A DNA stretch of 62,370 bases, filler included. It is 6 parts of 6 records of this genome, joined end to end, with 100 filler letters (N's around TTAATTAATTAA, not from the genome) between each part and the next. Parts side by side here need not be neighbours in the genome. Positions count along the whole stretch, not along the records: positions 41,875 to 49,105 come from SRR31147125_18527; 5 more parts are not named here. One strand, written 5' to 3'. The notes beneath the pieces are model-generated. The model saw only the letters and a program-made list of their open reading frames with translations. It had not been told where the DNA came from and did not search any database. The translations under genes were made by a program, and so were the position numbers. Below are positions 1-62,370 of this stretch, one piece after another. Numbering within the stretch: the stretch's first letter is position 1; the number at the start of each line of letters is the position of its first letter.

Positions 1-111
1 AGTCGTGCCTCCTTCGAAATGACAACTCCTGTTTTTTGTCAGCGGTTCATTATGCCCAAAATTTTTAGGTCGACTCTCGGAATGACGCAAGCGAAATTTT
101 TAGAATAAACA

Positions 112-1332
112 TTAGTGTTCGTGAGGCTCTGCCAACATTCCTTTTACATACCCAATATTCCCATCGGTTTTTACAGGCTGCAATCCTAAAATTTCGGCAA
201 AAAGCACATACAAATTTGTATTTTGAATAGTTGGATGGAGGTATCCTTTTTTAAAGGCCGGCCCCACTGCATAAAAGATGGCATGCATATCTCTCCATGC
301 CAGATCGTAACCGTGTGTCCCGCCATTCCCGTATTTCGTACTTTTCCAATAAATGCTCCATCCCGGATCGGCAGCAATTACCAAATCGTAAATCCTTTCA
401 TTATTTCCGTAGTGGAAGCGTTTGGGCAGAGCATTTTTAGGCCAGCATTTCAGATGCGAAACCCTTGCTAGTGCGAGCGACACGGAATCGGCACAAGCTG
501 CAGAAACCGGGTCAATCATATAAACCGGATTACCGCCTTTAATATCCTTAATCCAACTCTCCTTTACATATTTATCTATCTGAATTGCTTTTTCAGTTGA
601 AATACTTCCCATTCCATGATCGGCGGTAAAAACCAGGTTAATAGAATCGGCATGCGGCAGCTCACTTACTTTGTGCCAAAAATCACCAACTATAGAATCC
701 AGGTATTCAACCATTTCATGCGTCTCATGACTTTCCGGACCAAAATCGTGCCCCACTCCATCGGGTTCGTGCATGTACCACATAATTAAATGCGGGCGTT
801 TTTGCGAAGGTTTTTGCAGCCAGGCAACTACCGAATCGGCACGTGCTTCGAAAGACACCGAACCATCATACTTTTTCCAGGTTGAAGGATAATACCCGCC
901 AACCGGCGCTTCAGAACCGGGCCAATAGAAACAAGCCGAGCGTACATTTTGCTTTTCAGCTGTTACCCAAATGGGCTCGCCACCATAGAAATCAGCATTT
1001 TGAACAGCTTCCCTGTCGCCTAATCGATATTCCCCCAATTCCTTGTCAAAAAAATTATTCTGAACAATGCCATGATTTTCGGGATAAAGCCCCGTTGCCA
1101 TAGAAAAATGATTTGGGAAAGTTTTACTTGGAAAACAAGGTTGAAGCGACCGAACTGTCACACCAACTTTGGCAATTGAATCAAGATTTGTAGTGTGGTA
1201 CAAGTTGGGATAATCCCACCGGAATGCATCCATCGACAAAACCACAACATACGGCAAATTGGTTTTATACTTTTCCTGTGCACTTAATAAAACAGGCAAA
1301 ACAGCCAGTAAAACGGCTACAAATCTCAGCAT
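112..1332 (-). CDS. Type I phosphodiesterase / nucleotide pyrophosphatase (alkaline phosphatase superfamily), exported
   Basis: Signal peptide; motifs SMDAFRWDY, FPSKTFPNH (catalytic Thr), EPDGVGH, TADHGM, GTHGY. Confidence 0.9.
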   Translation of the reverse strand: MLRFVAVLLAVLPVLLSAQEKYKTNLPYVVVLSMDAFRWDYPNLYHTTNLDSIAKVGVTVRSLQPCFPSKTFPNHFSMATGLYPENHGIVQNNFFDKELGEYRLGDREAVQNADFYGGEPIWVTAEKQNVRSACFYWPGSEAPVGGYYPSTWKKYDGSVSFEARADSVVAWLQKPSQKRPHLIMWYMHEPDGVGHDFGPESHETHEMVEYLDSIVGDFWHKVSELPHADSINLVFTADHGMGSISTEKAIQIDKYVKESWIKDIKGGNPVYMIDPVSAACADSVSLALARVSHLKCWPKNALPKRFHYGNNERIYDLVIAADPGWSIYWKSTKYGNGGTHGYDLAWRDMHAIFYAVGPAFKKGYLHPTIQNTNLYVLFAEILGLQPVKTDGNIGYVKGMLAEPHEH

Positions 1333-1343
1333 CGACTTAACTT

Positions 1344-3563
1344 TTATCGTTTAAAAATTTTATACGTGTTTATTGTACTATCCTTAAATTCCAATTTCAA
1401 CAAATAAATACCAGGCTTAAAATCTTCCATATTTATTTCTGCTGAAAATAAACTTTCACAATTCTTATCGAGTAATAAAGCTCCCGAAACAGAAAAAATC
1501 TGCACATTTCTAATTTGTACTGATGCTGAAATATTTATCTGCCCGGCAGTAGGGTTAGGAAAAACTCTTACATCATTCTTTTCAATCTCTTCAACAGCAA
1601 CAACAAATTCGCCGTTATTTTGCTTAAAACGATATGCAAACTGCTGATAAAACTGATTTGCAATATCTGCATCATGAATAATTAGAGTATTCTCATCGTT
1701 GCGTTCGTTGGCCGACATGCTCCAGTTATGACTTCCGTTAATAACCTGCGGATCGAAATCCTCGTTATTTACATCGATAATCGCAAGTTTGTGATGGAGC
1801 ATTCCTGTGGCATCATCATCGAAAATGTATTTTCCGGTTGGTAAAGATGAGCTCAACATTGAATTTACATAGTCATCGTTGTCCTCTTCTTCATTCGTAA
1901 TAACATGCACATTTGCACCTCTGTCGTATGCATCAGTAATTGCCTCTGCCAACTCTGTTCGGGTAATCAACATTGTTTCTACACTTAAATCATTATCGGC
2001 AGTTTCCATTGCGTCAATTAACCTCTGATTGGTATTGTCTGATGGACTGAAATAACACTCAACGCGATTCCCTCCAATTAGAAATTCGTGCGGTGTGTTA
2101 TCGGTTTTGTCGGCTCCAAACTTTGCATTGCCGCTATTCGGTTCATCCCCGGTTCCACCCCACATTTCTTCAAATTCGAGCTGGTATGCTTTTGCCAAAG
2201 ACTGATCTTGTACGAATAAAATGTTGTTCGCATCGATATTTAATTGGTCCTGAGTTAAATTTGTAGAGCCGCCCCACACCCAGCAATTATCTGCATCTTC
2301 TACATCAAAAACCATAAACTTATTGTGCATAATTCCTTCTCCGGAAACATACGGACGTTCAAGAACCTCGATATCGGAAGTTAAATCATCAACACTATAA
2401 TGCGATGTTGAACCACATGTTATTAACCTGATTTTTACTCCACGACTTACTGCCGAATTTAAAGCATTGCTCACTGTGCTGTTATTGAAATTGTAAATAG
2501 CAATATCAATACTTTGTTCTGCCTGGTTTATAAAATATGCCAGAGTATCTTCAATGTTATCTCCAATATAATTTGCAATTGTTTCTTCCGCCACGCTTTC
2601 ATCAATTTCAGAATTAAAGTATACCCTCATTTCTCCGCTGGAATTCGACTCAGTAATACAAGTTTGAATAGCAGAAAAAACAGTGTCGTTTTCGCTAACA
2701 TTAAAAACCTGTGCATAAACTATTTCAGCGGGTTGTAATCCTGTTATTTCTACTAAATGTAAAATGGACTCATCAGAAGTTGTTGAATCACCGGCTTTGT
2801 AATTGGTTAAAGCAGATTCGTTGTTCGAACTGCCATACCTTACAAAAGGAGTTGCTCCCCCATCCGTTGTCCAATACAACTCTATTGAATTTTGGGTTAT
2901 CCCTCCAACTTCAACAGGAGAAGTAAAACTAAAAGAAGCATCTGAAAAAATGTCGTCTAAATCTCGTGGAATAAGCTGATAACCATTTTGAGTATCGTTA
3001 TTGCTTGTTGAATATTGCGAACAAATTGCCTGCAGACTTATTTCTCCTGTTGGAATAGTTTGCCCAACCAGTGGACTGTCGCTCATAATTCGTACAACGC
3101 TGGCTTGCCCGTTTACTGAAAAGCTGTAATTCTGATTACTTCCAAAAGTGCTTCCCTGGTTGGAAAATATCACATTTTTAATCAACACCAGCTCTCCTTC
3201 ATAATCTTCGCCAATTTGCGCTACTGATATTTCTTTAGCGTCAGGAAGTTGATTTTCCGAAGAATGAATAATAGGATTGCTAACGTTAACGACTTCAAGA
3301 AGATTACTATAATCTGACAAAACACCGGTTACAGTAATTGAATCTCCGCGTTTAATATTTTCCAAACTACCATCGTATAACGCAATTCCGGCCGTTGCAT
3401 CTTGTATATAACGAATCGTTCCTAATTCACTCCCATTAGTCACAATTCCTGAAATAGTAACTGTATTCCCTTCGTTATAGCTGCGTGCAGTGGAAATAGA
3501 AATTTGCGCGTTTACTGAAATCGCCAACACGCTTAATAATAAAAATGAAAAAATCCTTGCCAT
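1344..3563 (-). CDS. T9SS-secreted phospholipase D-superfamily protein (N-terminal OB-fold-like and Fn3-like domains, two HKD motifs, type A CTD)
   Basis: HNKFMVFD and HHKLAIID motifs; GSTNLT/GSHNWS; C-terminal VFPNP...PGIYLLKL...KIFKR. Confidence 0.85.
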   Translation of the reverse strand: MARIFSFLLLSVLAISVNAQISISTARSYNEGNTVTISGIVTNGSELGTIRYIQDATAGIALYDGSLENIKRGDSITVTGVLSDYSNLLEVVNVSNPIIHSSENQLPDAKEISVAQIGEDYEGELVLIKNVIFSNQGSTFGSNQNYSFSVNGQASVVRIMSDSPLVGQTIPTGEISLQAICSQYSTSNNDTQNGYQLIPRDLDDIFSDASFSFTSPVEVGGITQNSIELYWTTDGGATPFVRYGSSNNESALTNYKAGDSTTSDESILHLVEITGLQPAEIVYAQVFNVSENDTVFSAIQTCITESNSSGEMRVYFNSEIDESVAEETIANYIGDNIEDTLAYFINQAEQSIDIAIYNFNNSTVSNALNSAVSRGVKIRLITCGSTSHYSVDDLTSDIEVLERPYVSGEGIMHNKFMVFDVEDADNCWVWGGSTNLTQDQLNIDANNILFVQDQSLAKAYQLEFEEMWGGTGDEPNSGNAKFGADKTDNTPHEFLIGGNRVECYFSPSDNTNQRLIDAMETADNDLSVETMLITRTELAEAITDAYDRGANVHVITNEEEDNDDYVNSMLSSSLPTGKYIFDDDATGMLHHKLAIIDVNNEDFDPQVINGSHNWSMSANERNDENTLIIHDADIANQFYQQFAYRFKQNNGEFVVAVEEIEKNDVRVFPNPTAGQINISASVQIRNVQIFSVSGALLLDKNCESLFSAEINMEDFKPGIYLLKLEFKDSTINTYKIFKR

Positions 3564-3635
3564 AAAACAATCATTTCAATTAGGGGTGAAAGTAAAAAAA
3601 TTTAACTGACTGCTCTAAAAAAAGGAGATTAAGAA

Positions 3636-3986
3636 TTATTGTTTGGCCACAATTAACTTTTTTGTGAAACGTTTATTGTTTGTTGTTTTAACCTGCACAA
3701 GATAAATCCCGTTGGGAATATTCTGAAGCTGCACCTGTGTTTTATAAACCGAAACAAAATATTCTTTCCGATAAACTTCTTTGCCGGTAATACTTACAAG
3801 GCGAACTTCTGCTATTTCATTCATATTAAAATCGACGGTAACCTTATTTATTTTGCAAGGATTGGGATAAACTTTTAGTTCGTTCTTATTTTGCTGGTTT
3901 TTAACCTGAATACTGTCCCAACTATTTTGAGCGGTAACTGTTGCGACACAAAAAATGGCTATTAACACAAGTAAAAATTGTTTCAT
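3636..3986 (-). CDS. Small T9SS type A sorting-domain protein
   Basis: Signal peptide MKQFLLVLIAIFCVATVTA; VYPNP...GIYLVQV...KKLIV; start moved to ATG 3986. Confidence 0.8.
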   Translation of the reverse strand: MKQFLLVLIAIFCVATVTAQNSWDSIQVKNQQNKNELKVYPNPCKINKVTVDFNMNEIAEVRLVSITGKEVYRKEYFVSVYKTQVQLQNIPNGIYLVQVKTTNNKRFTKKLIVAKQ

Positions 3987-4052
3987 GGCTTTTCTGTTTT
4001 CCGAAAGGCACTTAACAAATAACATGCCTTCTTTTATAGCGACAAGAAAAAA

Positions 4053-4787
4053 TCAGAACAGTTGCAAGGCAGCCTCTAAATCTTCAGGTGTATCTATCCC
4101 AATTGATTGTGTTTTAGTTTCGGCAGTTCGAATTTTATAACCATTCCCGAGCCAACGCAATTGTTCCAGCGATTCGGCTTTTTCTAATTTACCTTGCTCT
4201 AATTTAGTTATTTCCTGAAGCACATTCTTTTTAAAGGCGTACATGCCAATATGTGCCCAGTATTTATTTTCCGAAATCCAGCTATCTTTTTCACAACCAC
4301 GAAGATAAGGGATTGGAGAGCGGCTAAAATAAAGAGCATTTTTTTCATTATCTAAAACAACTTTGGGGCGGTTCGGATTAAAAAGTTCTTCCGAAGTTTC
4401 TATCTCTTTCACCAAGGTAGCAATCTCAACATCGTCGTAAAAACACGCTTTTAACTGCTCAATTTGTTCCGGTTTTATAAAAGGCTCGTCTCCCTGAATA
4501 TTAACCACCACATCGAAATCAACTTCCTCTGCCAGCTTTTGCGCAGCTTCGGCACAACGGTCGGTTCCACTTTGGTGTGTTGCAAGCGTATTTACCACAT
4601 TGCCTCCAAAAGCTTTTACTGTATCAAAAATACGCTTATCGTCGGTTGCCACACACGCATAATCGAGTGCTTTTGCAGCATTTTCATAAACCCACTGTAT
4701 CATCGGCTTATCTTTAATTATAGCCAATGGTTTCCCGGGAAAACGTGTTGATTGATATCGGGCCGGTATAATTCCTACAAACTTCAT
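4053..4787 (-). CDS. kdsB: 3-deoxy-manno-octulosonate cytidylyltransferase
   Basis: IIPARYQSTRFPGKPL, SGTDR, NIQGDEP, ESLEQLR, IDTPEDL. Confidence 0.97.
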   Translation of the reverse strand: MKFVGIIPARYQSTRFPGKPLAIIKDKPMIQWVYENAAKALDYACVATDDKRIFDTVKAFGGNVVNTLATHQSGTDRCAEAAQKLAEEVDFDVVVNIQGDEPFIKPEQIEQLKACFYDDVEIATLVKEIETSEELFNPNRPKVVLDNEKNALYFSRSPIPYLRGCEKDSWISENKYWAHIGMYAFKKNVLQEITKLEQGKLEKAESLEQLRWLGNGYKIRTAETKTQSIGIDTPEDLEAALQLF

Positions 4788-5016
4788 ATTTTATTAATTT
4801 GAGTACTGAACAAAGCACTGAGTACTTTCGACGGAATAAATTTTCGACAAAGATAACAATCAAAAAAAACAACTGCCCGGATTAACATTAAAACATCTTA
4901 AATGCAATTTTCATTCAAAATACACCTTGTAAATGCCTAAAAAAACTTAATTGTAACCGTCTAATTATCATTGCCAACGAAAAATTGTAAATTTGCACAC
5001 TGTTTATTTATAAAGC

Positions 5017-6249
5017 ATGGATGTACAATCAATTAAACAACGATTTGAAATAATAGGAAACACACCCGTTTTAAACCGCGCCATTGAGGTTGCGGTACAG
5101 GTGGCACCAACCGATTTATCGGTACTGGTAACCGGAGAAAGCGGTGTGGGTAAAGAAATATTTCCACAGATTATTCACCAGTTTTCGAGTAGAAAACATG
5201 GAAAATATATTGCAGTAAACTGCGGTGCAATTCCCGAAGGCACAATCGACTCTGAACTTTTCGGACACGAAAAAGGAGCATTTACCGGTGCATTAGCCGA
5301 TAGAAAAGGATATTTTCAGGAAGCCGATGGCGGTACAATTTTTCTGGATGAAATTGGAGAATTGCCGCTTTCAACCCAGGTTCGATTATTACGTGTTCTC
5401 GAGACCGGCGAATTTATAAAAGTTGGCTCGTCGAAGGTTGTTAAAACAAATGTTAGGGTTATTGCTGCAACCAATGTAAATATTCCACAGGCAATTGAAG
5501 AAGGTAAATTCCGCGAAGACCTGTATTACAGGTTAAACACCGTTCCAATTTCGATTTCGTCGCTTCGCGAAAGGGCCGAAGACATAAACCTGCTGTTCCG
5601 AAAATTTGCCCGCGATTTTGCGGAAAAATACCGCATGCCCCCTGTTCGTTTAACAGAAGAGGCTCGAATTGGATTAATGAATTTCCGTTGGCCGGGTAAT
5701 ATCAGGCAATTAAAAAACGTTACCGAACAAATTTCAATAATTGAAAAGGAACGCGAAATTACGGGAGATGTACTCCAAAACTACCTGCCTCAATCCGGAA
5801 CTAAAAATCTACCAGCAGTATTCCCGCATTCAGAAGATAACCAGTCTTTTTCCAACGAACGTGAAATTTTGTACAAGGTTCTTTTCGATATGAAAAACGA
5901 CATGAACGACTTGAAAAAACTGGTACTTGATTTAATGGAAAACCGGGAAGACCCGATTTCGGGCGATCAGGCACAAATAATTCGCAATCTTTATAATACT
6001 GAAGATGGAAGTTTTGCCGCTAAAGAGCCTGTGCACAATCCTATTCATATTACTCATGTTGAAAAAGAAAACATTCAGGATACTGAAGAGTTTGTAGAAG
6101 AATCGCTTTCTTTGGCCGACAAAGAAATTGAATTAATAAAAAAAGCCCTGGAAAAGCACCGTGGCAAACGAAAATATGCAGCACAAGAACTGGGTATTTC
6201 GGAACGAACGCTTTACAGGAAAATTAAAGAATACGATATCAAAGGATAA
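5017..6249 (+). CDS. Sigma-54 interaction domain AAA+ regulator with Fis-type HTH and no N-terminal sensor
   Basis: GESGVGKE, GAFTGA, FLDEIGE, FREDLYYRL, WPGNIRQL, C-terminal LGISERTLYRK. Confidence 0.92.
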   Translation: MDVQSIKQRFEIIGNTPVLNRAIEVAVQVAPTDLSVLVTGESGVGKEIFPQIIHQFSSRKHGKYIAVNCGAIPEGTIDSELFGHEKGAFTGALADRKGYFQEADGGTIFLDEIGELPLSTQVRLLRVLETGEFIKVGSSKVVKTNVRVIAATNVNIPQAIEEGKFREDLYYRLNTVPISISSLRERAEDINLLFRKFARDFAEKYRMPPVRLTEEARIGLMNFRWPGNIRQLKNVTEQISIIEKEREITGDVLQNYLPQSGTKNLPAVFPHSEDNQSFSNEREILYKVLFDMKNDMNDLKKLVLDLMENREDPISGDQAQIIRNLYNTEDGSFAAKEPVHNPIHITHVEKENIQDTEEFVEESLSLADKEIELIKKALEKHRGKRKYAAQELGISERTLYRKIKEYDIKG

Positions 6250-6251
6250 TC

Positions 6252-6766
6252 ATGCTAAAAAAATATTACTGTTTGCTATTATAGCACTTGTTATGGGCAG
6301 CATTGCTCTATCGTGTAAAATAAATTATTCGTTTACTGGAGCCAACTTATCGCCTGAAGTTAAAACATTTACGGTTTATTATTTCCCGAACCGGGCCCGG
6401 TTAATTAATCCAACACTGAGCCAGACTTTAACCGAAGACCTGCGTGATAAGCTTTCCCGCCAAACTTCGTTAAACGAATTATCGGAAAACGGAGATATTG
6501 AATTCGAAGGCCAAATTACCGGATACGAATTCCGTCCAATAGATGTTCAGGCAGATGATATTTCGGCACAAACCCGTTTAACCATTACAATAAAACTGAA
6601 GTACACCAACCACAAAGTTCCTGAAGACGATTTTGAACAAACATTCTCGGCTTACGAAGATTTCGACAGCAGCCAGGATATCAGCTCTGTGGAAGATGAA
6701 TTAACAGAGACGATTATTGAAAATCTAACAGAAGATATTTTTAACGCCACTATTGCAAATTGGTAA
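6252..6766 (+). CDS. lptE: LptE-family LPS assembly lipoprotein (apparent 1-nt deletion in A7 run just after the start)
   Basis: ATG 6252 plus one restored A reads MLKKILLFAIIA...LSC (lipobox); YSFTGA, IFNATIANW; position between AAA regulator and secG as in other Bacteroidota. Confidence 0.8.
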
Positions 6767-6767
6767 A

Positions 6768-7362
6768 ATGAACAGGGAACGCTTTTTTATTTCATACAAA
6801 ATCCCCAAAGGCTAAACTACGATACGCTTTACGAGTTAAAAGATTTAACCGAAGAATATCCGTGGTTTCAGGCAGGATGGATATTGTATTTAAAAAACCT
6901 GAAAAAGTTGATTCGCCTGAATATAAAAGCACGCTAAAAAAAGCTGCAATACTTGTTCCCGACCGCAAACAGCTTTATAAATTCATTAACGACGAGATTG
7001 AATTTAACGGTTTAAAAACTGCTGAAAGCCCTGCTATGAGTTACCAACTGAGCGACGGAGGCACATCGGAAGAAGGAGATTCTCTAATCGACAAATTTTT
7101 GAGTTCTAACATAGGAGGTTTAAACAGAAACGGCAATAATTCTGACGAACAAAAAACAGGAATAAATAAAGAACTTATACAAAAATCGGTAGAAGAAAAC
7201 GATGAACTGATAACCGAAACATTAGCAAACATTTACTTTCAGCAAAAGAACTACGACAAGGCTCTTGATGCCTATAAAAAATTAAGTTTGAAATATCCGG
7301 AAAAAAATATTTACTTTGCAACCCGAATTGAAGAAATAGAAAAATTAAAGAACACTAATTAG
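6768..7362 (+). CDS. Conserved Bacteroidota TPR protein (two apparent homopolymer frameshifts)
   Basis: Restored read MNRERFFYFIQNP...EEYPWFQAGWILYLKNLKKVDSPEY; C-terminal ITETLANIYFQQKNYDKALDAYKKLSLKYPEK. Confidence 0.75.
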
Positions 7363-7369
7363 AAACAAG

Positions 7370-7735
7370 ATGTATATTTTTATTACAGTATTAATATTTA
7401 TTGTTTGCATCCTTTTAGTTTTAATTGTATTAGTACAAAACTCAAAAGGCGGAGGTTTAGCAAGCAACTTTCAATCATCAGGCCAGGTAATGGGCGTACG
7501 TAAAACAACCGACTTTTTAGAAAAAGGCACATGGGTATTAGCAGCAGTATTGTTGTTTCTTTGTGTAGTTGGCGCCGGATTTATTCCACGCGAACAACGC
7601 GGAGCTGAGCATTCGCGAGTTCAGGAACAAATTGAAACTGCAGTAGATCCTACTCAGGTTCCAACTTTCCCAACAACTCCAGCTGAAGCTACAGAGGAAA
7701 CTCCTGCAGCTGACGAAAACGGCGGAGACAACTAA
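7370..7735 (+). CDS. secG: Preprotein translocase subunit SecG
   Basis: Two TM segments; VLVQNSKGGGL, TTDFLEKGTW. Confidence 0.93.
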   Translation: MYIFITVLIFIVCILLVLIVLVQNSKGGGLASNFQSSGQVMGVRKTTDFLEKGTWVLAAVLLFLCVVGAGFIPREQRGAEHSRVQEQIETAVDPTQVPTFPTTPAEATEETPAADENGGDN

Positions 7736-7759
7736 GAATATTAGATATATCCATTATAT

Positions 7760-7795
7760 AAAAAAGCTATTCGATAATTTCGAATAGCTTTTTTT
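7760..7795 (+). terminator. Intrinsic terminator after secG
   Basis: AAAAAAGCTATTCGA-TAATT-TCGAATAGCTTTTTT. Confidence 0.85.
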
Positions 7796-7895
7796 NNNNN
7801 NNNNNNNNNNNNNNNNNNNNNNNNNNNNNNNNNNNNNNNTTAATTAATTAANNNNNNNNNNNNNNNNNNNNNNNNNNNNNNNNNNNNNNNNNNNN
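7796..7895. other. Artificial contig linker
   Basis: N44-TTAATTAATTAA-N44; gene content and composition change across it. Confidence 0.98.
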
Positions 7896-7896
7896 A

Positions 7897-8970
7897 TGTT
7901 TTAGAGATGAAGATTTAAGAGCAGACCGTCAGCCAGAGTTTACTCAAGTCGATATTGAAGCATCATTTGTTGAACAACAAGATATTCTTACATTAACTGA
8001 AAACATATTAAAACATACATTTAAAAAAGTACTAAATATGGACATACAAACACCATTTAGACATATGACATATAAAGATGCGATAGATCTATATGGTTCT
8101 GATAAACCAGATGCTAGATTTGAGTTATTGATTAGTGACTTTAAACCATTTGTTGAGCATTTAGATATTCCATTATTTAATGATAAATCATCAATTAGAT
8201 GCATTCGATTAGAAAATGCGGCAAGTCTATCTAGAAAACAAGTTGATAAATTGTCAGCACTCGTTAAGAAAAATCATGGTGAAGCGCTTGCGTTTATTAA
8301 AAAACAAAATGGTGAAGTCAAAGGAAGTATATTGAAATTCTTAGATGAAAAAACCATTGAAAGACTTGCATTAAAAGATGAAGAAATGATATTTATTGTA
8401 CCAGGGAAATATAGAGATGTATCTCAAGCATTAGGTGCGCTTCGTATTGAATTAGCTTCTCAATTCCATTTGATTGATGAACAAAAATATGAATTCTTAT
8501 GGGTTGTAGACTGGCCTTTATTAGAGTATGATGAAGAAGAAGGAAGATATTATGCGACACATCATCCATTTACAGCACCTAAAGATCCAAAAGTTCTCAA
8601 GGACAATCCAAAAGCTGCAATGGCAAATGCATATGATGTTGTTTTAAATGGTTATGAACTAGGTGGAGGCTCACTTAGAATTCATGACCAAGATGTTCAA
8701 TCATTAATGTTTGATACGTTAGGTTTATCTAAAGAAGATGTGAGTATGCGTTTTGGATTTTTTGTTGATGCATTGAAATATGGGACACCACCACATGGTG
8801 GGTTAGCACTTGGACTTGATCGACTTGTCATGTTAATGACAAAAACAAATAATATTAAAGATGTGATCGCTTTTCCAAAAACACAAAGTGCGAAAGATCA
8901 AATGATGCAAGCACCGAGTGAAGTTGATCGAGAACAATTGGACGAACTACATTTGAAAGTTGGTGAATAA
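7897..8970 (+). CDS. aspS: Aspartate--tRNA ligase, 5'-truncated
   Basis: Frame open from the contig edge: [54 protein letters not shown]. Confidence 0.96.
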
Positions 8971-8971
8971 G

Positions 8972-9474
8972 TTGAAAAGAGTTATATTAGCAGGCGGATG
9001 TTTTTGGGGTGTAGAAGCCTATTTTGACCAATTAAAAGGTGTGACTGATACCTCAGTTGGCTATGTGGATGGAAATATGGAAAATCCCACATATGATTTA
9101 GTATGTTCAGGTATTGCTACGCATACTGAGGCAGTAGAAGTTGTTTATAATGAGCATGAGATAACTTTGGAAAAAATATTAGAACATTATCTACGTTTTG
9201 TCGATCCGTTTAGCATCAATAAACAAGGCAATGATCGAGGACCTCAATATCGAAGCGGTATTTATGTAGACGCAATAGAAGATGAGAAGGCTGTTGATGC
9301 TTATTTTAATGCTTATTTTAGTCAAAATAGAGATAAAGTACAAGTTAAAATTAAAGCAAACAAAGATTACGTGAAAGCTGAAGCATATCATCAAAAATAT
9401 CTTAATAAAAACCCTCGTGGTTATTGCCATATTGATTTAAATCTTGTGAAAGAAGATGAGAAAAAGATGCGTAA
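8972..9474 (+). CDS. msrA: Peptide-methionine (S)-S-oxide reductase (in frame with the next gene as sequenced; probably separate, ending at TAA 9472-9474)
   Basis: GGCFWG, QGNDRGPQYRSGIY, AEAYHQKYL, GYCH. Confidence 0.9.
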
Positions 9475-9943
9475 AGACTATATTTCTTGGCATGCATATT
9501 TCATGGGTGTTGCTAAATTATCAGCGATGCGTTCTAAAGATCCAGACACACAAGTTGGCGCATGCATTATTAATCAAGATATGCGTATCATTGGTATTGG
9601 TTATAATGGATTTCCTCAAGGGATATCTGATCAAGCGTTTCCATGGAAAAGACAAGGAGATTATTTGGATACAAAGTATCCATATGTTGTCCACGCTGAA
9701 GCCAATGCGATCCTTAATGCCACACAATCTTTAAAAGGTTCCACATTATATGTTACATTATTTCCATGTAACGAATGTGCCAAATTAATTATACAAAGTG
9801 GCATAAAATCAATTGTTTATGAATCTGATAAACATAGAGAAACTGATGCTCATAAAGCGTCATTGCGTATGTTAGATGCAGCAGGCGTTACCTATAAACA
9901 ATTAAGCACAGGTCATTTGGTTTATGAAGAAATTTCTAAGTAA
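9467..9943 (+). CDS. dCMP deaminase (ComEB/DCTD-like)
   Basis: SWHAYFM, RSKDPDTQVGA, VHAEANA, FPCNECAK. Confidence 0.92.
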   Translation: MRKDYISWHAYFMGVAKLSAMRSKDPDTQVGACIINQDMRIIGIGYNGFPQGISDQAFPWKRQGDYLDTKYPYVVHAEANAILNATQSLKGSTLYVTLFPCNECAKLIIQSGIKSIVYESDKHRETDAHKASLRMLDAAGVTYKQLSTGHLVYEEISK

Positions 9944-10910
9944 TAACATAAAGAAAATTGTGATGTTTTCTTTTGCATATATCTATGCACTCTTAGTTTT
10001 AGTAACACCAACTCATTATGCAGTGACCATGCCTGGTGGTGTAACTAATCTCCAAGAAACATTTGATATAGAAGGTGTTTCCTCAGATGATCATTTTTAT
10101 TCAGTCCATGTATATGGGCAAGATCCAATTACTATTTTTCAATACTATTTATTAAAGCATAACGAGCAAGCTTCGATTGAAGAAATATCGCAAAGACAAG
10201 CAGATACATCACTGCTTGAAACATTTAAGCAAGGTCAAATATCGAAGGAATCTTCATATAAAACATCTATCATTAAAGCATATGAACTTGCTGCAATCGA
10301 AGATGATAGCATCTCTATTGAATATCAATATCATGGCTTGATTATTTATGATTTTCCAAGAAGAATTCATGACATAGACATTGGTGATGTAGTGATTGCA
10401 GTAGATGGACAACCAATCAATGACCTAAATTTTAGTGATTCTAAGGATTTAGCTTATCAAAGTGATGTCACTTATACGATTGAGAGTTCTGATGGCGATA
10501 GCTATACCTATCATTACACATATGAAGAAGGTGACGTACTATTTTGGTTTTTCCCATCCTATGAGATTATGGATGCCATACCATCTTTTGATTATGAGTC
10601 TCTTCATCTGATTGGTGGGTCAAGCGGTGGACTTATGCAAACCTTAAATATTTATGTAAGTTTAGTAAATCTAAACTTGAAAGATATCAAAATTGCTGGT
10701 ACAGGTACCATAGAAATGACTGGAGAAGTAGGGAGAATTGGTGGTATTAAACAAAAGATAATTACTGCGAATGACTATGGAATGGATGTATTTTTTATTC
10801 CACTATCACATGTGGAAGAAATAGAAAACTTAACATTTAGTTTCGAATTAGTACCTGTAGAAAACATTAATGAAGCGATAGAGTGGTTATATGAAAAAGC
10901 TGTTGCATAA
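9924..10910 (+). CDS. YlbL/SepM-like membrane-anchored Lon (S16) protease with PDZ-like domain
   Basis: N-terminal TM; IGGSSGGLM (catalytic Ser); IAGTGTI...VGRIGGIKQK (catalytic Lys). Confidence 0.82.
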   Translation: MKKFLSNNIKKIVMFSFAYIYALLVLVTPTHYAVTMPGGVTNLQETFDIEGVSSDDHFYSVHVYGQDPITIFQYYLLKHNEQASIEEISQRQADTSLLETFKQGQISKESSYKTSIIKAYELAAIEDDSISIEYQYHGLIIYDFPRRIHDIDIGDVVIAVDGQPINDLNFSDSKDLAYQSDVTYTIESSDGDSYTYHYTYEEGDVLFWFFPSYEIMDAIPSFDYESLHLIGGSSGGLMQTLNIYVSLVNLNLKDIKIAGTGTIEMTGEVGRIGGIKQKIITANDYGMDVFFIPLSHVEEIENLTFSFELVPVENINEAIEWLYEKAVA

Positions 10911-11277
10911 ATTATATATGGTGTGGAAAAAGTATTTAACGCTTAATAGAAGATTACACCTAAAAATCACAACCATAGACAACATAAAGTCTGTCATTTT
11001 TTCAATCTTGATGTCCAGCATAATCATGTTGATTCCGGTGTTGATAATTATCAATATGTTTATATATACTAAACTTATCGTTTTTCTATCGTTATGCATA
11101 CTTTTACTTGTATGTCTTTGGATCTATCTATATTACAAACTATATTTTTCATTGCTTAAAAACTATGAACCAACCATTGATGATTTAAACATTGGTCATA
11201 TATATTGGGTAGAAACATCTTTAATTAATGCAATCATCATTATCTTAGGCATTATCATTATCACAATCGTGACATAA
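10891..11277 (+). CDS. Hypothetical membrane protein (3 TM)
   Basis: Hydrophobic ORF overlapping the upstream gene within the operon. Confidence 0.7.
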   Translation: MKKLLHKLYMVWKKYLTLNRRLHLKITTIDNIKSVIFSILMSSIIMLIPVLIIINMFIYTKLIVFLSLCILLLVCLWIYLYYKLYFSLLKNYEPTIDDLNIGHIYWVETSLINAIIIILGIIIITIVT

Positions 11278-11287
11278 GGAGACTCAA

Positions 11288-11829
11288 ATGAACATAAAAA
11301 AATATTCAAACATCCATTAAGTATAGGTATTTTACTGATCCTTGGACTCATAGCGCTTGATCAGATAACCAAGCAAATCGCATATGCAAATCAAGATCAA
11401 CTGACAACGAATAAAGTTTTTATCAAGTATTTACTTGAGTTTTCATATACTGAAAACAGAGCAGCATCTCTTGGACTACTTGGTGATAATCCTTATAAAG
11501 ACCTTATTTTTGCAGGTATTACAGTGGTTGCATTGGGTGTTTTTGGTTATATGTTTAAAGATATAGATTTCAAGACGAAAAAGGTGTATAGTTTTTCCAT
11601 CATCTTTTTTATTGCTGGTACATTTGGAAATGCAATTGATAGACTTTTTAGAGGCTTTGTTGTCGACTTATTACATTTTCCATTTTTTGATTTTCTATCA
11701 AAGATAGGTTTATCCAATTTTGATAATAATATTGCAGATATACTATTAACGTTTGCGATTATATTATTTGCAATAGATTTATTCTTCTTTGAATCTAAGA
11801 GAAATAAGGAGATGCAAAAAAATGCATAA
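11288..11829 (+). CDS. lspA: Signal peptidase II (apparent 1-nt deletion in A7 run near the start)
   Basis: SD AAGGAG plus ATG 11288; restored MNIKKIFKHP...ALDQITK; ENRAAS, GNAIDRL, VVD, NIAD; directly upstream of rluD. Confidence 0.88.
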
Positions 11830-12736
11830 ATACACGATTAAAGAAGAAGATAGCAATCAACGCTTAGATCTTTATTTAAGTGAGGAAGTTTTTAAAGATA
11901 AATCACGATCATATATTCAGACACAAATAAAAAAAGGCATCATTAAAGTTAATGATACCCTTGTAAAAACCGGATACATGTTAAAACAAGATGATGTGTT
12001 AACAATTGAAGATATAGTTGTAGAAAAACTTGATTTAACACCTGTTAATCTTCATCTAGATATTGTATATCAAGATGATGACTTAGCAGTGATCAATAAA
12101 CCACAAGGTTTAGTTGTTCATCCTGCTTCAAGCTATAAAGGTGTCACATTAGTGCACGGTTTATTACATCAAATCAAAAACTTAAGTGATATAAATGGTA
12201 TCATTAGACCTGGTATCGTCCATCGTATTGATAAAGATACAAGTGGTCTTTTGGTTATTGCAAAAAATGATCAGACACACCAATTATTAAGCAATATGCT
12301 AAAAGCACATGAAATCAAAAGAACTTATTTAGCAGTTGTTTATAAGCCTTTTAGTGAAACTAAAGCTGTGATAAATGCACCGATAGGCAGATCACCTAAA
12401 CATAGAATTAAGATGGCAATTGTAAATGATGGACGTCCGGCAGTGACGCATTTTGAGGTTCTTGACCAAAATGATGATTTCGCTCTTGTTAGATGCGAAT
12501 TAGAAACTGGTCGTACGCATCAAATCCGTGTGCATATGGCGTATATTAACCATCCAATAGTTGGTGATCCAATCTATGGACCAAAAAAAGTTTATGGAAA
12601 TACTGGTCAATATCTGCATGCTTATCAATTAGCATTTATGCACCCCATAAAAAAAGAGTATATGACATTTCATGTCGATATACCCGAAGAGTTTAAAAAA
12701 CTTTTAAAACAGATTAAAATAGATTTTGTTTTGTAA
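11822..12736 (+). CDS. rluD: RluA-family 23S rRNA pseudouridine synthase with S4 domain
   Basis: RLD, RPGIVHRIDKDTSG, LETGRTHQIRVH, LHA. Confidence 0.92.
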   Translation: MHKYTIKEEDSNQRLDLYLSEEVFKDKSRSYIQTQIKKGIIKVNDTLVKTGYMLKQDDVLTIEDIVVEKLDLTPVNLHLDIVYQDDDLAVINKPQGLVVHPASSYKGVTLVHGLLHQIKNLSDINGIIRPGIVHRIDKDTSGLLVIAKNDQTHQLLSNMLKAHEIKRTYLAVVYKPFSETKAVINAPIGRSPKHRIKMAIVNDGRPAVTHFEVLDQNDDFALVRCELETGRTHQIRVHMAYINHPIVGDPIYGPKKVYGNTGQYLHAYQLAFMHPIKKEYMTFHVDIPEEFKKLLKQIKIDFVL

Positions 12737-13571
12737 TGTTTTTGAAATTCATTTTAGCGATTGATGGCATGTTTTTAAGACCAATTTTATTATAAATCTC
12801 AACAACTTGTGCATCAACTTCTTTACTTGCACCTTTTAATAATGTGACACCATATTTTTTACTATATTGATTCATTTTCACTAAATATGCATATCTTGCA
12901 ATAATAGAAGCAGCAGCAACACTTAAGTGAACTTGCTCAGCTTTTGTGTGAAACTCAAGATCTCTATAGATTTCAGTTTCGTCTTTTAAATAGTTAAAAT
13001 ATAGTTGTGGTGTACAAAATTGATCAACAATTACTGGTACTTGTCGTTGCATTTTCTCAAATGTTTTGACAATAGCTTGATTGTGGAGTAGTGCTTTGAT
13101 TTTATTTAAATTATAGCCTTGAGAAATCAATTTGTTATATTTTTGTGGTGATAAAATAATTAATGAATGCATAAGCATCTTTGCAAGTTTTGGTCCTAGT
13201 TGAATAATCTTTTTATCACTAATGTTTTTTGAATCTCTTACACCAAGTTCTTCAAGTTTAGGAATGTCATCTTTTGAAGCATATGCAGCACAAACAACAA
13301 TAGGTCCAAAGACATCGCCAGTACCTACTTCATCTGAACCAGTTGCTTCATAGTCTTCACGACCAAGAATTTTTTTAAGCACAACAATAACGTGTGTTAT
13401 TTCTTTTCCTTGAAGTACAACTTTTCCTGTTTTATAACCAAAAATGTTTGTATCATTATATCTTACATGAAAATCTAAATATGGATTGTCAGTTGTGATA
13501 CAATGGTCTTGGAAAGTTTTATGTAATTTTTGTAACTCTTCATTACTTACAGATAATGTATAATGTTTCAT
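12714..13571 (-). CDS. rnhC: Ribonuclease HIII
   Basis: N-terminal YKTGKVVLQG domain; GSDEVGTGDVFGP, VRDSK, VDQF, SVAAASIIAR. Confidence 0.93.
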   Translation of the reverse strand: MKHYTLSVSNEELQKLHKTFQDHCITTDNPYLDFHVRYNDTNIFGYKTGKVVLQGKEITHVIVVLKKILGREDYEATGSDEVGTGDVFGPIVVCAAYASKDDIPKLEELGVRDSKNISDKKIIQLGPKLAKMLMHSLIILSPQKYNKLISQGYNLNKIKALLHNQAIVKTFEKMQRQVPVIVDQFCTPQLYFNYLKDETEIYRDLEFHTKAEQVHLSVAAASIIARYAYLVKMNQYSKKYGVTLLKGASKEVDAQVVEIYNKIGLKNMPSIAKMNFKNITKQNLF

Positions 13572-13628
13572 AACTTACTCCTTCAAGAATTATTATACCA
13601 TATTTTTACCTAAAAAGGGGATTTCTAT

Positions 13629-15953
13629 ATGCAGTTTATGACAAAAACTTTAGAATTTAATGATATATTCCAACACGTTGCAAATTTGACGCACACTGCA
13701 TCATCAAAAGCAATGGTTGAAAATTTAAAACCAAAAACAAATTTAACAGACGTTTCACAAAATTTAAGTGAAACAGATGATATGCTGCGTATCATATTAA
13801 GAGGTAGCTATTTTCCTTTTATTGATGATTTTGATATTGTTCAATTGTTTCATTATGGTGAGAAACAATTAAGCTATTCTCTATATGAACTGATGCAAAT
13901 AAGACTTTTTTTAAGTATGGAAAAAGATATAGTTTCCTATGTGAAAGAACTTAAGAAAATAAACATTGATTTTGGCTTTATGATGCCATACATTAAAAAA
14001 ATTAAGAGTCACTACCACTTATATGAACGATTAAATCAAGTGATGGATACTGAAGGTTTAATTAAAGATGATGCAACACCTCGAATCGCACAAATAAGAA
14101 AACAATTATCACGCTATGACAGACAACTTCAAGAAAAACTACAGCAATTAGTTAAGCAATATCATCAGTCGCTATCAGATCATGTGATTGTCATGCGTAA
14201 TGAACGTTTTTGTTTATGTGTAAAAGAAGGTTTTAAGCATAAAATCAAAGGTGTCACTCACGATATATCCGCATCTGGTCAAACCGTTTATATTGAGCCA
14301 GAACAAACCAGACAAATAACTGCAAATATGGAATCACTTAAAGCAGAAGAAAAAAATGAAATACACACATTATTAAAGGCATTAAGTGATGAAATTCAAC
14401 AAGATGAAGCATCATTAAACATTAATCTAGATACATTTGTTGATATAGATTTTATACAAGCTAAAGCCTTATATGCAAGACAATTAAATGGCATTAAACC
14501 AAAAATAAATAAGGATGGGATTACTTCACTGGTAAAAGCGAAACATCCACTACTTGACCAACAAACTGCTGTTCCCATTAGTCTGAAAATTGATCAAGTT
14601 TATAAAATATTATTAATCACCGGACCAAATACAGGTGGTAAAACAGTGGCATTAAAAACACTAGGACTCCTAACTTTGATGGTTCAATCAGGTATGTTGA
14701 TACCTGCACATGAGACTTCAGAAGTTGCTGTATTTGATCAAATATTTGCAGACATAGGTGATGAACAATCCATTGAACAATCTCTTTCAACATTTTCATC
14801 TCATTTAACAAAAATTATTGATATGTTAAATCAAGTCACAAAAAACACCCTAATTATATTAGATGAAATAGGTAGTGGTACAGATCCGCATGAAGGGGTA
14901 TCACTTGCAATCGCGATGCTAAATGCATTTAGAACACATGATGTTAGAATGCTTGTGACAACACATTATGCTGAATTAAAACATTATGCATTTGAGCAAT
15001 CTGATATTCAAACTGCGAGTGTTGCTTTTGATGAAGAATCATTAAAACCACTTTATTACATCCAAATGGGTATGACAGGTTCCTCTCAAGCATTTCATAT
15101 TGCGCAAAAATTAGGATTGAGCGAACACATTATTCATGATGCAAAACATATATATCGTAATAAGCAAACAGATGTTGCAAAAATGATGGAAAAACTTAAT
15201 CGTCTCATGCAAGAAAACGAAGACAAAAACAAACTATTATCAGATCAAAATAAACAATTAACATCACGTATCGAATCTTATGATAAAATGCGTCATGATT
15301 TCTTAAAAGAACAAGATAAAATCATAGAAAATATTAAATCAAGTGAAATGAAAAAATGGCAACAACTCCAAGAAGAAGCAAGAGATGTCATCAAACAACT
15401 TGAGCATAAAAATGAGTTATCAAAACCTGAATCTGCTACATATAAGCATAAGCTTAATCAAAACCCAGATTCAAAAGGTATAGAAATCTTTGAAAATGAA
15501 CTTAAAAAAGGTGATTTTGTCTATATCAAAGATTATCAGCAATATGGAACAATTACAAAAGTCAAACAAGATAAATATATTGTTAAGTTTGGGCATTTCG
15601 AATTGACATTTAAAAAACATGATTTAGTCAAAGACAAAGCACCAACCAAAAAACCAAAAACAATCGCAAAAACAAGACGCGTTAAAACCAAAGATTTACC
15701 TCAAAAACAGGGTTCAATGCGTTTAGATTTAAGAGGATATCGTTATGAGGATGTCTATGAAGCACTCGATCAAGCATTAGATCAAGCACTTTATAACGGA
15801 CTTCACGAAATTACAGTCATTCATGGCTTCGGTACGGGTGCAGTTAAAAATGCAGTGTATGCATTTATGAAGTCATCTTCTCTCATAAAATCACATCGTT
15901 TTGGTGGTGAAGGAGAAGGTTTAAACGGGGTTACGATTATTACATTAAAATAG
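13629..15953 (+). CDS. mutS2: Endonuclease MutS2
   Basis: ITGPNTGGKT, IGDEQSIEQSLSTFSSH, DEIGSGTDP, C-terminal Smr domain LDLRG...IHGFGTG. Confidence 0.95.
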   Translation: MQFMTKTLEFNDIFQHVANLTHTASSKAMVENLKPKTNLTDVSQNLSETDDMLRIILRGSYFPFIDDFDIVQLFHYGEKQLSYSLYELMQIRLFLSMEKDIVSYVKELKKINIDFGFMMPYIKKIKSHYHLYERLNQVMDTEGLIKDDATPRIAQIRKQLSRYDRQLQEKLQQLVKQYHQSLSDHVIVMRNERFCLCVKEGFKHKIKGVTHDISASGQTVYIEPEQTRQITANMESLKAEEKNEIHTLLKALSDEIQQDEASLNINLDTFVDIDFIQAKALYARQLNGIKPKINKDGITSLVKAKHPLLDQQTAVPISLKIDQVYKILLITGPNTGGKTVALKTLGLLTLMVQSGMLIPAHETSEVAVFDQIFADIGDEQSIEQSLSTFSSHLTKIIDMLNQVTKNTLIILDEIGSGTDPHEGVSLAIAMLNAFRTHDVRMLVTTHYAELKHYAFEQSDIQTASVAFDEESLKPLYYIQMGMTGSSQAFHIAQKLGLSEHIIHDAKHIYRNKQTDVAKMMEKLNRLMQENEDKNKLLSDQNKQLTSRIESYDKMRHDFLKEQDKIIENIKSSEMKKWQQLQEEARDVIKQLEHKNELSKPESATYKHKLNQNPDSKGIEIFENELKKGDFVYIKDYQQYGTITKVKQDKYIVKFGHFELTFKKHDLVKDKAPTKKPKTIAKTRRVKTKDLPQKQGSMRLDLRGYRYEDVYEALDQALDQALYNGLHEITVIHGFGTGAVKNAVYAFMKSSSLIKSHRFGGEGEGLNGVTIITLK

Positions 15954-16028
15954 AGCAAGCGTCTTGAATTATTTATAAAATAGTATATAATGTAAGTGAA
16001 GAAATTATTAAGAAATGAGGAATTTTTA

Positions 16029-16343
16029 ATGAGTATGGCAGAATATCAAGGTCAACCATATGAACAAGTGGTCGGTCGTCAAGGTTTAGTTGTTGTTCAA
16101 TATTACGCGACATGGTGTGGTCCATGTAAAATGTTAAAACCAGTTTTAGAAGCATTAAGCGACGAAATGTCTGAAGTAGGCTTCTCAAGAGTTGACATTG
16201 ACTTATACAGAGATCAAGCAATTGAAGCGGGCATTCGCTCAGTACCAACTGTTGTTGTATACAAAGATGGTGTTGAAGTTGATCGTCAAAGTGGTTACCA
16301 ACCTAAAGAACGTGTAGCTGCTTGGTTAAATCAATACGCTTAA
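16029..16343 (+). CDS. trxA: Thioredoxin
   Basis: WCGPC; SD GAGG before ATG 16029. Confidence 0.93.
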   Translation: MSMAEYQGQPYEQVVGRQGLVVVQYYATWCGPCKMLKPVLEALSDEMSEVGFSRVDIDLYRDQAIEAGIRSVPTVVVYKDGVEVDRQSGYQPKERVAAWLNQYA

Positions 16344-16350
16344 TATAAAG

Positions 16351-16372
16351 AAAGCACTTAAGTGCTTTTTTT
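16351..16372 (+). terminator. Intrinsic terminator after trxA
   Basis: AAAGCAC-TTAA-GTGCTTT followed by T-tract. Confidence 0.75.
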
Positions 16373-16410
16373 ATTTGCACATATTTTGATATAATGATTG
16401 TGGTGATGAT

Positions 16411-17256
16411 ATGAACGGATTTATTTTAATAGATAAAACACCAGGTATGACTAGTCATGACGTGGTTGCAAAAATAAAAAGAAAACTAAATATTAAAAAA
16501 GTAGGACACACAGGGACACTTGATCCATTTGCAAGTGGACTTTTGATTATATGTGTTGGAAAAGCAACAAAACTAGCATCACTTTTTTCAAATTTAGATA
16601 AATCTTATGAAGGTGTCATCAAATTTTTTAAGCATTATGACACATATGATGTCACTGGCACTGTTTTAGAAGAGAAATACGTTGCCTTAAATCAAAAACA
16701 ATTAGATGATCTTGCACATGATTTTATAGGCACATATGATCAATTGCCACCCATGTATTCTGCAATTAAAATAGATGGTATGAAATTATACGATTTAGCA
16801 AGACAAGGAAAAGATATTGATCGACCTAAAAGACAAGTACACATCAAGTCGTTTAAAATTGGACACATACATGATGATGAATTGTACTTTGAAACACGTG
16901 TATCAAAAGGTACATACATAAGAAGTCTGGCTGTTGATTATGCAAAAGGATTAAATACATTTGCTGCACTTAAAACACTAAGAAGAACATGTGTTGGCAC
17001 TTATGATATAAAAGATGCAAAAACAGTTGATGATATTTGTGAATCAGATGTATTGACACTTGAACAGTATTTTAAGGACTATCCGAAGTTGAAATTAAGT
17101 GATTACTTGATTCATCTTGTTAAAAATGGTGTATATTTAGACGATCGCCAAATCAAAACAGATAAAAATTTTATTGTTGTCAATCAGCAAGATAAAATGG
17201 TTGCATACTACGAAGTTGTTGATACTTATAAATATAAGCCAGTACTCATTTTTTAA
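16411..17256 (+). CDS. truB: tRNA pseudouridine(55) synthase
   Basis: KVGHTGTLDPFASG, PPMYSAIK, SKGTYIRSL. Confidence 0.96.
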   Translation: MNGFILIDKTPGMTSHDVVAKIKRKLNIKKVGHTGTLDPFASGLLIICVGKATKLASLFSNLDKSYEGVIKFFKHYDTYDVTGTVLEEKYVALNQKQLDDLAHDFIGTYDQLPPMYSAIKIDGMKLYDLARQGKDIDRPKRQVHIKSFKIGHIHDDELYFETRVSKGTYIRSLAVDYAKGLNTFAALKTLRRTCVGTYDIKDAKTVDDICESDVLTLEQYFKDYPKLKLSDYLIHLVKNGVYLDDRQIKTDKNFIVVNQQDKMVAYYEVVDTYKYKPVLIF

Positions 17257-17267
17257 GGAGAAAACAT

Positions 17268-18158
17268 ATGAAAGTTATATATGATGATTATAAAGAAATA
17301 AAAAATCAAAAACAATTAACAATAACACTTGGGAACTTTGATGGTTTTCATATTGGACATCAAAGGCTTGTTGAACGTGTGATGAGTTATGATGATACTG
17401 CACATGCAGTGATGACATTTGATCCGCATCCTTCTGAAGTGCTCGGAAGACAAAATTTTTATGTATTATCAAAAAGAGAAGATAAAGAAAAATATATTGC
17501 TTCCTTTGATCTAGATTTTTTATTCATTGTGAAATTCACACAGGAATTATCAAAATTATCAGTTGATGAATTCATTAATTTTTTAAAATCAATTAATGTT
17601 AAACGTATAGTTGTTGGTAAAGATGCACGTTTTGCATATCGAGGTCAAGGAACAATTAATGATTTAAAAAAATACTTTTTCGTGGATGTGCTTGATGATT
17701 ATCTATATGAACAAATGAGAGTATCTACAACATATATCAAAGATTTCATTAGACAAGGCGAACTGATGGAAGCAAGAAAACTATTAAACAAGCCCTATGA
17801 AATTTCTGGTAATGTTGTTTATGGCAATCAAATTGGTAAGGATTTAGGATTTCCAACAGCAAATATAGATTATGAAAATTATTTATTACCGAAAACGGGT
17901 GTATATTTTGTGCAACTCATCATTGATGGTGCAAAATATCCAGGTATTGCAAATATTGGGTACAACCCAACTTTAAATTATAGTCAAACAAAAAAATTAG
18001 AAGTCTTTATTTTGGATTTTCATGGTGATATTTATCATAAAGATGTTAGAGTAACTTTTGAATACTACATCAGAGATGAGAAAAAATTTAACAGTCGTGA
18101 CGAATTAATTCGACAAATCAAAAAAGATGAAACTGAAGCTAGAAAACTCATGGGATAG
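17268..18158 (+). CDS. ribF: Bifunctional riboflavin kinase / FAD synthetase
   Basis: GNFDGFHIGH, FDPHP, LGFPTAN, NIGYNPT. Confidence 0.95.
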   Translation: MKVIYDDYKEIKNQKQLTITLGNFDGFHIGHQRLVERVMSYDDTAHAVMTFDPHPSEVLGRQNFYVLSKREDKEKYIASFDLDFLFIVKFTQELSKLSVDEFINFLKSINVKRIVVGKDARFAYRGQGTINDLKKYFFVDVLDDYLYEQMRVSTTYIKDFIRQGELMEARKLLNKPYEISGNVVYGNQIGKDLGFPTANIDYENYLLPKTGVYFVQLIIDGAKYPGIANIGYNPTLNYSQTKKLEVFILDFHGDIYHKDVRVTFEYYIRDEKKFNSRDELIRQIKKDETEARKLMG

Positions 18159-18208
18159 ATTTATATTTATAAAGCAAACATGGTATAATAGGGTTATCAA
18201 GGGGTGAT

Positions 18209-18535
18209 ATGATGAAACTAATTGTCGCAATTGTATCAAGTGATGATGCAAATAAAGTGCAAAAAGCATTAGTGAAAGAAAGATTTTTTTCTACAAGACT
18301 TTCCACATCAGGTGGATTTCTAAGATCTGGGAATGTCACATTTATGATTGGAATCAATGATGAAAAAGTACCTAAAGCTTTAGAGATTATTGAAGCACAT
18401 AGTAAAAAAAGAGCAAAATTAGTTCCAAATACCATTGTTAATGAATTTGGTTCATTTACTGCACTGCCTATTGAAGTAGAAGTAGGTGGCGCAACCGTAT
18501 TTGTCATCAACGTTGAACAATTTATTAAAGTTTAA
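18209..18535 (+). CDS. darA: Cyclic-di-AMP receptor, PII-like DarA/PstA family
   Basis: KLIVAIV, TRLSTSGGFLRSGNVTFMIG, VGGATVFV. Confidence 0.88.
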   Translation: MMKLIVAIVSSDDANKVQKALVKERFFSTRLSTSGGFLRSGNVTFMIGINDEKVPKALEIIEAHSKKRAKLVPNTIVNEFGSFTALPIEVEVGGATVFVINVEQFIKV

Positions 18536-18545
18536 TGATAAATAC

Positions 18546-18573
18546 TTGCAAATATTTTTAAAAATGATATAAT
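18546..18573 (+). promoter_or_regulatory. Sigma-A promoter of rpsO
   Basis: TTGCAA-N16-TATAAT with extended TG. Confidence 0.65.
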
Positions 18574-18580
18574 AATCAAG

Positions 18581-18625
18581 GCGGTAACAAGGTATTCGGA
18601 TAGCCGACCAATACTTTAGTTATGC
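18581..18625 (+). promoter_or_regulatory. Putative S15 autoregulatory leader RNA
   Basis: Nested stems TAAC/GTTA, GGTATT/AATACT and CGG/CCG just before the rpsO SD; S15 leaders are known in Firmicutes. Confidence 0.55.
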
Positions 18626-18642
18626 GAGAAAGGATAATAATT

Positions 18643-18912
18643 ATGGCAATTACAAAACAAAAGAAACAAGAAATCATCAAAGCATATGCAACAAAAGATG
18701 GTGACACAGGATCTCCTGAAGTACAAGTAGCAGTTTTAACAGCTGAGATTAACTCATTAAATGCTCACTTACAAGTACATATTCATGATTTCCATTCACG
18801 TCGTGGTTTATATAAGATGATTGGTCAAAGACGTCGTTTACTAAACTATTTACGTAACAATGATGTAAATCGTTATCAAACATTAATTGAAAAATTAGGA
18901 TTACGTCGATAA
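18643..18912 (+). CDS. rpsO: 30S ribosomal protein S15
   Basis: [29 protein letters not shown]. Confidence 0.98.
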
Positions 18913-18938
18913 AAAGATTGCTAAGCAATCTTTTTTTT
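18911..18938 (+). terminator. Intrinsic terminator after rpsO
   Basis: AAAAAGATTGC-TAA-GCAATCTTTTTTTT. Confidence 0.85.
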
Positions 18939-19046
18939 GCGTAAAAACATTTACATTTTCATATTATTGAATAATAGATGAAATTTATGCAATAATTTGA
19001 TATAATCTATTTACTATGTAAATAATATGTAAAAGAAGGTATTAAA

Positions 19047-20957
19047 ATGGAAAAAAACAAACCGCAAATACTCATTAAACTTTATCTCATCGTTTTTTCT
19101 ATCATTGCGTTTCTTGAAATTGTTTTTAGATTTAGTATTATTAAAACAATTAAGCTAGAAGATTTATTTAGAATATTTTTATTCGTGAATGCTTACACAA
19201 TGATCATTGTGTTTATGATAAGGTTATTACCGCGAAAAATAATGAGAGGTGCCACGTTTGCAATTATACTTGCGATTATTGCATTCTACTTTTCGCAAGA
19301 TTTATATTATAGAGTCTTAAAAGGATTCTTCTCATTTTCATTAATTGGTGATGCACATGCTGGGTTTGCATTTATAGGTAAAGTATTTAAAAATATAACT
19401 TGGATACATATTTTATATGGATTGCCGATGGCATTATTGATTACATATTTTGTAAAATACAAGAAGACATTGATTCCAAAAAGATTCATATTTTTTGTTT
19501 CTACTAAAGATTTTATTGTATCCATACTATTAGTAGTATCGATATTTGGTGTTGCAGTATATTCAATTCCAAAGACTAATGATTTTGTTATTGATTCACC
19601 TTACGCATACTCATCTTATGATATATATGTAGAAAATCCGAGTGCTTTTCAAACCATTAATAAATTTGGCGTACTGACTTATTTGCAAAGAGATATTATC
19701 ACAACGATTAGTCACTCAGAAAACATTGAGACAATGGAAGAATCAATTGATGCTTATCTTGATACAAAAGTTGAGCATGAAGATAATGATTACACCGGCT
19801 ATTTTGAAGGTAAAAACTTCATTTTAATTATGGCAGAATCTTTTGATACTTATGCAATTGATCCTATACTAACACCTAATATTTATGCGATGCAACAAAA
19901 CAGTTGGAATTTCACCAATTATTATTCACCATTATATTTTAGAAATACAGCAGATACTGAGTTTATGGCACAAACTGGTTTGTATGCACACAAAAGTGTA
20001 AACTTAACCATGGAAACTTTTAAAGAAAATACATTTAATAATACAATGCCAAAATTATTTGGTGCTGAGGGGTATGGATCTTATTCATTCCATAATTATA
20101 CAGATTATTTTTATCCACGTTCTGAATTTCATCCAATGACACTTGGTTATGATGAGTACTATGGCGCAATAGAATTAGGTTTACTTGATGAAGATTATTC
20201 GCCTTTATTACATCACGAATGGCAAAGTGATGTTGATCTTGTGAACAATGCGATGGATATTTTAGTTGATAAAGATGAACCTTTCTTTACGTATATGCTT
20301 ACAGTTTCTGGTCATTTACCTTATAGTGATAATCATCCAATTGCAAGCAAAAATGTAGAAACTGTCACACAGCTGATGGTAGATGCAGGTATGGAATTAC
20401 CTATTGATGATTTTATTTATTATCATGCAGCTAATTATGAATTAGACTTAGCGATTGGTGCATTACTTGATCGCCTAGAAGCAGAAGGCATGGCAGAAGA
20501 CACAGTGATCATGTTATATGGTGATCATTATGCATATGGTATTGACCAAGATGATATTGCAGATTATGATGATACGAAGAGCCTAGATAACTCATTATCA
20601 TTCCAACGCGTACCGATGATGATATATAACCCTGGCATAGAAGCACAAGATAAAGAAGAAATATTTGCATCAATAGATATTATGCCTACCATATCAAATT
20701 TATTTAATTTAGATATTGATTATGGTCAAGTTTTTGGAAAAGATATATTTAGCAACCAAGAAAATAGTGTATTATTCTCTAATGGTTCAATGATTACGAA
20801 TAAATTTATGTATAATCTTGAAAAAGATGAAATTACGTTATTTGATGAAAATTATTCATTTGATGAAGCGACAGTGCTTATCAATGAATATATTTACCGC
20901 ATGAAAATTAATCAGTGGATATTAGAAGTTGATTATTTTAGTGAAGATGACGCATAA
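19047..20957 (+). CDS. LTA synthase (LtaS/MdoB)-family membrane sulfatase-fold protein
   Basis: About 5 N-terminal TMs; IMAES, TADTEF (catalytic Thr), TVSGHLPY, YGDH. Confidence 0.88.
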   Translation: MEKNKPQILIKLYLIVFSIIAFLEIVFRFSIIKTIKLEDLFRIFLFVNAYTMIIVFMIRLLPRKIMRGATFAIILAIIAFYFSQDLYYRVLKGFFSFSLIGDAHAGFAFIGKVFKNITWIHILYGLPMALLITYFVKYKKTLIPKRFIFFVSTKDFIVSILLVVSIFGVAVYSIPKTNDFVIDSPYAYSSYDIYVENPSAFQTINKFGVLTYLQRDIITTISHSENIETMEESIDAYLDTKVEHEDNDYTGYFEGKNFILIMAESFDTYAIDPILTPNIYAMQQNSWNFTNYYSPLYFRNTADTEFMAQTGLYAHKSVNLTMETFKENTFNNTMPKLFGAEGYGSYSFHNYTDYFYPRSEFHPMTLGYDEYYGAIELGLLDEDYSPLLHHEWQSDVDLVNNAMDILVDKDEPFFTYMLTVSGHLPYSDNHPIASKNVETVTQLMVDAGMELPIDDFIYYHAANYELDLAIGALLDRLEAEGMAEDTVIMLYGDHYAYGIDQDDIADYDDTKSLDNSLSFQRVPMMIYNPGIEAQDKEEIFASIDIMPTISNLFNLDIDYGQVFGKDIFSNQENSVLFSNGSMITNKFMYNLEKDEITLFDENYSFDEATVLINEYIYRMKINQWILEVDYFSEDDA

Positions 20958-20966
20958 ATGATGATT

Positions 20967-20994
20967 GGATATGCAAATATTGCATATCCTTTTT
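20967..20994 (+). terminator. Intrinsic terminator
   Basis: GGATATGCAA-ATA-TTGCATATCC-TTTTT. Confidence 0.75.
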
Positions 20995-21117
20995 ATATGA
21001 TGTGATTTATGCTAAAAATCATAGATTTAAACGACAAATCAACAATTTTATGGTATGATAATAAAGGCTATAATAAAAGAAAAAATATATATAGATATAA
21101 AATGAAGGAGATTTTAT

Positions 21118-23246
21118 ATGAACGAAAAAAAGTTTATGAAACGACACTAGGTGGTCGCCCACTAAGTGTTGAAATTGGCGAAGTTGCTAAACAAGCCAAT
21201 GGTGCCGCACTCATTAAGTATGGCGATTCTGTTGTCCTAAGTGTTGTGACAGCTAAAAATGAACCATCAAAAGGGGATTTCTTCCCATTAATGGTAATTT
21301 ATCAAGAAAAAATGTATGCGGCAGGTAAAATTCCTGGCGGTTTCTTGAAAAGAGAAGGTAGACCTTCAATGCATGAAACATTAACATCAAGACTGATCGA
21401 TAGACCGTTACGTCCTTTATTCCCTGCTGGGTTTAAAAATGATGTACAGGTTGTTAATACAGTATTAAGTAGTGACCTAAATTGTACACCTGAAATGGCT
21501 TCAATGATGGGATCATCATTAGTATTAGGTATTTCTAATATTCCATTTGGTGGACCAGTTGCTGGTGTTCAGGTTGGACGTGTTGATGGTGAGTACATCA
21601 TTAATCCAACACCTGAACAACTAGAAGTTAGTGATATTGATTTAATTGTATCTGGAACAAAAGATGCGATTAATATGGTTGAAGCTGGTGCGAAACAAGT
21701 TTCAGAAGAAGCAATGTTAGGTGCAATTTTATTTGGACATGATGCCATTAAAGCATTAGTTGCATTCCAAGAAACTATTATTGCAGATGTTAATCCTGAA
21801 AAAATGGATTATGTTGTATTAGAAATTCCCGAAGATTTAAAAGCTGAAGTATGTGCAGTTGCTGAAAAATCTTTAGTAGAAGCTGTATCAATCGTTGATA
21901 AATTAGAAAGATATAGAAAAATTGATGCGATTATTAGCGAAACAAAAGAAAAATTCGGAGATAAAGCATTCTTTAAAGTTTATGAAGGCAAAGAAGTATT
22001 TGATAAAGATGCACACAATACATATATGCAACAACTTGATGCAATCTTAAACGGTATTGTCACTAAAGAATTAAGACGATTAATTACAGAAGATAAAGTA
22101 AGACCAGATGGTAGAAAAATTGATGAAATCAGACCACTTGCATCACGTGTTGATTTATTACCACGTGCTCATGGATCTGCATTATTCACACGTGGTCAAA
22201 CACAAGCATTAGGATCAGTGACTTTAGGTGCACTTGGTGAAGGTAAAATGGTTGATGGTTTAGGTGAAACTGAAACAAAACGTTTTATGTTACATTATAA
22301 CTTCCCACCATTCTCAGTTGGTGAAACAGGTCGTTATGGTTCACCAGGACGTCGTGAAATTGGTCATGGTGCGCTTGGACAACGTGCGTTAGAACAAGTA
22401 CTACCGGATGAAGAAAAATTCCCATATTCAATTAGAATTGTATCTGAAATTCTAGAATCAAATGGATCAAGTTCACAAGCTACTATTTGTGCAGGTTCTA
22501 TGGCTTTAATGGCTGCTGGTGTACCTATTGATGGTGCAGTTGCAGGTATTGCGATGGGTCTTATTATGGAAGGCGACAACTATACAATCTTAAGTGATAT
22601 CCAAGGTATGGAAGATCATGAAGGTGATATGGACTTTAAAGTTGCTGGTACAGAAAAAGGTATTACAGCATTACAAATGGATATTAAAATTTTAGGTATT
22701 ACAAGAGAAATCTTAGAAGAAGCATTAGAACAAGCAAGAAAATCTAGATTACACATCTTAGGTCATATGAATGAAGTGATTTCAGAAACAAGAGATGACT
22801 TATCAGCATATGCACCTAAAGTTAAAATGGTTAAAATTAAACCAGATAAAATCCGTGATGTTATTGGATCTGGTGGTAAAATTATTTCACAAATCATTGA
22901 AGACTATGATCAAGTTAAAATTGACATTGAACAAGATGGTCGCGTATTTATTATGCATTCAGATTCTAAAATTATTAAAGCAGTTGCAGAAAAAATTGAA
23001 AGTTTGGTTAAAGAAGCAGAAGTTGGCAAAATTTATGAAGGTAAAGTTGTTAGAATTGAAAAATTCGGTTGCTTTGTTGAATTATGGCCAGGTACTCAAG
23101 GATTAGTACATATTTCAAGATTAGCAAAAGAAAGAGTTGCTAAAACTGAAGATGTTGTTGCTATGGGTGATCAAATATTAGTTAAATGTATTGGTATTGA
23201 TGATAAAGGTAGAATTGATTTATCAAGAAAAGATGCACTTAAATAA
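21118..23246 (+). CDS. pnp: Polyribonucleotide nucleotidyltransferase (apparent 1-nt deletion in A7 at 21125-21131)
   Basis: SD AAGGAG plus ATG 21118, restored [57 protein letters not shown] and S1 domains. Confidence 0.96.
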
Positions 23247-23250
23247 TCAA

Positions 23251-23279
23251 TTGCAACAAATATATTTTCATGATATAAT
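23251..23279 (+). promoter_or_regulatory. Sigma-A promoter of rnpB
   Basis: TTGCAA-N17-TATAAT with extended TG, 7 nt before the RNase P P1 helix. Confidence 0.75.
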
Positions 23280-23285
23280 AATTGC

Positions 23286-23625
23286 ACGTTAATGGAAGGT
23301 GACCGAGCCGAAAGGTTAGGAAAGTCCATGCTAGCACATGCTGAGATGCATGTAGTGTTTGTGCCTAAGGAAATCATAACTTAGGGTATGTCTTTGACAT
23401 AACGGCGTCTGATTGTTCTATTTTAGAACTAGGATGTAACGTGCCACAGAAACGAGCCATTTAGTGATAAATGGATGAAACGCGGTAAACCCCTCAAGCT
23501 AGCAACCCAAAATTAGGTAGGGGCACATATGACATCTAATTGAAGATAACATATGCTACTTTGTAGAGATAAATGGTCACAATCTATTTAATAGATAACA
23601 GAACATGGCTTATGCACATTAACGT
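23286..23625 (+). ncRNA. rnpB: RNase P RNA, bacterial type B
   Basis: P1 ACGTTAATG/CATTAACGT; AGGAAAGTCCATGCTAGCAC, GTGCCACAGAAACG, GAAACGCGGTAAACCCCTCAAGCTAGCAAC, ACAGAACATGGCTTA. Confidence 0.95.
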
Positions 23626-23629
23626 ATTT

Positions 23630-23653
23630 AAGGTCCCTTTTTGGGGCCTTTTT
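23630..23653 (+). terminator. Terminator after rnpB
   Basis: AAGGTCCC-TTTTT-GGGGCCTTTTT. Confidence 0.75.
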
Positions 23654-23677
23654 ATATATGAGAAAGGTTTTGATTAT

Positions 23678-24322
23678 ATGATATTTAAAAGAAATAATAT
23701 AGAGATCTATTATCGTGTTATTGGCTCTGGTAAGCCTTTGTTGCTTTTACATGGCAATGGTGAGGATCATCATACTTTTGATGTATTGGTGGAGCAATTA
23801 AAACATCGCTATACATGCTATCAAATTGATAGTAGATGTCATGGTAAAAGCAGTCACCACCTAGATATATCTTTTGACCTGATGCGAGATGATATACTTG
23901 CTTTTTGTCTAGCTTTAAATCTTCATGATATTGATGTGATAGGTTTTTCAGATGGTGGGATTATTGGATTAAAATTAGCAATAAAACAACCTCAACTCAT
24001 CCATAATCTATATATACTTGGTGCTAATTTTCATCCAAAAGGCATTGAAAAGAAGATGTATAAACAATTAAAATTATGGTATAAAAAAGAAAAAAGCCCA
24101 ATGATCAAGTTAATGATCAATGAACCTCATATTTCAGTTAAACAATTAAACAAGATTAAAGCAAATACATTTATATTTGCGGGAGAATTTGATGTGATTA
24201 AGCGTCGTCATACGCATAAACTACATCGATATATTGAACAAAGCCAATGCTATATCATCAAAGGACACACACATGAAAGTTATGTGATGAATAGTGATTT
24301 ACTAAATTCATATATTAAATAA
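23678..24322 (+). CDS. Alpha/beta hydrolase
   Basis: LLLHGNGE, DSRCHGKS, GFSDGG nucleophile elbow; SD AAAGG before ATG 23678. Confidence 0.88.
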   Translation: MIFKRNNIEIYYRVIGSGKPLLLLHGNGEDHHTFDVLVEQLKHRYTCYQIDSRCHGKSSHHLDISFDLMRDDILAFCLALNLHDIDVIGFSDGGIIGLKLAIKQPQLIHNLYILGANFHPKGIEKKMYKQLKLWYKKEKSPMIKLMINEPHISVKQLNKIKANTFIFAGEFDVIKRRHTHKLHRYIEQSQCYIIKGHTHESYVMNSDLLNSYIK

Positions 24323-25307
24323 CACCAAATGTTCTTAAGATGATGTATGTAATGTATGACACATACAAAATAAGTAAAATATAACCAGTTTTCTTACTTA
24401 GTGTATGTCTAAGTTTACTGATTGTAAACACACATAAAGTAATACCAATGACAATAACTAAATCAATAGCAACACCTTTAGAAATACCTAGAGGTGTAAC
24501 CACCCCTGATAAACCGACAACTAATAAAGTGTTAAAAACATTAGAGCCAATCACATTACCAAATGCAATATCAGATTCTCCTTTTTTAGCAGCAACAACG
24601 GATGTCACGAGCTCAGGAAGAGAAGTACCTAGTGCAACCACACTTAAACCAATAAAGGCTTGTGCATCTGATCGATTAATACCAAAACCTTCAGTTAATA
24701 GATTTACTGATAAGTATTCTGCAGCATTTGTTACGAGAATACCACCTATGGTCACACCAATTAAGCCAATAATAAGTAAGATGACAGCTTTTTTGGTATC
24801 AATGATGTGTATTTCCTCGAAAATATCTTCTTTATCACTTTTATACATCATATACATATACAAGATAAAACAAATAAATAATATCGCTGCTTCAATTTGT
24901 GAGATTTCACGATTGGATTGAAAAAATAACCCTAAAACTGCGATTAATATCGTAATAAAAATAAGAAATGGGAATTCTTTTCTTAACATAGATTTCTTAA
25001 CGGCTATAGGCATCATGACGGCACTAGCCCCTAGAATAAGTGTTAAGTTAGCAATATTGGAACCCAAAATATTACCAAGTGCAATATCTGCTGTCGTACC
25101 ATCTGCTTTAGCAGCAATGGATGCAGAAAAACTTACAGCAAGTTCAGGCAGTGATGTACCAAAGGCAACAAGTGTCAAACCTATGATCAGTGTTGGGACT
25201 TTAAGTTTCTTTGCAATTGATGACGAAGAATCCACAAAAAAATCCGCACCTTTTATTAGTAAAACAAAACCTATAATAAGTAATATAATGTATAAAAATG
25301 TTTCCAT
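24315..25307 (-). CDS. Calcium/sodium antiporter (YrbG/CaCA family)
   Basis: Two repeats GTSLPEL...GNILGSNI and GTSLPEL...GNVIGSNV. Confidence 0.92.
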   Translation of the reverse strand: METFLYIILLIIGFVLLIKGADFFVDSSSSIAKKLKVPTLIIGLTLVAFGTSLPELAVSFSASIAAKADGTTADIALGNILGSNIANLTLILGASAVMMPIAVKKSMLRKEFPFLIFITILIAVLGLFFQSNREISQIEAAILFICFILYMYMMYKSDKEDIFEEIHIIDTKKAVILLIIGLIGVTIGGILVTNAAEYLSVNLLTEGFGINRSDAQAFIGLSVVALGTSLPELVTSVVAAKKGESDIAFGNVIGSNVFNTLLVVGLSGVVTPLGISKGVAIDLVIVIGITLCVFTISKLRHTLSKKTGYILLILYVSYITYIILRTFGVI

Positions 25308-25426
25308 ATTGTCTTTCTCTTTTCTAGTCAAAAATTATAAACATAACTATGTATTATTTTAGCACAAATAAGGCATGATAACAACACATAATCATAGATT
25401 AAATGCGAGGATTTATAGGCTACAGG

Positions 25427-25455
25427 TTGACTTTTTGGCAAAAAAATTGTATGAT
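25427..25455 (+). promoter_or_regulatory. Sigma-A promoter upstream of the CNNM pair
   Basis: TTGACT-N17-TATGAT. Confidence 0.65.
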
Positions 25456-25492
25456 AAAGTCATAATTTATTTACGGAGGATTCCAGCACTAA

Positions 25493-25615
25493 ATGGACGA
25501 GAACAGTAGTAGGATCGACGATCCAACATATCAGAGTAACAAAGACATTAAGCAAACATCTTTTTTTGGTGTCTTTTTTTGTAGTATAAGAGGTGATAAC
25601 GATGATACTATCTAG
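25493..25615 (+). promoter_or_regulatory. Putative leader peptide ORF with overlapping terminator hairpin (attenuator)
   Basis: GGAGGA at 25475, ATG 25493 (MDENSSRIDDPTY...); hairpin AAAGACATTAA/TTGGTGTCTTT plus T-tract at 25541-25580. Confidence 0.4.
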
Positions 25616-26897
25616 TATTTTAGTTGTTGTCTTTATTTTTATCGTGGCATTATTAAGTTGTGGTCAAGCTGCACTTGTGGCAGTAAGTAACTCACAGGTT
25701 GAATTAGATGTCGAAGAAGGTAACAAAAAAGCAATTAGAGTAGATAAAATCAATCGTAAGCTAGCAAAGTATTTAAATAGTATTCAATCAAATATTGCTA
25801 TTTTTATATTTGCAATTGGGGGAATTACGTATTCTCATATATCTAGACCTATCATGGTTGCACTTGATGAACCAGTATTTTTAATTCATGCTTTATTAGT
25901 GTTTGCAATCGGATTAATACTATTATTAATAGTAGTTGTATTTGGTCGAATGATTCCTAAAAGGATTGCTAATAAACATCCACAAGAAGTCGCGTATTTC
26001 GTTGCTGGATTTGTGATATTCTTATCGCGTTTAATGTCTCCTTTTGAGTATTTATTTTCAAAAACATCCATACTATTTGGTCACTTATTTGGTCTATCTG
26101 AAAAAGATGGAGAACGTTTGATGACCGAAGAAGAAATAAGAAATATTGTTGATGAAAGTCTAAAAAGTGGTGAAATTGAAGCATCTGAAAGTCAAATGAT
26201 TCAAAATGTGTTTGATTTTAGTGATACATTGGTTGAAGAAATTATGACACATAGAACAGAAATTGCAGCTCTTAATATTGATGCTAGTAAGCAAGATGTA
26301 TTAAAATATATGCAAGAAGAACATTTTACAAGATATCCAGTTTATGAAAAAGATGTTGATCATATTATTGGTACTGTTCATGCGAAAGACATGCTAAAAT
26401 ATGCGGATGGTGAAAGTGGATTTTCACTCAAAGATATTTTAAGAGAACCTATATTCATCCCAGATTCTAAAATAACAAGTGATTTATTTAAAGAAATGCA
26501 AGTATTAAAAAATCATATAGCAATTGTACTTGATGAGTATGGTGGTACTGCAGGACTTGTCACTATCGAAGATTTAGTTGAAGAAATTGTTGGTAATATC
26601 TTTGATGAATATGACGAAGAAGAGTTTGATGTACAAGAGATAGAAGATGATGTCTATATTGTCAATGGACTTGCAAATATTGATGATGTTGAAGATGAAA
26701 TTGACATCAATCTGCCTGTTGAAGATTATGATACGATTAGTGGTTTTATTCTTGGACAGCTGGGAAGATTTCCAGAAGAAGATGAAGATATTAATTTTAA
26801 ATATCATAAGCACCAATTTATTGTGCTTGAAATAGAAGAGAATGTTATAAAAAAAGTTAAAATTATAAAACACATTGAAGAAGGTGAAGAGGATTAA
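25602..26897 (+). CDS. CNNM/CorB (hemolysin-like, DUF21-CBS-CorC) Mg2+ transport family protein
   Basis: TM domain, FGRMIPKRIA, IMTHR, DEYGGTAGLVTIEDLVEEIVGNIFDEYD. Confidence 0.9.
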   Translation: MILSSILVVVFIFIVALLSCGQAALVAVSNSQVELDVEEGNKKAIRVDKINRKLAKYLNSIQSNIAIFIFAIGGITYSHISRPIMVALDEPVFLIHALLVFAIGLILLLIVVVFGRMIPKRIANKHPQEVAYFVAGFVIFLSRLMSPFEYLFSKTSILFGHLFGLSEKDGERLMTEEEIRNIVDESLKSGEIEASESQMIQNVFDFSDTLVEEIMTHRTEIAALNIDASKQDVLKYMQEEHFTRYPVYEKDVDHIIGTVHAKDMLKYADGESGFSLKDILREPIFIPDSKITSDLFKEMQVLKNHIAIVLDEYGGTAGLVTIEDLVEEIVGNIFDEYDEEEFDVQEIEDDVYIVNGLANIDDVEDEIDINLPVEDYDTISGFILGQLGRFPEEDEDINFKYHKHQFIVLEIEENVIKKVKIIKHIEEGEED

Positions 26898-28168
26898 TGG
26901 GGCCGCAAGATTATTTTCAAATTGCAATGCTTGTGATCTTAGTGATACTATCAGCGTTTTTCTCATCAACTGAGACAGCTTTTTCATCAATAAATAATAT
27001 TAAATTAAAACATATCATTCAAAATGAAGGATCAAAGCGTGCAGAAAAAACACTTTATTTATCCGAAAACTTTGAATCTGTGTTAACAACCATATTAATT
27101 GGTAATAATATTGCCAATATATTATCTGCATCAATTGCAACTATATTTTTTGTGAAACACATCAATGCACAAGCTGGTCCAGCAGTTGCAACTGCTGTCA
27201 TGACTATATTAGTACTTATGTTTGGTGAAATCACACCGAAATCATTTGCAAAACGCATACCTGAAAAATATGCAATGGCAGTGACACCTATACTTTCATT
27301 TTTCATGGTTATACTTAAACCATTTGAAATCATATTTGGGTCATTTCAAAAATTAATGACAAGATCGTTATCAGTTGAAGATGATGCAATTACTGAAGAT
27401 GAATTACTCACTTATGTAAGTGAGGTTCAAAATGATGGTGGTATTAACGAAAATGAAGAAGAACTAATTTCAAAAGTCATTGAATTTGATGATTTATTAG
27501 TCAAAGACATTGTCACACCAAGAATTAGTATTGTAGCAATCAACGAAAGTGATAAAAATGATGTGATTGTTAAAGCATTTAAAGAATCGGGATACTCAAG
27601 GTTACCCGTATTTGATACCAGTATTGACCATATCACAGGTGTCATCAATCATAAGGATTTTTATAATCGTGTGTTATTAGACCAGCAAAAGATTGAAGAT
27701 ATTATCACACCACCTGTGTTTGTCACAGAATTTATGAAAATTGTAAATTTACTTGATATGTTTAGAGCAACTAAATCCCATATGGCTGTTGTAAAAGATG
27801 AATTTGGTGGTACGATTGGTATTGTAACATTAGAGGATATATTAGAAGAATTAGTCGGTGACATTTGGGATGAACATGATGAAATTGTTGAGCAAATCAC
27901 ACAAATTGATGAATTGACATATAAGATTAAAGGACATACCGCTATTGATCGAGTTTTTGAACTCTTTGATATTAATGACTTAGATGCTGATTATTCAACG
28001 GTTAATGGGTGGGTCGTAGATGAAATTGGACACATTCCATTTATTGGTGAGTCATTCCAATATGAAAATCTATTTGTAAGTGTCACATCTGCGGATACAA
28101 AAAAGGTTTTAGAAATACTGATTAAGGTTCAAAATATAGAAGAAGAATTAGAAGAAATTATAGAATAG
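26897..28168 (+). CDS. Second CNNM/CorB family protein
   Basis: SAFFSSTETAF, TILIGNNIANI, FGEITPK, DEFGGTIGIVTLEDILEELVG. Confidence 0.92.
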   Translation: MGPQDYFQIAMLVILVILSAFFSSTETAFSSINNIKLKHIIQNEGSKRAEKTLYLSENFESVLTTILIGNNIANILSASIATIFFVKHINAQAGPAVATAVMTILVLMFGEITPKSFAKRIPEKYAMAVTPILSFFMVILKPFEIIFGSFQKLMTRSLSVEDDAITEDELLTYVSEVQNDGGINENEEELISKVIEFDDLLVKDIVTPRISIVAINESDKNDVIVKAFKESGYSRLPVFDTSIDHITGVINHKDFYNRVLLDQQKIEDIITPPVFVTEFMKIVNLLDMFRATKSHMAVVKDEFGGTIGIVTLEDILEELVGDIWDEHDEIVEQITQIDELTYKIKGHTAIDRVFELFDINDLDADYSTVNGWVVDEIGHIPFIGESFQYENLFVSVTSADTKKVLEILIKVQNIEEELEEIIE

Positions 28169-28235
28169 GTAATCCGCAAGGATTGCCTATTTTCTTAAAT
28201 AAAGCAAAAAAAATCTATCATATGATAGATTTTTT
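28163..28235. terminator. Two hairpin terminators between convergent genes
   Basis: AATAGGTAATCC-GCAA-GGATTGCCTATT and AAAAAATCTATCA-TA-TGATAGATTTTTT. Confidence 0.75.
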
Positions 28236-28252
28236 ATTTTAGTTTTTAATGA

Positions 28253-28993
28253 TTATTCGAATTCAGCCATTGCATTATCATATGCTCTTTCAGCAACATC
28301 GAAGTATTGTGCATAGTCAACAAGTGTAGCACCTGATACACCACCATCTACTACCCAGAAGCCATCATCATTTTGTTCATAAGAACCATCAAATGATGTG
28401 CCAACTAATGATTCGATTACTTCGTCCATTTGACCTGACCAATCCCAGTTATCGCCACCATAGTTAGTTCCTGACTTAGTCCATGCATCACCTTCTGGAG
28501 TTGCATAAGTTGCATGTTTTGTACCATCTGCATTAGCAATAAATACTGAACCATCTTGAGTACCTTCAACATATGCTTTAGCATTTTCTTCAATTGCTAC
28601 CCATTCTAATAAAGTATCACCAGCAGCATTTGTATATACAGGTAAACCAGTATATGCATCATCTGCCATTGCGCTACTTGCACCAGTAAATAACATATCG
28701 CCTACTTGGAAGTATTTAGCAAAAGCAGCATCACCATGTGAATTACCAAATACAACATCATCAGCATCTGCATAATCTGCAACATCGCCTAATTTAGCTG
28801 CATTAAATGGTAAATAGTATTCTTCGATTGATCCGCTTAATACTTCACCATCTTTATCAACTGTTAATTCAACAACACCAACATAGATTTTATGTGTAAT
28901 CCCATAACCACTCGCAGTAGCTTCTTTTGCGCCACATGCGACTAACGCTAAGCTTAAGAAAAGCATAGCAAAAAGTGCAAACATTTTTTTCAT
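28253..28993 (-). CDS. Acidic lipoprotein with a C-terminal SGAT (FMN-attachment-like) motif
   Basis: Lipobox LVAC; SD AGGAGG; VDGGVSGATL. Confidence 0.75.
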   Translation of the reverse strand: MKKMFALFAMLFLSLALVACGAKEATASGYGITHKIYVGVVELTVDKDGEVLSGSIEEYYLPFNAAKLGDVADYADADDVVFGNSHGDAAFAKYFQVGDMLFTGASSAMADDAYTGLPVYTNAAGDTLLEWVAIEENAKAYVEGTQDGSVFIANADGTKHATYATPEGDAWTKSGTNYGGDNWDWSGQMDEVIESLVGTSFDGSYEQNDDGFWVVDGGVSGATLVDYAQYFDVAERAYDNAMAEFE

Positions 28994-29197
28994 TATTTAA
29001 TTCCTCCTAATGTATTGTTTTTCCTATGCCTTTATTATACCAAAAATCAAGTGAGATGCAATCTTATTTATAAAATCAAAGATGTAAAACGTTTTCTATA
29101 TTCAAAAATCAAGAAAAATGAACAATAAATATTTACATGTCTATCAATAAATCATAATAAATGTTAAAATACTTTAGAAGAAAGGTTTGATTGATAG

Positions 29198-30764
29198 ATG
29201 ACGAAAAACGAAACACTTAATAAAAGACAAAAAATGATTAGAAACTTTTCTATCATTGCACATATTGATCACGGTAAGTCAACATTGGCTGACCGTATTT
29301 TAGAGCAAACAAAAACAGTTGCACTACGTGAAATGAAAGCTCAATTACTTGATTCTATGGACTTAGAAAGAGAACGTGGTATTACTATTAAACTAAATGC
29401 TGTTGAATTACAATATGAAGCAAAAGATGGACAAACATATATTATGCATCTTATTGATACCCCAGGTCATGTGGACTTTACCTATGAAGTATCAAGATCA
29501 CTGGCTGCATGTGAAGGTGCAGTTTTAGTTGTAGATGCTGCACAGGGTATTGAAGCTCAAACATTAGCCAACGTTTACTTAGCTATAGATAATGACTTAG
29601 AGATTATTCCTGTTATTAATAAGATAGATTTACCAAGTGCAGAACCTCAAAAAGTAATTAATGAAATTGAAGATGTCATAGGTATACCCGCGCAAGATGC
29701 TATTTTAGCATCAGCTAAAGCAGGTATTGGGATTCAAGATATTTTAGAACGTATTATTACAGAAGTTCCTGCACCTCAAGGTGATGCAAATGCGCCACTT
29801 CAAGCACTTGTATTTGATTCAGTGTTTGATGCATATAAAGGTGTTATTCCATCCATAAGAGTTATTAATGGTACCGTAAAAAAAGGTGATACCATAGAAT
29901 TTATGGCAACAAAAGCGAAATATGAAGTTGTTGATGTCGGTGTGCATACGCCTAAAATAGAAAAAAGAGACATATTAGGTCCTGGTGATGTTGGGTTTTT
30001 AACTGCATCAATTAAAGATATTAATACCGTGGCAGTCGGTGATACAGTAACACTTGCAAATCATCGAGCACTTTCACCACTTCCAGGTTATCGAAAAATG
30101 AATTCAGTAGTTTTTTGTGGATTATATCCAATTGACTCAGATCAATATAACGATTTAAAAGATGCATTAGAAAAACTTAAATTAAATGATGCATCCTTAT
30201 TATATGAACCAGAAACATCACAAGCTTTAGGTTTTGGTTTTAGAACAGGTTTCCTTGGATTGCTTCATATGGAAATTGTCCAAGAACGTATTCGCAGAGA
30301 GTTTGGCATTGAATTGATTGCTACTGCACCATCTGTTATATATAAAGTCTATTTAACTGATGGAACATCTTTAGAAATTGATAATCCTTCAAAATTACCT
30401 ACACCGCAAGAGATTGATCGTATTGAAGAGCCTTATGTAAAAGCAACTATTATGGCACCTAAAGATTATATAGGTCCAGTGATGGATATATGTCAGAGAA
30501 AACGTGGTATATTTGGTGATCTTAAATACATTGACGAAAATCGTGTGACAATCACCTATGAACTACCATTATCTGAGATTGTTTATGATTTCTTTGATAA
30601 ATTGAAGTCTTCAACAAAAGGATATGCATCATTTGATTATGAGATGCATGGTTATAAAACATCACGATTACAAAAAATGGATATCTTATTAAACGGTGAA
30701 GTTGTCGATGCACTTTCATTTATTGTTCACCGAGATTTTGCATATAATCGTGGTAAAGTCATTT
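29198..30764 (+). CDS. lepA: Elongation factor 4, 3'-truncated
   Basis: [48 protein letters not shown]. Confidence 0.97.
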
Positions 30765-30864
30765 NNNNNNNNNNNNNNNNNNNNNNNNNNNNNNNNNNNN
30801 NNNNNNNNTTAATTAATTAANNNNNNNNNNNNNNNNNNNNNNNNNNNNNNNNNNNNNNNNNNNN
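30765..30864. other. Artificial contig linker
   Basis: N44-TTAATTAATTAA-N44. Confidence 0.98.
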
Positions 30865-31336
30865 TTCATAATAATAAAACCTCCTTAGAATGTTATCAGA
30901 CGTTATTGTCTGATATGTAAATAGAACATTTTTTTACAGAACACTAATTGCATTTGAAGTCTACCACCATAAATTATAAGAATCAATAAAAAAACACTTC
31001 TTTTTAATTCTCTTTGTTAAATGAAGAATAAATTGTTTTTTAGCATCTTAATTTGCTTGGCTAAGATGGTTTTAGACTTTGTTAACGGATTTAAATAAGT
31101 TGTGTAGTTTTATTCAAAAAAATTAAAAAACTATTTTGAAAATGAGGCAAAACTATACTTCTGTAACTTATACAGAACAAAAAATATTTATTCAGCACAC
31201 ACCTTACATAAATAAATATACTATATGTACATTTTAAAGTCAAGAAAAAATATTGTTTTTTGAAATTAATTGAGCTTTTATAAAGTGGGTGATAAGCGTA
31301 AATAAAAGAGAAAAGTTAGTATTTACTGGAAATAAA

Positions 31337-31368
31337 AAACTTTCCTATGAAAAAATATAGGAAAGTTT
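31337..31368 (-). terminator. Terminator downstream of the last beta-barrel paralog
   Basis: AAACTTTCCTAT...ATAGGAAAGTTT with T-tract on the minus strand. Confidence 0.65.
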
Positions 31369-31442
31369 ATTTAAAAAATTATTATTTTTTATGAACCAAG
31401 AATTAATTAACTAAATTAATATAGTTAGTAGAAGTTATTTAA

Positions 31443-32429
31443 TTAATAGAAGAATATTGAGAAACCAAATGAAAACACTGGTAAAGGAGCATAACCTAAA
31501 ATATCTTGAACAGCACCTAAACCACTCTCCTCTACAAGTGTATCAATTTCACTTTGAATGTCGCCCATGAAATCGTCAGGATTTGGAATAGAACTAAAGG
31601 GGTTATCTGAACTATCACTAGACTTAGCAACACTTCCAGACAAATCATCTTGGGTTATACCATATTGTTCCAGAAGTCCTTCTTCCTCCAAAGCTTCGTA
31701 TAGTTCAAAAGGATCCCCAGAAGCAATAGCTTCCTGAACGGCAGGACTACTTAAAGCTTCTTCTGCTTCTGCTCTAGCAGTTGCGTCTTCGATATAAAAA
31801 TCGCTGCTTGGATCAGCAAGACCAGTTGAAGCTTCGGAGATAAAGCTGCTTAAAGCTTCAGCTTCCATAGATATATCATAATCAATTAAACTATCACCAG
31901 TAATTTTAGGTATAAATTGTATTCCAGCTGTAAAATCTAGGCTTAAAAATTCTTCATAAGAATATCCCCAACCAAAACCAATATATGGAAGGGATGAACC
32001 AGTATTTATTACAATTGTTCCTGAGATATCAGAAGTAGCATCAGGGTTTTCATCATCTAGAGAGATTCCTTCTCCTTCTATTTCAATATAAATATCGCTA
32101 AGGTTATACACATATCCGGCACTAACTCTAAAGCCGCTTGCAAATGGATGAAAATGAAGGAGAGCTTTTCCGGAAGAGATTTTAAAAGTACCAGAACTTT
32201 CAATCTCTTGGTCTTCATCACCACTTGTCATTACAATATTTTCAAGCCCCATATTATTATATTCTAGAGATGAACTAAAATAATCGTTAAAGCGGTAAAT
32301 TCCTTTTACTTCATAACCACCTGAGCCAATTCCAAAACCCAAGCCTGTATGCTCATTTAATATTCCTATAGAAAATATATTTTGAATAGATAATAAAAAA
32401 ATCAAAATGAAACAGCTTTTTTTATTCAT
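31443..32429 (-). CDS. Outer-membrane beta-barrel, CarO-like, paralog A
   Basis: Signal peptide; GLGFGIGSGGY, HPFASGFR, PYIGFGWG; C-terminal LPVFSFGFSIFFY. Confidence 0.7.
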   Translation of the reverse strand: MNKKSCFILIFLLSIQNIFSIGILNEHTGLGFGIGSGGYEVKGIYRFNDYFSSSLEYNNMGLENIVMTSGDEDQEIESSGTFKISSGKALLHFHPFASGFRVSAGYVYNLSDIYIEIEGEGISLDDENPDATSDISGTIVINTGSSLPYIGFGWGYSYEEFLSLDFTAGIQFIPKITGDSLIDYDISMEAEALSSFISEASTGLADPSSDFYIEDATARAEAEEALSSPAVQEAIASGDPFELYEALEEEGLLEQYGITQDDLSGSVAKSSDSSDNPFSSIPNPDDFMGDIQSEIDTLVEESGLGAVQDILGYAPLPVFSFGFSIFFY

Positions 32430-32607
32430 AATTTTTTCTCCTCGTAAGTGTATTCTATCACCATTTTATATTTTTTTGACTCTTTAGTAAAGCATAGTTT
32501 TAATAATCATATAAATATTATCGTAACAAAAAACACTTTTCTTTATCGCTCTTTCATAGAGGATAAAAAAAAGTGCTAATTTTTATATTACTTACTTCGT
32601 AATGTTA

Positions 32608-33486
32608 CTATCTAAAGAAAATAGAGAAACCTACAGAAAACACAGGTAATGGAGCGTAACCTAACGCGTCTTGTATAACACCAAGTCCTGTTGCTTCAAC
32701 TATAGTATCTATCTGATCCTGTATCTCACCAATATAACTGTCTTTGTTTGGCACACCATCGAAAGCAGCTGAGTTTTGATCTACTATACCTGCTGCGTCT
32801 AATGCATCATATAGCTCAAAAGGATCTCCCGCTTGTATTGCAGCATATACATCTGGATAGTCAGTTGCAAGGTCGCTTAGATCTGCAGCGACATCATCAT
32901 CAACTGCTGTTATGAAACTATTTAGGACACTACTACTTATTGTTAAATCAGAATCAAGGAAATCTTCTCCAGTGATTTTAGGAAGGAAAAGAACACCTAA
33001 TCCTAAATCAAAGCTAACAAAGTCTTCATAGTTATAGCCCCATGCTGCTCCTATGTACGGAAGGATATCACCTGTATCAATGGTAATTGAGCCAGAAATA
33101 TCAGCGGTATTTCCCTCACCAATATCAACATTTGTACCTTCGAAGTCAATGGAAATATCACTTAAATTATAGGCGTACCCACCTGAAACTCTGAAGCCAC
33201 TTGCAAATGGGTGAAAATGAACTAAACCTTTAATTGACGATATTTGAAAGCTTCCTGAAGCACTAATATCTTGCCCTTCGGCTCCTACATCATCTAAACT
33301 AATATTATCAAGTCCCATTGCATTATACTCTACAGAAGAACTAAAGTAATCATTAAAACGGTATATTCCCTTTAATTCATACCCACCTGAACCAAGACCT
33401 AAACCAAAACCGATTTTTTCAGTAAATCCATAACTAACTGCTTGAATAACAAACAAAAGTAAAAAGCTCGTAACTATTTTTTTCAT
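32608..33486 (-). CDS. Outer-membrane beta-barrel, CarO-like, paralog B
   Basis: Same motifs; ends LPVFSVGFSIFFR; SD GAGGTGG. Confidence 0.7.
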   Translation of the reverse strand: MKKIVTSFLLLFVIQAVSYGFTEKIGFGLGLGSGGYELKGIYRFNDYFSSSVEYNAMGLDNISLDDVGAEGQDISASGSFQISSIKGLVHFHPFASGFRVSGGYAYNLSDISIDFEGTNVDIGEGNTADISGSITIDTGDILPYIGAAWGYNYEDFVSFDLGLGVLFLPKITGEDFLDSDLTISSSVLNSFITAVDDDVAADLSDLATDYPDVYAAIQAGDPFELYDALDAAGIVDQNSAAFDGVPNKDSYIGEIQDQIDTIVEATGLGVIQDALGYAPLPVFSVGFSIFFR

Positions 33487-33590
33487 AAAACCACCTCAAC
33501 AATATTTTGATTGTTTAAAAATCAGAACCCAATATGATTTTCATACATTATTTTACCCTTTTTGAATGGTAAATTCAATATAATTAATTT

Positions 33591-34586
33591 TTAAAAGAAA
33601 AATAGAGTAAAACCAAATGAAAATACCGGTAAAGGAGCATAGCCAAGAACATCCTGTACCGCTTTTAATCCGCTTTCTTCTACAATTTCATCAATTTGTG
33701 TTTGAATAGCTCCTATATAATCATCAGGATTAGGTAAGGAACTAAATGTAGAAGACGACCCATTACTTGCTCTTGCAATGCTTGCGCTGCTATCATCATC
33801 AGGATCTATCCCAAATTGCTCAAGAATTCCTTCTGCCTCAAGAGTTTCATATAACTCAAAGGGATCTCCAGTTGCTATGGCTGCCTGTACAGCTGCGCTG
33901 GAGAGAGCAGTTTGAACTTCAGCAGGGTCGTAACCTGCATCAACAACTGATTGATACGCTTCACTATTAGTATCGGCTAAATCCGTAATTACTGTATCTA
34001 TAAATCCATCAAGTGCCGTAGCATCCATTGTGATATCATATGTTAGTAGATCTTCACCAACAATTTTAGGAATAAACTGAATTCCTAAGGCAAAATCTAA
34101 ATTAAGGAAATCTTCATAGGCATAACCCCATCCAATACCAATGTATGGCATGTATTCACCAGTGTTTATTGTAATAGTTCCTGTTAAATCAGAAGTTGTG
34201 GTATCTGGATTTTCTTCGTCAAGCACAACATCTGTTCCTTCTAGTTCGATTTCTATATCACTGAGATTGTAGGTATAACCAGCAGAAATTCTGAAACCAC
34301 TTGCAAAAGGATGTAAATGAAGTAAACCCTTCACTGATGATACTTTAATTGTTCCTGCAACGTCAATGTCTCCATTGGAATCATCGCTAACAGATATATT
34401 TTCAAGTCCCATACTATTGAACTCAAGTGAGGAACTAAAATAATTATTAAATTTGTAGAGGCCTTTTACCTCGTAGCCGCCCGAACCAATCCCAAACCCA
34501 ACGCCGGTTTTTTCATTTAGATAGGGAATGGACAGGGTAGTAACGTATAATAAGGAAAATAGTAAAACTATATATACTTTTCTCAT
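33591..34586 (-). CDS. Outer-membrane beta-barrel, CarO-like, paralog C
   Basis: Same motifs; start MRKVY after GGAGG; ends LPVFSFGFTLFFF. Confidence 0.7.
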   Translation of the reverse strand: MRKVYIVLLFSLLYVTTLSIPYLNEKTGVGFGIGSGGYEVKGLYKFNNYFSSSLEFNSMGLENISVSDDSNGDIDVAGTIKVSSVKGLLHLHPFASGFRISAGYTYNLSDIEIELEGTDVVLDEENPDTTTSDLTGTITINTGEYMPYIGIGWGYAYEDFLNLDFALGIQFIPKIVGEDLLTYDITMDATALDGFIDTVITDLADTNSEAYQSVVDAGYDPAEVQTALSSAAVQAAIATGDPFELYETLEAEGILEQFGIDPDDDSSASIARASNGSSSTFSSLPNPDDYIGAIQTQIDEIVEESGLKAVQDVLGYAPLPVFSFGFTLFFF

Positions 34587-34881
34587 TAGATTCGCCTCCA
34601 AAAATGAATCTCTTAAAGAATAATAGAGCATATTTAATTTATTATAATTATCGAATAATAAAGGTAGGTGAATAAGCTTAATTTTGGAGTAAGTTATTTT
34701 AAATAAATTTTTGCACCTTTCACAAGTATTATACTCTAATATTTATTTAATACCTTTCAAAATATTGTCGATTAAATAGATATATAAATTTTTGTTCTTT
34801 AATATTTGAACAAAAAGAGTTATAATTAAGTGAGATGGTGTCAATTTTGAAAAAATCAAAATTATATAGGGGTGTGATTTT

Positions 34882-36408
34882 GTGAGTGCAGTTGAAAATT
34901 ATTTTAAAAGCAGTTCAAGTAAAATAGAGAAAGTGGAAGGAAAGTATATATTTATCCAAGGTAGAAAATATTTAGACTTTAGTTCTACGAATTTTTTGGG
35001 ATTAAAAAATGATGAACGTATAAAAAGTGCAGCAAAAGAAGCAATTGATATATATGGAATAGATGTAGATAGTAACAAAACTTTCTCTAAACACGGAGAA
35101 ACTTATCTGAAGTTAAGAGAGAAAATGAATAAACTAAAAAATCAAGAGGAAACGATACTATATAATGCAGGCTATAATGTAAGTGCAGGAATTATTCCCA
35201 ATTTAGTTGGAGAAAATGACGTGATATTCTCTGATTCACAAAATTTTATTGATATTTATCAAGGTATCTATAAAAGTAAAGCTCACCTTATTAGGTATAA
35301 ACATAATGATATTAATAATTTAGAGTCTAAAATCATTAAATATAGAGAAAAGTTTAAGAAAGCTTTAGTTATAACTGATACTGTTTTCTTTACAGATGGA
35401 ACAGAAGCAAAATTGAAAGAGATAATTGATCTAAAGCAGCTCCATGACTTCATTCTAATGGTGGATGATAGTAATGGAGATGGGATTTACGGAGAAAATG
35501 GAAGAGGAATAGCCGGAAAAGCAAACTTATCAGAAAATATCGATTTAGTAATAGGAGATTTTTCAAGGAATTATGGTGGTTTAGGGGAGTATGTAAGTGG
35601 TAAAGAGAAGTTCGTAAATATTCTATTGAAAAACTCACTTAGCAGGACAATGGTGTATAAAGTTTTAATTTCCCCTTTAGCTTCGATGATTTCTAATAAA
35701 GCGATTGAGATATCTGAGAAAGAAACTGAACGTAGAGAAACGGTATTAGATTTAAGTAATTATCTTAGAAAAGAGCTAAAAAATAGGAATCTAAATACAG
35801 CAAATACAAGCACACATATAGTTCCGATTATTTTTGATAAAAATGAGATAGCGATAAAATTTAGTAAATTTTTGTATAAAAATGGAATTGTTGCATCAAC
35901 AACGGTGGGAAAAACGACTATTGAACCAAGGGTTAAATTTTATATTAACTCAATGTTAGATAAAGATGATATTGAGGCTTTGATTTTTGCAGTGAGTGAC
36001 TTTATTGAAACATCAGAAATGACTCTATCTTCTCCAGAAAAAGAAGTAAAAGAGGAGACAGCAGAGGTTGAAAGTAAAGTTGAAGAGAAAAAAGAAGAGG
36101 AAAAAGTAGCAGAAGTTAAAGAGGAAGTTACTGAAGAGTCTAAAGAGGTTGAAGAAACTAAAGAAACCGAGGAAGTTGTGAAGGCAGAGGAAGTAGAAGA
36201 ATCAGAACCTGTTGATGAAATTATTGAGACAGAGCAAGAAGTCATTAGTATGGACGATATATTTGACGCAAATACTTCTGTAGAACCTGAGAAGAAAGAA
36301 GAGGTTTCCAGTGAGGATGTTGATATAGAAGATACAGAAGAGTTTAAGAAAAGTAAAGAGGATGCATTTAGTAATGCGGAAGAGCTTCTTGACTTACTTG
36401 AGGATTAA
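34882..36408 (+). CDS. BioF/Kbl-like class II aminotransferase-fold protein with degenerate PLP site and Glu-rich tail
   Basis: LDFSSTNFLGL, YKHND, LMVDD, THIVPI align to AONS; expected NHAS, DDAH and GTxxK read NFID, DDSN and GDFSR. Confidence 0.8.
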   Translation: MSAVENYFKSSSSKIEKVEGKYIFIQGRKYLDFSSTNFLGLKNDERIKSAAKEAIDIYGIDVDSNKTFSKHGETYLKLREKMNKLKNQEETILYNAGYNVSAGIIPNLVGENDVIFSDSQNFIDIYQGIYKSKAHLIRYKHNDINNLESKIIKYREKFKKALVITDTVFFTDGTEAKLKEIIDLKQLHDFILMVDDSNGDGIYGENGRGIAGKANLSENIDLVIGDFSRNYGGLGEYVSGKEKFVNILLKNSLSRTMVYKVLISPLASMISNKAIEISEKETERRETVLDLSNYLRKELKNRNLNTANTSTHIVPIIFDKNEIAIKFSKFLYKNGIVASTTVGKTTIEPRVKFYINSMLDKDDIEALIFAVSDFIETSEMTLSSPEKEVKEETAEVESKVEEKKEEEKVAEVKEEVTEESKEVEETKETEEVVKAEEVEESEPVDEIIETEQEVISMDDIFDANTSVEPEKKEEVSSEDVDIEDTEEFKKSKEDAFSNAEELLDLLED

Positions 36409-36424
36409 AAAAGTTCATAGTTAA

Positions 36425-36460
36425 ATAAAAAACGTTTGGAATTCTCCAAACGTTTTTTAT
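36425..36460. terminator. Bidirectional terminator
   Basis: ATAAAAAACGTTTGGA-ATTC-TCCAAACGTTTTTTAT. Confidence 0.85.
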
Positions 36461-36480
36461 TTAACTAGTTTTATTGACTT

Positions 36481-36669
36481 TTAACTAATGTTTGACCATT
36501 TTTTATGCATCTGCATATAGATATAAAAGTCGATTTTATCCCTTATTTCTGAAACTTTTCTCTCTTTGGCATAGTCGTTCCAAATCTCTGTCAAAAATTT
36601 AGAATTATTCCCGTTAACACTCTTCTCAAAAATCCCCAAAATATGGTTTAGCTCATTACTTAGGACCAT
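36481..36669 (-). CDS. Small hypothetical protein (62 aa)
   Basis: SD AGGGGTG before ATG; ends at the shared terminator; no competing ORF. Confidence 0.6.
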   Translation of the reverse strand: MVLSNELNHILGIFEKSVNGNNSKFLTEIWNDYAKERKVSEIRDKIDFYIYMQMHKKWSNIS

Positions 36670-36983
36670 ACTTAAATCACCCCTAGATATTTGATGTTAA
36701 TATTATACATTAAGCTAATTAAAAAATCAAATAAAAGTCATTGAAATAAATGGTTTTAGTCAAAGTTATGTTATGAATAAGCGAAATTTCAACGAAAAGT
36801 AAAAAAATAGTATTCATTTAAGCTAAATAATTATAGAAAAACATAGCGGAAAAATTATAAAAAACTTTAGATAAAATTATTTTTAAAAATAGATTGTATT
36901 AATTACAAATTTGTTATAGAATTAATAAAGGAAATAACTTACTAGAGCAGTAAGATACATAAAATGTACCGAGGAGGGGTAAT

Positions 36984-38450
36984 ATGAGTTTTGCAGAAAT
37001 ATATACAAATGAACAAGATAAAGTATTCAAGACCTTAATTAATGGGAAGTGGGTTGAAACTGCAGGAGCTTTAATTGATATAAAATCACCAGTTGATGAT
37101 TCTCTTGTTGGTAAAGTTCAAGCGATGTCAAAAGAAGATGTTGATATGGCAGTTAGTAATGTAAAAAATTCATACAAAATATGGGCGGCAAAAAGCTTAA
37201 GTGAAAGAGCGGTAGTTTTACATAAAGCAGCGGAATTGCTTATTGAAAATGCCGAATATATAGCAAATATTTTGTCAAAAGAGATATCTAAAGACTATAA
37301 AAGTAGTCTTTCTGAAATAAAAAGAACGGCTGAATTTATTGAATATACTGCTGAAGAAGGTAAAAGGCTAAAAGGTGAAACTTTGTACGGCGATTCCTTC
37401 GATTCAAAAGCAAAAAATAAGATTTCAATTGTTAGGAGAGAACCGCTGGGAGTAATTTTAGCGATAGCCCCATTTAATTATCCAGTAAATCTCTCTGCTT
37501 CAAAAATTGCTCCAGCTTTAATGGGAGGAAATGGAGTATTATTCAAGCCACCTACGCAAGGTTCGGTAAGTGCACTTCATTTAGTTGAAGTATTTAGAAT
37601 GGCAGGTTTACCTGACGGGGTACTAAATGTGGTAACTGGCAGAGGTTCTGAAATAGGAGACTATTTAATTAGCCATGAGGGTATAGACATGGTTAACTTT
37701 ACCGGTAGTACAGCAGTAGGTCAATCAATTGCTAAAAAAGTCAGTATGGTTCCATTGATAATGGAACTAGGGGGAAAAGATGCTGCAATAGTGTTAGAAG
37801 ATGCAAATGTTGATGAAACTGCGGATTTAATTGTAGGGGGAGCATTTAGTTACTCTGGTCAGAGATGTACAGCAGTTAAGAGAGTTTTAGTAATGGATAA
37901 TGTAGCAGATGAGTTAATAGCTAAAATTTCTGAGAGAATAAAAAAATTAAAAGTAGGTTTACCTTTTGATGAAGGGGTAACGATAACACCTTTAATTGAT
38001 AAAAAAGCTGCTGATTTTGTAGATAGCTTAATAGATGATGCTGTCTCAAAAGGAGCAAAACTTTTAACAGAAAGAAAGAGAGAGGGAAATTTAATTTATC
38101 CAATTCTATTTGATAATGTTAATCTGGATATGGGGATAGCGTGGGAAGAACCGTTTGGACCAGTGTTACCTGTTATTCGAGTAAAAACTATAGATGAAGC
38201 TATTGAGATATCGAATAAATCTGAGTATGGTCTACAAGGAGCAATATTTACAAAAGATATTGATACAGCATTTTATATAGCTGATAGACTAGAAGTGGGA
38301 ACAGTTCAGATTAATAATAAAACACAGAGAGGACCTGATCACTTTCCATTTTTAGGAGTGAAGTCTTCAGGACTTGGAACACAAGGAATTAGATATAGTA
38401 TAGAAGCAATGTCTAGACCAAAAGCAGTTGTACTAAATATTCATGGTTAG
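36984..38450 (+). CDS. gapN: NADP-dependent non-phosphorylating glyceraldehyde-3-phosphate dehydrogenase
   Basis: PFNYPVNLSASKIAPAL, KPPTQG, ELGGKD, SYSGQRCTA, RGPDHFPFLG. Confidence 0.92.
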   Translation: MSFAEIYTNEQDKVFKTLINGKWVETAGALIDIKSPVDDSLVGKVQAMSKEDVDMAVSNVKNSYKIWAAKSLSERAVVLHKAAELLIENAEYIANILSKEISKDYKSSLSEIKRTAEFIEYTAEEGKRLKGETLYGDSFDSKAKNKISIVRREPLGVILAIAPFNYPVNLSASKIAPALMGGNGVLFKPPTQGSVSALHLVEVFRMAGLPDGVLNVVTGRGSEIGDYLISHEGIDMVNFTGSTAVGQSIAKKVSMVPLIMELGGKDAAIVLEDANVDETADLIVGGAFSYSGQRCTAVKRVLVMDNVADELIAKISERIKKLKVGLPFDEGVTITPLIDKKAADFVDSLIDDAVSKGAKLLTERKREGNLIYPILFDNVNLDMGIAWEEPFGPVLPVIRVKTIDEAIEISNKSEYGLQGAIFTKDIDTAFYIADRLEVGTVQINNKTQRGPDHFPFLGVKSSGLGTQGIRYSIEAMSRPKAVVLNIHG

Positions 38451-38463
38451 TAATTAAAAATAA

Positions 38464-38506
38464 AAAAATTGCTGTTAATAGCTTAAAGCTATTAACAGCA
38501 ATTTTT
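38464..38506. terminator. Long bidirectional terminator
   Basis: AAAAATTGCTGTTAATAGCTT-A-AAGCTATTAACAGCAATTTTT between convergent genes. Confidence 0.85.
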
Positions 38507-38510
38507 AATT

Positions 38511-38996
38511 TTAGTCTTGTTTTCTATGGTAGACAGTTAATCCTTTAAGGAAATTTCTAAGGTAACTATCTAAACACTCTTTATAGTTTTTGTGACTAGG
38601 TTTTTGAAATAATCCGCCTATTTCAGACTTCGAGATTTTCACATTTGCATATTCAAAAATCTCAATCATAACATCTGTATGAAGTGAAAGAGCAATTTTC
38701 ATCTTCTTCATAATTTCATTATTAATATTTTTATTGTTTAATGCAATTGGCTTAGCAGGTTTTTGTCCTGGCTTTGGCTTCTGTCTTCCTCTTTTTACAA
38801 CGATAAATCCATCTAAAAATAGCCCAAGAGTTCTGTTGTTAATTTTAACAAAACCTTCTTCCTCTTCTTTCTTTAAGTAAGAACGTATTTCATCTTTAGT
38901 AACAGTTACACCTGATTCCTTAAAACTTTTGATTATAGTCTGATCAGGTAGATCAATAGCATATCGAAACCTTCTTAAAAAGTCATTATTTGTCAT
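38511..38996 (-). CDS. DUF1456 (YehS-like) protein
   Basis: MTNNDFLRRFRYA, FLDGFIVVKRG, NNEIMKKMKIALSL, YKEC.D..LRNFLKGL. Confidence 0.85.
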   Translation of the reverse strand: MTNNDFLRRFRYAIDLPDQTIIKSFKESGVTVTKDEIRSYLKKEEEEGFVKINNRTLGLFLDGFIVVKRGRQKPKPGQKPAKPIALNNKNINNEIMKKMKIALSLHTDVMIEIFEYANVKISKSEIGGLFQKPSHKNYKECLDSYLRNFLKGLTVYHRKQD

Positions 38997-39404
38997 TTAT
39001 TCCTCCACGATATTTTTTTACTCTACATTATACATTAACTATCAATTTTTAACAAACTTTTTTGAAATTAACCGCTCAAAAGACGTTTGAAAATAAATAA
39101 GAATTTTGATATTAATATACAATTTTTTTTCATCTTTTGTTATGTATTTTAAATGTCAAAACTACGAGCTATTTGTAATGTGTTTGTGGAAAAAATGGCT
39201 AAATGAATAATTTTATTATAAAATGGTGATTAGTCCTGTAAAATTGGTGCAAAAATGGTTGAAAGTGGTTGGGGAAAATGATAAACTATGAATAGTAGTA
39301 ACTATGTGTATGTGAAGTTATTATTTTAAATTGTGCAAGAATAAGGTTGAAAAGGGGAATTGTTAAACATGATGAAGGGTTAAGAAAAATTAAGAGGAGG
39401 GATT

Positions 39405-41468
39405 ATGAAGATATCAAAGAAAATTTCATTAGCAATAGTCTTAACGGGGTTAGTGATAGGTTTATCAGTTGGAATTACAAGTATATTAGGTTCGAAAAAA
39501 GAAATAAAAAAAGAAGCAGAGGCTCATCTTTTAAAATTTATTGAGGCAGAAGGATTAAAAATTGAAACAATTTTTAATAAAACAGAAACCTTGGCTGAAA
39601 TAATGAAGGAAAATGTTATAGAGGAATTCGATTTAAAGTTAACAGCTAATTCAGTTGAAACAATGTCAGAATATAAGAAAAGATTGCAACATGAATCAGA
39701 AGCATTGATGAATGGCTTAAAGCTTGACAGTAGTTGGACAATATTTAATTCAAAAGTAATTCCAGGAGTGAACTCTGTATGGATAAATAGAGATGGAGAA
39801 AGTTTTGAGAAATTAGAGGAGCTTGATCCAAATGAATTGCCAAAAGAAGGGAATGAGTGGTGGTATAAAACTCTAGAGATGGGAAAATATTGGACTGATA
39901 TATATGAGTTTGAGGTTAACGGAACAACGACAAACTTGATAACATATGGTCGTTTAATCGAAAAAGAAGGAAAGAAAATAGGCGTAACAGGGACAGACTT
40001 TGATTTTAGTAAATTTGAAAAAACTCTTAGTGATTATAAAATCTATAACACCGGTTATGTTTTTTTAATGAATCAGGATTTTGATATGTTATACCATCCA
40101 AATAAAAATTTAAAGTCATTTAGAGGTGAAAATGAGGAGTTAAATAGAGTTGCAGATGAAATTCAAAATTCTACTCAAAACCTTGGTTTAATAGAATATA
40201 AATTTAATAATCAAAATAAGATGTTTTCTTACTACAAAATGTCAAATGGATGGATTTTTGCTGCTAGTGTAGATAAGGCAGAAGTTTTTAGAGGAGAAGC
40301 AAACATAACAAAATTAATATTAATCATTACTATTATTGGAATAATAATATCAATTACTGTAGGTATTTTACTGAGTAAAACATTAACGAAACCAATTATT
40401 GAGTTAGAAGAAAAAATAGCTATTGCTACTAAGGGAGATTTATCTGTAAATGTCAAAGTAAGTTCAAAAGACGAAATCGGGCAGATTTCAAAGAATTTTA
40501 ATGATTTTATGAATATTTTAAATAGTATAATTAGTAATACTAAGGAGATGGTACATAAGACAGAAGCTGATAATCAAAAATTAGAGGATTCTATAAAAGA
40601 GATAGTTCACGGAGGGGAGAATATTAGTGGAATAATCAAATTAGATGAACATGTTAATGAAATACTTGATAATGTAAGACACCAGACAGCTTCATCAGAA
40701 GAAAGCTTGGCAGCTCTTCAGCAAATATCAGCTAGCAGTGAAGGAGTTTTAGTAAATGCAAATAATACAGCTAATTTATTAGGAAAAACGAAAGAAGTTG
40801 TAACTGATAACCATTATGAAATTGAGAGTTTGTCAGCAGCTCTTTATGAGGTTAATGCAGAAATAGATAAAACAAGTAAAAAAATTGATGAGTTAAAAAA
40901 ATTATCATTGGATATTACATCGATAACAATTTCCATTAATAATGTATCTGAACAGACAAATTTACTTGCTCTAAATGCAGCAATTGAGGCAGCAAGGGCA
41001 GGAGAAGCTGGAAGAGGATTTTCAGTTGTAGCTGATGAGATAAGAAAATTAGCCGAACAAACAAATTCGGAGACTCAAAAAATAGAAACGTTAATTACAA
41101 ATATTCAAAATGAAGTTGAAGTTGTAAAACTAGATAATGATCAAATAAAAAATAAAGTAAATATTGGGCTGGAGAAAATGAAAAGCTCAAAGGCAGGTAT
41201 ACAAGAGATAACAAAATATACAGAGGAAAATCATAGTGGTGTAGAGATTGTTGCAAATTCAGCAAATGAACAAGCGCAGGCATCAAGAGAAGTAACATCA
41301 GCTATTGAAAATATAACAAGTAATTCAGCGGAAATAGAAAACTTGAGCATTAATACAAGTACAATTTCAACTCAAATAAAAGAAGTTTTAATTGAAAAAT
41401 CAAACCTGATAACTGATTTGAATCAACAAGTGAAAAAATTAAAAACAGATCTTGAGTTTTTTTCTTAA
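39405..41468 (+). CDS. Methyl-accepting chemotaxis protein (TM, Cache-like, TM, HAMP, signalling domain)
   Basis: [37 protein letters not shown]; two TMs; HAMP KDEIG. Confidence 0.95.
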
Positions 41469-41476
41469 AAAAATTT

Positions 41477-41522
41477 AACCACGACAGTGTTTACTAGATA
41501 AACCATTTTGTCGTGGTTTTTT
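41477..41522 (+). terminator. Terminator after the MCP gene
   Basis: AACCACGACA...TGTCGTGGTTTTTT. Confidence 0.7.
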
Positions 41523-41702
41523 AAATAAAATTATTGTTATACTCTAAAGAACTTTATTATTTCTATATTTTTTGCTATAATATAAAGTAAGACTTATATA
41601 AATAAACCTAAATTAATAAAACAAAATTAAACATATATTAAAGAGTAATTATTTCGATAATAATTATGTAAATTCAACAGAAAGATATATGAGGAGGCTG
41701 GA

Positions 41703-41774
41703 ATGAGTAATACAACAGAAAATAATCTGTTACCTGGTAACTTTATAACAGATATTATTGATAAAGATTTAAAA
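41703..41774 (+). CDS. glnS: N-terminal fragment, probably glutamine--tRNA ligase
   Basis: SD GAGGAGG; MSNTTENNLLPGNFITDIIDKDLK resembles the GlnRS NFI..II..DL start; only 24 codons visible. Confidence 0.6.
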
Positions 41775-41874
41775 NNNNNNNNNNNNNNNNNNNNNNNNNN
41801 NNNNNNNNNNNNNNNNNNTTAATTAATTAANNNNNNNNNNNNNNNNNNNNNNNNNNNNNNNNNNNNNNNNNNNN
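41775..41874. other. Artificial contig linker
   Basis: N44-TTAATTAATTAA-N44. Confidence 0.98.
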
Positions 41875-41926
41875 TTATATTTTATTTTACAAGAGCCGAT
41901 AATTGCTTTAAGATAATGGAATAAGA

Positions 41927-41964
41927 ACATATAGTGTTGCTTAAGTCAAACAAACACTATATGT
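41927..41964. repeat. Perfect 12-bp inverted repeat upstream of the cargo operon
   Basis: ACATATAGTGTT-N14-AACACTATATGT. Confidence 0.8.
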
Positions 41965-42026
41965 GATGTTTCATAAAGAATAGATTAATATTAGTATTTT
42001 CATTCTAATGGTTTATAATTAGGAGT

Positions 42027-42434
42027 ATGTTCGTGAGTGACTTATATCTTTTTAATATTGGATTCAGATGTGAGAATATATGTGATGCACTCAAAGAATA
42101 CGAATCAGGTAATGATATGAATGTACTTGCATTACAAGATTCAGTCAAAATAATACATGACTGTCTACTAATTAAAAATGGTAATAGATCATTTTTTGGA
42201 TCTCCCAATAATACAAATGCGGACTTCCTTCCTCTCCTATTTGATTATTTCAATGGTCAGAATATTGATCGAATGGTCAAAACATTAGATAGGATAAATA
42301 AAGTACTTAATGATCTTAGTAACTCAAAGAAGGTTAAAAACACTAAAGAAGTTCAGCATTTTTTTGAGGGAATATCTGATTTATGTTTACGCGAACCTAT
42401 AGATAATAGATCGATGTATTACGGTTTCGCTTAA
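42027..42434 (+). CDS. Hypothetical protein, first gene of the cargo operon
   Basis: 135-aa ORF with AGGAG upstream; no recognisable motif. Confidence 0.7.
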   Translation: MFVSDLYLFNIGFRCENICDALKEYESGNDMNVLALQDSVKIIHDCLLIKNGNRSFFGSPNNTNADFLPLLFDYFNGQNIDRMVKTLDRINKVLNDLSNSKKVKNTKEVQHFFEGISDLCLREPIDNRSMYYGFA

Positions 42435-42467
42435 CTGAAACTTATCATTAATTAGTCGAGCTTAATA

Positions 42468-43846
42468 ATGATCAACAATCTACTTAAAGGCGAAATCTAT
42501 TCAAACATTCTAACTGTAAGGAAAACACTCCAGACACTTAAAACTCAAAGATTCCCGACTAAAGGGGCATCTGACCTCACAGAACTTTTGAATGAAATCA
42601 TTGATATAATGATTTCACGATTTGATAAATATAACAGCAGAAATCTTATATTTATTAAGAAAAAACTATTAACTAGATTTGGTGAATACTGTGGCTATCT
42701 ATCCGCCTCAAGATTAGAGAATATACCATGGAGCATAATTCCTGCATATGAAAAACTTTTAAATCAATATATCCTGATTTTGAGTTTATCTTATGCCCAA
42801 GATGGGAAGTGAATTATTCAATTAATGAAGATACATTAGATAATATTAAAAACTTCATCCTGAAAACACCAAGCCTTCTATTTGATGGAAAGTCACAAGA
42901 TGAGATTGATATTAAGGTCGAAACATTCTTAGAAAATTATCCTTCAGGATTATATTTTATTTTTTATCCAAAACATGAGAAACTCTCTGCATTACATTTT
43001 TCATTACTGGGTCATGAAATAGGGCATATATATTCTACTAAGTGGTTAAATAATAATTATGAGATTTTTTTAACCGAAACTAATTTAAAAAATGAAATCA
43101 AGAAAATTGCTGAAGAAAACTTCAAAAAAGAAAGTAAAAAAATGACTTTATATAAGGAAGTATTCATAAGTAAGACATCATATGAATATGAAAAGTATAT
43201 TAAACTGATACTCAATGAACTAATTTCTGATTTATTTGGTTCTTTAATTTTTGGTCATACTACTCTTGTTGCATCCTATTTATTCTCAAATGGATTAAAC
43301 CTCGATGACCATTGTAATTGGAAAACGGGTCATTTAAGTTGGCGATTTAGGCTACAAAACATATGGGAACTTATCAATTATATTGACACAAAAACGGGAA
43401 AACCCTTCAAGCATGAAAACCAAGTATGGGGAGAAATCATAAAGGAAATCAAAAGAGATTCGAAAGATATTGTTATAAATGAATACATTTCTGTTTTTTT
43501 ACATATATACAAACAGCACAGGGAAAGAATTGTTGAAGAGATACAATCAAGTATAGAGCCACATGTGTATTCAAATTTTCTATCAAATATATTTATAAAT
43601 GAAGCAATTCAAAGAATAAAAAATTGCATTCCACCAAATGCATACTGGAATTCTAGCAATATAGAGACTCCTATAGACTTCAGAAATATATTATTTGGGA
43701 CTTGGCTTTCAATATTTGAGAAAATTGAAGCGAATCATACAGAGTATGAGATTAGATCTAAAAGGATAAATCTCTTGAGTATTAAAGGAATTGAGCTTTC
43801 TATCGAGCAGGAGAACTATAATGACTTTATCGAAACAAGAGATTGA
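42468..43846 (+). CDS. About 459-aa HEXXH (zincin-like) protein, split in the ORF track by an apparent 1-nt deletion at 42751-42760
   Basis: Second frame is open from 42752 (FKSIYPDFEFILCPRWEVNYS); LLGHEIGHIY, downstream ELISD, and GHLSWRFRL. Confidence 0.7.
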
Positions 43847-44447
43847 AAATCGCTTACTTCCATCAAAGAATCCTTGTGAGCAAATTGTTGTAACGCCATT
43901 GTTAAATCCAGTAAAACAAATAGGTCCATGCAGTATAGATATTAGACTTGGGAAACAATTTATAATTTTTAATGAGCAGATTCAAGATACATTTGAACCG
44001 ACAAAAGAGAAAAACTTAGAAGAACTAAAAAAGTATCAAGATGAAGTTGTTGTTCCCTTTGGACACTGCATCATTCTACATCCTGGAAAATTACTAATTG
44101 CAGGTTCATTAGAATATGTAGCCATTCCATTAGATTTAGAATGTCAAGTTGAAGGAAGAAGTTCTTGGGCTAGACTCGGATTAATTACAGCTACTGCAAC
44201 AACAGTAGAGCCAGGTTATAAAGGTATAATTACCTTAGAATTAAGCAATACTGGAAAAATACCGATGAAGTTATTTCCAGGATTACGAATTGCACAACTA
44301 ATATTCCATAGAATCGAGAAAGAAACCGCAAATAGTTATAAAATAGATTCAAAGAAAAAATACAAATATTGCATTGGACCAGGCATCAGTAGAATACATC
44401 ATGATACAGATCTTGACTATTTTTCCCAACAATCAACTCATAATTGA
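43821..44447 (+). CDS. dcd: dCTP deaminase (trimeric dUTPase fold)
   Basis: SIDIRLG, EGRSSWARLGL, VEPGYKGIITLELSNTG, PGLRIAQL; SD AGGAG; overlaps the upstream gene by 26 nt. Confidence 0.9.
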   Translation: MTLSKQEIENRLLPSKNPCEQIVVTPLLNPVKQIGPCSIDIRLGKQFIIFNEQIQDTFEPTKEKNLEELKKYQDEVVVPFGHCIILHPGKLLIAGSLEYVAIPLDLECQVEGRSSWARLGLITATATTVEPGYKGIITLELSNTGKIPMKLFPGLRIAQLIFHRIEKETANSYKIDSKKKYKYCIGPGISRIHHDTDLDYFSQQSTHN

Positions 44448-45346
44448 ACTTTGTTACCAAAATAAGTATCATTGTAATCAATATTTTGAAGATCCAAACT
44501 TGTTTTTAGATGTTTCAAATTTGCCTCTGCAAAATTGTCTATAGTATCTGTATCATTTAAAAGCATGTTTACAAAATCAACAGACCTTGTCATATTTGAA
44601 TATATCAATCTTAAGAAGAGTGAATATCCTTTTGATTCATCATATTCGTGTATCATTTTATACCGAAAATCAGAAAATAATATATCTTTGAGAATTAAAT
44701 ATGTAGAGAAAAACTGAAAATATATTTCTATTTCATTCTTCTCTAAAATAAAATTGAAAAAATCGTCACCATATTTTGAGATTTTTGTTGACAGAAGTAT
44801 AGATAAAATTGTTTTTGCATCCCTACCTAAACTAGGGTTCATCAAGGATTCATATACATATTCTTCTAGTTCATCCTCTAATACCTGATATTGACAATTA
44901 TATAAGTAATTAATACCAGAAAGTTTGATTTCAGGTTCATCAGAGTAAAGATTACTAATTGCATCAGTTTTATTATAGTTTTCCTGGCTTTTTAATGTTT
45001 CAATAATTCTGTTCTTAGCATAATCTTCTATATTTTTTTCCATTTCTATTATTCTAGTCTCGATTTCACTTACAGGCTTAATTCCAAAGAGGTATGTAAT
45101 CAGTGGAAGAACAATACTCAATAATGACAAGAAGCCTATAAGTATTGTCATTATATCTATATAATTTTCAAATTTTCGAACATATTCATTCTCTATTTTC
45201 AGTAAGGTATTATTATATGACTCTTCCAAATCTGAGACTTTTTCAATTATTCTCGATTCAAAATATTGTTGATCTTTCTTCTTATCTGAAGAGATCTGAA
45301 AGACTACAAAACTCAAGAGCAATACCAAAAAAAACTTTTTTTTCAT
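44438..45346 (-). CDS. Hypothetical membrane protein (N-terminal hydrophobic segment, coiled coil, TM, helical C-terminal domain)
   Basis: 302-aa ORF with GGAG SD; TM IMTILIGFLSLLSIVLPLITYLFGI. Confidence 0.7.
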   Translation of the reverse strand: MKKKFFLVLLLSFVVFQISSDKKKDQQYFESRIIEKVSDLEESYNNTLLKIENEYVRKFENYIDIMTILIGFLSLLSIVLPLITYLFGIKPVSEIETRIIEMEKNIEDYAKNRIIETLKSQENYNKTDAISNLYSDEPEIKLSGINYLYNCQYQVLEDELEEYVYESLMNPSLGRDAKTILSILLSTKISKYGDDFFNFILEKNEIEIYFQFFSTYLILKDILFSDFRYKMIHEYDESKGYSLFLRLIYSNMTRSVDFVNMLLNDTDTIDNFAEANLKHLKTSLDLQNIDYNDTYFGNKVQL

Positions 45347-45445
45347 AAGAACTCCATATATTGGATTTATTAAGGCCTATTGAACGATAGTTTAATTTGT
45401 TTTATATATCCTTCATGGGAAATTTTACTATCCATCATTCTGAGA

Positions 45446-45808
45446 TTATTTCTTAACCTCTGCCAAAGACTCAGTATGATAAAGTTCTATCATACCCTGG
45501 ATTTTCATTCTTCGATCTTGATCTAGATGTGAGTAACTCAATACTGATTCCCTAAACTCCCTATCATGATCCATTAATCCTTCAAATCGCATATCTTTCT
45601 TAAGAGGAGAGCATCCATTGATAAGATCTTCTACTGTCGTGTCGAGTGACCGAGCGATTCTGACTGCTCGATCAGCAGGAGGATAACGGTCTTGTTTAAT
45701 CCAAGAATAAACGGTGCCCTTACTAACTCCCACACGTCTTGCCAAGTCTGCCTGAGTTAATGATAACTCTTTAAGCCGTTTCATAACTGTCAACCAAAAT
45801 ACATTCAT
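45446..45808 (-). CDS. XRE/CI-like HTH repressor
   Basis: LTQADLARRVGVSKGTVYSW...IARSLDTTVEDL; start moved to ATG 45808. Confidence 0.88.
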   Translation of the reverse strand: MNVFWLTVMKRLKELSLTQADLARRVGVSKGTVYSWIKQDRYPPADRAVRIARSLDTTVEDLINGCSPLKKDMRFEGLMDHDREFRESVLSYSHLDQDRRMKIQGMIELYHTESLAEVKK

Positions 45809-45910
45809 ACCACTATTATCGCATAGTGCGCATTTGAACACTATTTTTTTAATAAAAATATTGACAAGTCTGCATATGAGCGCTATACATATAGCAGGAG
45901 TGCTCATATG
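45809..45910. promoter_or_regulatory. Divergent promoter/operator switch region
   Basis: TTGACA at 45861 (+); extended -10 TGCGATAAT (-) 6 nt before the repressor ATG; three CACTAT/ATAGTG half-sites; CATATGAGC/GCTCATATG inverted repeat. Confidence 0.65.
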
Positions 45911-46105
45911 AACGCTAGGAAGCAGCTAAATGTATCCCTCCCAGAAGCGATTTATAGATATGCAACTGGTCAGGCAAAGCTTTCAGGAATGTCAATTAAA
46001 GAATTTGTTCAAAAGGCTCTTGTAGCTTATGGCAAACAGTGTGAATCAGAACGAGCGTGTGAAGTGGAAATCATAGAACTTCAGTTACAGGAGAAAAACC
46101 AATGA
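45908..46105 (+). CDS. Ribbon-helix-helix-like small DNA-binding protein (Cro position)
   Basis: KQLNVSLP beta-strand, then helix-GMS-helix; SD AGGAG. Confidence 0.7.
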   Translation: MNARKQLNVSLPEAIYRYATGQAKLSGMSIKEFVQKALVAYGKQCESERACEVEIIELQLQEKNQ

Positions 46106-46467
46106 CAGATATATTAGAGAAATCTGATCTTGTAGATTTCGAAAAACGTCTCATGAGCTATCTGGAAATGATCACGGCAGAGCCAATGAAACAATGGTTC
46201 TCCATGGAAGATCTGGCAAACCTAAGGCAATGCTCAACCTCCGAATTATATAAGAATGCCGAAGTACTACCTCATTTTGGTATTCCTGAGGACCGCTGGG
46301 GACGGACTCCCGTATGGAGCAGAACCACTGTAAAGGATTGGCTGCTGAGAACTCGTAAAGAGCTGGAGATCCTGGCAACAGCCCGGACTCCAGATGAAAT
46401 TGAAAAAGCAGAAATGTTACGGGCAGCGGCATCTGTTCGTAATGGCAATATAGCACTGGTGAAATAG
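46102..46467 (+). CDS. Hypothetical phage early protein, possibly excisionase-like HTH
   Basis: ATGA-coupled; WFSMEDLANLRQCSTSELY...PVWSRTTVKDWL. Confidence 0.55.
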   Translation: MTDILEKSDLVDFEKRLMSYLEMITAEPMKQWFSMEDLANLRQCSTSELYKNAEVLPHFGIPEDRWGRTPVWSRTTVKDWLLRTRKELEILATARTPDEIEKAEMLRAAASVRNGNIALVK

Positions 46468-46547
46468 GAGGTGACATAGAAATAGAAAACTTAATACAAA
46501 TCCCCCTTTGCTGGAGCTTATGACAAGGCGGCTTCAGCACAAAATCA

Positions 46548-46630
46548 GGATCGGTTGTTCATGGTGCGCAACAGGTTTCAACTTCCCCCCTGAGGTTGAA
46601 TCCTTGCAGGTTCGAATCCTGTACGATCCA
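46548..46630 (+). ncRNA. tRNA-like RNA element 1 (non-canonical)
   Basis: Acceptor GGATCG/CGATCC+A; T-arm GCAGG-TTCGAAT-CCTGT; D-arm GTT/AAC with GG; extended middle stem TTCAACTTC/GAGGTTGAA with CCCCCT loop. Confidence 0.65.
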
Positions 46631-46664
46631 TATTTATTTCAAATACAGGTAGGAGAGAGCCAAT

Positions 46665-46952
46665 ATGAACAAGAGAATAATTGATCCTGAATTACTGAAT
46701 CGTGTTGAGGAATGGATAAACGAATCTTCTGAAGTAAACAAAGGGATTGAACAGCTCAGAGAGAAAAGAAAAAACATCATCCAGGATCTTTACACCATCC
46801 TCGGAAACTATGGTTTTAAAATACTGGGAATCAAAGACCCCTGGAATTTCAAAAACGGCACTGTAGATCCCATGTCACCCATCACTTTTCATGTAATTCC
46901 TGAAACACTGGATCCGGATAAAAAGCCCGATGAAAAGGAACTCAATGTTTAA
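46665..46952 (+). CDS. Hypothetical protein
   Basis: SD AGGAGAG; 95 aa, helical/coiled-coil character. Confidence 0.7.
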   Translation: MNKRIIDPELLNRVEEWINESSEVNKGIEQLREKRKNIIQDLYTILGNYGFKILGIKDPWNFKNGTVDPMSPITFHVIPETLDPDKKPDEKELNV

Positions 46953-47066
46953 GAAAAGCAAATAACCTCCTGTTGATTGGTTTGTGGTGATTCATTCTCA
47001 TGAGGTATTGACTGGATATCCTGCCGGAGATTCTTCCGGCCTATTTTTCCAAGAACTTTATGTATC

Positions 47067-47133
47067 GGGCAGGAAGGTGCCTTGGAGGTTTATCTCCTTT
47101 TCCTCTAAGAGGGTTCAATCCCCTCCCTGCTCA
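47067..47133 (+). ncRNA. tRNA-like RNA element 2 (minimal)
   Basis: Acceptor GGGCAGG/CCTGCTC+A; T-arm GAGGG-TTCAATC-CCCTC; reduced D and anticodon regions. Confidence 0.55.
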
Positions 47134-47266
47134 TAACAGAAGCCTGACCAGCTTCTACCGTGCGACACCTGCCCCGGAACGGAGTTTCCGGTGTGGACGG
47201 GTCAAGAGTGGTGTGACTGTCTTGAGAGCGAGGCATAAATAAATATTCATTCATGTGAGGTCAAAC

Positions 47267-47479
47267 ATGGAAACAACAGAAATCTCCTGCGGGTTCCTGT
47301 TCGTCAAGAACGGAGAAACAGTCCCTTGCGGCCAACAGGCCACCCATTACCATGAGGATATTCCCCTCTGCCCTAAATGTACGGAGTACGCCCAGCATAT
47401 CGGATTAAAAACACATCCGATAACCGAGGAGTTTAACCGGAATTGTGAGGACAACGCAAAGGAGGCCGTAACCGCATGA
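47267..47479 (+). CDS. Small Cys-rich putative zinc-binding protein
   Basis: C...PCG...LCPKC; SD GAGGT; ATGA overlap with parA. Confidence 0.6.
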   Translation: METTEISCGFLFVKNGETVPCGQQATHYHEDIPLCPKCTEYAQHIGLKTHPITEEFNRNCEDNAKEAVTA

Positions 47480-48240
47480 AAGTGATCACATTCAGCTCTA
47501 TCAAAGGAGGAACAGGAAAATCATCTTGTTCCATCATGACAGCCAACTATCTGGGACAGTGCGGAAAGAGGATTCTCTGTATTGATCTTGATATCCAGAA
47601 CAGTCTGACCTTCTACTACGGAGAAAATCCCGATCTTCTGGAAACCAATACCATAGCAGAGGCCCTTCATAAAGGAGACCTTAAAGGGAATATCATTCCC
47701 ACCGGTCGGAAGAACATCGATTTCATCCCCTCTTCCTTTAATCTAGTCAACCTTAGAGCCATCAGCCCCTATAGTTTGATGAAACTGCTTCATCAGATCT
47801 CAGATCAGTATGATTACTGCCTGATAGATACGGCCCCGACCTGGGATAACATCACATTGAACGCACTTCATGCTGCCGATCAGATCATTACTCCGGTCCT
47901 TCTCTCTCAGTGGGACTGGAAAGGAGCAGTGTTCTTCCGTAATCAGATCATGCAGGACCTGGGAGAGCATGTTCTTGAAAATTGGAAACTCCTTTTCAAT
48001 GGCTGGAAGATTCCACGGACTGAGAACCCGGAAAATCTGAGCAATCAGCATCTGGCGCTCTTCAAATCCGATTTCGATAACATTCTTCATATACGGATTC
48101 CCGAAACCATGATGGTCAAGAAGCATCTGGATACGGATGAAAAAATCACCATGGCACGGGACAAGAAGAGACTGTACATCGCTATACAGTTTCTCTGTGA
48201 AGCCCTGACTGGTGATCTTATGGATGCCGGAGCCTTCTGA
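47476..48240 (+). CDS. parA: ParA-family partition ATPase
   Basis: KGGTGKS deviant Walker A, IDLDIQNSLT, LIDTAP. Confidence 0.92.
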   Translation: MKVITFSSIKGGTGKSSCSIMTANYLGQCGKRILCIDLDIQNSLTFYYGENPDLLETNTIAEALHKGDLKGNIIPTGRKNIDFIPSSFNLVNLRAISPYSLMKLLHQISDQYDYCLIDTAPTWDNITLNALHAADQIITPVLLSQWDWKGAVFFRNQIMQDLGEHVLENWKLLFNGWKIPRTENPENLSNQHLALFKSDFDNILHIRIPETMMVKKHLDTDEKITMARDKKRLYIAIQFLCEALTGDLMDAGAF

Positions 48241-49079
48241 TGGCAAAGAAACTCACAGTTTCAACGAATGCAGGGAAACGGAATATAACAGGAGGGGAAT
48301 CTCTCTCCCAGTTAACCGAAAAACTTCGGGATCTGAAAAATCGGGTTCCGGTTTCCGTACCGGTAGACACAATTCCCACCGGCGAACCTTTTGTGAACCT
48401 TTTTCCCATTCAGGAAAAGAACAAGAACGCCATCATGGAATCAATCCAGGCAAACGGGTTTGATGATAAGAAGGCCCTGATTGTCGGAGTATTCCCGGAC
48501 GGAAAGAACCTTCTTATCGACGGTCATACACGATTGGCGGCGTCCAAAGCCCTGTCCCTTCCGGAAGTCCCTCTCTGGTATCAGGAGTTCTCTTCTGTTG
48601 ATCAGGCGGTTGACTGGGCGCTCCATGAACAGATTGATCGGAGGAATCTCACAGATGCTGAGATTTATGAGTACGTACTGAAGGTGGATCAGACCGCCGT
48701 CAAAGGAACAAGGTTTGATGATGGATATAAAGGAAAAACGGCAGCCCGAACAGCTCAGATCATCGGGATTTCCCGGGGGCGGGTGGAAAAGATCAGGACT
48801 GTTAAGAAACGGGCTTCTGAGACTCAGAAAAAGGAACTCAGCACAGGTCAGAAATCTCTTAATCGAGTCTATGAAGAGGTAAAGGAAAAGAAAGCCACAG
48901 ATGAGGCTAAAACGGAACGGGATTGGCAGATTGAAATCCGGGGAGCATCGATATCACTGATCCGCAAGAATCAGGTGATCCCATTGGTTAATTGTAAATC
49001 CATGGTGGAACTCTATGACGGCGCTCCCCTCTCCCAGATCCGGAGAGAAGTTGAAAAATGGATGGTCAAGGTCCTGTAA
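48240..49079 (+). CDS. parB: ParB-like partition protein
   Basis: ESIQANG, LIDGHTRL, RRNLT, HTH TAQIIGISRGRVEK; overlaps the parA stop. Confidence 0.85.
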   Translation: MAKKLTVSTNAGKRNITGGESLSQLTEKLRDLKNRVPVSVPVDTIPTGEPFVNLFPIQEKNKNAIMESIQANGFDDKKALIVGVFPDGKNLLIDGHTRLAASKALSLPEVPLWYQEFSSVDQAVDWALHEQIDRRNLTDAEIYEYVLKVDQTAVKGTRFDDGYKGKTAARTAQIIGISRGRVEKIRTVKKRASETQKKELSTGQKSLNRVYEEVKEKKATDEAKTERDWQIEIRGASISLIRKNQVIPLVNCKSMVELYDGAPLSQIRREVEKWMVKVL

Positions 49080-49080
49080 A

Positions 49081-49100
49081 AGATCCGGTTTCCCGGATCT
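49081..49100. repeat. 8-bp inverted repeat directly after parB (parS candidate or hairpin)
   Basis: AGATCCGG-TTTC-CCGGATCT. Confidence 0.5.
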
Positions 49101-49105
49101 CGAAA

Positions 49106-49205
49106 NNNNNNNNNNNNNNNNNNNNNNNNNNNNNNNNNNNNNNNNNNNNTTAATTAATTAANNNNNNNNNNNNNNNNNNNNNNNNNNNNNNNNNNNNNNN
49201 NNNNN
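49106..49205. other. Artificial contig linker
   Basis: N44-TTAATTAATTAA-N44. Confidence 0.98.
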
Positions 49206-49340
49206 AAAAAAATAACCCGAAAACAGGCAATTAAAAAAGTTGGCTTAACTGCACTTACCACATCAACCTTATTTATTCTGGAATCTAAAGCAAGATCTGG
49301 AACTTCTGCTGGAAGAATCGCCGACAGTGACGATAAGTAA
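49206..49340 (+). CDS. Precursor-like peptide 1 (5'-truncated; absent from the ORF track)
   Basis: KKITRKQAIKKVGLTALTTSTLFILESKARSGTSAGRIADSDDK*; leader homologous to peptides 2 and 3. Confidence 0.8.
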   Translation, partial: KKITRKQAIKKVGLTALTTSTLFILESKARSGTSAGRIADSDDK

Positions 49341-49607
49341 TATTGTAGAATTTGTTAATTTCGGTTGGCGGTAATTATAATTTTAATTTTTTTTGAGTGT
49401 TTTATTGTGCTTAATCTCGTTCAACTTTATTAATCAAAGCTGTTACATTATAAGTACTTCTATTTAGTACTTAATATTGTACTAAGATTCCCAAAATGGA
49501 AAAATATCTACGCTTTTCATAGTTAAATATATTAGTAACGGGCGTCAATTGGAATTTTGTCCGATATTTGTTGTATTCATTTAAACTCTCAAATAATCAC
49601 AATAAAA

Positions 49608-49829
49608 ATGGAAAAAGGGAAGAAAATAACCAGTAAAGAGGCAATAAAGAAAGCTGGTGTAACAGCACTTGCAGCTTCAACTTTAACGTTACTGGATACC
49701 AAGGCTGCTAGTGCGTGCTCTGGTGTTAATGCAAATGGTACTGCTGGTCAAGGTAATCAGAACCAGAATCAGAACCAGAATCAGAACCAAAACCAAAATC
49801 AGAACGGGAACGGTTGGGGTAGACCTTAA
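49608..49829 (+). CDS. Precursor-like peptide 2 (73 aa) with (NQ)8 tail
   Basis: MEKGKKITSKEAIKKAGVTALAASTLTLLDTKAASACSG...GWGRP. Confidence 0.85.
   Translation: MEKGKKITSKEAIKKAGVTALAASTLTLLDTKAASACSGVNANGTAGQGNQNQNQNQNQNQNQNQNGNGWGRP
49755..49805 (+). repeat. Coding hexamer tandem repeat AAYCAR (Asn-Gln x8)
   Basis: AATCAGAACCAG units read directly. Confidence 0.9.
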
Positions 49830-50272
49830 ACGGTTATTGATTTATTAACGGTAATTATTTGCAGGCGATAATAAAAACATTTAAAAGGTTTTGTTATTGC
49901 CTGTGTTTTTTTATTAATACTGGAACAATCCAATTTATTTTAACATTGAATAATTAGCATCTCTGACCGATGTTAAAAATAGAAAAGTGGTTCTCAATAA
50001 AAAGGTTGCTGATGTTTAGGTAATTGAGTTTAATAACTCCGATTCGTTTGTCTTGCTTAAATTACTATTATTTTCTTTAAAGCATGAGAGCTATACCTGC
50101 TTCGGCAGGTGCCAAGTCTGTAGTTTAAAAATTAGGTTCTTGTCTGAATGTAATTGAAATATTCAGGTGTTATTTATTTTATAAATTATAATCTCTTTTG
50201 AATGGTTTAATAATCAGTTGGGTAGTACTTGTTAAAATTAACTTATGTTTATATCTTGATGTTGGAATTGAA

Positions 50273-50287
50273 TTCCCAGATTGGGAA
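50273..50287. promoter_or_regulatory. Palindromic operator candidate (second copy at 49488-49502)
   Basis: TTCCCA-GAT-TGGGAA; TTCCCA-AAA-TGGAAA at the equivalent position upstream of peptide 2. Confidence 0.55.
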
Positions 50288-50394
50288 AATATAAATGCTA
50301 TTCATAATTAAATATTGAAATAACTTGATTTTAATTGGAGTTTAGTCGATATTTGTTATCAATTATTAAAACTCTCAATAAATTGCAATTTAAA

Positions 50395-50592
50395 ATGGAA
50401 AAAGGGAAGAAAATATCAAGAAAAGAGGCTATTAAAAAAGTTGGTGTATCGGCACTTGCAACATCTACTTTAGTTTTTCTTGAAACCAAAGCAGCAAGTG
50501 CATGTTCTGGAACAAAACCCGGAGAGATACCGATGCCACCACCACCTCTTCCGCCACCACCTCCACAACAACCACGACCACCAAAACCTTAA
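50395..50592 (+). CDS. Precursor-like peptide 3 (65 aa) with polyproline tail
   Basis: MEKGKKISRKEAIKKVGVSALATSTLVFLETKAASACSGTKPGEIPMPPPPLPPPPPQQPRPPKP. Confidence 0.85.
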   Translation: MEKGKKISRKEAIKKVGVSALATSTLVFLETKAASACSGTKPGEIPMPPPPLPPPPPQQPRPPKP

Positions 50593-50713
50593 TTCGAAAA
50601 AAGAATTTTTTACATATTGATGACTAAATTGTGAAACACAGTTTAGTCATCGTGTTTTTAGGACTTGTACAAAAGCTTATTGGAAAATTACAAAACATAA
50701 ACATGTATATATT

Positions 50714-51855
50714 GTGGATAAACTTATGCCCTCCCGGAATGCAACGGTAAGCATTAATATTGATGGTACGCAACTTATTTGGTTTAAAAACTCCGGTTCA
50801 TTTGTTTTAATGGAAGAACCTGCATACAATGTTCTTCAACTACAACAAGAGAATAAGACGCTCAGTGAAATTGTAGAATATTGTAGTGAGAAATATGGGC
50901 ATCTTGAAGCTGATATTGCAGGATTTGTTCATGAAATTACCGAGTATATTAAGCAGTTGAATACAAATAGTCTAAAAGATTTCTCGAATAATGAGAAGGA
51001 AATGCCTGGTTGTAATCAAGCAACATGCGAAGAAGTTTATTATAAATTCGGGGAAAAGGTAATTTCGATTATTTATAGCAATGTTTATTTAAAAGAGCAG
51101 ATTCATTATCTATTCCAACATCTGGAAATATCGCAGGGACACTCAGACTATCGAATTGAGCTTTCTGAAAATGATGAACGTTTGTATTTTCAGGATATGG
51201 AGCAAAAAATTACAAGTTTCCATAGCAATGAAATTGAGTATTTTAAAGGAGCAATTCTTAAATATTTATGTGCTTTAATTCACGATAAAAATCCAGATAA
51301 ATGGATGATGACAATACATGCTTCCGGAATAATTAAAAATAACGATGCTGTATTATTTGTGGCGAGCGAAGGCAGTGGAAAAAGTACTGTGTCGGCTTTG
51401 TTGCAAACGTTTGGTTATACAAATTTATCTGACGACCTTGTTGTGGCAGACAGTAATGCAAAAGTATATCCATTCCCCGCCGGAATATCAGTGAAGAAGG
51501 GTGCGTTTAACATTATTGCTCAGTATTATCCCGAAGTTTTAAATCAAAAGGTTAACAAGAATCACGTAAAACCTGCCAGGTTTATTCCAAATCACAATTG
51601 CGATGGTGAAGTTGGTAAGGGATATGAAATTAAAGCGGTGGTTTTTGTTGATTATAATCCTAACGAAGAACAAGAATTCAGACTACTTGATACTAAAAGT
51701 AGTATTCCCCGATTTTTAAAAGAAACGTGGATTAATCCTGACGAAAAGAATATATCGAACTTTTTAATTGGATTTCGGGTGCCGATTTTTATGAAATGAG
51801 ATATTTCGATATAAAACAAGTTGAAAAGAATATCTCAGGTATATTTGAAGGATGA
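50714..51855 (+). CDS. PqqD/RRE-like domain fused to an HPr-kinase-like P-loop kinase (apparent 1-nt deletion at T5 51761-51765)
   Basis: N-terminal strand-strand-strand-helix pattern (LIWF...FVLMEEPAYNVL...TLSEIVEYCSEKY); IHASG, ASEGSGKST, LSDD; restoring one T extends the ORF to a TGA overlapping the next ATG. Confidence 0.75.
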
Positions 51856-52921
51856 ATCTGAAGGAACAATATTATTTTGTAGCGCAATGTCTCACCCTTG
51901 ATCAATTTCCTGAAATTAGGGATAAGGTGATTTCTGCATTTTCGAATGGAGAAGTTTTATATGAAAATTTTATTTCAATATGCGATAAAAATCTTATTCT
52001 GCCTGTAATATACCTTAAGTTTAAAAGGCACGATTTATTGTATTTATTTCCCGAAGATCTGATTTTGCAACTTCAAAATATTTATGAATTAAATAAAAAC
52101 CGTAATACTGCTATTCTTAAGCAGGTTGATGAAATAAATTTAAAATTAGATCAAGTAGGAATAGAACCGGTTTATTTAAAAGGAGTAGCCCATATTCTTG
52201 ATGGTTTGTATACTGATATTGGAGAAAGAATGTTGATTGATATAGATCTTCTGGTAAAAGAAGAACACTATTTTAATACAGTGCATTTTATAAAGGAATT
52301 GAATTATAAAGAACATAAAGAAGACCCTGGTAATGCTTTGCCACACACTAAACACTACACTCCACTATTCCGTAATAACGATTTTGCAACGGTAGAAATT
52401 CATCGGTACCCGGTAGATTTTAACTACTCCAAGAATTTTTCAACTGAAAATATGTTTAAAAGGAAGTTGAAGATAAATGGTAATCTAAACTTTTTTATTC
52501 CCTGCGATGAGGATAAAATTGTCCATAATTTTATTCACAGTCAGCTCAGTGATTTAGGATATATTTTAAAATCAACTTCTATAAGAGATATGTATGATAT
52601 GTATCTTCTATCTCTAAGAAGGACTTCAAAAAGCCAAGTTAAAATAAAACAATATAAAAAGAGATTTTGTGCTTATACCTATTATGTGAGTGAGGTATTT
52701 AACACCATGGTATTTTTGAAAGAACGCCTGATTTAAGAACTGTAATTCACCGGAAATTAAGCGATTTTTTTCTGAATCATCCAAAAACAAACAATAGATA
52801 TATTCATATAATTTATTTTTTCCGACGCTACTTTATGTATTATCCCAGTCGATATTATAAAGTAATATTTAGCAAAGCATATAGAAAATATTTGTTCGAA
52901 AGGAAATTGGCGAATACGTGA
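51852..52921 (+). CDS. Nucleotidyltransferase family protein (NTP_transf_5-like; apparent 1-nt deletion near 52713-52717)
   Basis: PVYLKG, GERMLIDIDLLV, VEIH; restored frame is open to TGA 52919-52921. Confidence 0.82.
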
Positions 52922-52966
52922 AATTACAACATGTGAAAATATATAGTTGAACTAACATAAAATATT

Positions 52967-53305
52967 ATGCCAGTATTAAAATTCAAAAACACCCCTTACG
53001 AAAACCTAAGAGAAGGCTTAAACCGGAAAATAATCCACACAAATAATCTAATGACTGTGTTGATTGATTTCAGTGATGGACCTTGGCAGGAACCGGAACC
53101 ACCACATTCACATCCGCACGAGCAAATTTCTTACATTGCAGAAGGTGAAATTATTTTTTTCTGTGAAGGAGAAGACGAACAACATTTGAAAGCAGGTGAT
53201 ATGTTTGCTGTTCCTTCAGGTAAAAAGCATACTATTCAGCTGCTTACTGAAAAAGCGCGTTTAGTCGACAGCTTTAACCCTATTCGGGAAGACTTTCTGA
53301 AATAA
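52967..53305 (+). CDS. Cupin domain protein (KdgF-like)
   Basis: PHSHPHEQISY, GDMFAVPSGKKH, DSFNPIREDFL. Confidence 0.85.
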   Translation: MPVLKFKNTPYENLREGLNRKIIHTNNLMTVLIDFSDGPWQEPEPPHSHPHEQISYIAEGEIIFFCEGEDEQHLKAGDMFAVPSGKKHTIQLLTEKARLVDSFNPIREDFLK

Positions 53306-54109
53306 TTAGAAATTATAAACCAGTGATAATCCTTTTTGTTTGCCCATTTTAAACGGAAAAATGTCGAAGTTTTTCAAATGTTCTTTATCCCACTTATAAA
53401 GGTGAGTCCTGTAAATAATTTCGGTTGAAAGAATGCCAATACCGGCACCAACTAATACATCCGAAACCCAGTGTGCATCTTTGGCAACGCGCATAAAGGC
53501 AACTGTAGTGGCGCTGGCATAAGCTCCAATACTAAACCAAGGACTAATGTGGCCATATTCTTTATGCATAAAATGGGCAAAAACAAAGGCCGTTGATGAA
53601 TGCCCTGATGGGAAAGAACGCTTTCCTCCGTTTGGCCGTTCAACATTAGTCCATTCTTTTAAGCTTACTACAATTAAATCGTTTAGAATAAGACTTTTCA
53701 GAGCTAGCGCTGTGCGGTTTCCAAAGTTGTTTTTTCCTTTTAGTCCGAAAGCGTTCAGAGCATAGACTGTGGCGGCAGGAAGATAACGCAAAGGATCTTC
53801 AACGGTGCCGGAATACAATACGTGATCCGAGGCCCAATTTTGAAGTTTTTGTTTTGAATCGGAAAAATGAAGTGCTGTTCCGCCTGCAATTAAAATGCCC
53901 GATACTATATAGGGGCTGGCTCCTTTGTTTTCTTTGTTCGGCTTAAAAGTATAGTTTTTGGTTGTATCAGTATGAAGTAATTGTGCCTGCGAAAATATTG
54001 GTGCCGGCTTTGAATTGTGTCCTTCAAAAATATTTTCGGCATTCGAAGTTTTTATTGATAATAAAATAGAAATTAAAAAGAGAGTTAGAATGATAGTGTG
54101 TTTTTCCAT
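53306..54109 (-). CDS. PAP2-family phosphatase
   Basis: K.....RP, SFPSGHS, R...DAHWVSDV. Confidence 0.9.
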   Translation of the reverse strand: MEKHTIILTLFLISILLSIKTSNAENIFEGHNSKPAPIFSQAQLLHTDTTKNYTFKPNKENKGASPYIVSGILIAGGTALHFSDSKQKLQNWASDHVLYSGTVEDPLRYLPAATVYALNAFGLKGKNNFGNRTALALKSLILNDLIVVSLKEWTNVERPNGGKRSFPSGHSSTAFVFAHFMHKEYGHISPWFSIGAYASATTVAFMRVAKDAHWVSDVLVGAGIGILSTEIIYRTHLYKWDKEHLKNFDIFPFKMGKQKGLSLVYNF

Positions 54110-54227
54110 GTCATAAAAATATAAAAAAGATTGAATGCTGGTTTAGCAACAACAGGAGAGGAGTGTTTTGGTTTATCAAAATTCGTAATTTATCACTATC
54201 TTGGCTGAAACACTAAATGCAACCATT

Positions 54228-54926
54228 ATGAACATACAGCGAAAGTTAATCGTTACTACGGTTTTCATATTCTCCGTATTTGGAGTTTATTCTCAGGTTA
54301 CCATTTTTGCCGGAGCCAGTGCAAATAATGTTTCGTATAAATATGGTACCGGTGCCGAATTAGATGATTCGTATAAGATGAAATTGGGTTATCATGCCGG
54401 GATTTTGGGCGAACTGGTATTAAAAGGAAGCAGAAAAGAAGAATTTGTTGTTGAAAGTGGATTATTATTTGATACCAAAGGCTCAAAACAAGAATTTTCA
54501 ACTTCGGAGGTTACTGTAGAAAACACAACCAACTTGTTTTATGTAGATATTCCATTGCTACTAAAATACCGCTACAAATTGCGCTCGCGCGACAAAGTTT
54601 ATTTCGGTGCAGGTCCTTTTGTTGGAGTTGGAATTCTGGGAACCCAAAAAGGAACTGAATATTTATTGGGTGTTGAAGGTTCTGAATATTCACATGATGT
54701 TGTTTGGGGGAGTGATGATGAATCAGATTTAAAACGTTTTGACTACGGTGCTACAGCGCGTTTGGGCCTGATGATGTATAATGGACTTGATATTTCTTTA
54801 TCGTATGATTTTGGTTTAGCCAATATTGCTGCTTTGGATGAGTCAATCGAAATTAATACCCGGGTAATGCGCCTGTCACTTGGATACGCTTTTGGACAAC
54901 AGAAAAAAAGGCCTTATCGTCGTTAA
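54228..54926 (+). CDS. Porin-family outer-membrane beta-barrel (Bacteroidota OMP_b-brl_2-like)
   Basis: Signal peptide; GYHAG, YVDIPLLLKY, GAGPFVG, FDYG, LSLGYAF. Confidence 0.82.
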   Translation: MNIQRKLIVTTVFIFSVFGVYSQVTIFAGASANNVSYKYGTGAELDDSYKMKLGYHAGILGELVLKGSRKEEFVVESGLLFDTKGSKQEFSTSEVTVENTTNLFYVDIPLLLKYRYKLRSRDKVYFGAGPFVGVGILGTQKGTEYLLGVEGSEYSHDVVWGSDDESDLKRFDYGATARLGLMMYNGLDISLSYDFGLANIAALDESIEINTRVMRLSLGYAFGQQKKRPYRR

Positions 54927-55807
54927 TGAGAAAGATTTCGGAAAATATACCAGTTTACAGCCTCGAAAGTTTTAGTTCAGAAGAGCGGCGTAGTCAGCAA
55001 TTTCAGGTTGAAGTATTCGATGCCAATCGTCATTTTTCTGTGAAATATCCACACCGGCACGACTTTTTTGAAGTGCTGTATCTACAAAAAGGAACCGGAT
55101 TTCATGTAATTGACGGGAATAAATACGAAATAAAACCGCCCTGTGTATTTTTTATGTCGCAGGGACAGGCACATAAAATTGAGTTTTCGCACGACATTGA
55201 AGGTTACATCTATATTTTCACTCCGGAATTTTACCTTATAAATCAAAACAACCAAAATCGCTTGATTGAGTTTCCGTTCTTTTTCACTATCAGGCAAGAT
55301 AATCCTCCACTGCAGTTAGAAAATAGTGCAGATGTGTATTTTTTAGAACGCCTGTTTAAAAAAGGAGTTTCAGAATTGGAAAATCCCGCAGGACATTCTT
55401 TGGATTTACTTCGTTCGTTGCTCGATTTAATTTTAACATCGTGTGCCGCTTTGTATAAAATAGACGAGAATATTTTAAAAGGCAAAGGACACATTGTGGT
55501 GAAGAAGTTTTTCCAGCTGGTGGAAGAAAATTATTTGAATAACCTAACTGTTGCACAATATGCCGATTTAATGGCGCTTACCGCGAATCATTTAACCCAA
55601 ACGGTTACACAACTTACCGGAAAAACATCGTCGCAAATAATTAAATCGAAACAAATTCTTGAAATAAAACGTTTGCTGGTTCATACCAATTTAAGTGTAA
55701 CCGAAATTGCTACGCGGTTAAACTTCTCCGACCAAAGTTATTTTGCCAAATTTTTTAAGCGCGAAGTTGGCGTTTCTCCATTGCAGTACCGTACACAATC
55801 GCTTTAG
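54926..55807 (+). CDS. AraC-family transcriptional regulator
   Basis: PHRHDFFE; C-terminal EIATRLNFSDQSYFAKFFKREVGVSPLQYR. Confidence 0.93.
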   Translation: MRKISENIPVYSLESFSSEERRSQQFQVEVFDANRHFSVKYPHRHDFFEVLYLQKGTGFHVIDGNKYEIKPPCVFFMSQGQAHKIEFSHDIEGYIYIFTPEFYLINQNNQNRLIEFPFFFTIRQDNPPLQLENSADVYFLERLFKKGVSELENPAGHSLDLLRSLLDLILTSCAALYKIDENILKGKGHIVVKKFFQLVEENYLNNLTVAQYADLMALTANHLTQTVTQLTGKTSSQIIKSKQILEIKRLLVHTNLSVTEIATRLNFSDQSYFAKFFKREVGVSPLQYRTQSL

Positions 55808-56008
55808 GTGTCTTGCAAAATTGCAAGTTGATATTTTGCTTAATCTGTTGAAAATTAAAAGAGTGTTTAACAGTATTTAACTATCTGGTAAAATGTAATC
55901 CATGAAAATTACCTAAAAAACGTGTAATTTTACATTCTACTTCGCTGAATATTTTATTGCTTTGTAATCATAAAATTCAGTATATATTAATCTTAAAAAA
56001 ATAGACAG

Positions 56009-56725
56009 ATGGCAAATTATTTCAATTCCATTCCTTTAAGGATTCAATTAGAGCAGTTAGGAAAATGCGATTTTATGGATGAATCGGAATTTTCTGATGG
56101 TGTTAAAAAATTGGAAGGTAAAAAAGTTGTAGTACTTGGATGTGGTGCCCAAGGTTTGGCGCAAGGTTTAAATATGCGCGACAGTGGCTTAGATATTTCT
56201 TATGCCATCCGTCAGGTGGAAATTGATGAGAAACAAGTATCGTACACTAATGCTACCGACAACAATTTTGAGGTAGGTACTTTCGAAGAAATGGTTCCTA
56301 AAGCTGATTTAGTTTTAAACCTTACTCCAGATAAATACCACACTCCGGTTGTTAATTCGGCATTGCCTTTAATGAAAAAAGGTGCTTGTTTATCTTATTC
56401 ACACGGTTTTAACATTGTTGAAGAAGGTATGCAAATTCGTGAGGATATTACTGTAATTATGGTAGCTCCTAAATCGCCTGCAACCGAGGTTCGCGCTGAG
56501 TACTTGCGTGGTTTTGGTGTTCCTATTTTAATTGCTGTTCACCGCGAAAACGACCCGAATGGCGATGGTTTGGAAATTGCAAAAGCATATTGTGCAGCTA
56601 CTGGTGGTCATAAAGCCGGTGTTCTTCACTCTTCGTTTGTTGCCGAGGTAAAATCAGACCTTATGGGCGAGCAAACTATTCTTTGTGGTGTATTGCAAAC
56701 AGGTTCAATCCTTTGTTTCGACAAA
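56009..56725 (+). CDS. ilvC: Ketol-acid reductoisomerase (long, class II type), 3'-truncated
   Basis: [38 protein letters not shown]. Confidence 0.96.
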
Positions 56726-56825
56726 NNNNNNNNNNNNNNNNNNNNNNNNNNNNNNNNNNNNNNNNNNNNTTAATTAATTAANNNNNNNNNNNNNNNNNNN
56801 NNNNNNNNNNNNNNNNNNNNNNNNN
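56726..56825. other. Artificial contig linker
   Basis: N44-TTAATTAATTAA-N44. Confidence 0.98.
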
Positions 56826-56826
56826 T

Positions 56827-58110
56827 TTTTCCCCCATACTTTTCAGCAATTTTTGGGTAACAGCCAGTACATTTCGATCGGATTTCAGCTTTGATGTCAT
56901 AACTGAAAAGAATACAATTAATGATTTCACCGTAAAAGGTGATTTGGAGTATTATTATTTAAAAAATCTGAATGCCAAATTCGGATTTGAGGTGAAAAGT
57001 TTGACAGGGGAATATGTGCAGGATTTTCCCGGCGGCCATGTCAATGTAAATAATGATTCCAGGCACTATGCCGGCTATGTCCAGGGAAACTGGCGGCCGA
57101 CGCCACTGTGGGATATTCAGGCTGGTTTGCGATATAATTATTTTGATTCGAATAAGGATTTTCAGTCTCTGTCTCCCCGTTTCTCCATGAAATACCGGCT
57201 TTCTGAAACTACAAATCTTAAATCGGCTTTCGGGATGTATAATCAATATTTGTTCAAGATTCCCCGTACATTTGTTGTTGATATTTGGACAAACGCAGAT
57301 CAATATTATAGCGGGTCCAAAGCAAATCATTATCTTTTGGGATTTCAGAAAGAAGTGGCTCAGGATTATGAATTCGAAGTAGAAGCGTTTTATAAAGATT
57401 ATCGAAATATATACGACTTTTCTTACTTTTTTTATGTGGATATAGAACCAGGCCGTTACAATAGCGATGGTGAACCCATATATACGTCAGCAAACGGGCT
57501 GTTTGATCGTGGAAAAGGTGAATCTTTGGGACTCGAATTTATGTTTCGTAAAGATATTGGTCTGGTTACTGGCTGGCTCTCATACACGCTTGGGCGTACG
57601 CAATTTAATATGACCGGTATTAATGATAATAATGATTTTCCGCCGCGACATGATCGGCTTTCCATGTTAAATCTTGTGACAAATATGGATCTCAGAAATG
57701 TTTTTCGCACGATAAAGGGGCGGCCTCAAAAAGATGATCGGACAAAGTGGCGTCTGGGACTTTCACTGGTTTACGCGTCTGGACAACCCATTACGACGAC
57801 AAGCTCTATCTATTTTACAACACCTTTGCCAGATCAACCCTTTGATAATAGCTTGAATCTTTATCCGACAGAAAAAAATAATTTTCGATTGCCAGCTTAC
57901 ATGCGTCTGGATCTTTCTCTTTCCTATGAGAAAAAATATAAATCCTGGTCATATTCTCCGTATTTGCAAATATATAATATTGGAAATCGTAAAAATGTCT
58001 GGTATATCGATTACGACAGGAAAGTGGAAAACGAGACACTTGTTCAGGAGATCGACACGATTAGTATGCTCCCAATTTTACCAACTATTGGTGTGAATAT
58101 AAATTTTTAA
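56827..58110 (+). CDS. TonB-dependent receptor, 5'-truncated
   Basis: Frame open from the contig edge; AGLRY, LSPRFS, GWLSYT, RLPAYMRLDLS, C-terminal Phe. Confidence 0.88.
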   Translation, partial: FSPILFSNFWVTASTFRSDFSFDVITEKNTINDFTVKGDLEYYYLKNLNAKFGFEVKSLTGEYVQDFPGGHVNVNNDSRHYAGYVQGNWRPTPLWDIQAGLRYNYFDSNKDFQSLSPRFSMKYRLSETTNLKSAFGMYNQYLFKIPRTFVVDIWTNADQYYSGSKANHYLLGFQKEVAQDYEFEVEAFYKDYRNIYDFSYFFYVDIEPGRYNSDGEPIYTSANGLFDRGKGESLGLEFMFRKDIGLVTGWLSYTLGRTQFNMTGINDNNDFPPRHDRLSMLNLVTNMDLRNVFRTIKGRPQKDDRTKWRLGLSLVYASGQPITTTSSIYFTTPLPDQPFDNSLNLYPTEKNNFRLPAYMRLDLSLSYEKKYKSWSYSPYLQIYNIGNRKNVWYIDYDRKVENETLVQEIDTISMLPILPTIGVNINF

Positions 58111-58188
58111 ATATAATTTTGTTTATAAAACATGTAACAGTAACAGGTTTGTTGAAACTAATTATTTGGTATATGAAAGATTTGAAAA

Positions 58189-59118
58189 TTGTATATGGAG
58201 TCTGATGTGAGACTAGTATTAATAAAAATGTTATTTTTGGCTTTAACTTTGTTTGTACTTTCATGTGGAGAGGGTGTTGTTAATGTGGATGATAAAAGTT
58301 TTGAACCCAAGATCGTTTTGGAGGGTTACATATCACCTCATCAAAAGGTTAAGGAGGTCCGAATATCGAGAAATTTTCCTTTGAATCAAAAGATCGATAT
58401 TCAGAAATTTATAATATCAGATGCTTCAGTTGTGCTTACGGACCTGGAAAGTCAGCAGGAATATCCGCTAACATATCACCCCGGGCTTTTTGCATATGAA
58501 TATCAGGGTAATGACCTGGAAATAGAGCATGGAAAAAGTTACCAACTTGATGTGGCGGCGACTATTGACGGTAAAAATTTATTTGCCAGCTCTACAACCA
58601 CTGTGCCTCTAGCCGGATTTGCCATAAATGAGGAGTTGTCCGAGTTAGAGCCTATGGCTTACAGAGAAATGGATGAAAACAATAATCTTAAAAATTTCAA
58701 GATCGCATTTAGCAAATCATCAAATATCGATTTTTATGTCTTGTCTATTATAGCTCTGGATGCCTCTTTGGAAACATTTATTGAAGATAATCCTCTAGGG
58801 ATCGAAAGAAAAGATCTGGAGGATGATGATGATTTATTTGCGCAGTTTAAATACACGGAAGATTGGTTGCAATCCTCTTTTGGATCAGGAGCAATTTCCC
58901 GGCATGAGATATTATGGTTTTTTACCTGGTTTTACGGACGATATCGTGCTATCATGTACGCTGGAGATCAAAATTTTAAATATTATTTTACCACTCACGA
59001 GCAAGTTCAGGATATTGATGGTAATCTGTATGAGCCAAAATTTAATATAGATGGTGACGGAATTGGTGTTTTCGGTTCGTTTGTTGCCGATACCGTTTAT
59101 TTTGAGATAACAAGATAA
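58189..59118 (+). CDS. DUF4249-like lipoprotein partnering the TonB-dependent receptor
   Basis: Lipobox VLSC; KIVLEGYI; NIDGDGIGVFGS; true start may be GTG 58207 or ATG 58228. Confidence 0.75.
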   Translation: MYMESDVRLVLIKMLFLALTLFVLSCGEGVVNVDDKSFEPKIVLEGYISPHQKVKEVRISRNFPLNQKIDIQKFIISDASVVLTDLESQQEYPLTYHPGLFAYEYQGNDLEIEHGKSYQLDVAATIDGKNLFASSTTTVPLAGFAINEELSELEPMAYREMDENNNLKNFKIAFSKSSNIDFYVLSIIALDASLETFIEDNPLGIERKDLEDDDDLFAQFKYTEDWLQSSFGSGAISRHEILWFFTWFYGRYRAIMYAGDQNFKYYFTTHEQVQDIDGNLYEPKFNIDGDGIGVFGSFVADTVYFEITR

Positions 59119-59141
59119 GGGTGCAACGACCCGGTACTAAA

Positions 59142-59184
59142 AAAACGTGACAAAGATTGTTATTACGAATCTCTGTCACGTTTA
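59142..59184. terminator. Bidirectional terminator
   Basis: AAACGTGACAAAGATT...AATCTCTGTCACGTTT between convergent genes. Confidence 0.7.
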
Positions 59185-59208
59185 AAAAAAATAGCTAATT
59201 GTTTTTAT

Positions 59209-62200
59209 TTATTCATCTTGCATCATATTTAGCAAATTCAGCAAAACCGGAAAGTCTCTGTCACCGCCACCGGGATTCCAGGGAGTTCCTTCCTTTTTTT
59301 GTGTCTGCGATTTTAATATATTTTGAGCTGTGGTGTTGTCACCATTGAATTTGGCCATAGACCATAAAACAACAATATCATTTGCGGGCCTGGCGTTTTT
59401 CCAATCCTGCAATAGTTTTCCGGCCTTTTGTTTGTCACCCGATTTTTGCATAACAAGAGCACTGATATAATGACCGGCACCCCAGCTGGTCCAATTGTCC
59501 TGAGTGAAATTTATTATATTCTGATACCGTTTCAAGGCCTCATCCGATTTCCCCAATTTTTCATAACACAAGGCTTGAACATAGTCTTCCATTCGTTCAT
59601 CCGTTTTATATGGTTTACCTACACCCAGGTGTTCCGGCCATTCTCTGGCTGAATCGACAAGTTTAACAGCTTTTTTCACATTTCTTGTTTTCATGTTTTC
59701 CACAGCGTGTAATAAATGAGCTTGTCTGTAGAGGGCATGACCTTGCCAGGCACCTTCATTAGGAAGCACGATTGTTTTTTCTAGTACATCCATGCATTCC
59801 TTGAATTTGTTATTATATAACAATACTTTTGCATAATCCAGTGCCAGAAGAGAATTGGCCGACTGTTTTTTATAAATGTATCGGGATGATTTCAAAGCCT
59901 CTTTGTAGCGATTCTGACTTGTGTAGTGATTGGTCAGCAAATGCCAGGTTCGCCATTCTTTTTTGTCGATTTGGGTGGCATGAATCAAATCCTTTAAGGT
60001 TTGTTCGGCAGAATCCCCTTTAAATAGCTGGCTTCTGGAAGTATAAAAGGGACCATAATTTGGTTCGTTGCCACATTGCCGGAATAATTTTTTTGCTTCA
60101 TCAATCCGCCCAAGATTCCAGTAAATCAGGCCAAGATAATAAGCTGCTTTCCAGTCTTTATTGTTTTTGGTTTTGGCCCATTTCATCACAGGGATTGTTT
60201 CCTGGCGGAAGGGGAAAACCAGTTTTGGGGATGACTTTTCTGCTTTTGTCAGAAGCATTTGACTTTGCTCCGGACTTTCAGTTATAGAATACAGATATGC
60301 CAGCCAATAATATACAGAGGAATAATCAGGAGCATTTTTCAGAACGGTTATAGCGTCATGATATTGTCCCAAATTGACATATGTCATAGCTAATTCAAGA
60401 AACGTTTCGTAAGGGATTTCATTACGAATATTGGTCTTGAAGGCTGATAAATTTTTATTGTCCGGATCCAAAAGATAGTGCTCGAAACGGGCGAAATGAT
60501 TCAATGGATCTAATTCCAGAATTTTTGAGACAGTTTTTTCGGCTTTTTCACGATTATTGTTTATTCGATGAATGATAGCAACTGATTTACATGCCTCTAT
60601 ATTGTGGACGTTATATTCCAGAGCGCGTTGAGCATAATGTAAGGCTTTGGTAAAATCAGATTCAAGAGTATATACCCGAGCCATTTGAGTATAGGCTGCA
60701 GAGCGAAATTCCATAGAGCGCGCTGCCCACCCGAAACCATCTTTGGCATCTGCAAATTGTCCCAATTCCGTATTGATGAGCCCATAAATAAAATTAGCAC
60801 CGGCGTCATACGCGTTAACAGCCAAAACCTTTTTTGCGTAATCAAGGGCCGTTGCATATTCGGCACGGCGATAGTACAGTTCTGCTATTCGGGTCAATGC
60901 GCGGCAGTGAGCCGGTTCTTTACCCAAACAAGCCCGGAATTTGGCCAGGGCGCCTGCATAGTTCCTTTGCCGTTCCAACTCTTCCCCTGCCAAACAGAGT
61001 CCTTCGGCAGAATTCCAGTTGAAATCCTTGTTCATCAGGACCGGACGATTAAGGGTTTTGTCTTTTTTATCCGCACTGTTAAAAGTGAGTTTATTGCCGC
61101 CAACAGTGACACGGATATTGGCATCGGCCTGAGTCAGAACAAGAGAATCAAGAAAAACATCCATCGGATCCAGTCGCAGATGTTTCGAATAAATGGATTT
61201 ACCTGCGGCTGTTACGACCAGGTCATCATCCAGTTTTTGGATCGGACAAAGGGCAATTTTTAATACATTCTTTTTTTGTGTTACATTTAATGAACCATAT
61301 GGAGACGCATTTGTGATTCCTCCAGTTTCTTTTACCGGGAACCAAAGTTCGCTCCAATCAGTGTTCGAGTAAGGCGCCAGATTGGCATGCTTGAAGGGAG
61401 TTTTACTGCTTCCCCCACCGGCCTGATTTAAAAGCAAACCGGTTTGGAATTCGATATATTGTGAGTTTCCTTCATCTGTTAGCAAATCCCGCCATATTTC
61501 TCCTGACCGGGATTGAGCCCACAGCCACACTTTTTTACCGGGTTTGTCATCATAAAGAGACCAGTTGACGTAACCAAAATCCGCATTGTTGTAATAGCCG
61601 CCGAAATGTTCGGTATACTCTCCGATAACATGATAAGATTTGGATGGACCAAAATTGTTGTTCCCATAAATGGAAATATTTCGTCCATTATTATCAACAG
61701 GCCAGGGATGCGTGTCTCCTGAATGCCCAATATGTACATTACCAGGAGCGATAATTTTCAAATCCTTTTCGGCATCGGCGGCTGCATTCATCCAGTGATA
61801 ACAGGAAGTGTTCAAGGGTGTCGGATTAAACCAAAAGCACTCTGTTTCGAACCAGGCTTTATCTTTGGGCAAGTTGATTTTCACTCTCCACTCTGTCCTT
61901 GAGGATAGATCCAGGGCACCGACGATACAACTAACACTGCCGTCATCATTTTTTTGTATTATATAATCAACTGGCGTGGCTGTTGTGGGTGTGTGCCCAA
62001 TAGAGCCGAAATTGAATTCGATGCCGCCGGATGTCCAGGGTCCACGCATGGCAATGTTGCGAAATTTAACGACTTTATTAAGATAGATAAACGGCTTGCC
62101 TGTTGATTTCTCAGTCGCGCCCCATATTTTACCGCCAATTTCCGGGGTGACAAGGACTTTAATCCAGGGATTTTCCATCCGTACGACATTCCATTCATGA

Positions 62201-62370
62201 TCCTGCCCATCATAGCTGTAATCACTGTATTTGAAATAAGGATAGATCCTGCCAATGTTCGGAATGGGATCCGGATTGTGAAAGGGATAAGTTTTAAACG
62301 TCTGCTTTTCTTCCTCTATGACCGCATTCTGACCAGTCACCATATTGGCGATAGACAGCACAATAAAAAA
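59209..62370 (-). CDS. DUF5107-like domain plus TPR-repeat protein, start beyond the window edge
   Basis: TYPF..PDP, IYPYF, PEIGGKIWGA, RGPWTSGGIEFNFG, PGKKVWLW; many TPRs; frame open to 62370. Confidence 0.82.
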   Translation of the reverse strand, partial: FFIVLSIANMVTGQNAVIEEEKQTFKTYPFHNPDPIPNIGRIYPYFKYSDYSYDGQDHEWNVVRMENPWIKVLVTPEIGGKIWGATEKSTGKPFIYLNKVVKFRNIAMRGPWTSGGIEFNFGSIGHTPTTATPVDYIIQKNDDGSVSCIVGALDLSSRTEWRVKINLPKDKAWFETECFWFNPTPLNTSCYHWMNAAADAEKDLKIIAPGNVHIGHSGDTHPWPVDNNGRNISIYGNNNFGPSKSYHVIGEYTEHFGGYYNNADFGYVNWSLYDDKPGKKVWLWAQSRSGEIWRDLLTDEGNSQYIEFQTGLLLNQAGGGSSKTPFKHANLAPYSNTDWSELWFPVKETGGITNASPYGSLNVTQKKNVLKIALCPIQKLDDDLVVTAAGKSIYSKHLRLDPMDVFLDSLVLTQADANIRVTVGGNKLTFNSADKKDKTLNRPVLMNKDFNWNSAEGLCLAGEELERQRNYAGALAKFRACLGKEPAHCRALTRIAELYYRRAEYATALDYAKKVLAVNAYDAGANFIYGLINTELGQFADAKDGFGWAARSMEFRSAAYTQMARVYTLESDFTKALHYAQRALEYNVHNIEACKSVAIIHRINNNREKAEKTVSKILELDPLNHFARFEHYLLDPDNKNLSAFKTNIRNEIPYETFLELAMTYVNLGQYHDAITVLKNAPDYSSVYYWLAYLYSITESPEQSQMLLTKAEKSSPKLVFPFRQETIPVMKWAKTKNNKDWKAAYYLGLIYWNLGRIDEAKKLFRQCGNEPNYGPFYTSRSQLFKGDSAEQTLKDLIHATQIDKKEWRTWHLLTNHYTSQNRYKEALKSSRYIYKKQSANSLLALDYAKVLLYNNKFKECMDVLEKTIVLPNEGAWQGHALYRQAHLLHAVENMKTRNVKKAVKLVDSAREWPEHLGVGKPYKTDERMEDYVQALCYEKLGKSDEALKRYQNIINFTQDNWTSWGAGHYISALVMQKSGDKQKAGKLLQDWKNARPANDIVVLWSMAKFNGDNTTAQNILKSQTQKKEGTPWNPGGGDRDFPVLLNLLNMMQDE

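Follow-up and report, generated by a model that had tools for sequence, protein, structure and literature searches.

A conserved three-gene cassette joining a putative zinc metallopeptidase to a dUTPase-fold dCTP deaminase as a candidate gated nucleotide-depletion system

Genes A, B and C form a conserved, self-contained and horizontally mobile cassette, in which a small orphan protein and a zinc-metallopeptidase-like protein precede a dCTP deaminase of the Dcd fold (dUTPase superfamily). We read it, with a probability of about one half, as a gated conflict system that would deplete dCTP or generate dUTP. The stretch of DNA analyzed here (the window; 62,370 nucleotides) consists of six draft contigs joined through N44-TTAATTAATTAA-N44 linkers. 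The cassette lies on a contig of 7,231 bases (41875-49105), the left end of which is just 152 bases upstream of A. The features of this contig are the following:

41927-41964, no strand: inverted repeat with perfect 12-bp arms (100% complementary) and a 14-nt spacer, 63 nt upstream of the start of A
42027-42434, + strand: gene A, ORF of a 135-aa orphan protein, first in the cassette, with conserved NxGFR, DC and FF motifs
42468-43846, + strand: gene B, 459-aa zinc-metallopeptidase-like protein, deposited as 42468-42812 (114 aa) and 42809-43846 (345 aa)
43013-43027, + strand: HEIGH of B, with putative zinc-binding residues and a putative catalytic Glu
43214-43231, + strand: NELISD of B, its Glu a putative third zinc ligand and its Asp a putative helper
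43821-44447, + strand: gene C, Dcd-fold dCTP deaminase, 208 aa from ATG 43821 or 218 aa from TTG 43791
44154-44180, + strand: GRSSWARLG of C, catalytic-motif match
44232-44249, + strand: TLELSN of C, catalytic-motif match
44438-45346, - strand: gene D, 302 aa, hydrophobic N-terminus, no family; convergent to C and outside the cassette
45446-45907, - strand: CI/Xre-type HTH repressor (PF01381 1.7e-10, PF07022 1.4e-8)
47476-48240, + strand: ParA-type ATPase (PF13614 2.5e-30)
48240-49079, + strand: ParB-like protein (phrog_4715, ParB-like, 6.7e-13; TIGR00180 at 20.4 bits, a weak match below its cut-off)

An earlier note on this DNA had described a 135-aa protein of unknown function, a protein of roughly 459 aa after frameshift repair, and an overlapping dcd. 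The first is present as described, and the repaired length of the second holds. The frame change in B falls within GAAAAACTTTTAAA, near 42751-42762, where one T is missing from the T-run at 42757-42760. In public run X1, which is only possibly the source sample and whose contigs hide minority variants, the sole covering contig (25,366 bases, depth 65) is identical save for one extra T behind 42756. With this T included, B is an uninterrupted frame of 459 aa with 44.8% identity to P0001 over 460 columns, end to end. Homologues of B are 456-478 aa long, and their alignments cover both deposited pieces. Because the X1 contig carries the extra T and gives the 459-aa read-through, the split of B most likely reflects a homopolymer error in the deposited assembly and not a pseudogene. 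A genuine frameshift, which would make the cassette a dead remnant in this genome, would account for the two deposited ORFs of B, yet it is very improbable given the additional T in the X1 contig and the intact state of both A and C. The case carries a lesson for annotation, as an apparent pseudogene turned out to be, most likely, an assembly error.

Gene C is predicted to encode a catalytically competent, trimer-type dCTP deaminase with the dUTPase fold. The protein scores 139.4 bits against TIGR02274 (cut-off 92.8), the NCBIfam 'equivalog' model for dCTP deaminase, and 114.4 bits against PF22769 (6.5e-33, cut-off 27). Among proteins of known structure, it matches the Dcd enzymes of E. coli (2e-26), M. 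tuberculosis (2.9e-24) and M. jannaschii (1.2e-16). The RSS and LEL motifs named in the earlier note were found at the positions listed above. ATG 43821, with AGGAG before it, appears the likelier start over TTG 43791, and from this ATG the first 26 nt of C are shared with the end of B. In E. coli Dcd numbering, we take Ser111, Arg115 and Glu138 to be the catalytic residues, and their equivalents are kept in all 24 cassette or fused C proteins. In the 208-aa form of C, the catalytic Glu is residue 140.

Outside these residues, C differs from free-standing Dcd. The position of E. coli H121 is a gap in each of the 24 cassette or fused proteins, and the C-terminal lid residues that free Dcds conserve (E. 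coli Q182, Y171 and K178) are not kept in cassette C. The Q182 equivalent occurs in 1/24 cassette or fused C proteins versus 11/12 free Dcds, and the Y171 column consists mostly of gaps, both at the end where the alignment is least certain. In a phylogenetic tree, a branch with 93/93 support, present in 94% of bootstrap trees, sets the 13 free Dcds apart from the cassette and fused C proteins; these free Dcds are a small sample, made up of the E. coli enzyme and 12 from a single phylum. The C of the window is placed nearest to the cassette copies, with 59% identity to that of L007, which bears out the earlier view that this dcd does not group with housekeeping copies. The rooting of the tree is unreliable because the Dut root falls within the cassette group.

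The HEIGH and ELISD motifs that the earlier note had pointed out in B are both in place, with NELISD 64 residues downstream of HExxH. B is a member of a sizeable family: a search at E<=1e-3 yielded 793 cluster representatives, the clusters being defined at 50% identity. In HEIGH, the first H, the E and the G are found in 138/138 representatives and the second H in 137/138, while the E and D of NELISD and a further arginine, R295, are likewise invariant (138/138). R383, N391 and K440 are near-invariant (118-126 of 138 representatives). Thermolysin and neprilysin exemplify the classical gluzincin signature, an HExGH with an NExxSD behind it. Because of the invariant HExGH...ExxxD motif, and this motif alone, we infer that B is a zinc peptidase.

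Family and fold searches with B returned only traces. The single Pfam trace was Peptidase_M13 (E 0.056; 13.5 bits against a cut-off of 24.5), which spans both motifs, and among 25 B homologues searched against Pfam at E<=10 there was no peptidase family and nothing consistent. No match was obtained in NCBIfam or PHROGs, or in a profile search against the PDB at E<=10. The AF2 model of B is confident (pLDDT 90.2, pTM 0.87) and describes a soluble protein, all-alpha save for some short strands, that begins with a three-helix bundle and ends in a helical domain of ~190 residues. Foldseek searches of two B models against the PDB gave no match at E<=1e-3, nor did a search of a B model against the BFVD viral library, where rows labeled 'zincin/peptidase' appeared at E 0.1-1. 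The best match in a VIA-wide fold search (Z 8.4) is confined to the three-helix bundle, the best for the 345-aa model (Z 6.5) lies on its last helices, and pdb_via gave nothing above Z 5.0. ZMPSTE24/Ste24 was the sole fold match across the motif region (Z 4.7-6.7, rmsd 7-11 Å). In the ESM Atlas, the nearest named clusters are U49/M48 at 0.78-0.79, a weak result that serves as a lead; none of the longer relatives of the window's B scored, which is weak evidence. Following the lead to Lit (U49), hhalign of the B profile against a single E. coli Lit sequence gave a probability of 0.13%, and PADLOC gave no match to Lit.

Gene A had no match in Pfam or NCBIfam, and a profile search against the PDB gave a best E of 0.19. 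A word-based homologue search was empty, the ESM Atlas held no usable match, and hhalign found no similarity of A to B or to C. A homologue of A is nonetheless found upstream of B by tblastn in 13 of the 23 related loci, and six further small ORFs in this position are homologous to A by hhalign (probability 88%, E 2.9e-6), so that an A-like gene precedes B in 19/23 loci. The earlier note had looked to a PADLOC comparison, which lends it no support: PADLOC-DB 2.0.0 gave no family at E<=0.1 for A, for either piece of B or for C.

Linkage of B to C, which the earlier note had set as a check on HEXXH homologues and dcd, is equally consistent. In 19 of the 23 related loci, the gene immediately after B is C. 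Of the other four, L015, L018 and L023 stop at a contig edge at or inside B, leaving no room for C, and L004 is truncated. Natural B-C fusions also exist: all five tested B homologues of more than 700 aa have a C-terminal PF22769 domain, and L017 holds B and C in a single frame of 719 aa. The loci come from several phyla, with hosts that include Desulfobacterales, Chitinispirillaceae, Neomarinimicrobiota, Treponema and Desulfocicer MAGs. Close copies, with C proteins 71-94% identical, have no common flanking ORF at E<=1e-10 except for the trio of L008, L010 and L018, and three of the five genome loci (L001, L003 and L004) are damaged by insertion sequences or truncations.

The cassette is rare. 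Of 61 genomes sampled from one phylum, 14 carry a Dcd that passes the cut-off, and 13 of these show no B within 1.5 kb on either side of it. No relative of B was found in 2.9 million viral contigs or, by tblastn, in 72,556 plasmid records and 50,697 phage records. Because the cassette was not found in these viral, phage and plasmid collections, the link to a mobile element that is seen in the window is not general. A full-text literature search found no published account of an HExxH-Dcd cassette. The accessible part of one article (PMC13092281) names 'a dUTPase' among predicted, unvalidated defence domains, which may or may not be the A-B-C cassette, and cites PMC4678834 for earlier predictions.

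On the contig of the window, the cassette was earlier described as an AT-rich operon next to a phage-type repressor, carried as mobile-element cargo. Genes A to D have a GC content of 26-33% and are AT-rich relative to the right half of the same contig, with the repressor and the parA and parB-like genes (38-50%), but not relative to the two largest contigs of the window (31-32%). A CI/HTH_3-type repressor is indeed present, although the unrelated, convergent gene D lies between it and C. D has no homologue in the 23 related loci (tblastn), no Pfam or NCBIfam family and no PADLOC-DB 2.0.0 family at E<=0.1. The repressor is divergent from a series of small + strand genes, and the GC-richer, mobile-element-like part of the contig begins with it. 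By their sequences, the ParA and ParB-like proteins are partition factors of a plasmid-like or integrative element. Cargo status is plausible, with ParA, ParB-like and CI-like genes on the same small contig; blastn of the right half of the contig (45400-49105) against the plasmid collection gave no match. The PADLOC models for CapH and RmrA match solely the HTH protein and none of A, B or C. Upstream, the inverted repeat is a candidate operator or upstream terminator that may or may not belong to the cassette. Promoter-like sites were no more frequent than in shuffled sequences, and a terminator scan found none. On the adjoining contig, an aldehyde dehydrogenase has its best match, at 60% identity, in a Coprobacillus MAG.

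Defence genes, which the earlier note had proposed to look for around homologues, lie beside only some of the related loci, while others are flanked by housekeeping genes. In L002, PD-Lambda-5 A and B follow C immediately (1.1e-186 and 6.9e-116). Mrr_cat adjoins C in L001, a mad3/AriA-like ATPase is found in L007, and L011 and L016 have weak matches to pAgo/CARF and PDC-M51A. The 115 neighbours of the related loci also include PDC-M11 A and B and REase_I. Many of the neighbours are of the housekeeping kind: DnaA (two ORFs), DnaN (two ORFs), pyruvate kinase, aconitase and sugar-nucleotide enzymes. Two integrase and two IstB ORFs occur among the 115 neighbours, and most loci are without plasmid or phage genes.

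If the cassette is a gated conflict system, its most likely role would be anti-phage defence, with mobile-element stabilization as a close variant. C would be held silent and then released to convert dCTP to dUTP or dUMP, which would starve the replication of invading DNA of dCTP and raise deoxyuridine nucleotides. The gate or sensor may be B, which could for instance cleave A or a lid on C and would act physically with C, the two being a single polypeptide in one branch of the family. A, the small partner from the same translationally coupled operon, may be an inhibitor or a substrate; C would be regulated, and the role would be one of defence. Gating of C by a protease is a purely speculative element of this scheme. 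A more specific form, which we advance tentatively as possible rather than probable, has the C trimer inactive in a stoichiometric complex with the protease B and the inhibitor A until a cue from the invader triggers proteolysis; the resulting flood of dUTP and loss of dCTP would leave the invader's DNA both starved and uracilated, and the cassette would represent a new immune class.

The same genes could instead form a regulated housekeeping route to dUMP, with C as an ordinary dCTP deaminase of thymidylate synthesis and A and B as accessory regulators or chaperones, an account that we consider unlikely. The score of C above the 'equivalog' cut-off and the core genes such as dnaA and dnaN beside several loci agree with it. 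So does the finding that three of the four MAGs with cassette C (G002, G003 and G005) have no further strong Dcd-class match apart from a Dut-sized one, which fits a metabolic role too; this 'only copy' argument is weak because MAGs are incomplete. The patchy distribution, the 13 Dcd-bearing genomes with no B nearby, the lack of common flanks among close copies, and the insertions and truncations in three of the five genome loci all speak against a housekeeping function, as do the position of cassette C apart from free Dcd in the tree and its different lid residues. An addiction module of the toxin-antitoxin type, stabilizing its mobile element with C as toxin, A as labile antitoxin and B as dedicated protease and having no primary anti-phage role, would explain the tight coupling of three genes that travel as a unit and the company of ParA, a ParB-like gene and a CI-like repressor on the small contig. 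Inactivated copies are also frequent (L001, L003 and L004), which is typical of costly toxins. The absence of relatives from plasmid, phage and viral collections and the scarcity of plasmid or phage genes at most loci argue the other way, and we doubt that addiction is the primary role.

B might also be a metal-dependent nucleotide enzyme or binder rather than a peptidase, with B and C together making or destroying a special nucleotide such as a signal, a modified base or a deoxyuridine-related product. Fusion of B to a nucleotide enzyme would suit such a two-step pathway, no peptidase family or fold was recognized for B, and its conserved residues outside the motifs are mostly Arg, Lys and Asn (R295, R383, N391 and K440), which would suit phosphate binding. 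Set against this are the gluzincin signature and the fact that all the traces obtained for B, each of them weak, are of peptidase type (M13, Ste24/ZMPSTE24, the zincin rows and U49/M48), making a nucleotide-directed B quite improbable. We retain the gated conflict system as the best reading.

Organisms from bacteria to humans are known to counter viruses by depleting dNTPs, and to our knowledge the bacterial dCTP-directed examples described so far all use the zinc cytidine-deaminase fold. If our reading is true, a second, unrelated fold has been recruited, pointing to convergent evolution of nucleotide-pool immunity, and the protease-like partner would gate a metabolic effector in a manner not described before. 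In the more specific form set out above, the cassette would be without precedent as a protease-gated nucleotide-pool effector and as a defensive use of the Dcd/dUTPase fold, and the B family would constitute a new metallopeptidase family. Should the genes be a regulated operon for dUMP supply instead, they would reveal a hidden layer of control on a textbook enzyme. A and B are sizeable orphan families, the clusters of B having no family or fold assignment, and a function for them would annotate many environmental 'hypothetical' genes.

Among known systems, C belongs by sequence to the same fold family as housekeeping Dcd (E. coli b2065; PDB 1xs1 and 2j4h), with which it shares the catalytic Ser, Arg and Glu, and as the bifunctional dCTP deaminase:dUTPases of M. 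tuberculosis (2qxx) and M. jannaschii (1ogh). Unlike free Dcd, it is preceded by A and preceded by or fused to B, lies across the branch that separates the two groups, lacks the H121 position, has divergent C-terminal residues and occurs at mobile, patchy locations.

B has the HExGH and NExxSD motifs in common with gluzincins of long HExxH-to-Glu spacing (M48 Ste24/HtpX and M13 neprilysin). The M13 trace across both motifs is weak, the sole fold match over this region is the one to ZMPSTE24/Ste24, and no sequence or fold match is significant. The Lit protein (peptidase U49) of prophage e14 is a zinc protease that aborts T4 infection. It offers a precedent for a defence-associated HExxH protease, and U49 is the nearest named ESM Atlas cluster to B (0.79, a lead); in contrast to B, Lit works alone, with no nucleotide enzyme. 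CapP/CapH of CBASS, ImmA/IrrE-type peptidases with an HTH repressor, and RmrA of RosmerTA share with the proposed cassette the idea that a danger signal makes a zinc peptidase set free an effector or a repressor. B differs from the CapP/ImmA-type modules in having no M78/ImmA match, in its partner, which is an enzyme and not a DNA-binding repressor, and in the fusion to its effector.

The proposed outcome of the cassette, loss of dCTP and a rise in deoxyuridine nucleotides during infection, is like that of the defensive dCTP deaminase of Tal et al. and of AvcD. According to the available portion of its description (10.1101/2021.04.26.441389), the former carries an N-terminal kinase-like domain alongside one for zinc-dependent cytosine deamination, and its action depletes dCTP and makes dUMP rise; on the same portion, the contrast that the earlier note drew with this enzyme is correct. 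AvcD, as presented in the accessible part of PMC10511110, is a deoxycytidylate deaminase toxin restrained by an RNA antitoxin. Pfam finds no cytidine/cytosine-deaminase or kinase-like domain in A, B or C; compared with both enzymes, C has no PADLOC match, is of the unrelated dUTPase fold and comes with two protein partners.

The contig that carries the cassette of genes A, B and C is 7,231 bases long (window 41875-49105). This is one of six draft contigs, separated by five N44-TTAATTAATTAA-N44 linkers at window 7796-7895, 30765-30864, 41775-41874, 49106-49205 and 56726-56825. Since the window is six contigs strung together and not one molecule, gene neighbourhoods that span the linkers are spurious; one of the linkers truncates a gene start at window 41704. 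The preceding contig carries a DUF1456 protein (38511-38996, minus strand; 6.2e-48, two repeats) that is unrelated to the cassette. The cassette contig includes the following genes:

42027-42434: gene A, 135 aa
42468-42812 (114 aa) and 42809-43846 (345 aa): gene B as deposited, two ORFs
43791/43821-44447: gene C, with alternative starts
44438-45346, minus strand: gene D, 302 aa, convergent, without family
45446-45907: CI/HTH_3-type repressor
same contig, plus strand: several small ORFs
47476-48240: ParA-type ATPase
48240-49079: ParB-like protein

A, B and C form a translationally coupled operon, with a 26-nt overlap between B and C. Located 63 nt upstream of A, a perfect 12-bp inverted repeat (41927-41964; arms 14 nt apart) may be an operator or terminator. 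The 3′ ends of D and C overlap by 10 nt. The D protein is hydrophobic at its N-terminus and again in a second stretch; it matches no family, and none of the 23 cassette loci described below holds a relative. The GC content of A to D is 26-33%, compared with 38-50% from the repressor to ParB and 31-32% in the large neighbouring contigs, so the cassette has the composition of its presumed host and the partition/repressor part appears foreign. This part (45446-49105), a divergent CI-like repressor/small-ORF switch followed by ParA and the ParB-like gene, resembles a piece of a plasmid-like or integrative element; no blastn match to it was found in the plasmid collection.

As deposited, B changes frame within GAAAAACTTTTAAA, near 42751-42762, while its homologs are 456-478 aa long and their alignments cover both ORFs. 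Among the sampled words of this stretch, 99% are present in one public run, from which a single contig (25,366 bases, depth 65) spans 42027-44447 in one piece. Relative to the deposited sequence, this contig has no substitutions and differs by one indel only, a T inserted behind 42756, which turns the T4 run at 42757-42760 into T5. With the extra T, B is 459 aa long and aligns end-to-end with its homolog P0001 (44.8% identity over 460 columns, E 5.8e-135). The public run may be the assembly's own sample, making this a re-assembly and not an independent isolate, and it argues strongly that B is intact. The three-gene arrangement of the earlier note, which had repaired the frameshift, is confirmed, and the split in B is an artefact, most likely a homopolymer error of the deposited assembly. 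Further homopolymer frameshifts may be present in this assembly.

Scanning genome and metagenome contigs with a B profile identified 23 loci (L001-L023). The linkage of the HEXXH protein to dcd proposed in that note holds across them, with a C homolog directly downstream of B in 19. In three of the others (L015, L018 and L023) the sequence stops at B or within it, and the fourth is among the damaged copies listed below. Tblastn places an A homolog upstream of B in 13 loci, and in six more distant loci profile comparison shows a small upstream ORF to be homologous to A (probability 88%, E 2.9e-6, 137 columns); in the other four, the upstream sequence is absent or occupied by an insertion sequence. 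A profile search of 1.84 billion cluster representatives returned 793 B-family proteins at E≤1e-3 and 423 at ≤1e-10, and all five matches longer than 700 aa among those listed fuse B to C, carrying PF22769 C-terminally. These natural fusions are single polypeptides of 713-737 aa (P0099, P0121, P0124, P0132, P0171, and L017 1-2160, where B and C share one reading frame) and imply physical coupling of B and C. A further protein, P0031, encoded on a 1.5-kb contig, is a deletion fusion of B and C.

Named hosts comprise Desulfobacterales, Chitinispirillaceae, Neomarinimicrobiota, Treponema and Desulfocicer MAGs, and the contig neighbouring the cassette contig in the window looks Bacillota-like (best 60% identity to a Coprobacillus MAG). 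Apart from one same-context trio, close copies (71-94% identity in C) have no flanking ORF in common. Three of the five genome loci hold damaged cassettes:

L001 5174-6595: insertion sequence (DDE transposase) between B and C
L003 68-1197: IS3-like element in place of A and the start of B
L004 5617-6492 (Treponema MAG): A with truncated B, C missing

The cassette is horizontally mobile and often decayed. Searches of viral contigs, phage records and plasmid records found no relatives of B.

Neither A nor B has a sequence match in Pfam, NCBIfam, PHROG or PDB. AlphaFold2 models of P0001 (pLDDT 90.2, pTM 0.87) and of the 345-aa B piece in the window (pLDDT 88.4) are confident. B is modeled as an N-terminal three-helix bundle, a core of few short strands with two long helices bearing HExGH and NExxSD, and a C-terminal helical domain of ~190 residues. 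Fold searches with the models gave no convincing relative; the only matches over the motif region, the M48 peptidases ZMPSTE24 and Ste24, are in the noise range (Z 4.7-6.7, rmsd 7-11 Å). A lead for B towards Lit (peptidase U49; ESM Atlas score 0.79) found no support in hhalign (probability 0.13%). Among 138 B-family representatives, none deviates at H183, E184, G186, E251, D255 or R295 (P0001 numbering) and only one lacks H187, giving B an invariant putative metal site. HExxH followed by (N)ExxSD is the gluzincin zinc-site signature of thermolysin and neprilysin, and at the motif level the reading of ‘ELISD’ in B as a gluzincin-type site is reasonable.

C matches PF22769 (6.5e-33), TIGR02274 (139.4 bits against an equivalog cut-off of 92.8) and the Dcd structures of Escherichia coli, Mycobacterium tuberculosis and Methanocaldococcus jannaschii (2e-26 to 1e-16). 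With equivalents of E. coli S111, R115 and E138 in GRSSWARLG and TLELSN, it is by sequence a Dcd-fold enzyme with an intact deaminase site. In a maximum-likelihood tree of 41 sequences, 13 free Dcds (that of E. coli and 12 drawn from 61 sampled genomes of a single phylum) fall on one side of a branch (93/93), setting C apart from free Dcds as anticipated; the window's C is placed among the cassette copies and the fused forms make their own clade (96/95). The root set by dUTPase lies within the cassette group and is not trustworthy. A Dcd above the cut-off occurs in 14 of the 61 genomes, and B was not found within 1.5 kb on either side of Dcd in the other 13 of these. All 24 cassette C proteins lack the E. 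coli H121 position, and the conserved Q182 is kept in one of 24 versus 11 of 12 free Dcds. Regulation could plausibly act through the divergent C-terminal lid.

Around cassettes from 19 loci, we surveyed 115 neighbouring ORFs. Housekeeping genes are common (DnaA and DnaN, two ORFs each, pyruvate kinase, aconitase and sugar-nucleotide enzymes), and mobile-element genes include two integrases and two IstB. In a Chitinispirillaceae MAG, a complete PD-Lambda-5 system (L002 7786-10096; B 6.9e-116, A 1.1e-186) lies immediately downstream of C, an Mrr-type nuclease adjoins C in L001, and L007 has a mad3/AriA-like ATPase among its neighbours. Weak neighbour matches to pAgo/CARF and PDC-M51A occur in L011 and L016, those at L011 4760-6178, ~1 kb upstream of the cassette, being to the PADLOC pAgo model (6.7e-9) and CARF-associated models. 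PDC-M11 A+B and a type I REase are also among the 115, without a mapped locus. These neighbours are suggestive of a defence role, not decisively so.

We favor, at a probability of about 0.5, a gated conflict system, in a defence or addiction variant. A and/or B would hold C inactive until a trigger activates B, which would then cleave A or a lid of C; C would convert dCTP to dUTP or dUMP, so that dCTP is depleted and dU nucleotides accumulate. A regulated metabolic role is an unlikely alternative, consistent with cassette C being the sole strong DCD-class match in three MAGs (G002, G003 and G005), whose completeness is unknown. It is still more doubtful that B, with its peptidase-like motifs, is a non-peptidase nucleotide enzyme. 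As for the defence module originally proposed, the cassette is real, conserved and mobile, and PADLOC recognizes none of A, B and C. The interpretation proposed for it is partly supported; the defence role and protease gating are putative.

The cassette is undescribed in the full-text literature searched. The DefensePredictor study lists ‘a dUTPase’ with its predicted and unvalidated defence domains (PMC13092281), and a prior in silico mention is possible. The published defensive dCTP deaminase is described as combining a zinc-dependent cytosine-deaminase domain with a kinase domain (10.1101/2021.04.26.441389), and AvcD as a toxic deoxycytidylate deaminase paired with an RNA antitoxin (PMC10511110). 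In contrast to both, as those accounts present them, C has another fold and protein partners.

What the first reader, a model, noticed from the sequence alone, without database searches (positions are those of the whole stretch)
46548..46630. tRNA-shaped RNA with a lengthened middle arm and a C-rich loop instead of an anticodon
Seen: acceptor stem, D-arm with GG, canonical T-arm (GGTTCGAATCC) and discriminator A. The anticodon arm is replaced by about 11 bp of stem closing CCCCCT, so it should not decode. A 9-bp hairpin (TGCTGGAGC/GCTTCAGCA, 46509-46539) precedes it. Known: P1/P7 C4 and P4 CI immunity RNAs are cut from early transcripts by RNase P and act by antisense pairing. Inference: a processed regulatory RNA whose C-rich loop could pair with SD-like sequences, or a tRNA mimic/decoy against anticodon nucleases.
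Basis: partly seen in the sequence, partly recalled or inferred. Interest (0 to 1): 0.7.

Follow-up and report, generated by a model that had tools for sequence, protein, structure and literature searches.

The report
Non-decoding tRNA-shaped RNA in prophage early operon
A fragment of a temperate phage carries a real tRNA-derived RNA that cannot read codons; it is one of several conserved tRNA-shaped modules lying between the phage's early genes, most likely as cutting sites for the host's tRNA-processing enzymes.

Summary
Bases 46548-46630 (+) fold into a cloverleaf with a 12-pair middle arm closed by CCCCCU (z = -4.0). ARAGORN and Rfam do not call it a tRNA or any known family.

It lies in a 3.7-kb higher-GC phage early region at a contig end: CI-type repressor, small genes, this RNA (t1), ORF95, a second tRNA-like module (t2, 47067-47133), a structured leader, a zinc-ribbon ORF, ParA and a ParB-like protein.

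Three related prophages, one in an Oceanispirochaeta MAG and two in genomes of its order, have the same layout. Their modules are orthologous and their acceptor and T stems covary:
- t1 family: 47 of 48 cells paired, 6 of 12 pairs compensatory.
- t2 family: 48 of 48 cells paired, 4 of 12 pairs compensatory.

The middle arm is not conserved. Relatives have a 5-pair stem with a 10-11-nt loop instead. Four more distant ParAB loci carry an unrelated-sequence tRNA-like module 42-53 nt upstream of parA.

Best reading (confidence 0.5): top-half tRNA mimics, co-transcribed with the early operon and cut by RNase P and RNase Z. They punctuate the transcript and release a stable small RNA.

This is a new variant of a known kind; no expression data exist.

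The parts
45446..45907 (-). CI/Cro-type HTH repressor gene. The true start is probably internal. It is the first gene of the higher-GC phage segment.
   Evidence: Pfam HTH_3 1.7e-10 and Phage_CI_repr 1.4e-8; PHROG transcriptional repressors; GC rises from 0.28 to 0.40-0.48 at about 45400.
45908..46105 (+). ORF65, a small Cro-position gene at the start of the rightward early operon.
   Evidence: ORF list. No family match. Small genes stand at the same position in L001, L097 and L098.
46102..46467 (+). ORF121, a small early protein directly upstream of t1. It looks Xis/AlpA-like by eye; this was not tested.
   Evidence: Only 1 homologue at E <= 0.001 (P0001, 64% identity) among 28 candidates in 5.8 billion proteins. 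A similar-looking ORF (109 aa in L001) precedes the tRNA-like modules in L001, L097 and L098, but tblastn did not link them at the E <= 0.001 to 0.01 cut-offs used.
46509..46539 (+). 9-pair hairpin lying 8 nt upstream of t1, with no U-run after it. It is a candidate 3'-end protector for the upstream mRNA once it has been cut.
   Evidence: Sequence. Not called a terminator. A hairpin also precedes every t2-type module.
46548..46630 (+). t1, the reported tRNA-shaped RNA. Acceptor 46548-46554 with 46623-46629; D-arm 46557-46572; 12-pair middle arm 46574-46603 with CCCCCU loop 46586-46591; T-arm 46606-46622; discriminator A at 46630.
   Evidence: Fold z = -4.03. ARAGORN finds none. Rfam is below threshold. 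Covariation with L001, L097 and L098 orthologues: 47 of 48 cells paired and 6 of 12 pairs compensatory.
46665..46952 (+). ORF95, an insert between the two tRNA-like modules. It is absent from the relatives.
   Evidence: No tblastn match in L001, L097 or L098. One 302-letter contig of the source sample's run joins 46631 to 47014 with 21 other letters in place of these 382 bases.
47023..47040 (+). Hairpin with a U-run (terminator-like) lying 26 nt upstream of t2.
   Evidence: Terminator-like site. Hairpins at the same relative place in L001, L097 and L098 differ in sequence and lack a U-run.
47067..47133 (+). t2, a second tRNA-like module with a 7-pair acceptor stem and a T-arm but no D-arm or anticodon arm. 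Its middle is pyrimidine-rich.
   Evidence: Orthologues in L001, L097 and L098: 48 of 48 cells paired and 4 of 12 pairs compensatory.
47134..47266 (+). Conserved structured leader. It contains a hairpin 47138-47156 with an invariant 7-nt loop CUGACCA, a long-range helix, a covarying hairpin, and a hairpin (47252-47269) that holds the SD and start codon of the next ORF.
   Evidence: Alignment A6 and RNAalifold: 35 pairs, 7 with compensatory changes. The 18-mer around the start codon is identical in 4 of 4 sequences.
47267..47479 (+). ORF74 (ORF listing start GTG 47255; 70 aa from the conserved ATG at 47267), a zinc-ribbon-like small protein.
   Evidence: tblastn homologues in L001, L097 and L098 at 39-49% identity. 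No family match.
47476..48240 (+). ParA-type ATPase gene.
   Evidence: Pfam AAA_31 2.5e-30; PHROG 164 ParA-like 8.4e-43.
48240..49079 (+). ParB-like gene. The contig ends at 49105.
   Evidence: PHROG 4715 ParB-like 6.7e-13. 54% identity to P0002/L001. The linker of N runs starts at 49106.

Best explanation
t1 is a tRNA-derived RNA module of a temperate phage that does not decode. It keeps only what the tRNA-processing machinery reads: a 7-pair acceptor stem, the T-arm, and the D-loop/T-loop elbow.

It is transcribed as part of the rightward early operon, between a small Xis-like gene and the zinc-ribbon/ParA/ParB-like genes. Host RNase P then cuts at its 5' end (46548) and RNase Z or exonucleases cut at its 3' end (after 46630).

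This splits the polycistronic early RNA into separately stable pieces. The hairpin at 46509-46539 would protect the new 3' end of the upstream piece. The cut also releases an ~83-nt tRNA-shaped RNA, probably CCA-tailed and stable.

The second module t2 does the same job in front of the structured leader of the ORF74-parA-parB genes.

Shown:
- the structure
- conservation and covariation of the top half
- the operon position
- the absence of an anticodon loop

Inferred:
- co-transcription
- cleavage by RNase P and RNase Z
- the effect on mRNA stability

Whether the released RNA also acts in trans through its C-rich loop is left open (see the first rival).
For: 1. Structure. The cloverleaf is the minimum-energy fold, z = -4.03. 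U8, A14, GG and the T-loop TTCGAAT are present.

2. Conservation. Three related prophages (L001, L097, L098) have a module at the same place.
- t1 family: acceptor and T stems pair in 47 of 48 cells, 6 of 12 pairs have changes on both sides, 0 of 500 shuffles reach the covariation score, and slid controls pair in only 22-54% of cells.
- t2 family: 48 of 48 cells paired, 4 of 12 pairs compensatory, 2 of 500 shuffles reach the score.

3. Only the top half is conserved.
- The middle arm is a 12-pair stem with a 6-nt loop in the window. In the relatives it is a 5-pair covarying stem with a 10-11-nt loop (read by eye).
- ARAGORN assigns the relatives three different anticodons: Leu-GAG, Ile-GAT and Lys-TTT.
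- The middle arm is an unrelated long hairpin in the distant loci.

4. Co-transcription.
- No promoter-like site lies between 46468 and 46548.
- In L097 and L098 the module starts 10-14 nt after the preceding stop codon.
- All genes and modules are on one strand.

5. Position at cistron boundaries.
- A hairpin stands just upstream of t1 and of every t2-type module.
- In 4 more distant ParAB loci (L030, L031, L043, L044) a module with a 7-pair acceptor stem (6 of 7 positions pair in L031) and a T-arm ends 42-53 nt before the parA start.
- L039 and L040 have weaker versions.

6. Precedent. RNase P is known to cut phage C4 antisense RNA precursors and polycistronic mRNAs (passages of PMC11143913). 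It also cuts a tRNA-like Y RNA that has a 7-pair acceptor stem (passages of PMC4201824).
Against: - There are no RNA data of any kind. Ends, cleavage and stability are all untested.
- Only 4 sequences support each covariation count, and three come from one bacterial order. The shuffle control can overstate significance for related sequences.
- Not every ParAB locus has a module. L028, L032, L036, L045 and L047 show none in the 400 nt upstream of parA. L038 has only tRNA 3' remnants on the other strand.
- A pure processing signal would not need a D-arm, nor a conserved loop in the relatives ((A/U)UU(G/U)AGAGGC). It would also not need the C-rich loop that a second variant in the same sample keeps. 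These features hint at an additional trans-acting or protein-binding role.
- Pair 7-66 of t1 is G.A.
Confidence: 0.5

Rival explanations
1. t1 is a trans-acting regulatory RNA on a tRNA scaffold, working like P1/P7 C4 or P4 CI. After maturation, the exposed apical loop (CCCCCU here, a purine-rich 10-11-nt loop in the relatives) pairs with a G-rich or SD-like site in a phage or host mRNA. The pairing controls translation or immunity. The variable middle arm is the specificity module.
For: - The middle arm is the part that differs between phages while the scaffold is kept.
- Within the three relatives the loop sequence is conserved while its closing stem covaries: CGGAG/CUCCG, GCGGG/CCUGC, CAGGG/CCCCG (by eye).
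- A 302-letter contig of the source sample carries a second variant with the same 12 letters around the C-rich loop. Below that, three stem pairs are changed on both sides and still pair (read by eye from a 30-letter loose end).
- C-rich loops that pair with SD sequences are a known sRNA design (recalled: RsaE/RoxS).
Against: - No target was found. The best duplex of the loop region with the 3.7 kb held is -17.6 kcal/mol, and 53 of 100 shuffled seeds equal or beat it.
- AGGGGG does not occur in 45350-49106.
- The complement of the relatives' loop shows no consistent site in L001, L097 or L098.
- The rest of the window's phage is not available to search.
- There is no Rfam C4 match.
- The variant comes from the same sample, is close in sequence, and is known only from 30 letters.
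Confidence: 0.2
2. t1 is a tRNA mimic that engages host tRNA-binding proteins. Candidates are the CCA-adding enzyme, modification enzymes, EF-Tu, or an aminoacyl-tRNA synthetase that does not read the anticodon, with LeuRS the obvious one. It could also engage a tRNA-directed defence protein. It would act as a bait, sponge or charged cofactor.
For: - The elbow nucleotides and the A73 discriminator are kept.
- The 5' halves of the L097 and L098 orthologues resemble tRNA-Leu 5' halves more than 5 other tRNAs from the fetched loci: scores 6-9 against -8 to 3 (small panel).
- Bacterial LeuRS does not need the anticodon (recalled, not checked in a paper here).
- tRNA-like Y RNAs are modified and CCA-tailed by tRNA enzymes (PMC4201824 passages).
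Against: - The window's own t1 does not resemble tRNA-Leu in its 5' half (scores -4 and -5).
- No anticodon loop is present, so it cannot decoy anticodon nucleases.
- No partner gene such as Ro60, a ligase or a nuclease lies nearby (Pfam and PADLOC scans).
- There is nothing beyond shape to support it.
Confidence: 0.12
3. t1 is a decaying phage tRNA gene or a remnant of an attachment site, with no present function.
For: - Phages often carry tRNA genes and integrate at tRNA genes. L001's prophage lies next to tRNA-Leu(TAA) and an integrase.
- tRNA 3' remnants occur in L038.
- One orthologue (L097) still scores 32.6 bits with the Rfam tRNA model, where the gathering score is 29.
Against: - Both strands of the acceptor stem and the D-arm are present, not just a 3' part.
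- The stems covary across four phages whose ParB-like proteins are only 45-54% identical.
- The module lies about 7 kb from the integrase and attL in L001, inside the early operon.
- The long arm pairs too well to be decay.
Confidence: 0.08
4. The element works at the DNA level rather than as RNA, for example as a centromere or operator for ParB or ParA, a replication origin, or a recombination site.
For: It is linked to parA-parB across distant loci.
Against: - Sequence is not conserved between distant loci. Only the base-pairing and the tRNA T-loop consensus are kept.
- Compensatory changes preserve a strand-specific cloverleaf.
- G.U pairs appear where the opposite strand would have A.C mismatches.
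Confidence: 0.05
5. t1 is a decoding tRNA with an unusual anticodon arm.
For: The overall cloverleaf fits. ARAGORN calls the relatives tRNAs.
Against: - t1 has a 12-pair stem with a 6-nt loop.
- The relatives have 10-11-nt loops, and ARAGORN gives three inconsistent anticodons.
- ARAGORN finds nothing in the window.
- Two of the three relatives (L001, L098) are not reported by the Rfam tRNA model; only L097 passes, at 32.6 bits.
Confidence: 0.02

Closest known systems
tRNA-like processing signals inside longer transcripts: plant mitochondrial and haloarchaeal t-elements, the mascRNA of MALAT1, and the mitochondrial tRNA-punctuation model (recalled; RNase P substrates listed in passages of PMC11143913)
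   Same: - A tRNA top half (acceptor stem, T-arm, elbow) with no decoding function.
- Embedded in a longer RNA at the border between functional units.
- Presumed to be cut by RNase P and RNase Z.
- The anticodon region is free to vary.
   Different: - This one is in a bacterial temperate phage's early operon.
- There are two or three modules per operon.
- It is coupled to hairpins and to a conserved leader before parA-type genes.
- I know of no bacterial or phage example of this arrangement, and the four literature searches that ran listed none.
- Processing is not shown here.
P1/P7 C4 and P4 CI immunity RNAs (Rfam C4)
   Same: They are small RNAs of temperate phages that RNase P cuts from a longer early transcript (PMC11143913 passages). 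The position in an immunity or early region is similar.
   Different: - No match to the Rfam model.
- t1 is a full tRNA cloverleaf with a canonical T-loop, which C4 is not (recalled).
- No antisense target was found.
YrlA-type bacterial and phage Y RNAs (PMC4201824, abstract and passages read)
   Same: They are tRNA-derived, non-decoding RNAs with conserved D and T arms. Some phages carry them. One with a 7-pair acceptor stem is cut by RNase P and CCA-tailed.
   Different: - In YrlA the acceptor-like stem is a closed stem-loop and the RNA ends lie in the Ro60-binding stem. Here the ends are at the acceptor stem and the middle arm is closed.
- YrlA genes lie next to Ro60. No TROVE protein is among the 30 window proteins scanned.
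- No Rfam Y RNA hit.
Canonical tRNA (Rfam RF00005), perhaps tRNA-Leu as ancestor
   Same: Acceptor stem, D-arm with GG, T-arm GGTTCGAATCC, discriminator A and U8 all fit. The orthologue in L097 reaches 32.6 bits.
   Different: - There is no 5-pair stem with a 7-nt anticodon loop.
- t1 scores below 20.7 bits.
- ARAGORN finds nothing.
Other anticodon-less tRNA look-alikes noted earlier in this scan (e1-5900310, e1-5966286, e1-4402636, e1-5876322; AI notes, not checked here)
   Same: They are phage or mobile-element tRNA-shaped genes with the anticodon arm replaced by a longer hairpin. One has a C-rich loop.
   Different: - Those were mostly single cases without relatives.
- Here there are orthologues with covariation, a fixed operon position and a link to parA.

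Membership tests
Canonical decoding tRNA (RF00005) | 7-pair acceptor stem, D-arm and T-arm with conserved elbow nucleotides | tested here: met
   Fold and sequence. 6 Watson-Crick pairs plus G.A in the acceptor stem. GG in the D-loop. T-loop TTCGAAT.
Canonical decoding tRNA (RF00005) | 5-pair anticodon stem with a 7-nt loop (U33, anticodon, purine 37) | tested here: not met
   12-pair stem closed by the 6-nt loop CCCCCU.
Canonical decoding tRNA (RF00005) | Detected by tRNA finders or reaches the Rfam gathering score | tested here: not met
   ARAGORN finds 0 genes in the window. There is no Rfam tRNA hit at gathering score. The best clan hit is 20.7 bits.
P1/P7 C4 and P4 CI antisense RNAs (Rfam C4) | Match to the family's covariance model | tested here: not met
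   No C4 hit at E <= 10 in 46300-46800 or at E <= 1 in 45350-49106.
P1/P7 C4 and P4 CI antisense RNAs (Rfam C4) | Loops complementary to target sites in the same phage's operon | tested here: inconclusive
   No site in the 3.7 kb held beats shuffled seeds (53 of 100). The rest of the phage is not in the window.
P1/P7 C4 and P4 CI antisense RNAs (Rfam C4) | Matured from a longer transcript by RNase P | not testable with these tools
   No RNA data. Only the operon position suggests co-transcription.
tRNA-like processing elements (t-element / mascRNA type) | tRNA top half kept, anticodon region dispensable | tested here: met
   Acceptor and T stems covary. The middle arm is different in every lineage.
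tRNA-like processing elements (t-element / mascRNA type) | Embedded in a longer transcript at a border between units | tested here: inconclusive
   It is on the same strand and between ORFs. No promoter-like site lies upstream. Orthologues start 10-14 nt after a stop codon. No transcript data.
tRNA-like processing elements (t-element / mascRNA type) | Cleaved by RNase P and RNase Z in vivo | not testable with these tools
   No RNA-seq holder was listed for this DNA.
YrlA / Y RNA | Encoded next to a Ro60 (TROVE) gene | tested here: not met
   No TROVE domain among the 30 window proteins scanned with Pfam or the 10 L001 proteins.
YrlA / Y RNA | RNA ends in a Ro-binding stem, with the acceptor-like stem closed by a loop | tested here: not met
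   Here the ends are at the acceptor stem and the middle arm is closed. YrlA architecture is taken from PMC4201824 passages.
tmRNA | tRNA-like domain formed by the two ends around a tag reading frame | tested here: not met
   ARAGORN finds no tmRNA. There is no Rfam tmRNA hit. The RNA is 83 nt with a D-arm.
tRNA-derived attachment-site remnant | Only the 3' part of a tRNA, at the border of the element beside the integrase | tested here: not met
   The 5' acceptor strand and D-arm are present and covary. In L001 the module lies about 7 kb from the integrase and tRNA-Leu.

The most novel reading that the evidence does not exclude
A family of phage-encoded, tRNA-Leu-derived RNAs without an anticodon. 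They would be matured like tRNAs (RNase P, RNase Z, CCA addition) and perhaps leucylated. They would then act in trans as programmable regulators, with the exchangeable middle arm as the specificity module and the tRNA body as a stability and processing scaffold. That would make them natural 'tRNA-scaffold sRNAs'. Their role would be to set the timing of the early genes and the partition-type genes of temperate phages.
Probability: 0.15. Interest if true: 0.8.

Novelty: new variant of a known kind. Interest (0 to 1): 0.55.

Why it matters
- tRNA-shaped processing signals are textbook for organelles and for a few eukaryotic long RNAs. In bacteria and phages they are hardly documented beyond the loosely tRNA-like C4 and CI RNAs.
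- Here a small but clear family combines true tRNA top halves, a fixed place in a prophage early operon and a repeated link to parA. This gives a concrete, testable case of a phage using host tRNA-maturation enzymes to shape its own early transcripts or to make stable small RNAs.
- It also warns annotators. ARAGORN names the relatives Leu, Ile and Lys tRNAs although none can decode.
- If the middle arm proves to be a specificity module, the family would be a natural counterpart of engineered tRNA-scaffold RNAs.

Tried and rejected
Similarity and collection searches that found no relatives:
- blastn of 45400-47500 against phage and plasmid collections: no match.
- tblastn of the ParB-like protein against plasmids and phages: only 10 and 2 distant hits below 36% identity. 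These were not followed up.
- IMG/VR scans: 6 of 8 used, none gave a relative.
  - ORF121 alone and the ORF121 alignment found nothing.
  - The t1 3' 22-mer gave 0 hits.
  - The leader 18-mer gave 0 hits.
  - The t2 T-arm pattern gave 43 loci, all ordinary tRNAs or remnants by eye.
  - The C-loop-plus-T-arm pattern gave 1 unrelated high-GC hit.
- Metagenome contigs, 2 of 2 scans used:
  - The ORF121 alignment found nothing.
  - The leader pattern gave 1 chance hit inside a high-GC coding region.
- Genome contigs with the ORF121 alignment: nothing.

Searches among relatives of G001:
- Leader 18-mer with up to 2 mismatches in 401 genomes of the class of G001: 19 genomes matched. Only G001, G408 and G409 carry the leader motifs, and control (reversed) patterns matched about as often as the rest.
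- C-loop-plus-T-arm pattern in the same 401 genomes: 0.

Things that could not be done:
- No whole genome is held for the window.
- Sequencing runs: no RNA holder listed. The only holder is the probable source sample.
- Most of the stretch had no Logan contig laid on it. That says nothing.

Tests that came back negative:
- Target search for the C-rich loop: no better than shuffles.
- The complement of the relatives' loop has no consistent site. A 10-mer in L097 near 3146 looked like chance.
- PADLOC: 0 hits for 9 window proteins.
- NCBIfam: nothing for the small ORFs.
- t2's inner hairpin plus U-run as an attenuator: flagged but not conserved in L097 or L098.
- No covariance model was built. 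With a variable middle arm it would mainly find ordinary tRNAs.
Full report
**The observation.**
- a 7-position acceptor stem (six Watson-Crick pairs and a G.A)
- U8
- a D-arm with A14 and GG
- a 12-pair middle arm (one U.U and one U.G) closed by the six-base loop CCCCCU
- a T-arm with the consensus GGTTCGAATCC
- discriminator A, with no encoded CCA

The 9-pair hairpin at 46509-46539 is also there.

RNAfold returns this cloverleaf as the minimum-energy and centroid structure. Its energy is -33.8 kcal/mol, against -20.4 +/- 3.3 for 200 dinucleotide-preserving shuffles. That gives z = -4.03, with none of the 200 shuffles as stable.

ARAGORN finds no tRNA or tmRNA in the whole window. At gathering scores Rfam finds only an RNase P RNA elsewhere in the window. 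At permissive thresholds the best hit on the feature is tRNA-Sec at 20.7 bits (gathering 47), badly aligned, and there is no C4 hit. The feature is therefore tRNA-shaped, not an ordinary tRNA, and not a catalogued family.

**Where it lies.**
The window is a pseudomolecule of six contigs joined by N-runs around TTAATTAATTAA. The feature's contig is 41875-49105. Within it the G+C content jumps from about 0.28 to 0.40-0.48 at about 45400 and stays high to the contig end.

That 3.7-kb segment reads like the early region of a temperate phage:
- a CI-type HTH repressor on the minus strand (45446-45907)
- then, on the plus strand, ORF65 and ORF121
- the feature, which I call t1
- ORF95
- a 300-nt stretch with no convincing ORF
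- a small zinc-ribbon-like ORF74
- a ParA ATPase and a ParB-like protein

In the non-coding stretch there is a second tRNA-like module, t2 (47067-47133). It has a 7-pair acceptor stem and the T-arm GAGGGTTCAATCCCCTC, but no D-arm or anticodon arm.

**Relatives.**
This phage type is rare in the collections.
- ORF121 has one homologue in 5.8 billion proteins.
- Six scans of viral contigs, two of metagenome contigs, one of genome contigs, and BLAST against phage and plasmid records gave no relative.
- The ParB-like protein has a 54%-identical homologue on a 2.6-Mb contig.
- The second genome-contig scan fetched it as L001, from an Oceanispirochaeta MAG.
- Searching the 38 genomes of that genome's order gave two more, L097 and L098.

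L001 is a prophage. An integrase lies beside tRNA-Leu(TAA), followed by a SIR2-like gene and a CI-type repressor. After ParA and ParB come a DnaD-like protein, a second recombinase, HNH, small and large terminase, portal and head protease.

All three relatives have the same early layout as the window, with tRNA-like modules between the small Xis-like ORF and the ORF74 homologue.

**Orthologous modules and covariation.**
A cloverleaf module stands at t1's position in L001 (8679-8753), L097 (4631-4708) and L098 (4736-4816). In L097 and L098 it follows the small ORF directly; in L001 the extra module described below lies in between. These modules share t1's beginning (GGnnnGGTTGT), a D-arm and a T-arm.

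On that alignment the acceptor and T stems give these counts:
- 47 of 48 cells form standard pairs.
- 6 of 12 pairs have changes on both sides.
- 0 of 500 column shuffles reach the covariation score.
- Sliding the partner by 1-3 columns drops pairing to 22-54%.

For t2 and its three orthologues the same stems pair in 48 of 48 cells. There are 4 compensatory pairs, and 2 of 500 shuffles reach the score.

With four sequences, three of them from one order, these numbers are modest. They are nevertheless consistent and in register.

L001 has a third module (8485-8555) lacking a D-arm.

Downstream of t2 a leader of about 130 nt is conserved in all four:
- a hairpin with an invariant 7-nt loop CUGACCA and a covarying stem
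- a long-range helix
- a covarying hairpin
- a hairpin that encloses the SD and start codon of ORF74, where 18 bases are identical in 4 of 4
- RNAalifold finds 35 pairs, 7 of them with compensatory changes.

**What is not conserved.**
The middle arm differs between lineages.
- In the three relatives, by eye, it is a 5-pair stem that covaries (CGGAG/CUCCG, GCGGG/CCUGC, CAGGG/CCCCG with one A.C).
- That stem closes a 10-11-nt loop, (A/U)UU(G/U)AGAGGC(A).
- ARAGORN forces three different anticodons on these modules: Leu-GAG, Ile-GAT and Lys-TTT.
- Rfam's tRNA model passes only one of them, at 32.6 bits.
- The window's t1 has the 12-pair stem and C-rich loop instead.

The C-rich arm is not a one-off. 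One 302-letter contig from the run that probably gave rise to this assembly matches t1's T-arm and 3' end (25 letters, 1 difference). It also matches the hairpin at 47014-47040, and it has 21 other letters in place of ORF95.

In the 30 letters before the match, that contig carries the same 12 letters around the C-rich loop. Below them, three stem pairs are changed on both sides and still pair (read by eye). This comes from the same sample and is a small piece, so it is a hint only.

**A wider link to parA.**
Among 401 genomes sampled from the phylum of L001's genome, 20 have a ParB-like homologue at E <= 1e-8. I fetched 20 stretches around them.

Four loci (L030, L031, L043, L044) carry a module with a 7-position acceptor stem (all seven pair in L030, L043 and L044; six of seven in L031), a T-arm with a TTCRANY loop, and an unrelated long middle hairpin. 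In each it ends 42-53 nt before the parA start, on the same strand. L031 also reaches 44.8 bits with the tRNA model, yet has a 9-pair stem and a 5-nt loop.

L039 and L040 have a perfect T-arm with a weaker acceptor stem. L028, L032, L036, L045 and L047 show nothing in the 400 nt upstream. L038 has only 3' tRNA remnants on the other strand.

In about 120 kb of these loci the strict T-arm motif gave 25 hits. All but about three of these are tRNAs or these modules, so the placement is not chance.

**How it most likely works.**
What selection keeps is the tRNA top half: acceptor stem, T-arm and elbow. What it lets go is the anticodon arm. The top half is what RNase P, RNase Z and the CCA-adding enzyme read (established knowledge; RNase P's non-tRNA substrates are listed in PMC11143913, passages read).

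The modules sit on the coding strand at borders between cistrons.
- No promoter-like site lies upstream of t1.
- There are only 10-14 nt between the preceding stop codon and the module in L097 and L098.
- A hairpin stands a few bases upstream of t1 and of each t2-type module.

I therefore read them as punctuation marks. The early transcript is cut at both ends of each module. The upstream piece ends in a protective hairpin. The downstream piece, the leader plus ORF74-parA-parB, gets a defined 5' end. A stable tRNA-shaped RNA is released.

All of this is inference; nothing about RNA has been measured. I put it at 0.5.

The conserved loop of the relatives and the retained C-rich loop of the variant leave room for a second, trans-acting or protein-binding role (0.2 and 0.12). 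However, the loop region finds no target in the 3.7 kb held that beats shuffled seeds (53 of 100 do as well).

The remaining readings are unlikely, for the reasons given under the rivals:
- decay product or att remnant: 0.08
- DNA-level site: 0.05
- decoding tRNA: 0.02

**Comparison with what is known.**
It works like t-elements or mascRNA, and perhaps like C4 or CI. It fails the one membership feature of C4 that could be tested, the covariance-model match; its target test was inconclusive.

It differs from YrlA Y RNAs in topology and in lacking a Ro60 neighbour (PMC4201824, abstract and passages; Pfam scans).

Four full-text searches ran (a fifth was rejected for a too-short term). I read only their listings and abstract starts. 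They showed no description of tRNA-like modules in prophage early operons or upstream of parA. Subscription journals are not covered.

Earlier notes of this scan list other anticodon-less tRNA look-alikes in phages. None is similar in sequence.

**Verdict.**
The feature is real and conserved, and it is a non-decoding tRNA mimic with a defined place in a phage operon. It is a new variant of a known kind. Interest is moderate (0.55). The mechanism is plausible but untested, and the family is small.

Noticed in passing
window 47134-47270: A conserved structured leader lies between t2 and ORF74. It contains an anticodon-arm-like hairpin with an invariant 7-nt loop CUGACCA (47138-47156). It also contains a hairpin that encloses the SD and start codon, where 18 bases are identical in all four phages. 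It matches no Rfam family and may control translation of ORF74-parA-parB.
   Followed up: partly
window 23291-23617: A class B bacterial RNase P RNA (241 bits) lies just after a PNPase gene. Other contigs of the same window encode outer-membrane beta-barrel and TonB-dependent receptor proteins. Class B RNase P RNA is usually a trait of Firmicutes (recalled), so the organism or the purity of the bin deserves a look.
   Followed up: no
window 7796-7895, 30765-30864, 41775-41874, 49106-49205, 56726-56825: The window is a pseudomolecule. Six contigs are joined by N44-TTAATTAATTAA-N44 linkers, so gene order across these points means nothing. Contigs 1-7795 and 56826-62370 have higher G+C (0.36-0.44) than the middle ones (about 0.30).
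   Followed up: partly
window 42027-45346: A low-GC block lies next to the phage repressor. It holds three ORFs without family matches, a dCTP deaminase-like gene (43791-44447, Pfam DCD 6.5e-33) and a 302-aa membrane-like ORF on the other strand. L001 has a SIR2-like gene at the same relative position. It may be a phage-borne defence cassette, but PADLOC gives no hit.
   Followed up: partly
window 46665-46952: ORF95 is missing in the three related prophages. It is also missing in a 302-letter, high-depth contig of the source sample, which joins 46631 to 47014. It looks like an inserted extra gene between the two tRNA-like modules.
   Followed up: partly
window 49207-49340, 49557-49829, 50335-50592, with 50714-52736: Three small ORFs share a leader-like N-terminus (MEKGKKI..KEAIKK.GV.AL...) and have different low-complexity tails. 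They lie next to a 361-aa ORF with no family match and an NTP_transf_5 nucleotidyltransferase. This may be a precursor-peptide (RiPP-type) cluster.
   Followed up: no
L001 about 8113-8135; L097 3998-4016 and 4260-4278; L098 about 4370-4388: A palindromic box, AGCGCAAyrTTGCGCT, stands just before the SD of successive early ORFs in the three related prophages. It could be an operator or an RNA hairpin. I did not look for it in the window.
   Followed up: no
L038 about 3695 and 3896 (minus strand); L029, L036, L043: Several ParAB loci lie within 250-350 nt of real tRNA genes, or of tRNA 3'-end remnants, on the opposite strand. This fits integration of these elements at tRNA genes. These remnants are separate from the same-strand tRNA-like modules.
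   Followed up: partly
L001 8679-8753, L097 4631-4707, L098 4737-4815, L031 4034-4105: ARAGORN calls these non-decoding modules tRNA-Leu(GAG), Ile(GAT), Lys(TTT) and Ser(ACT). Such calls in genome annotations are probably wrong.
   Followed up: yes
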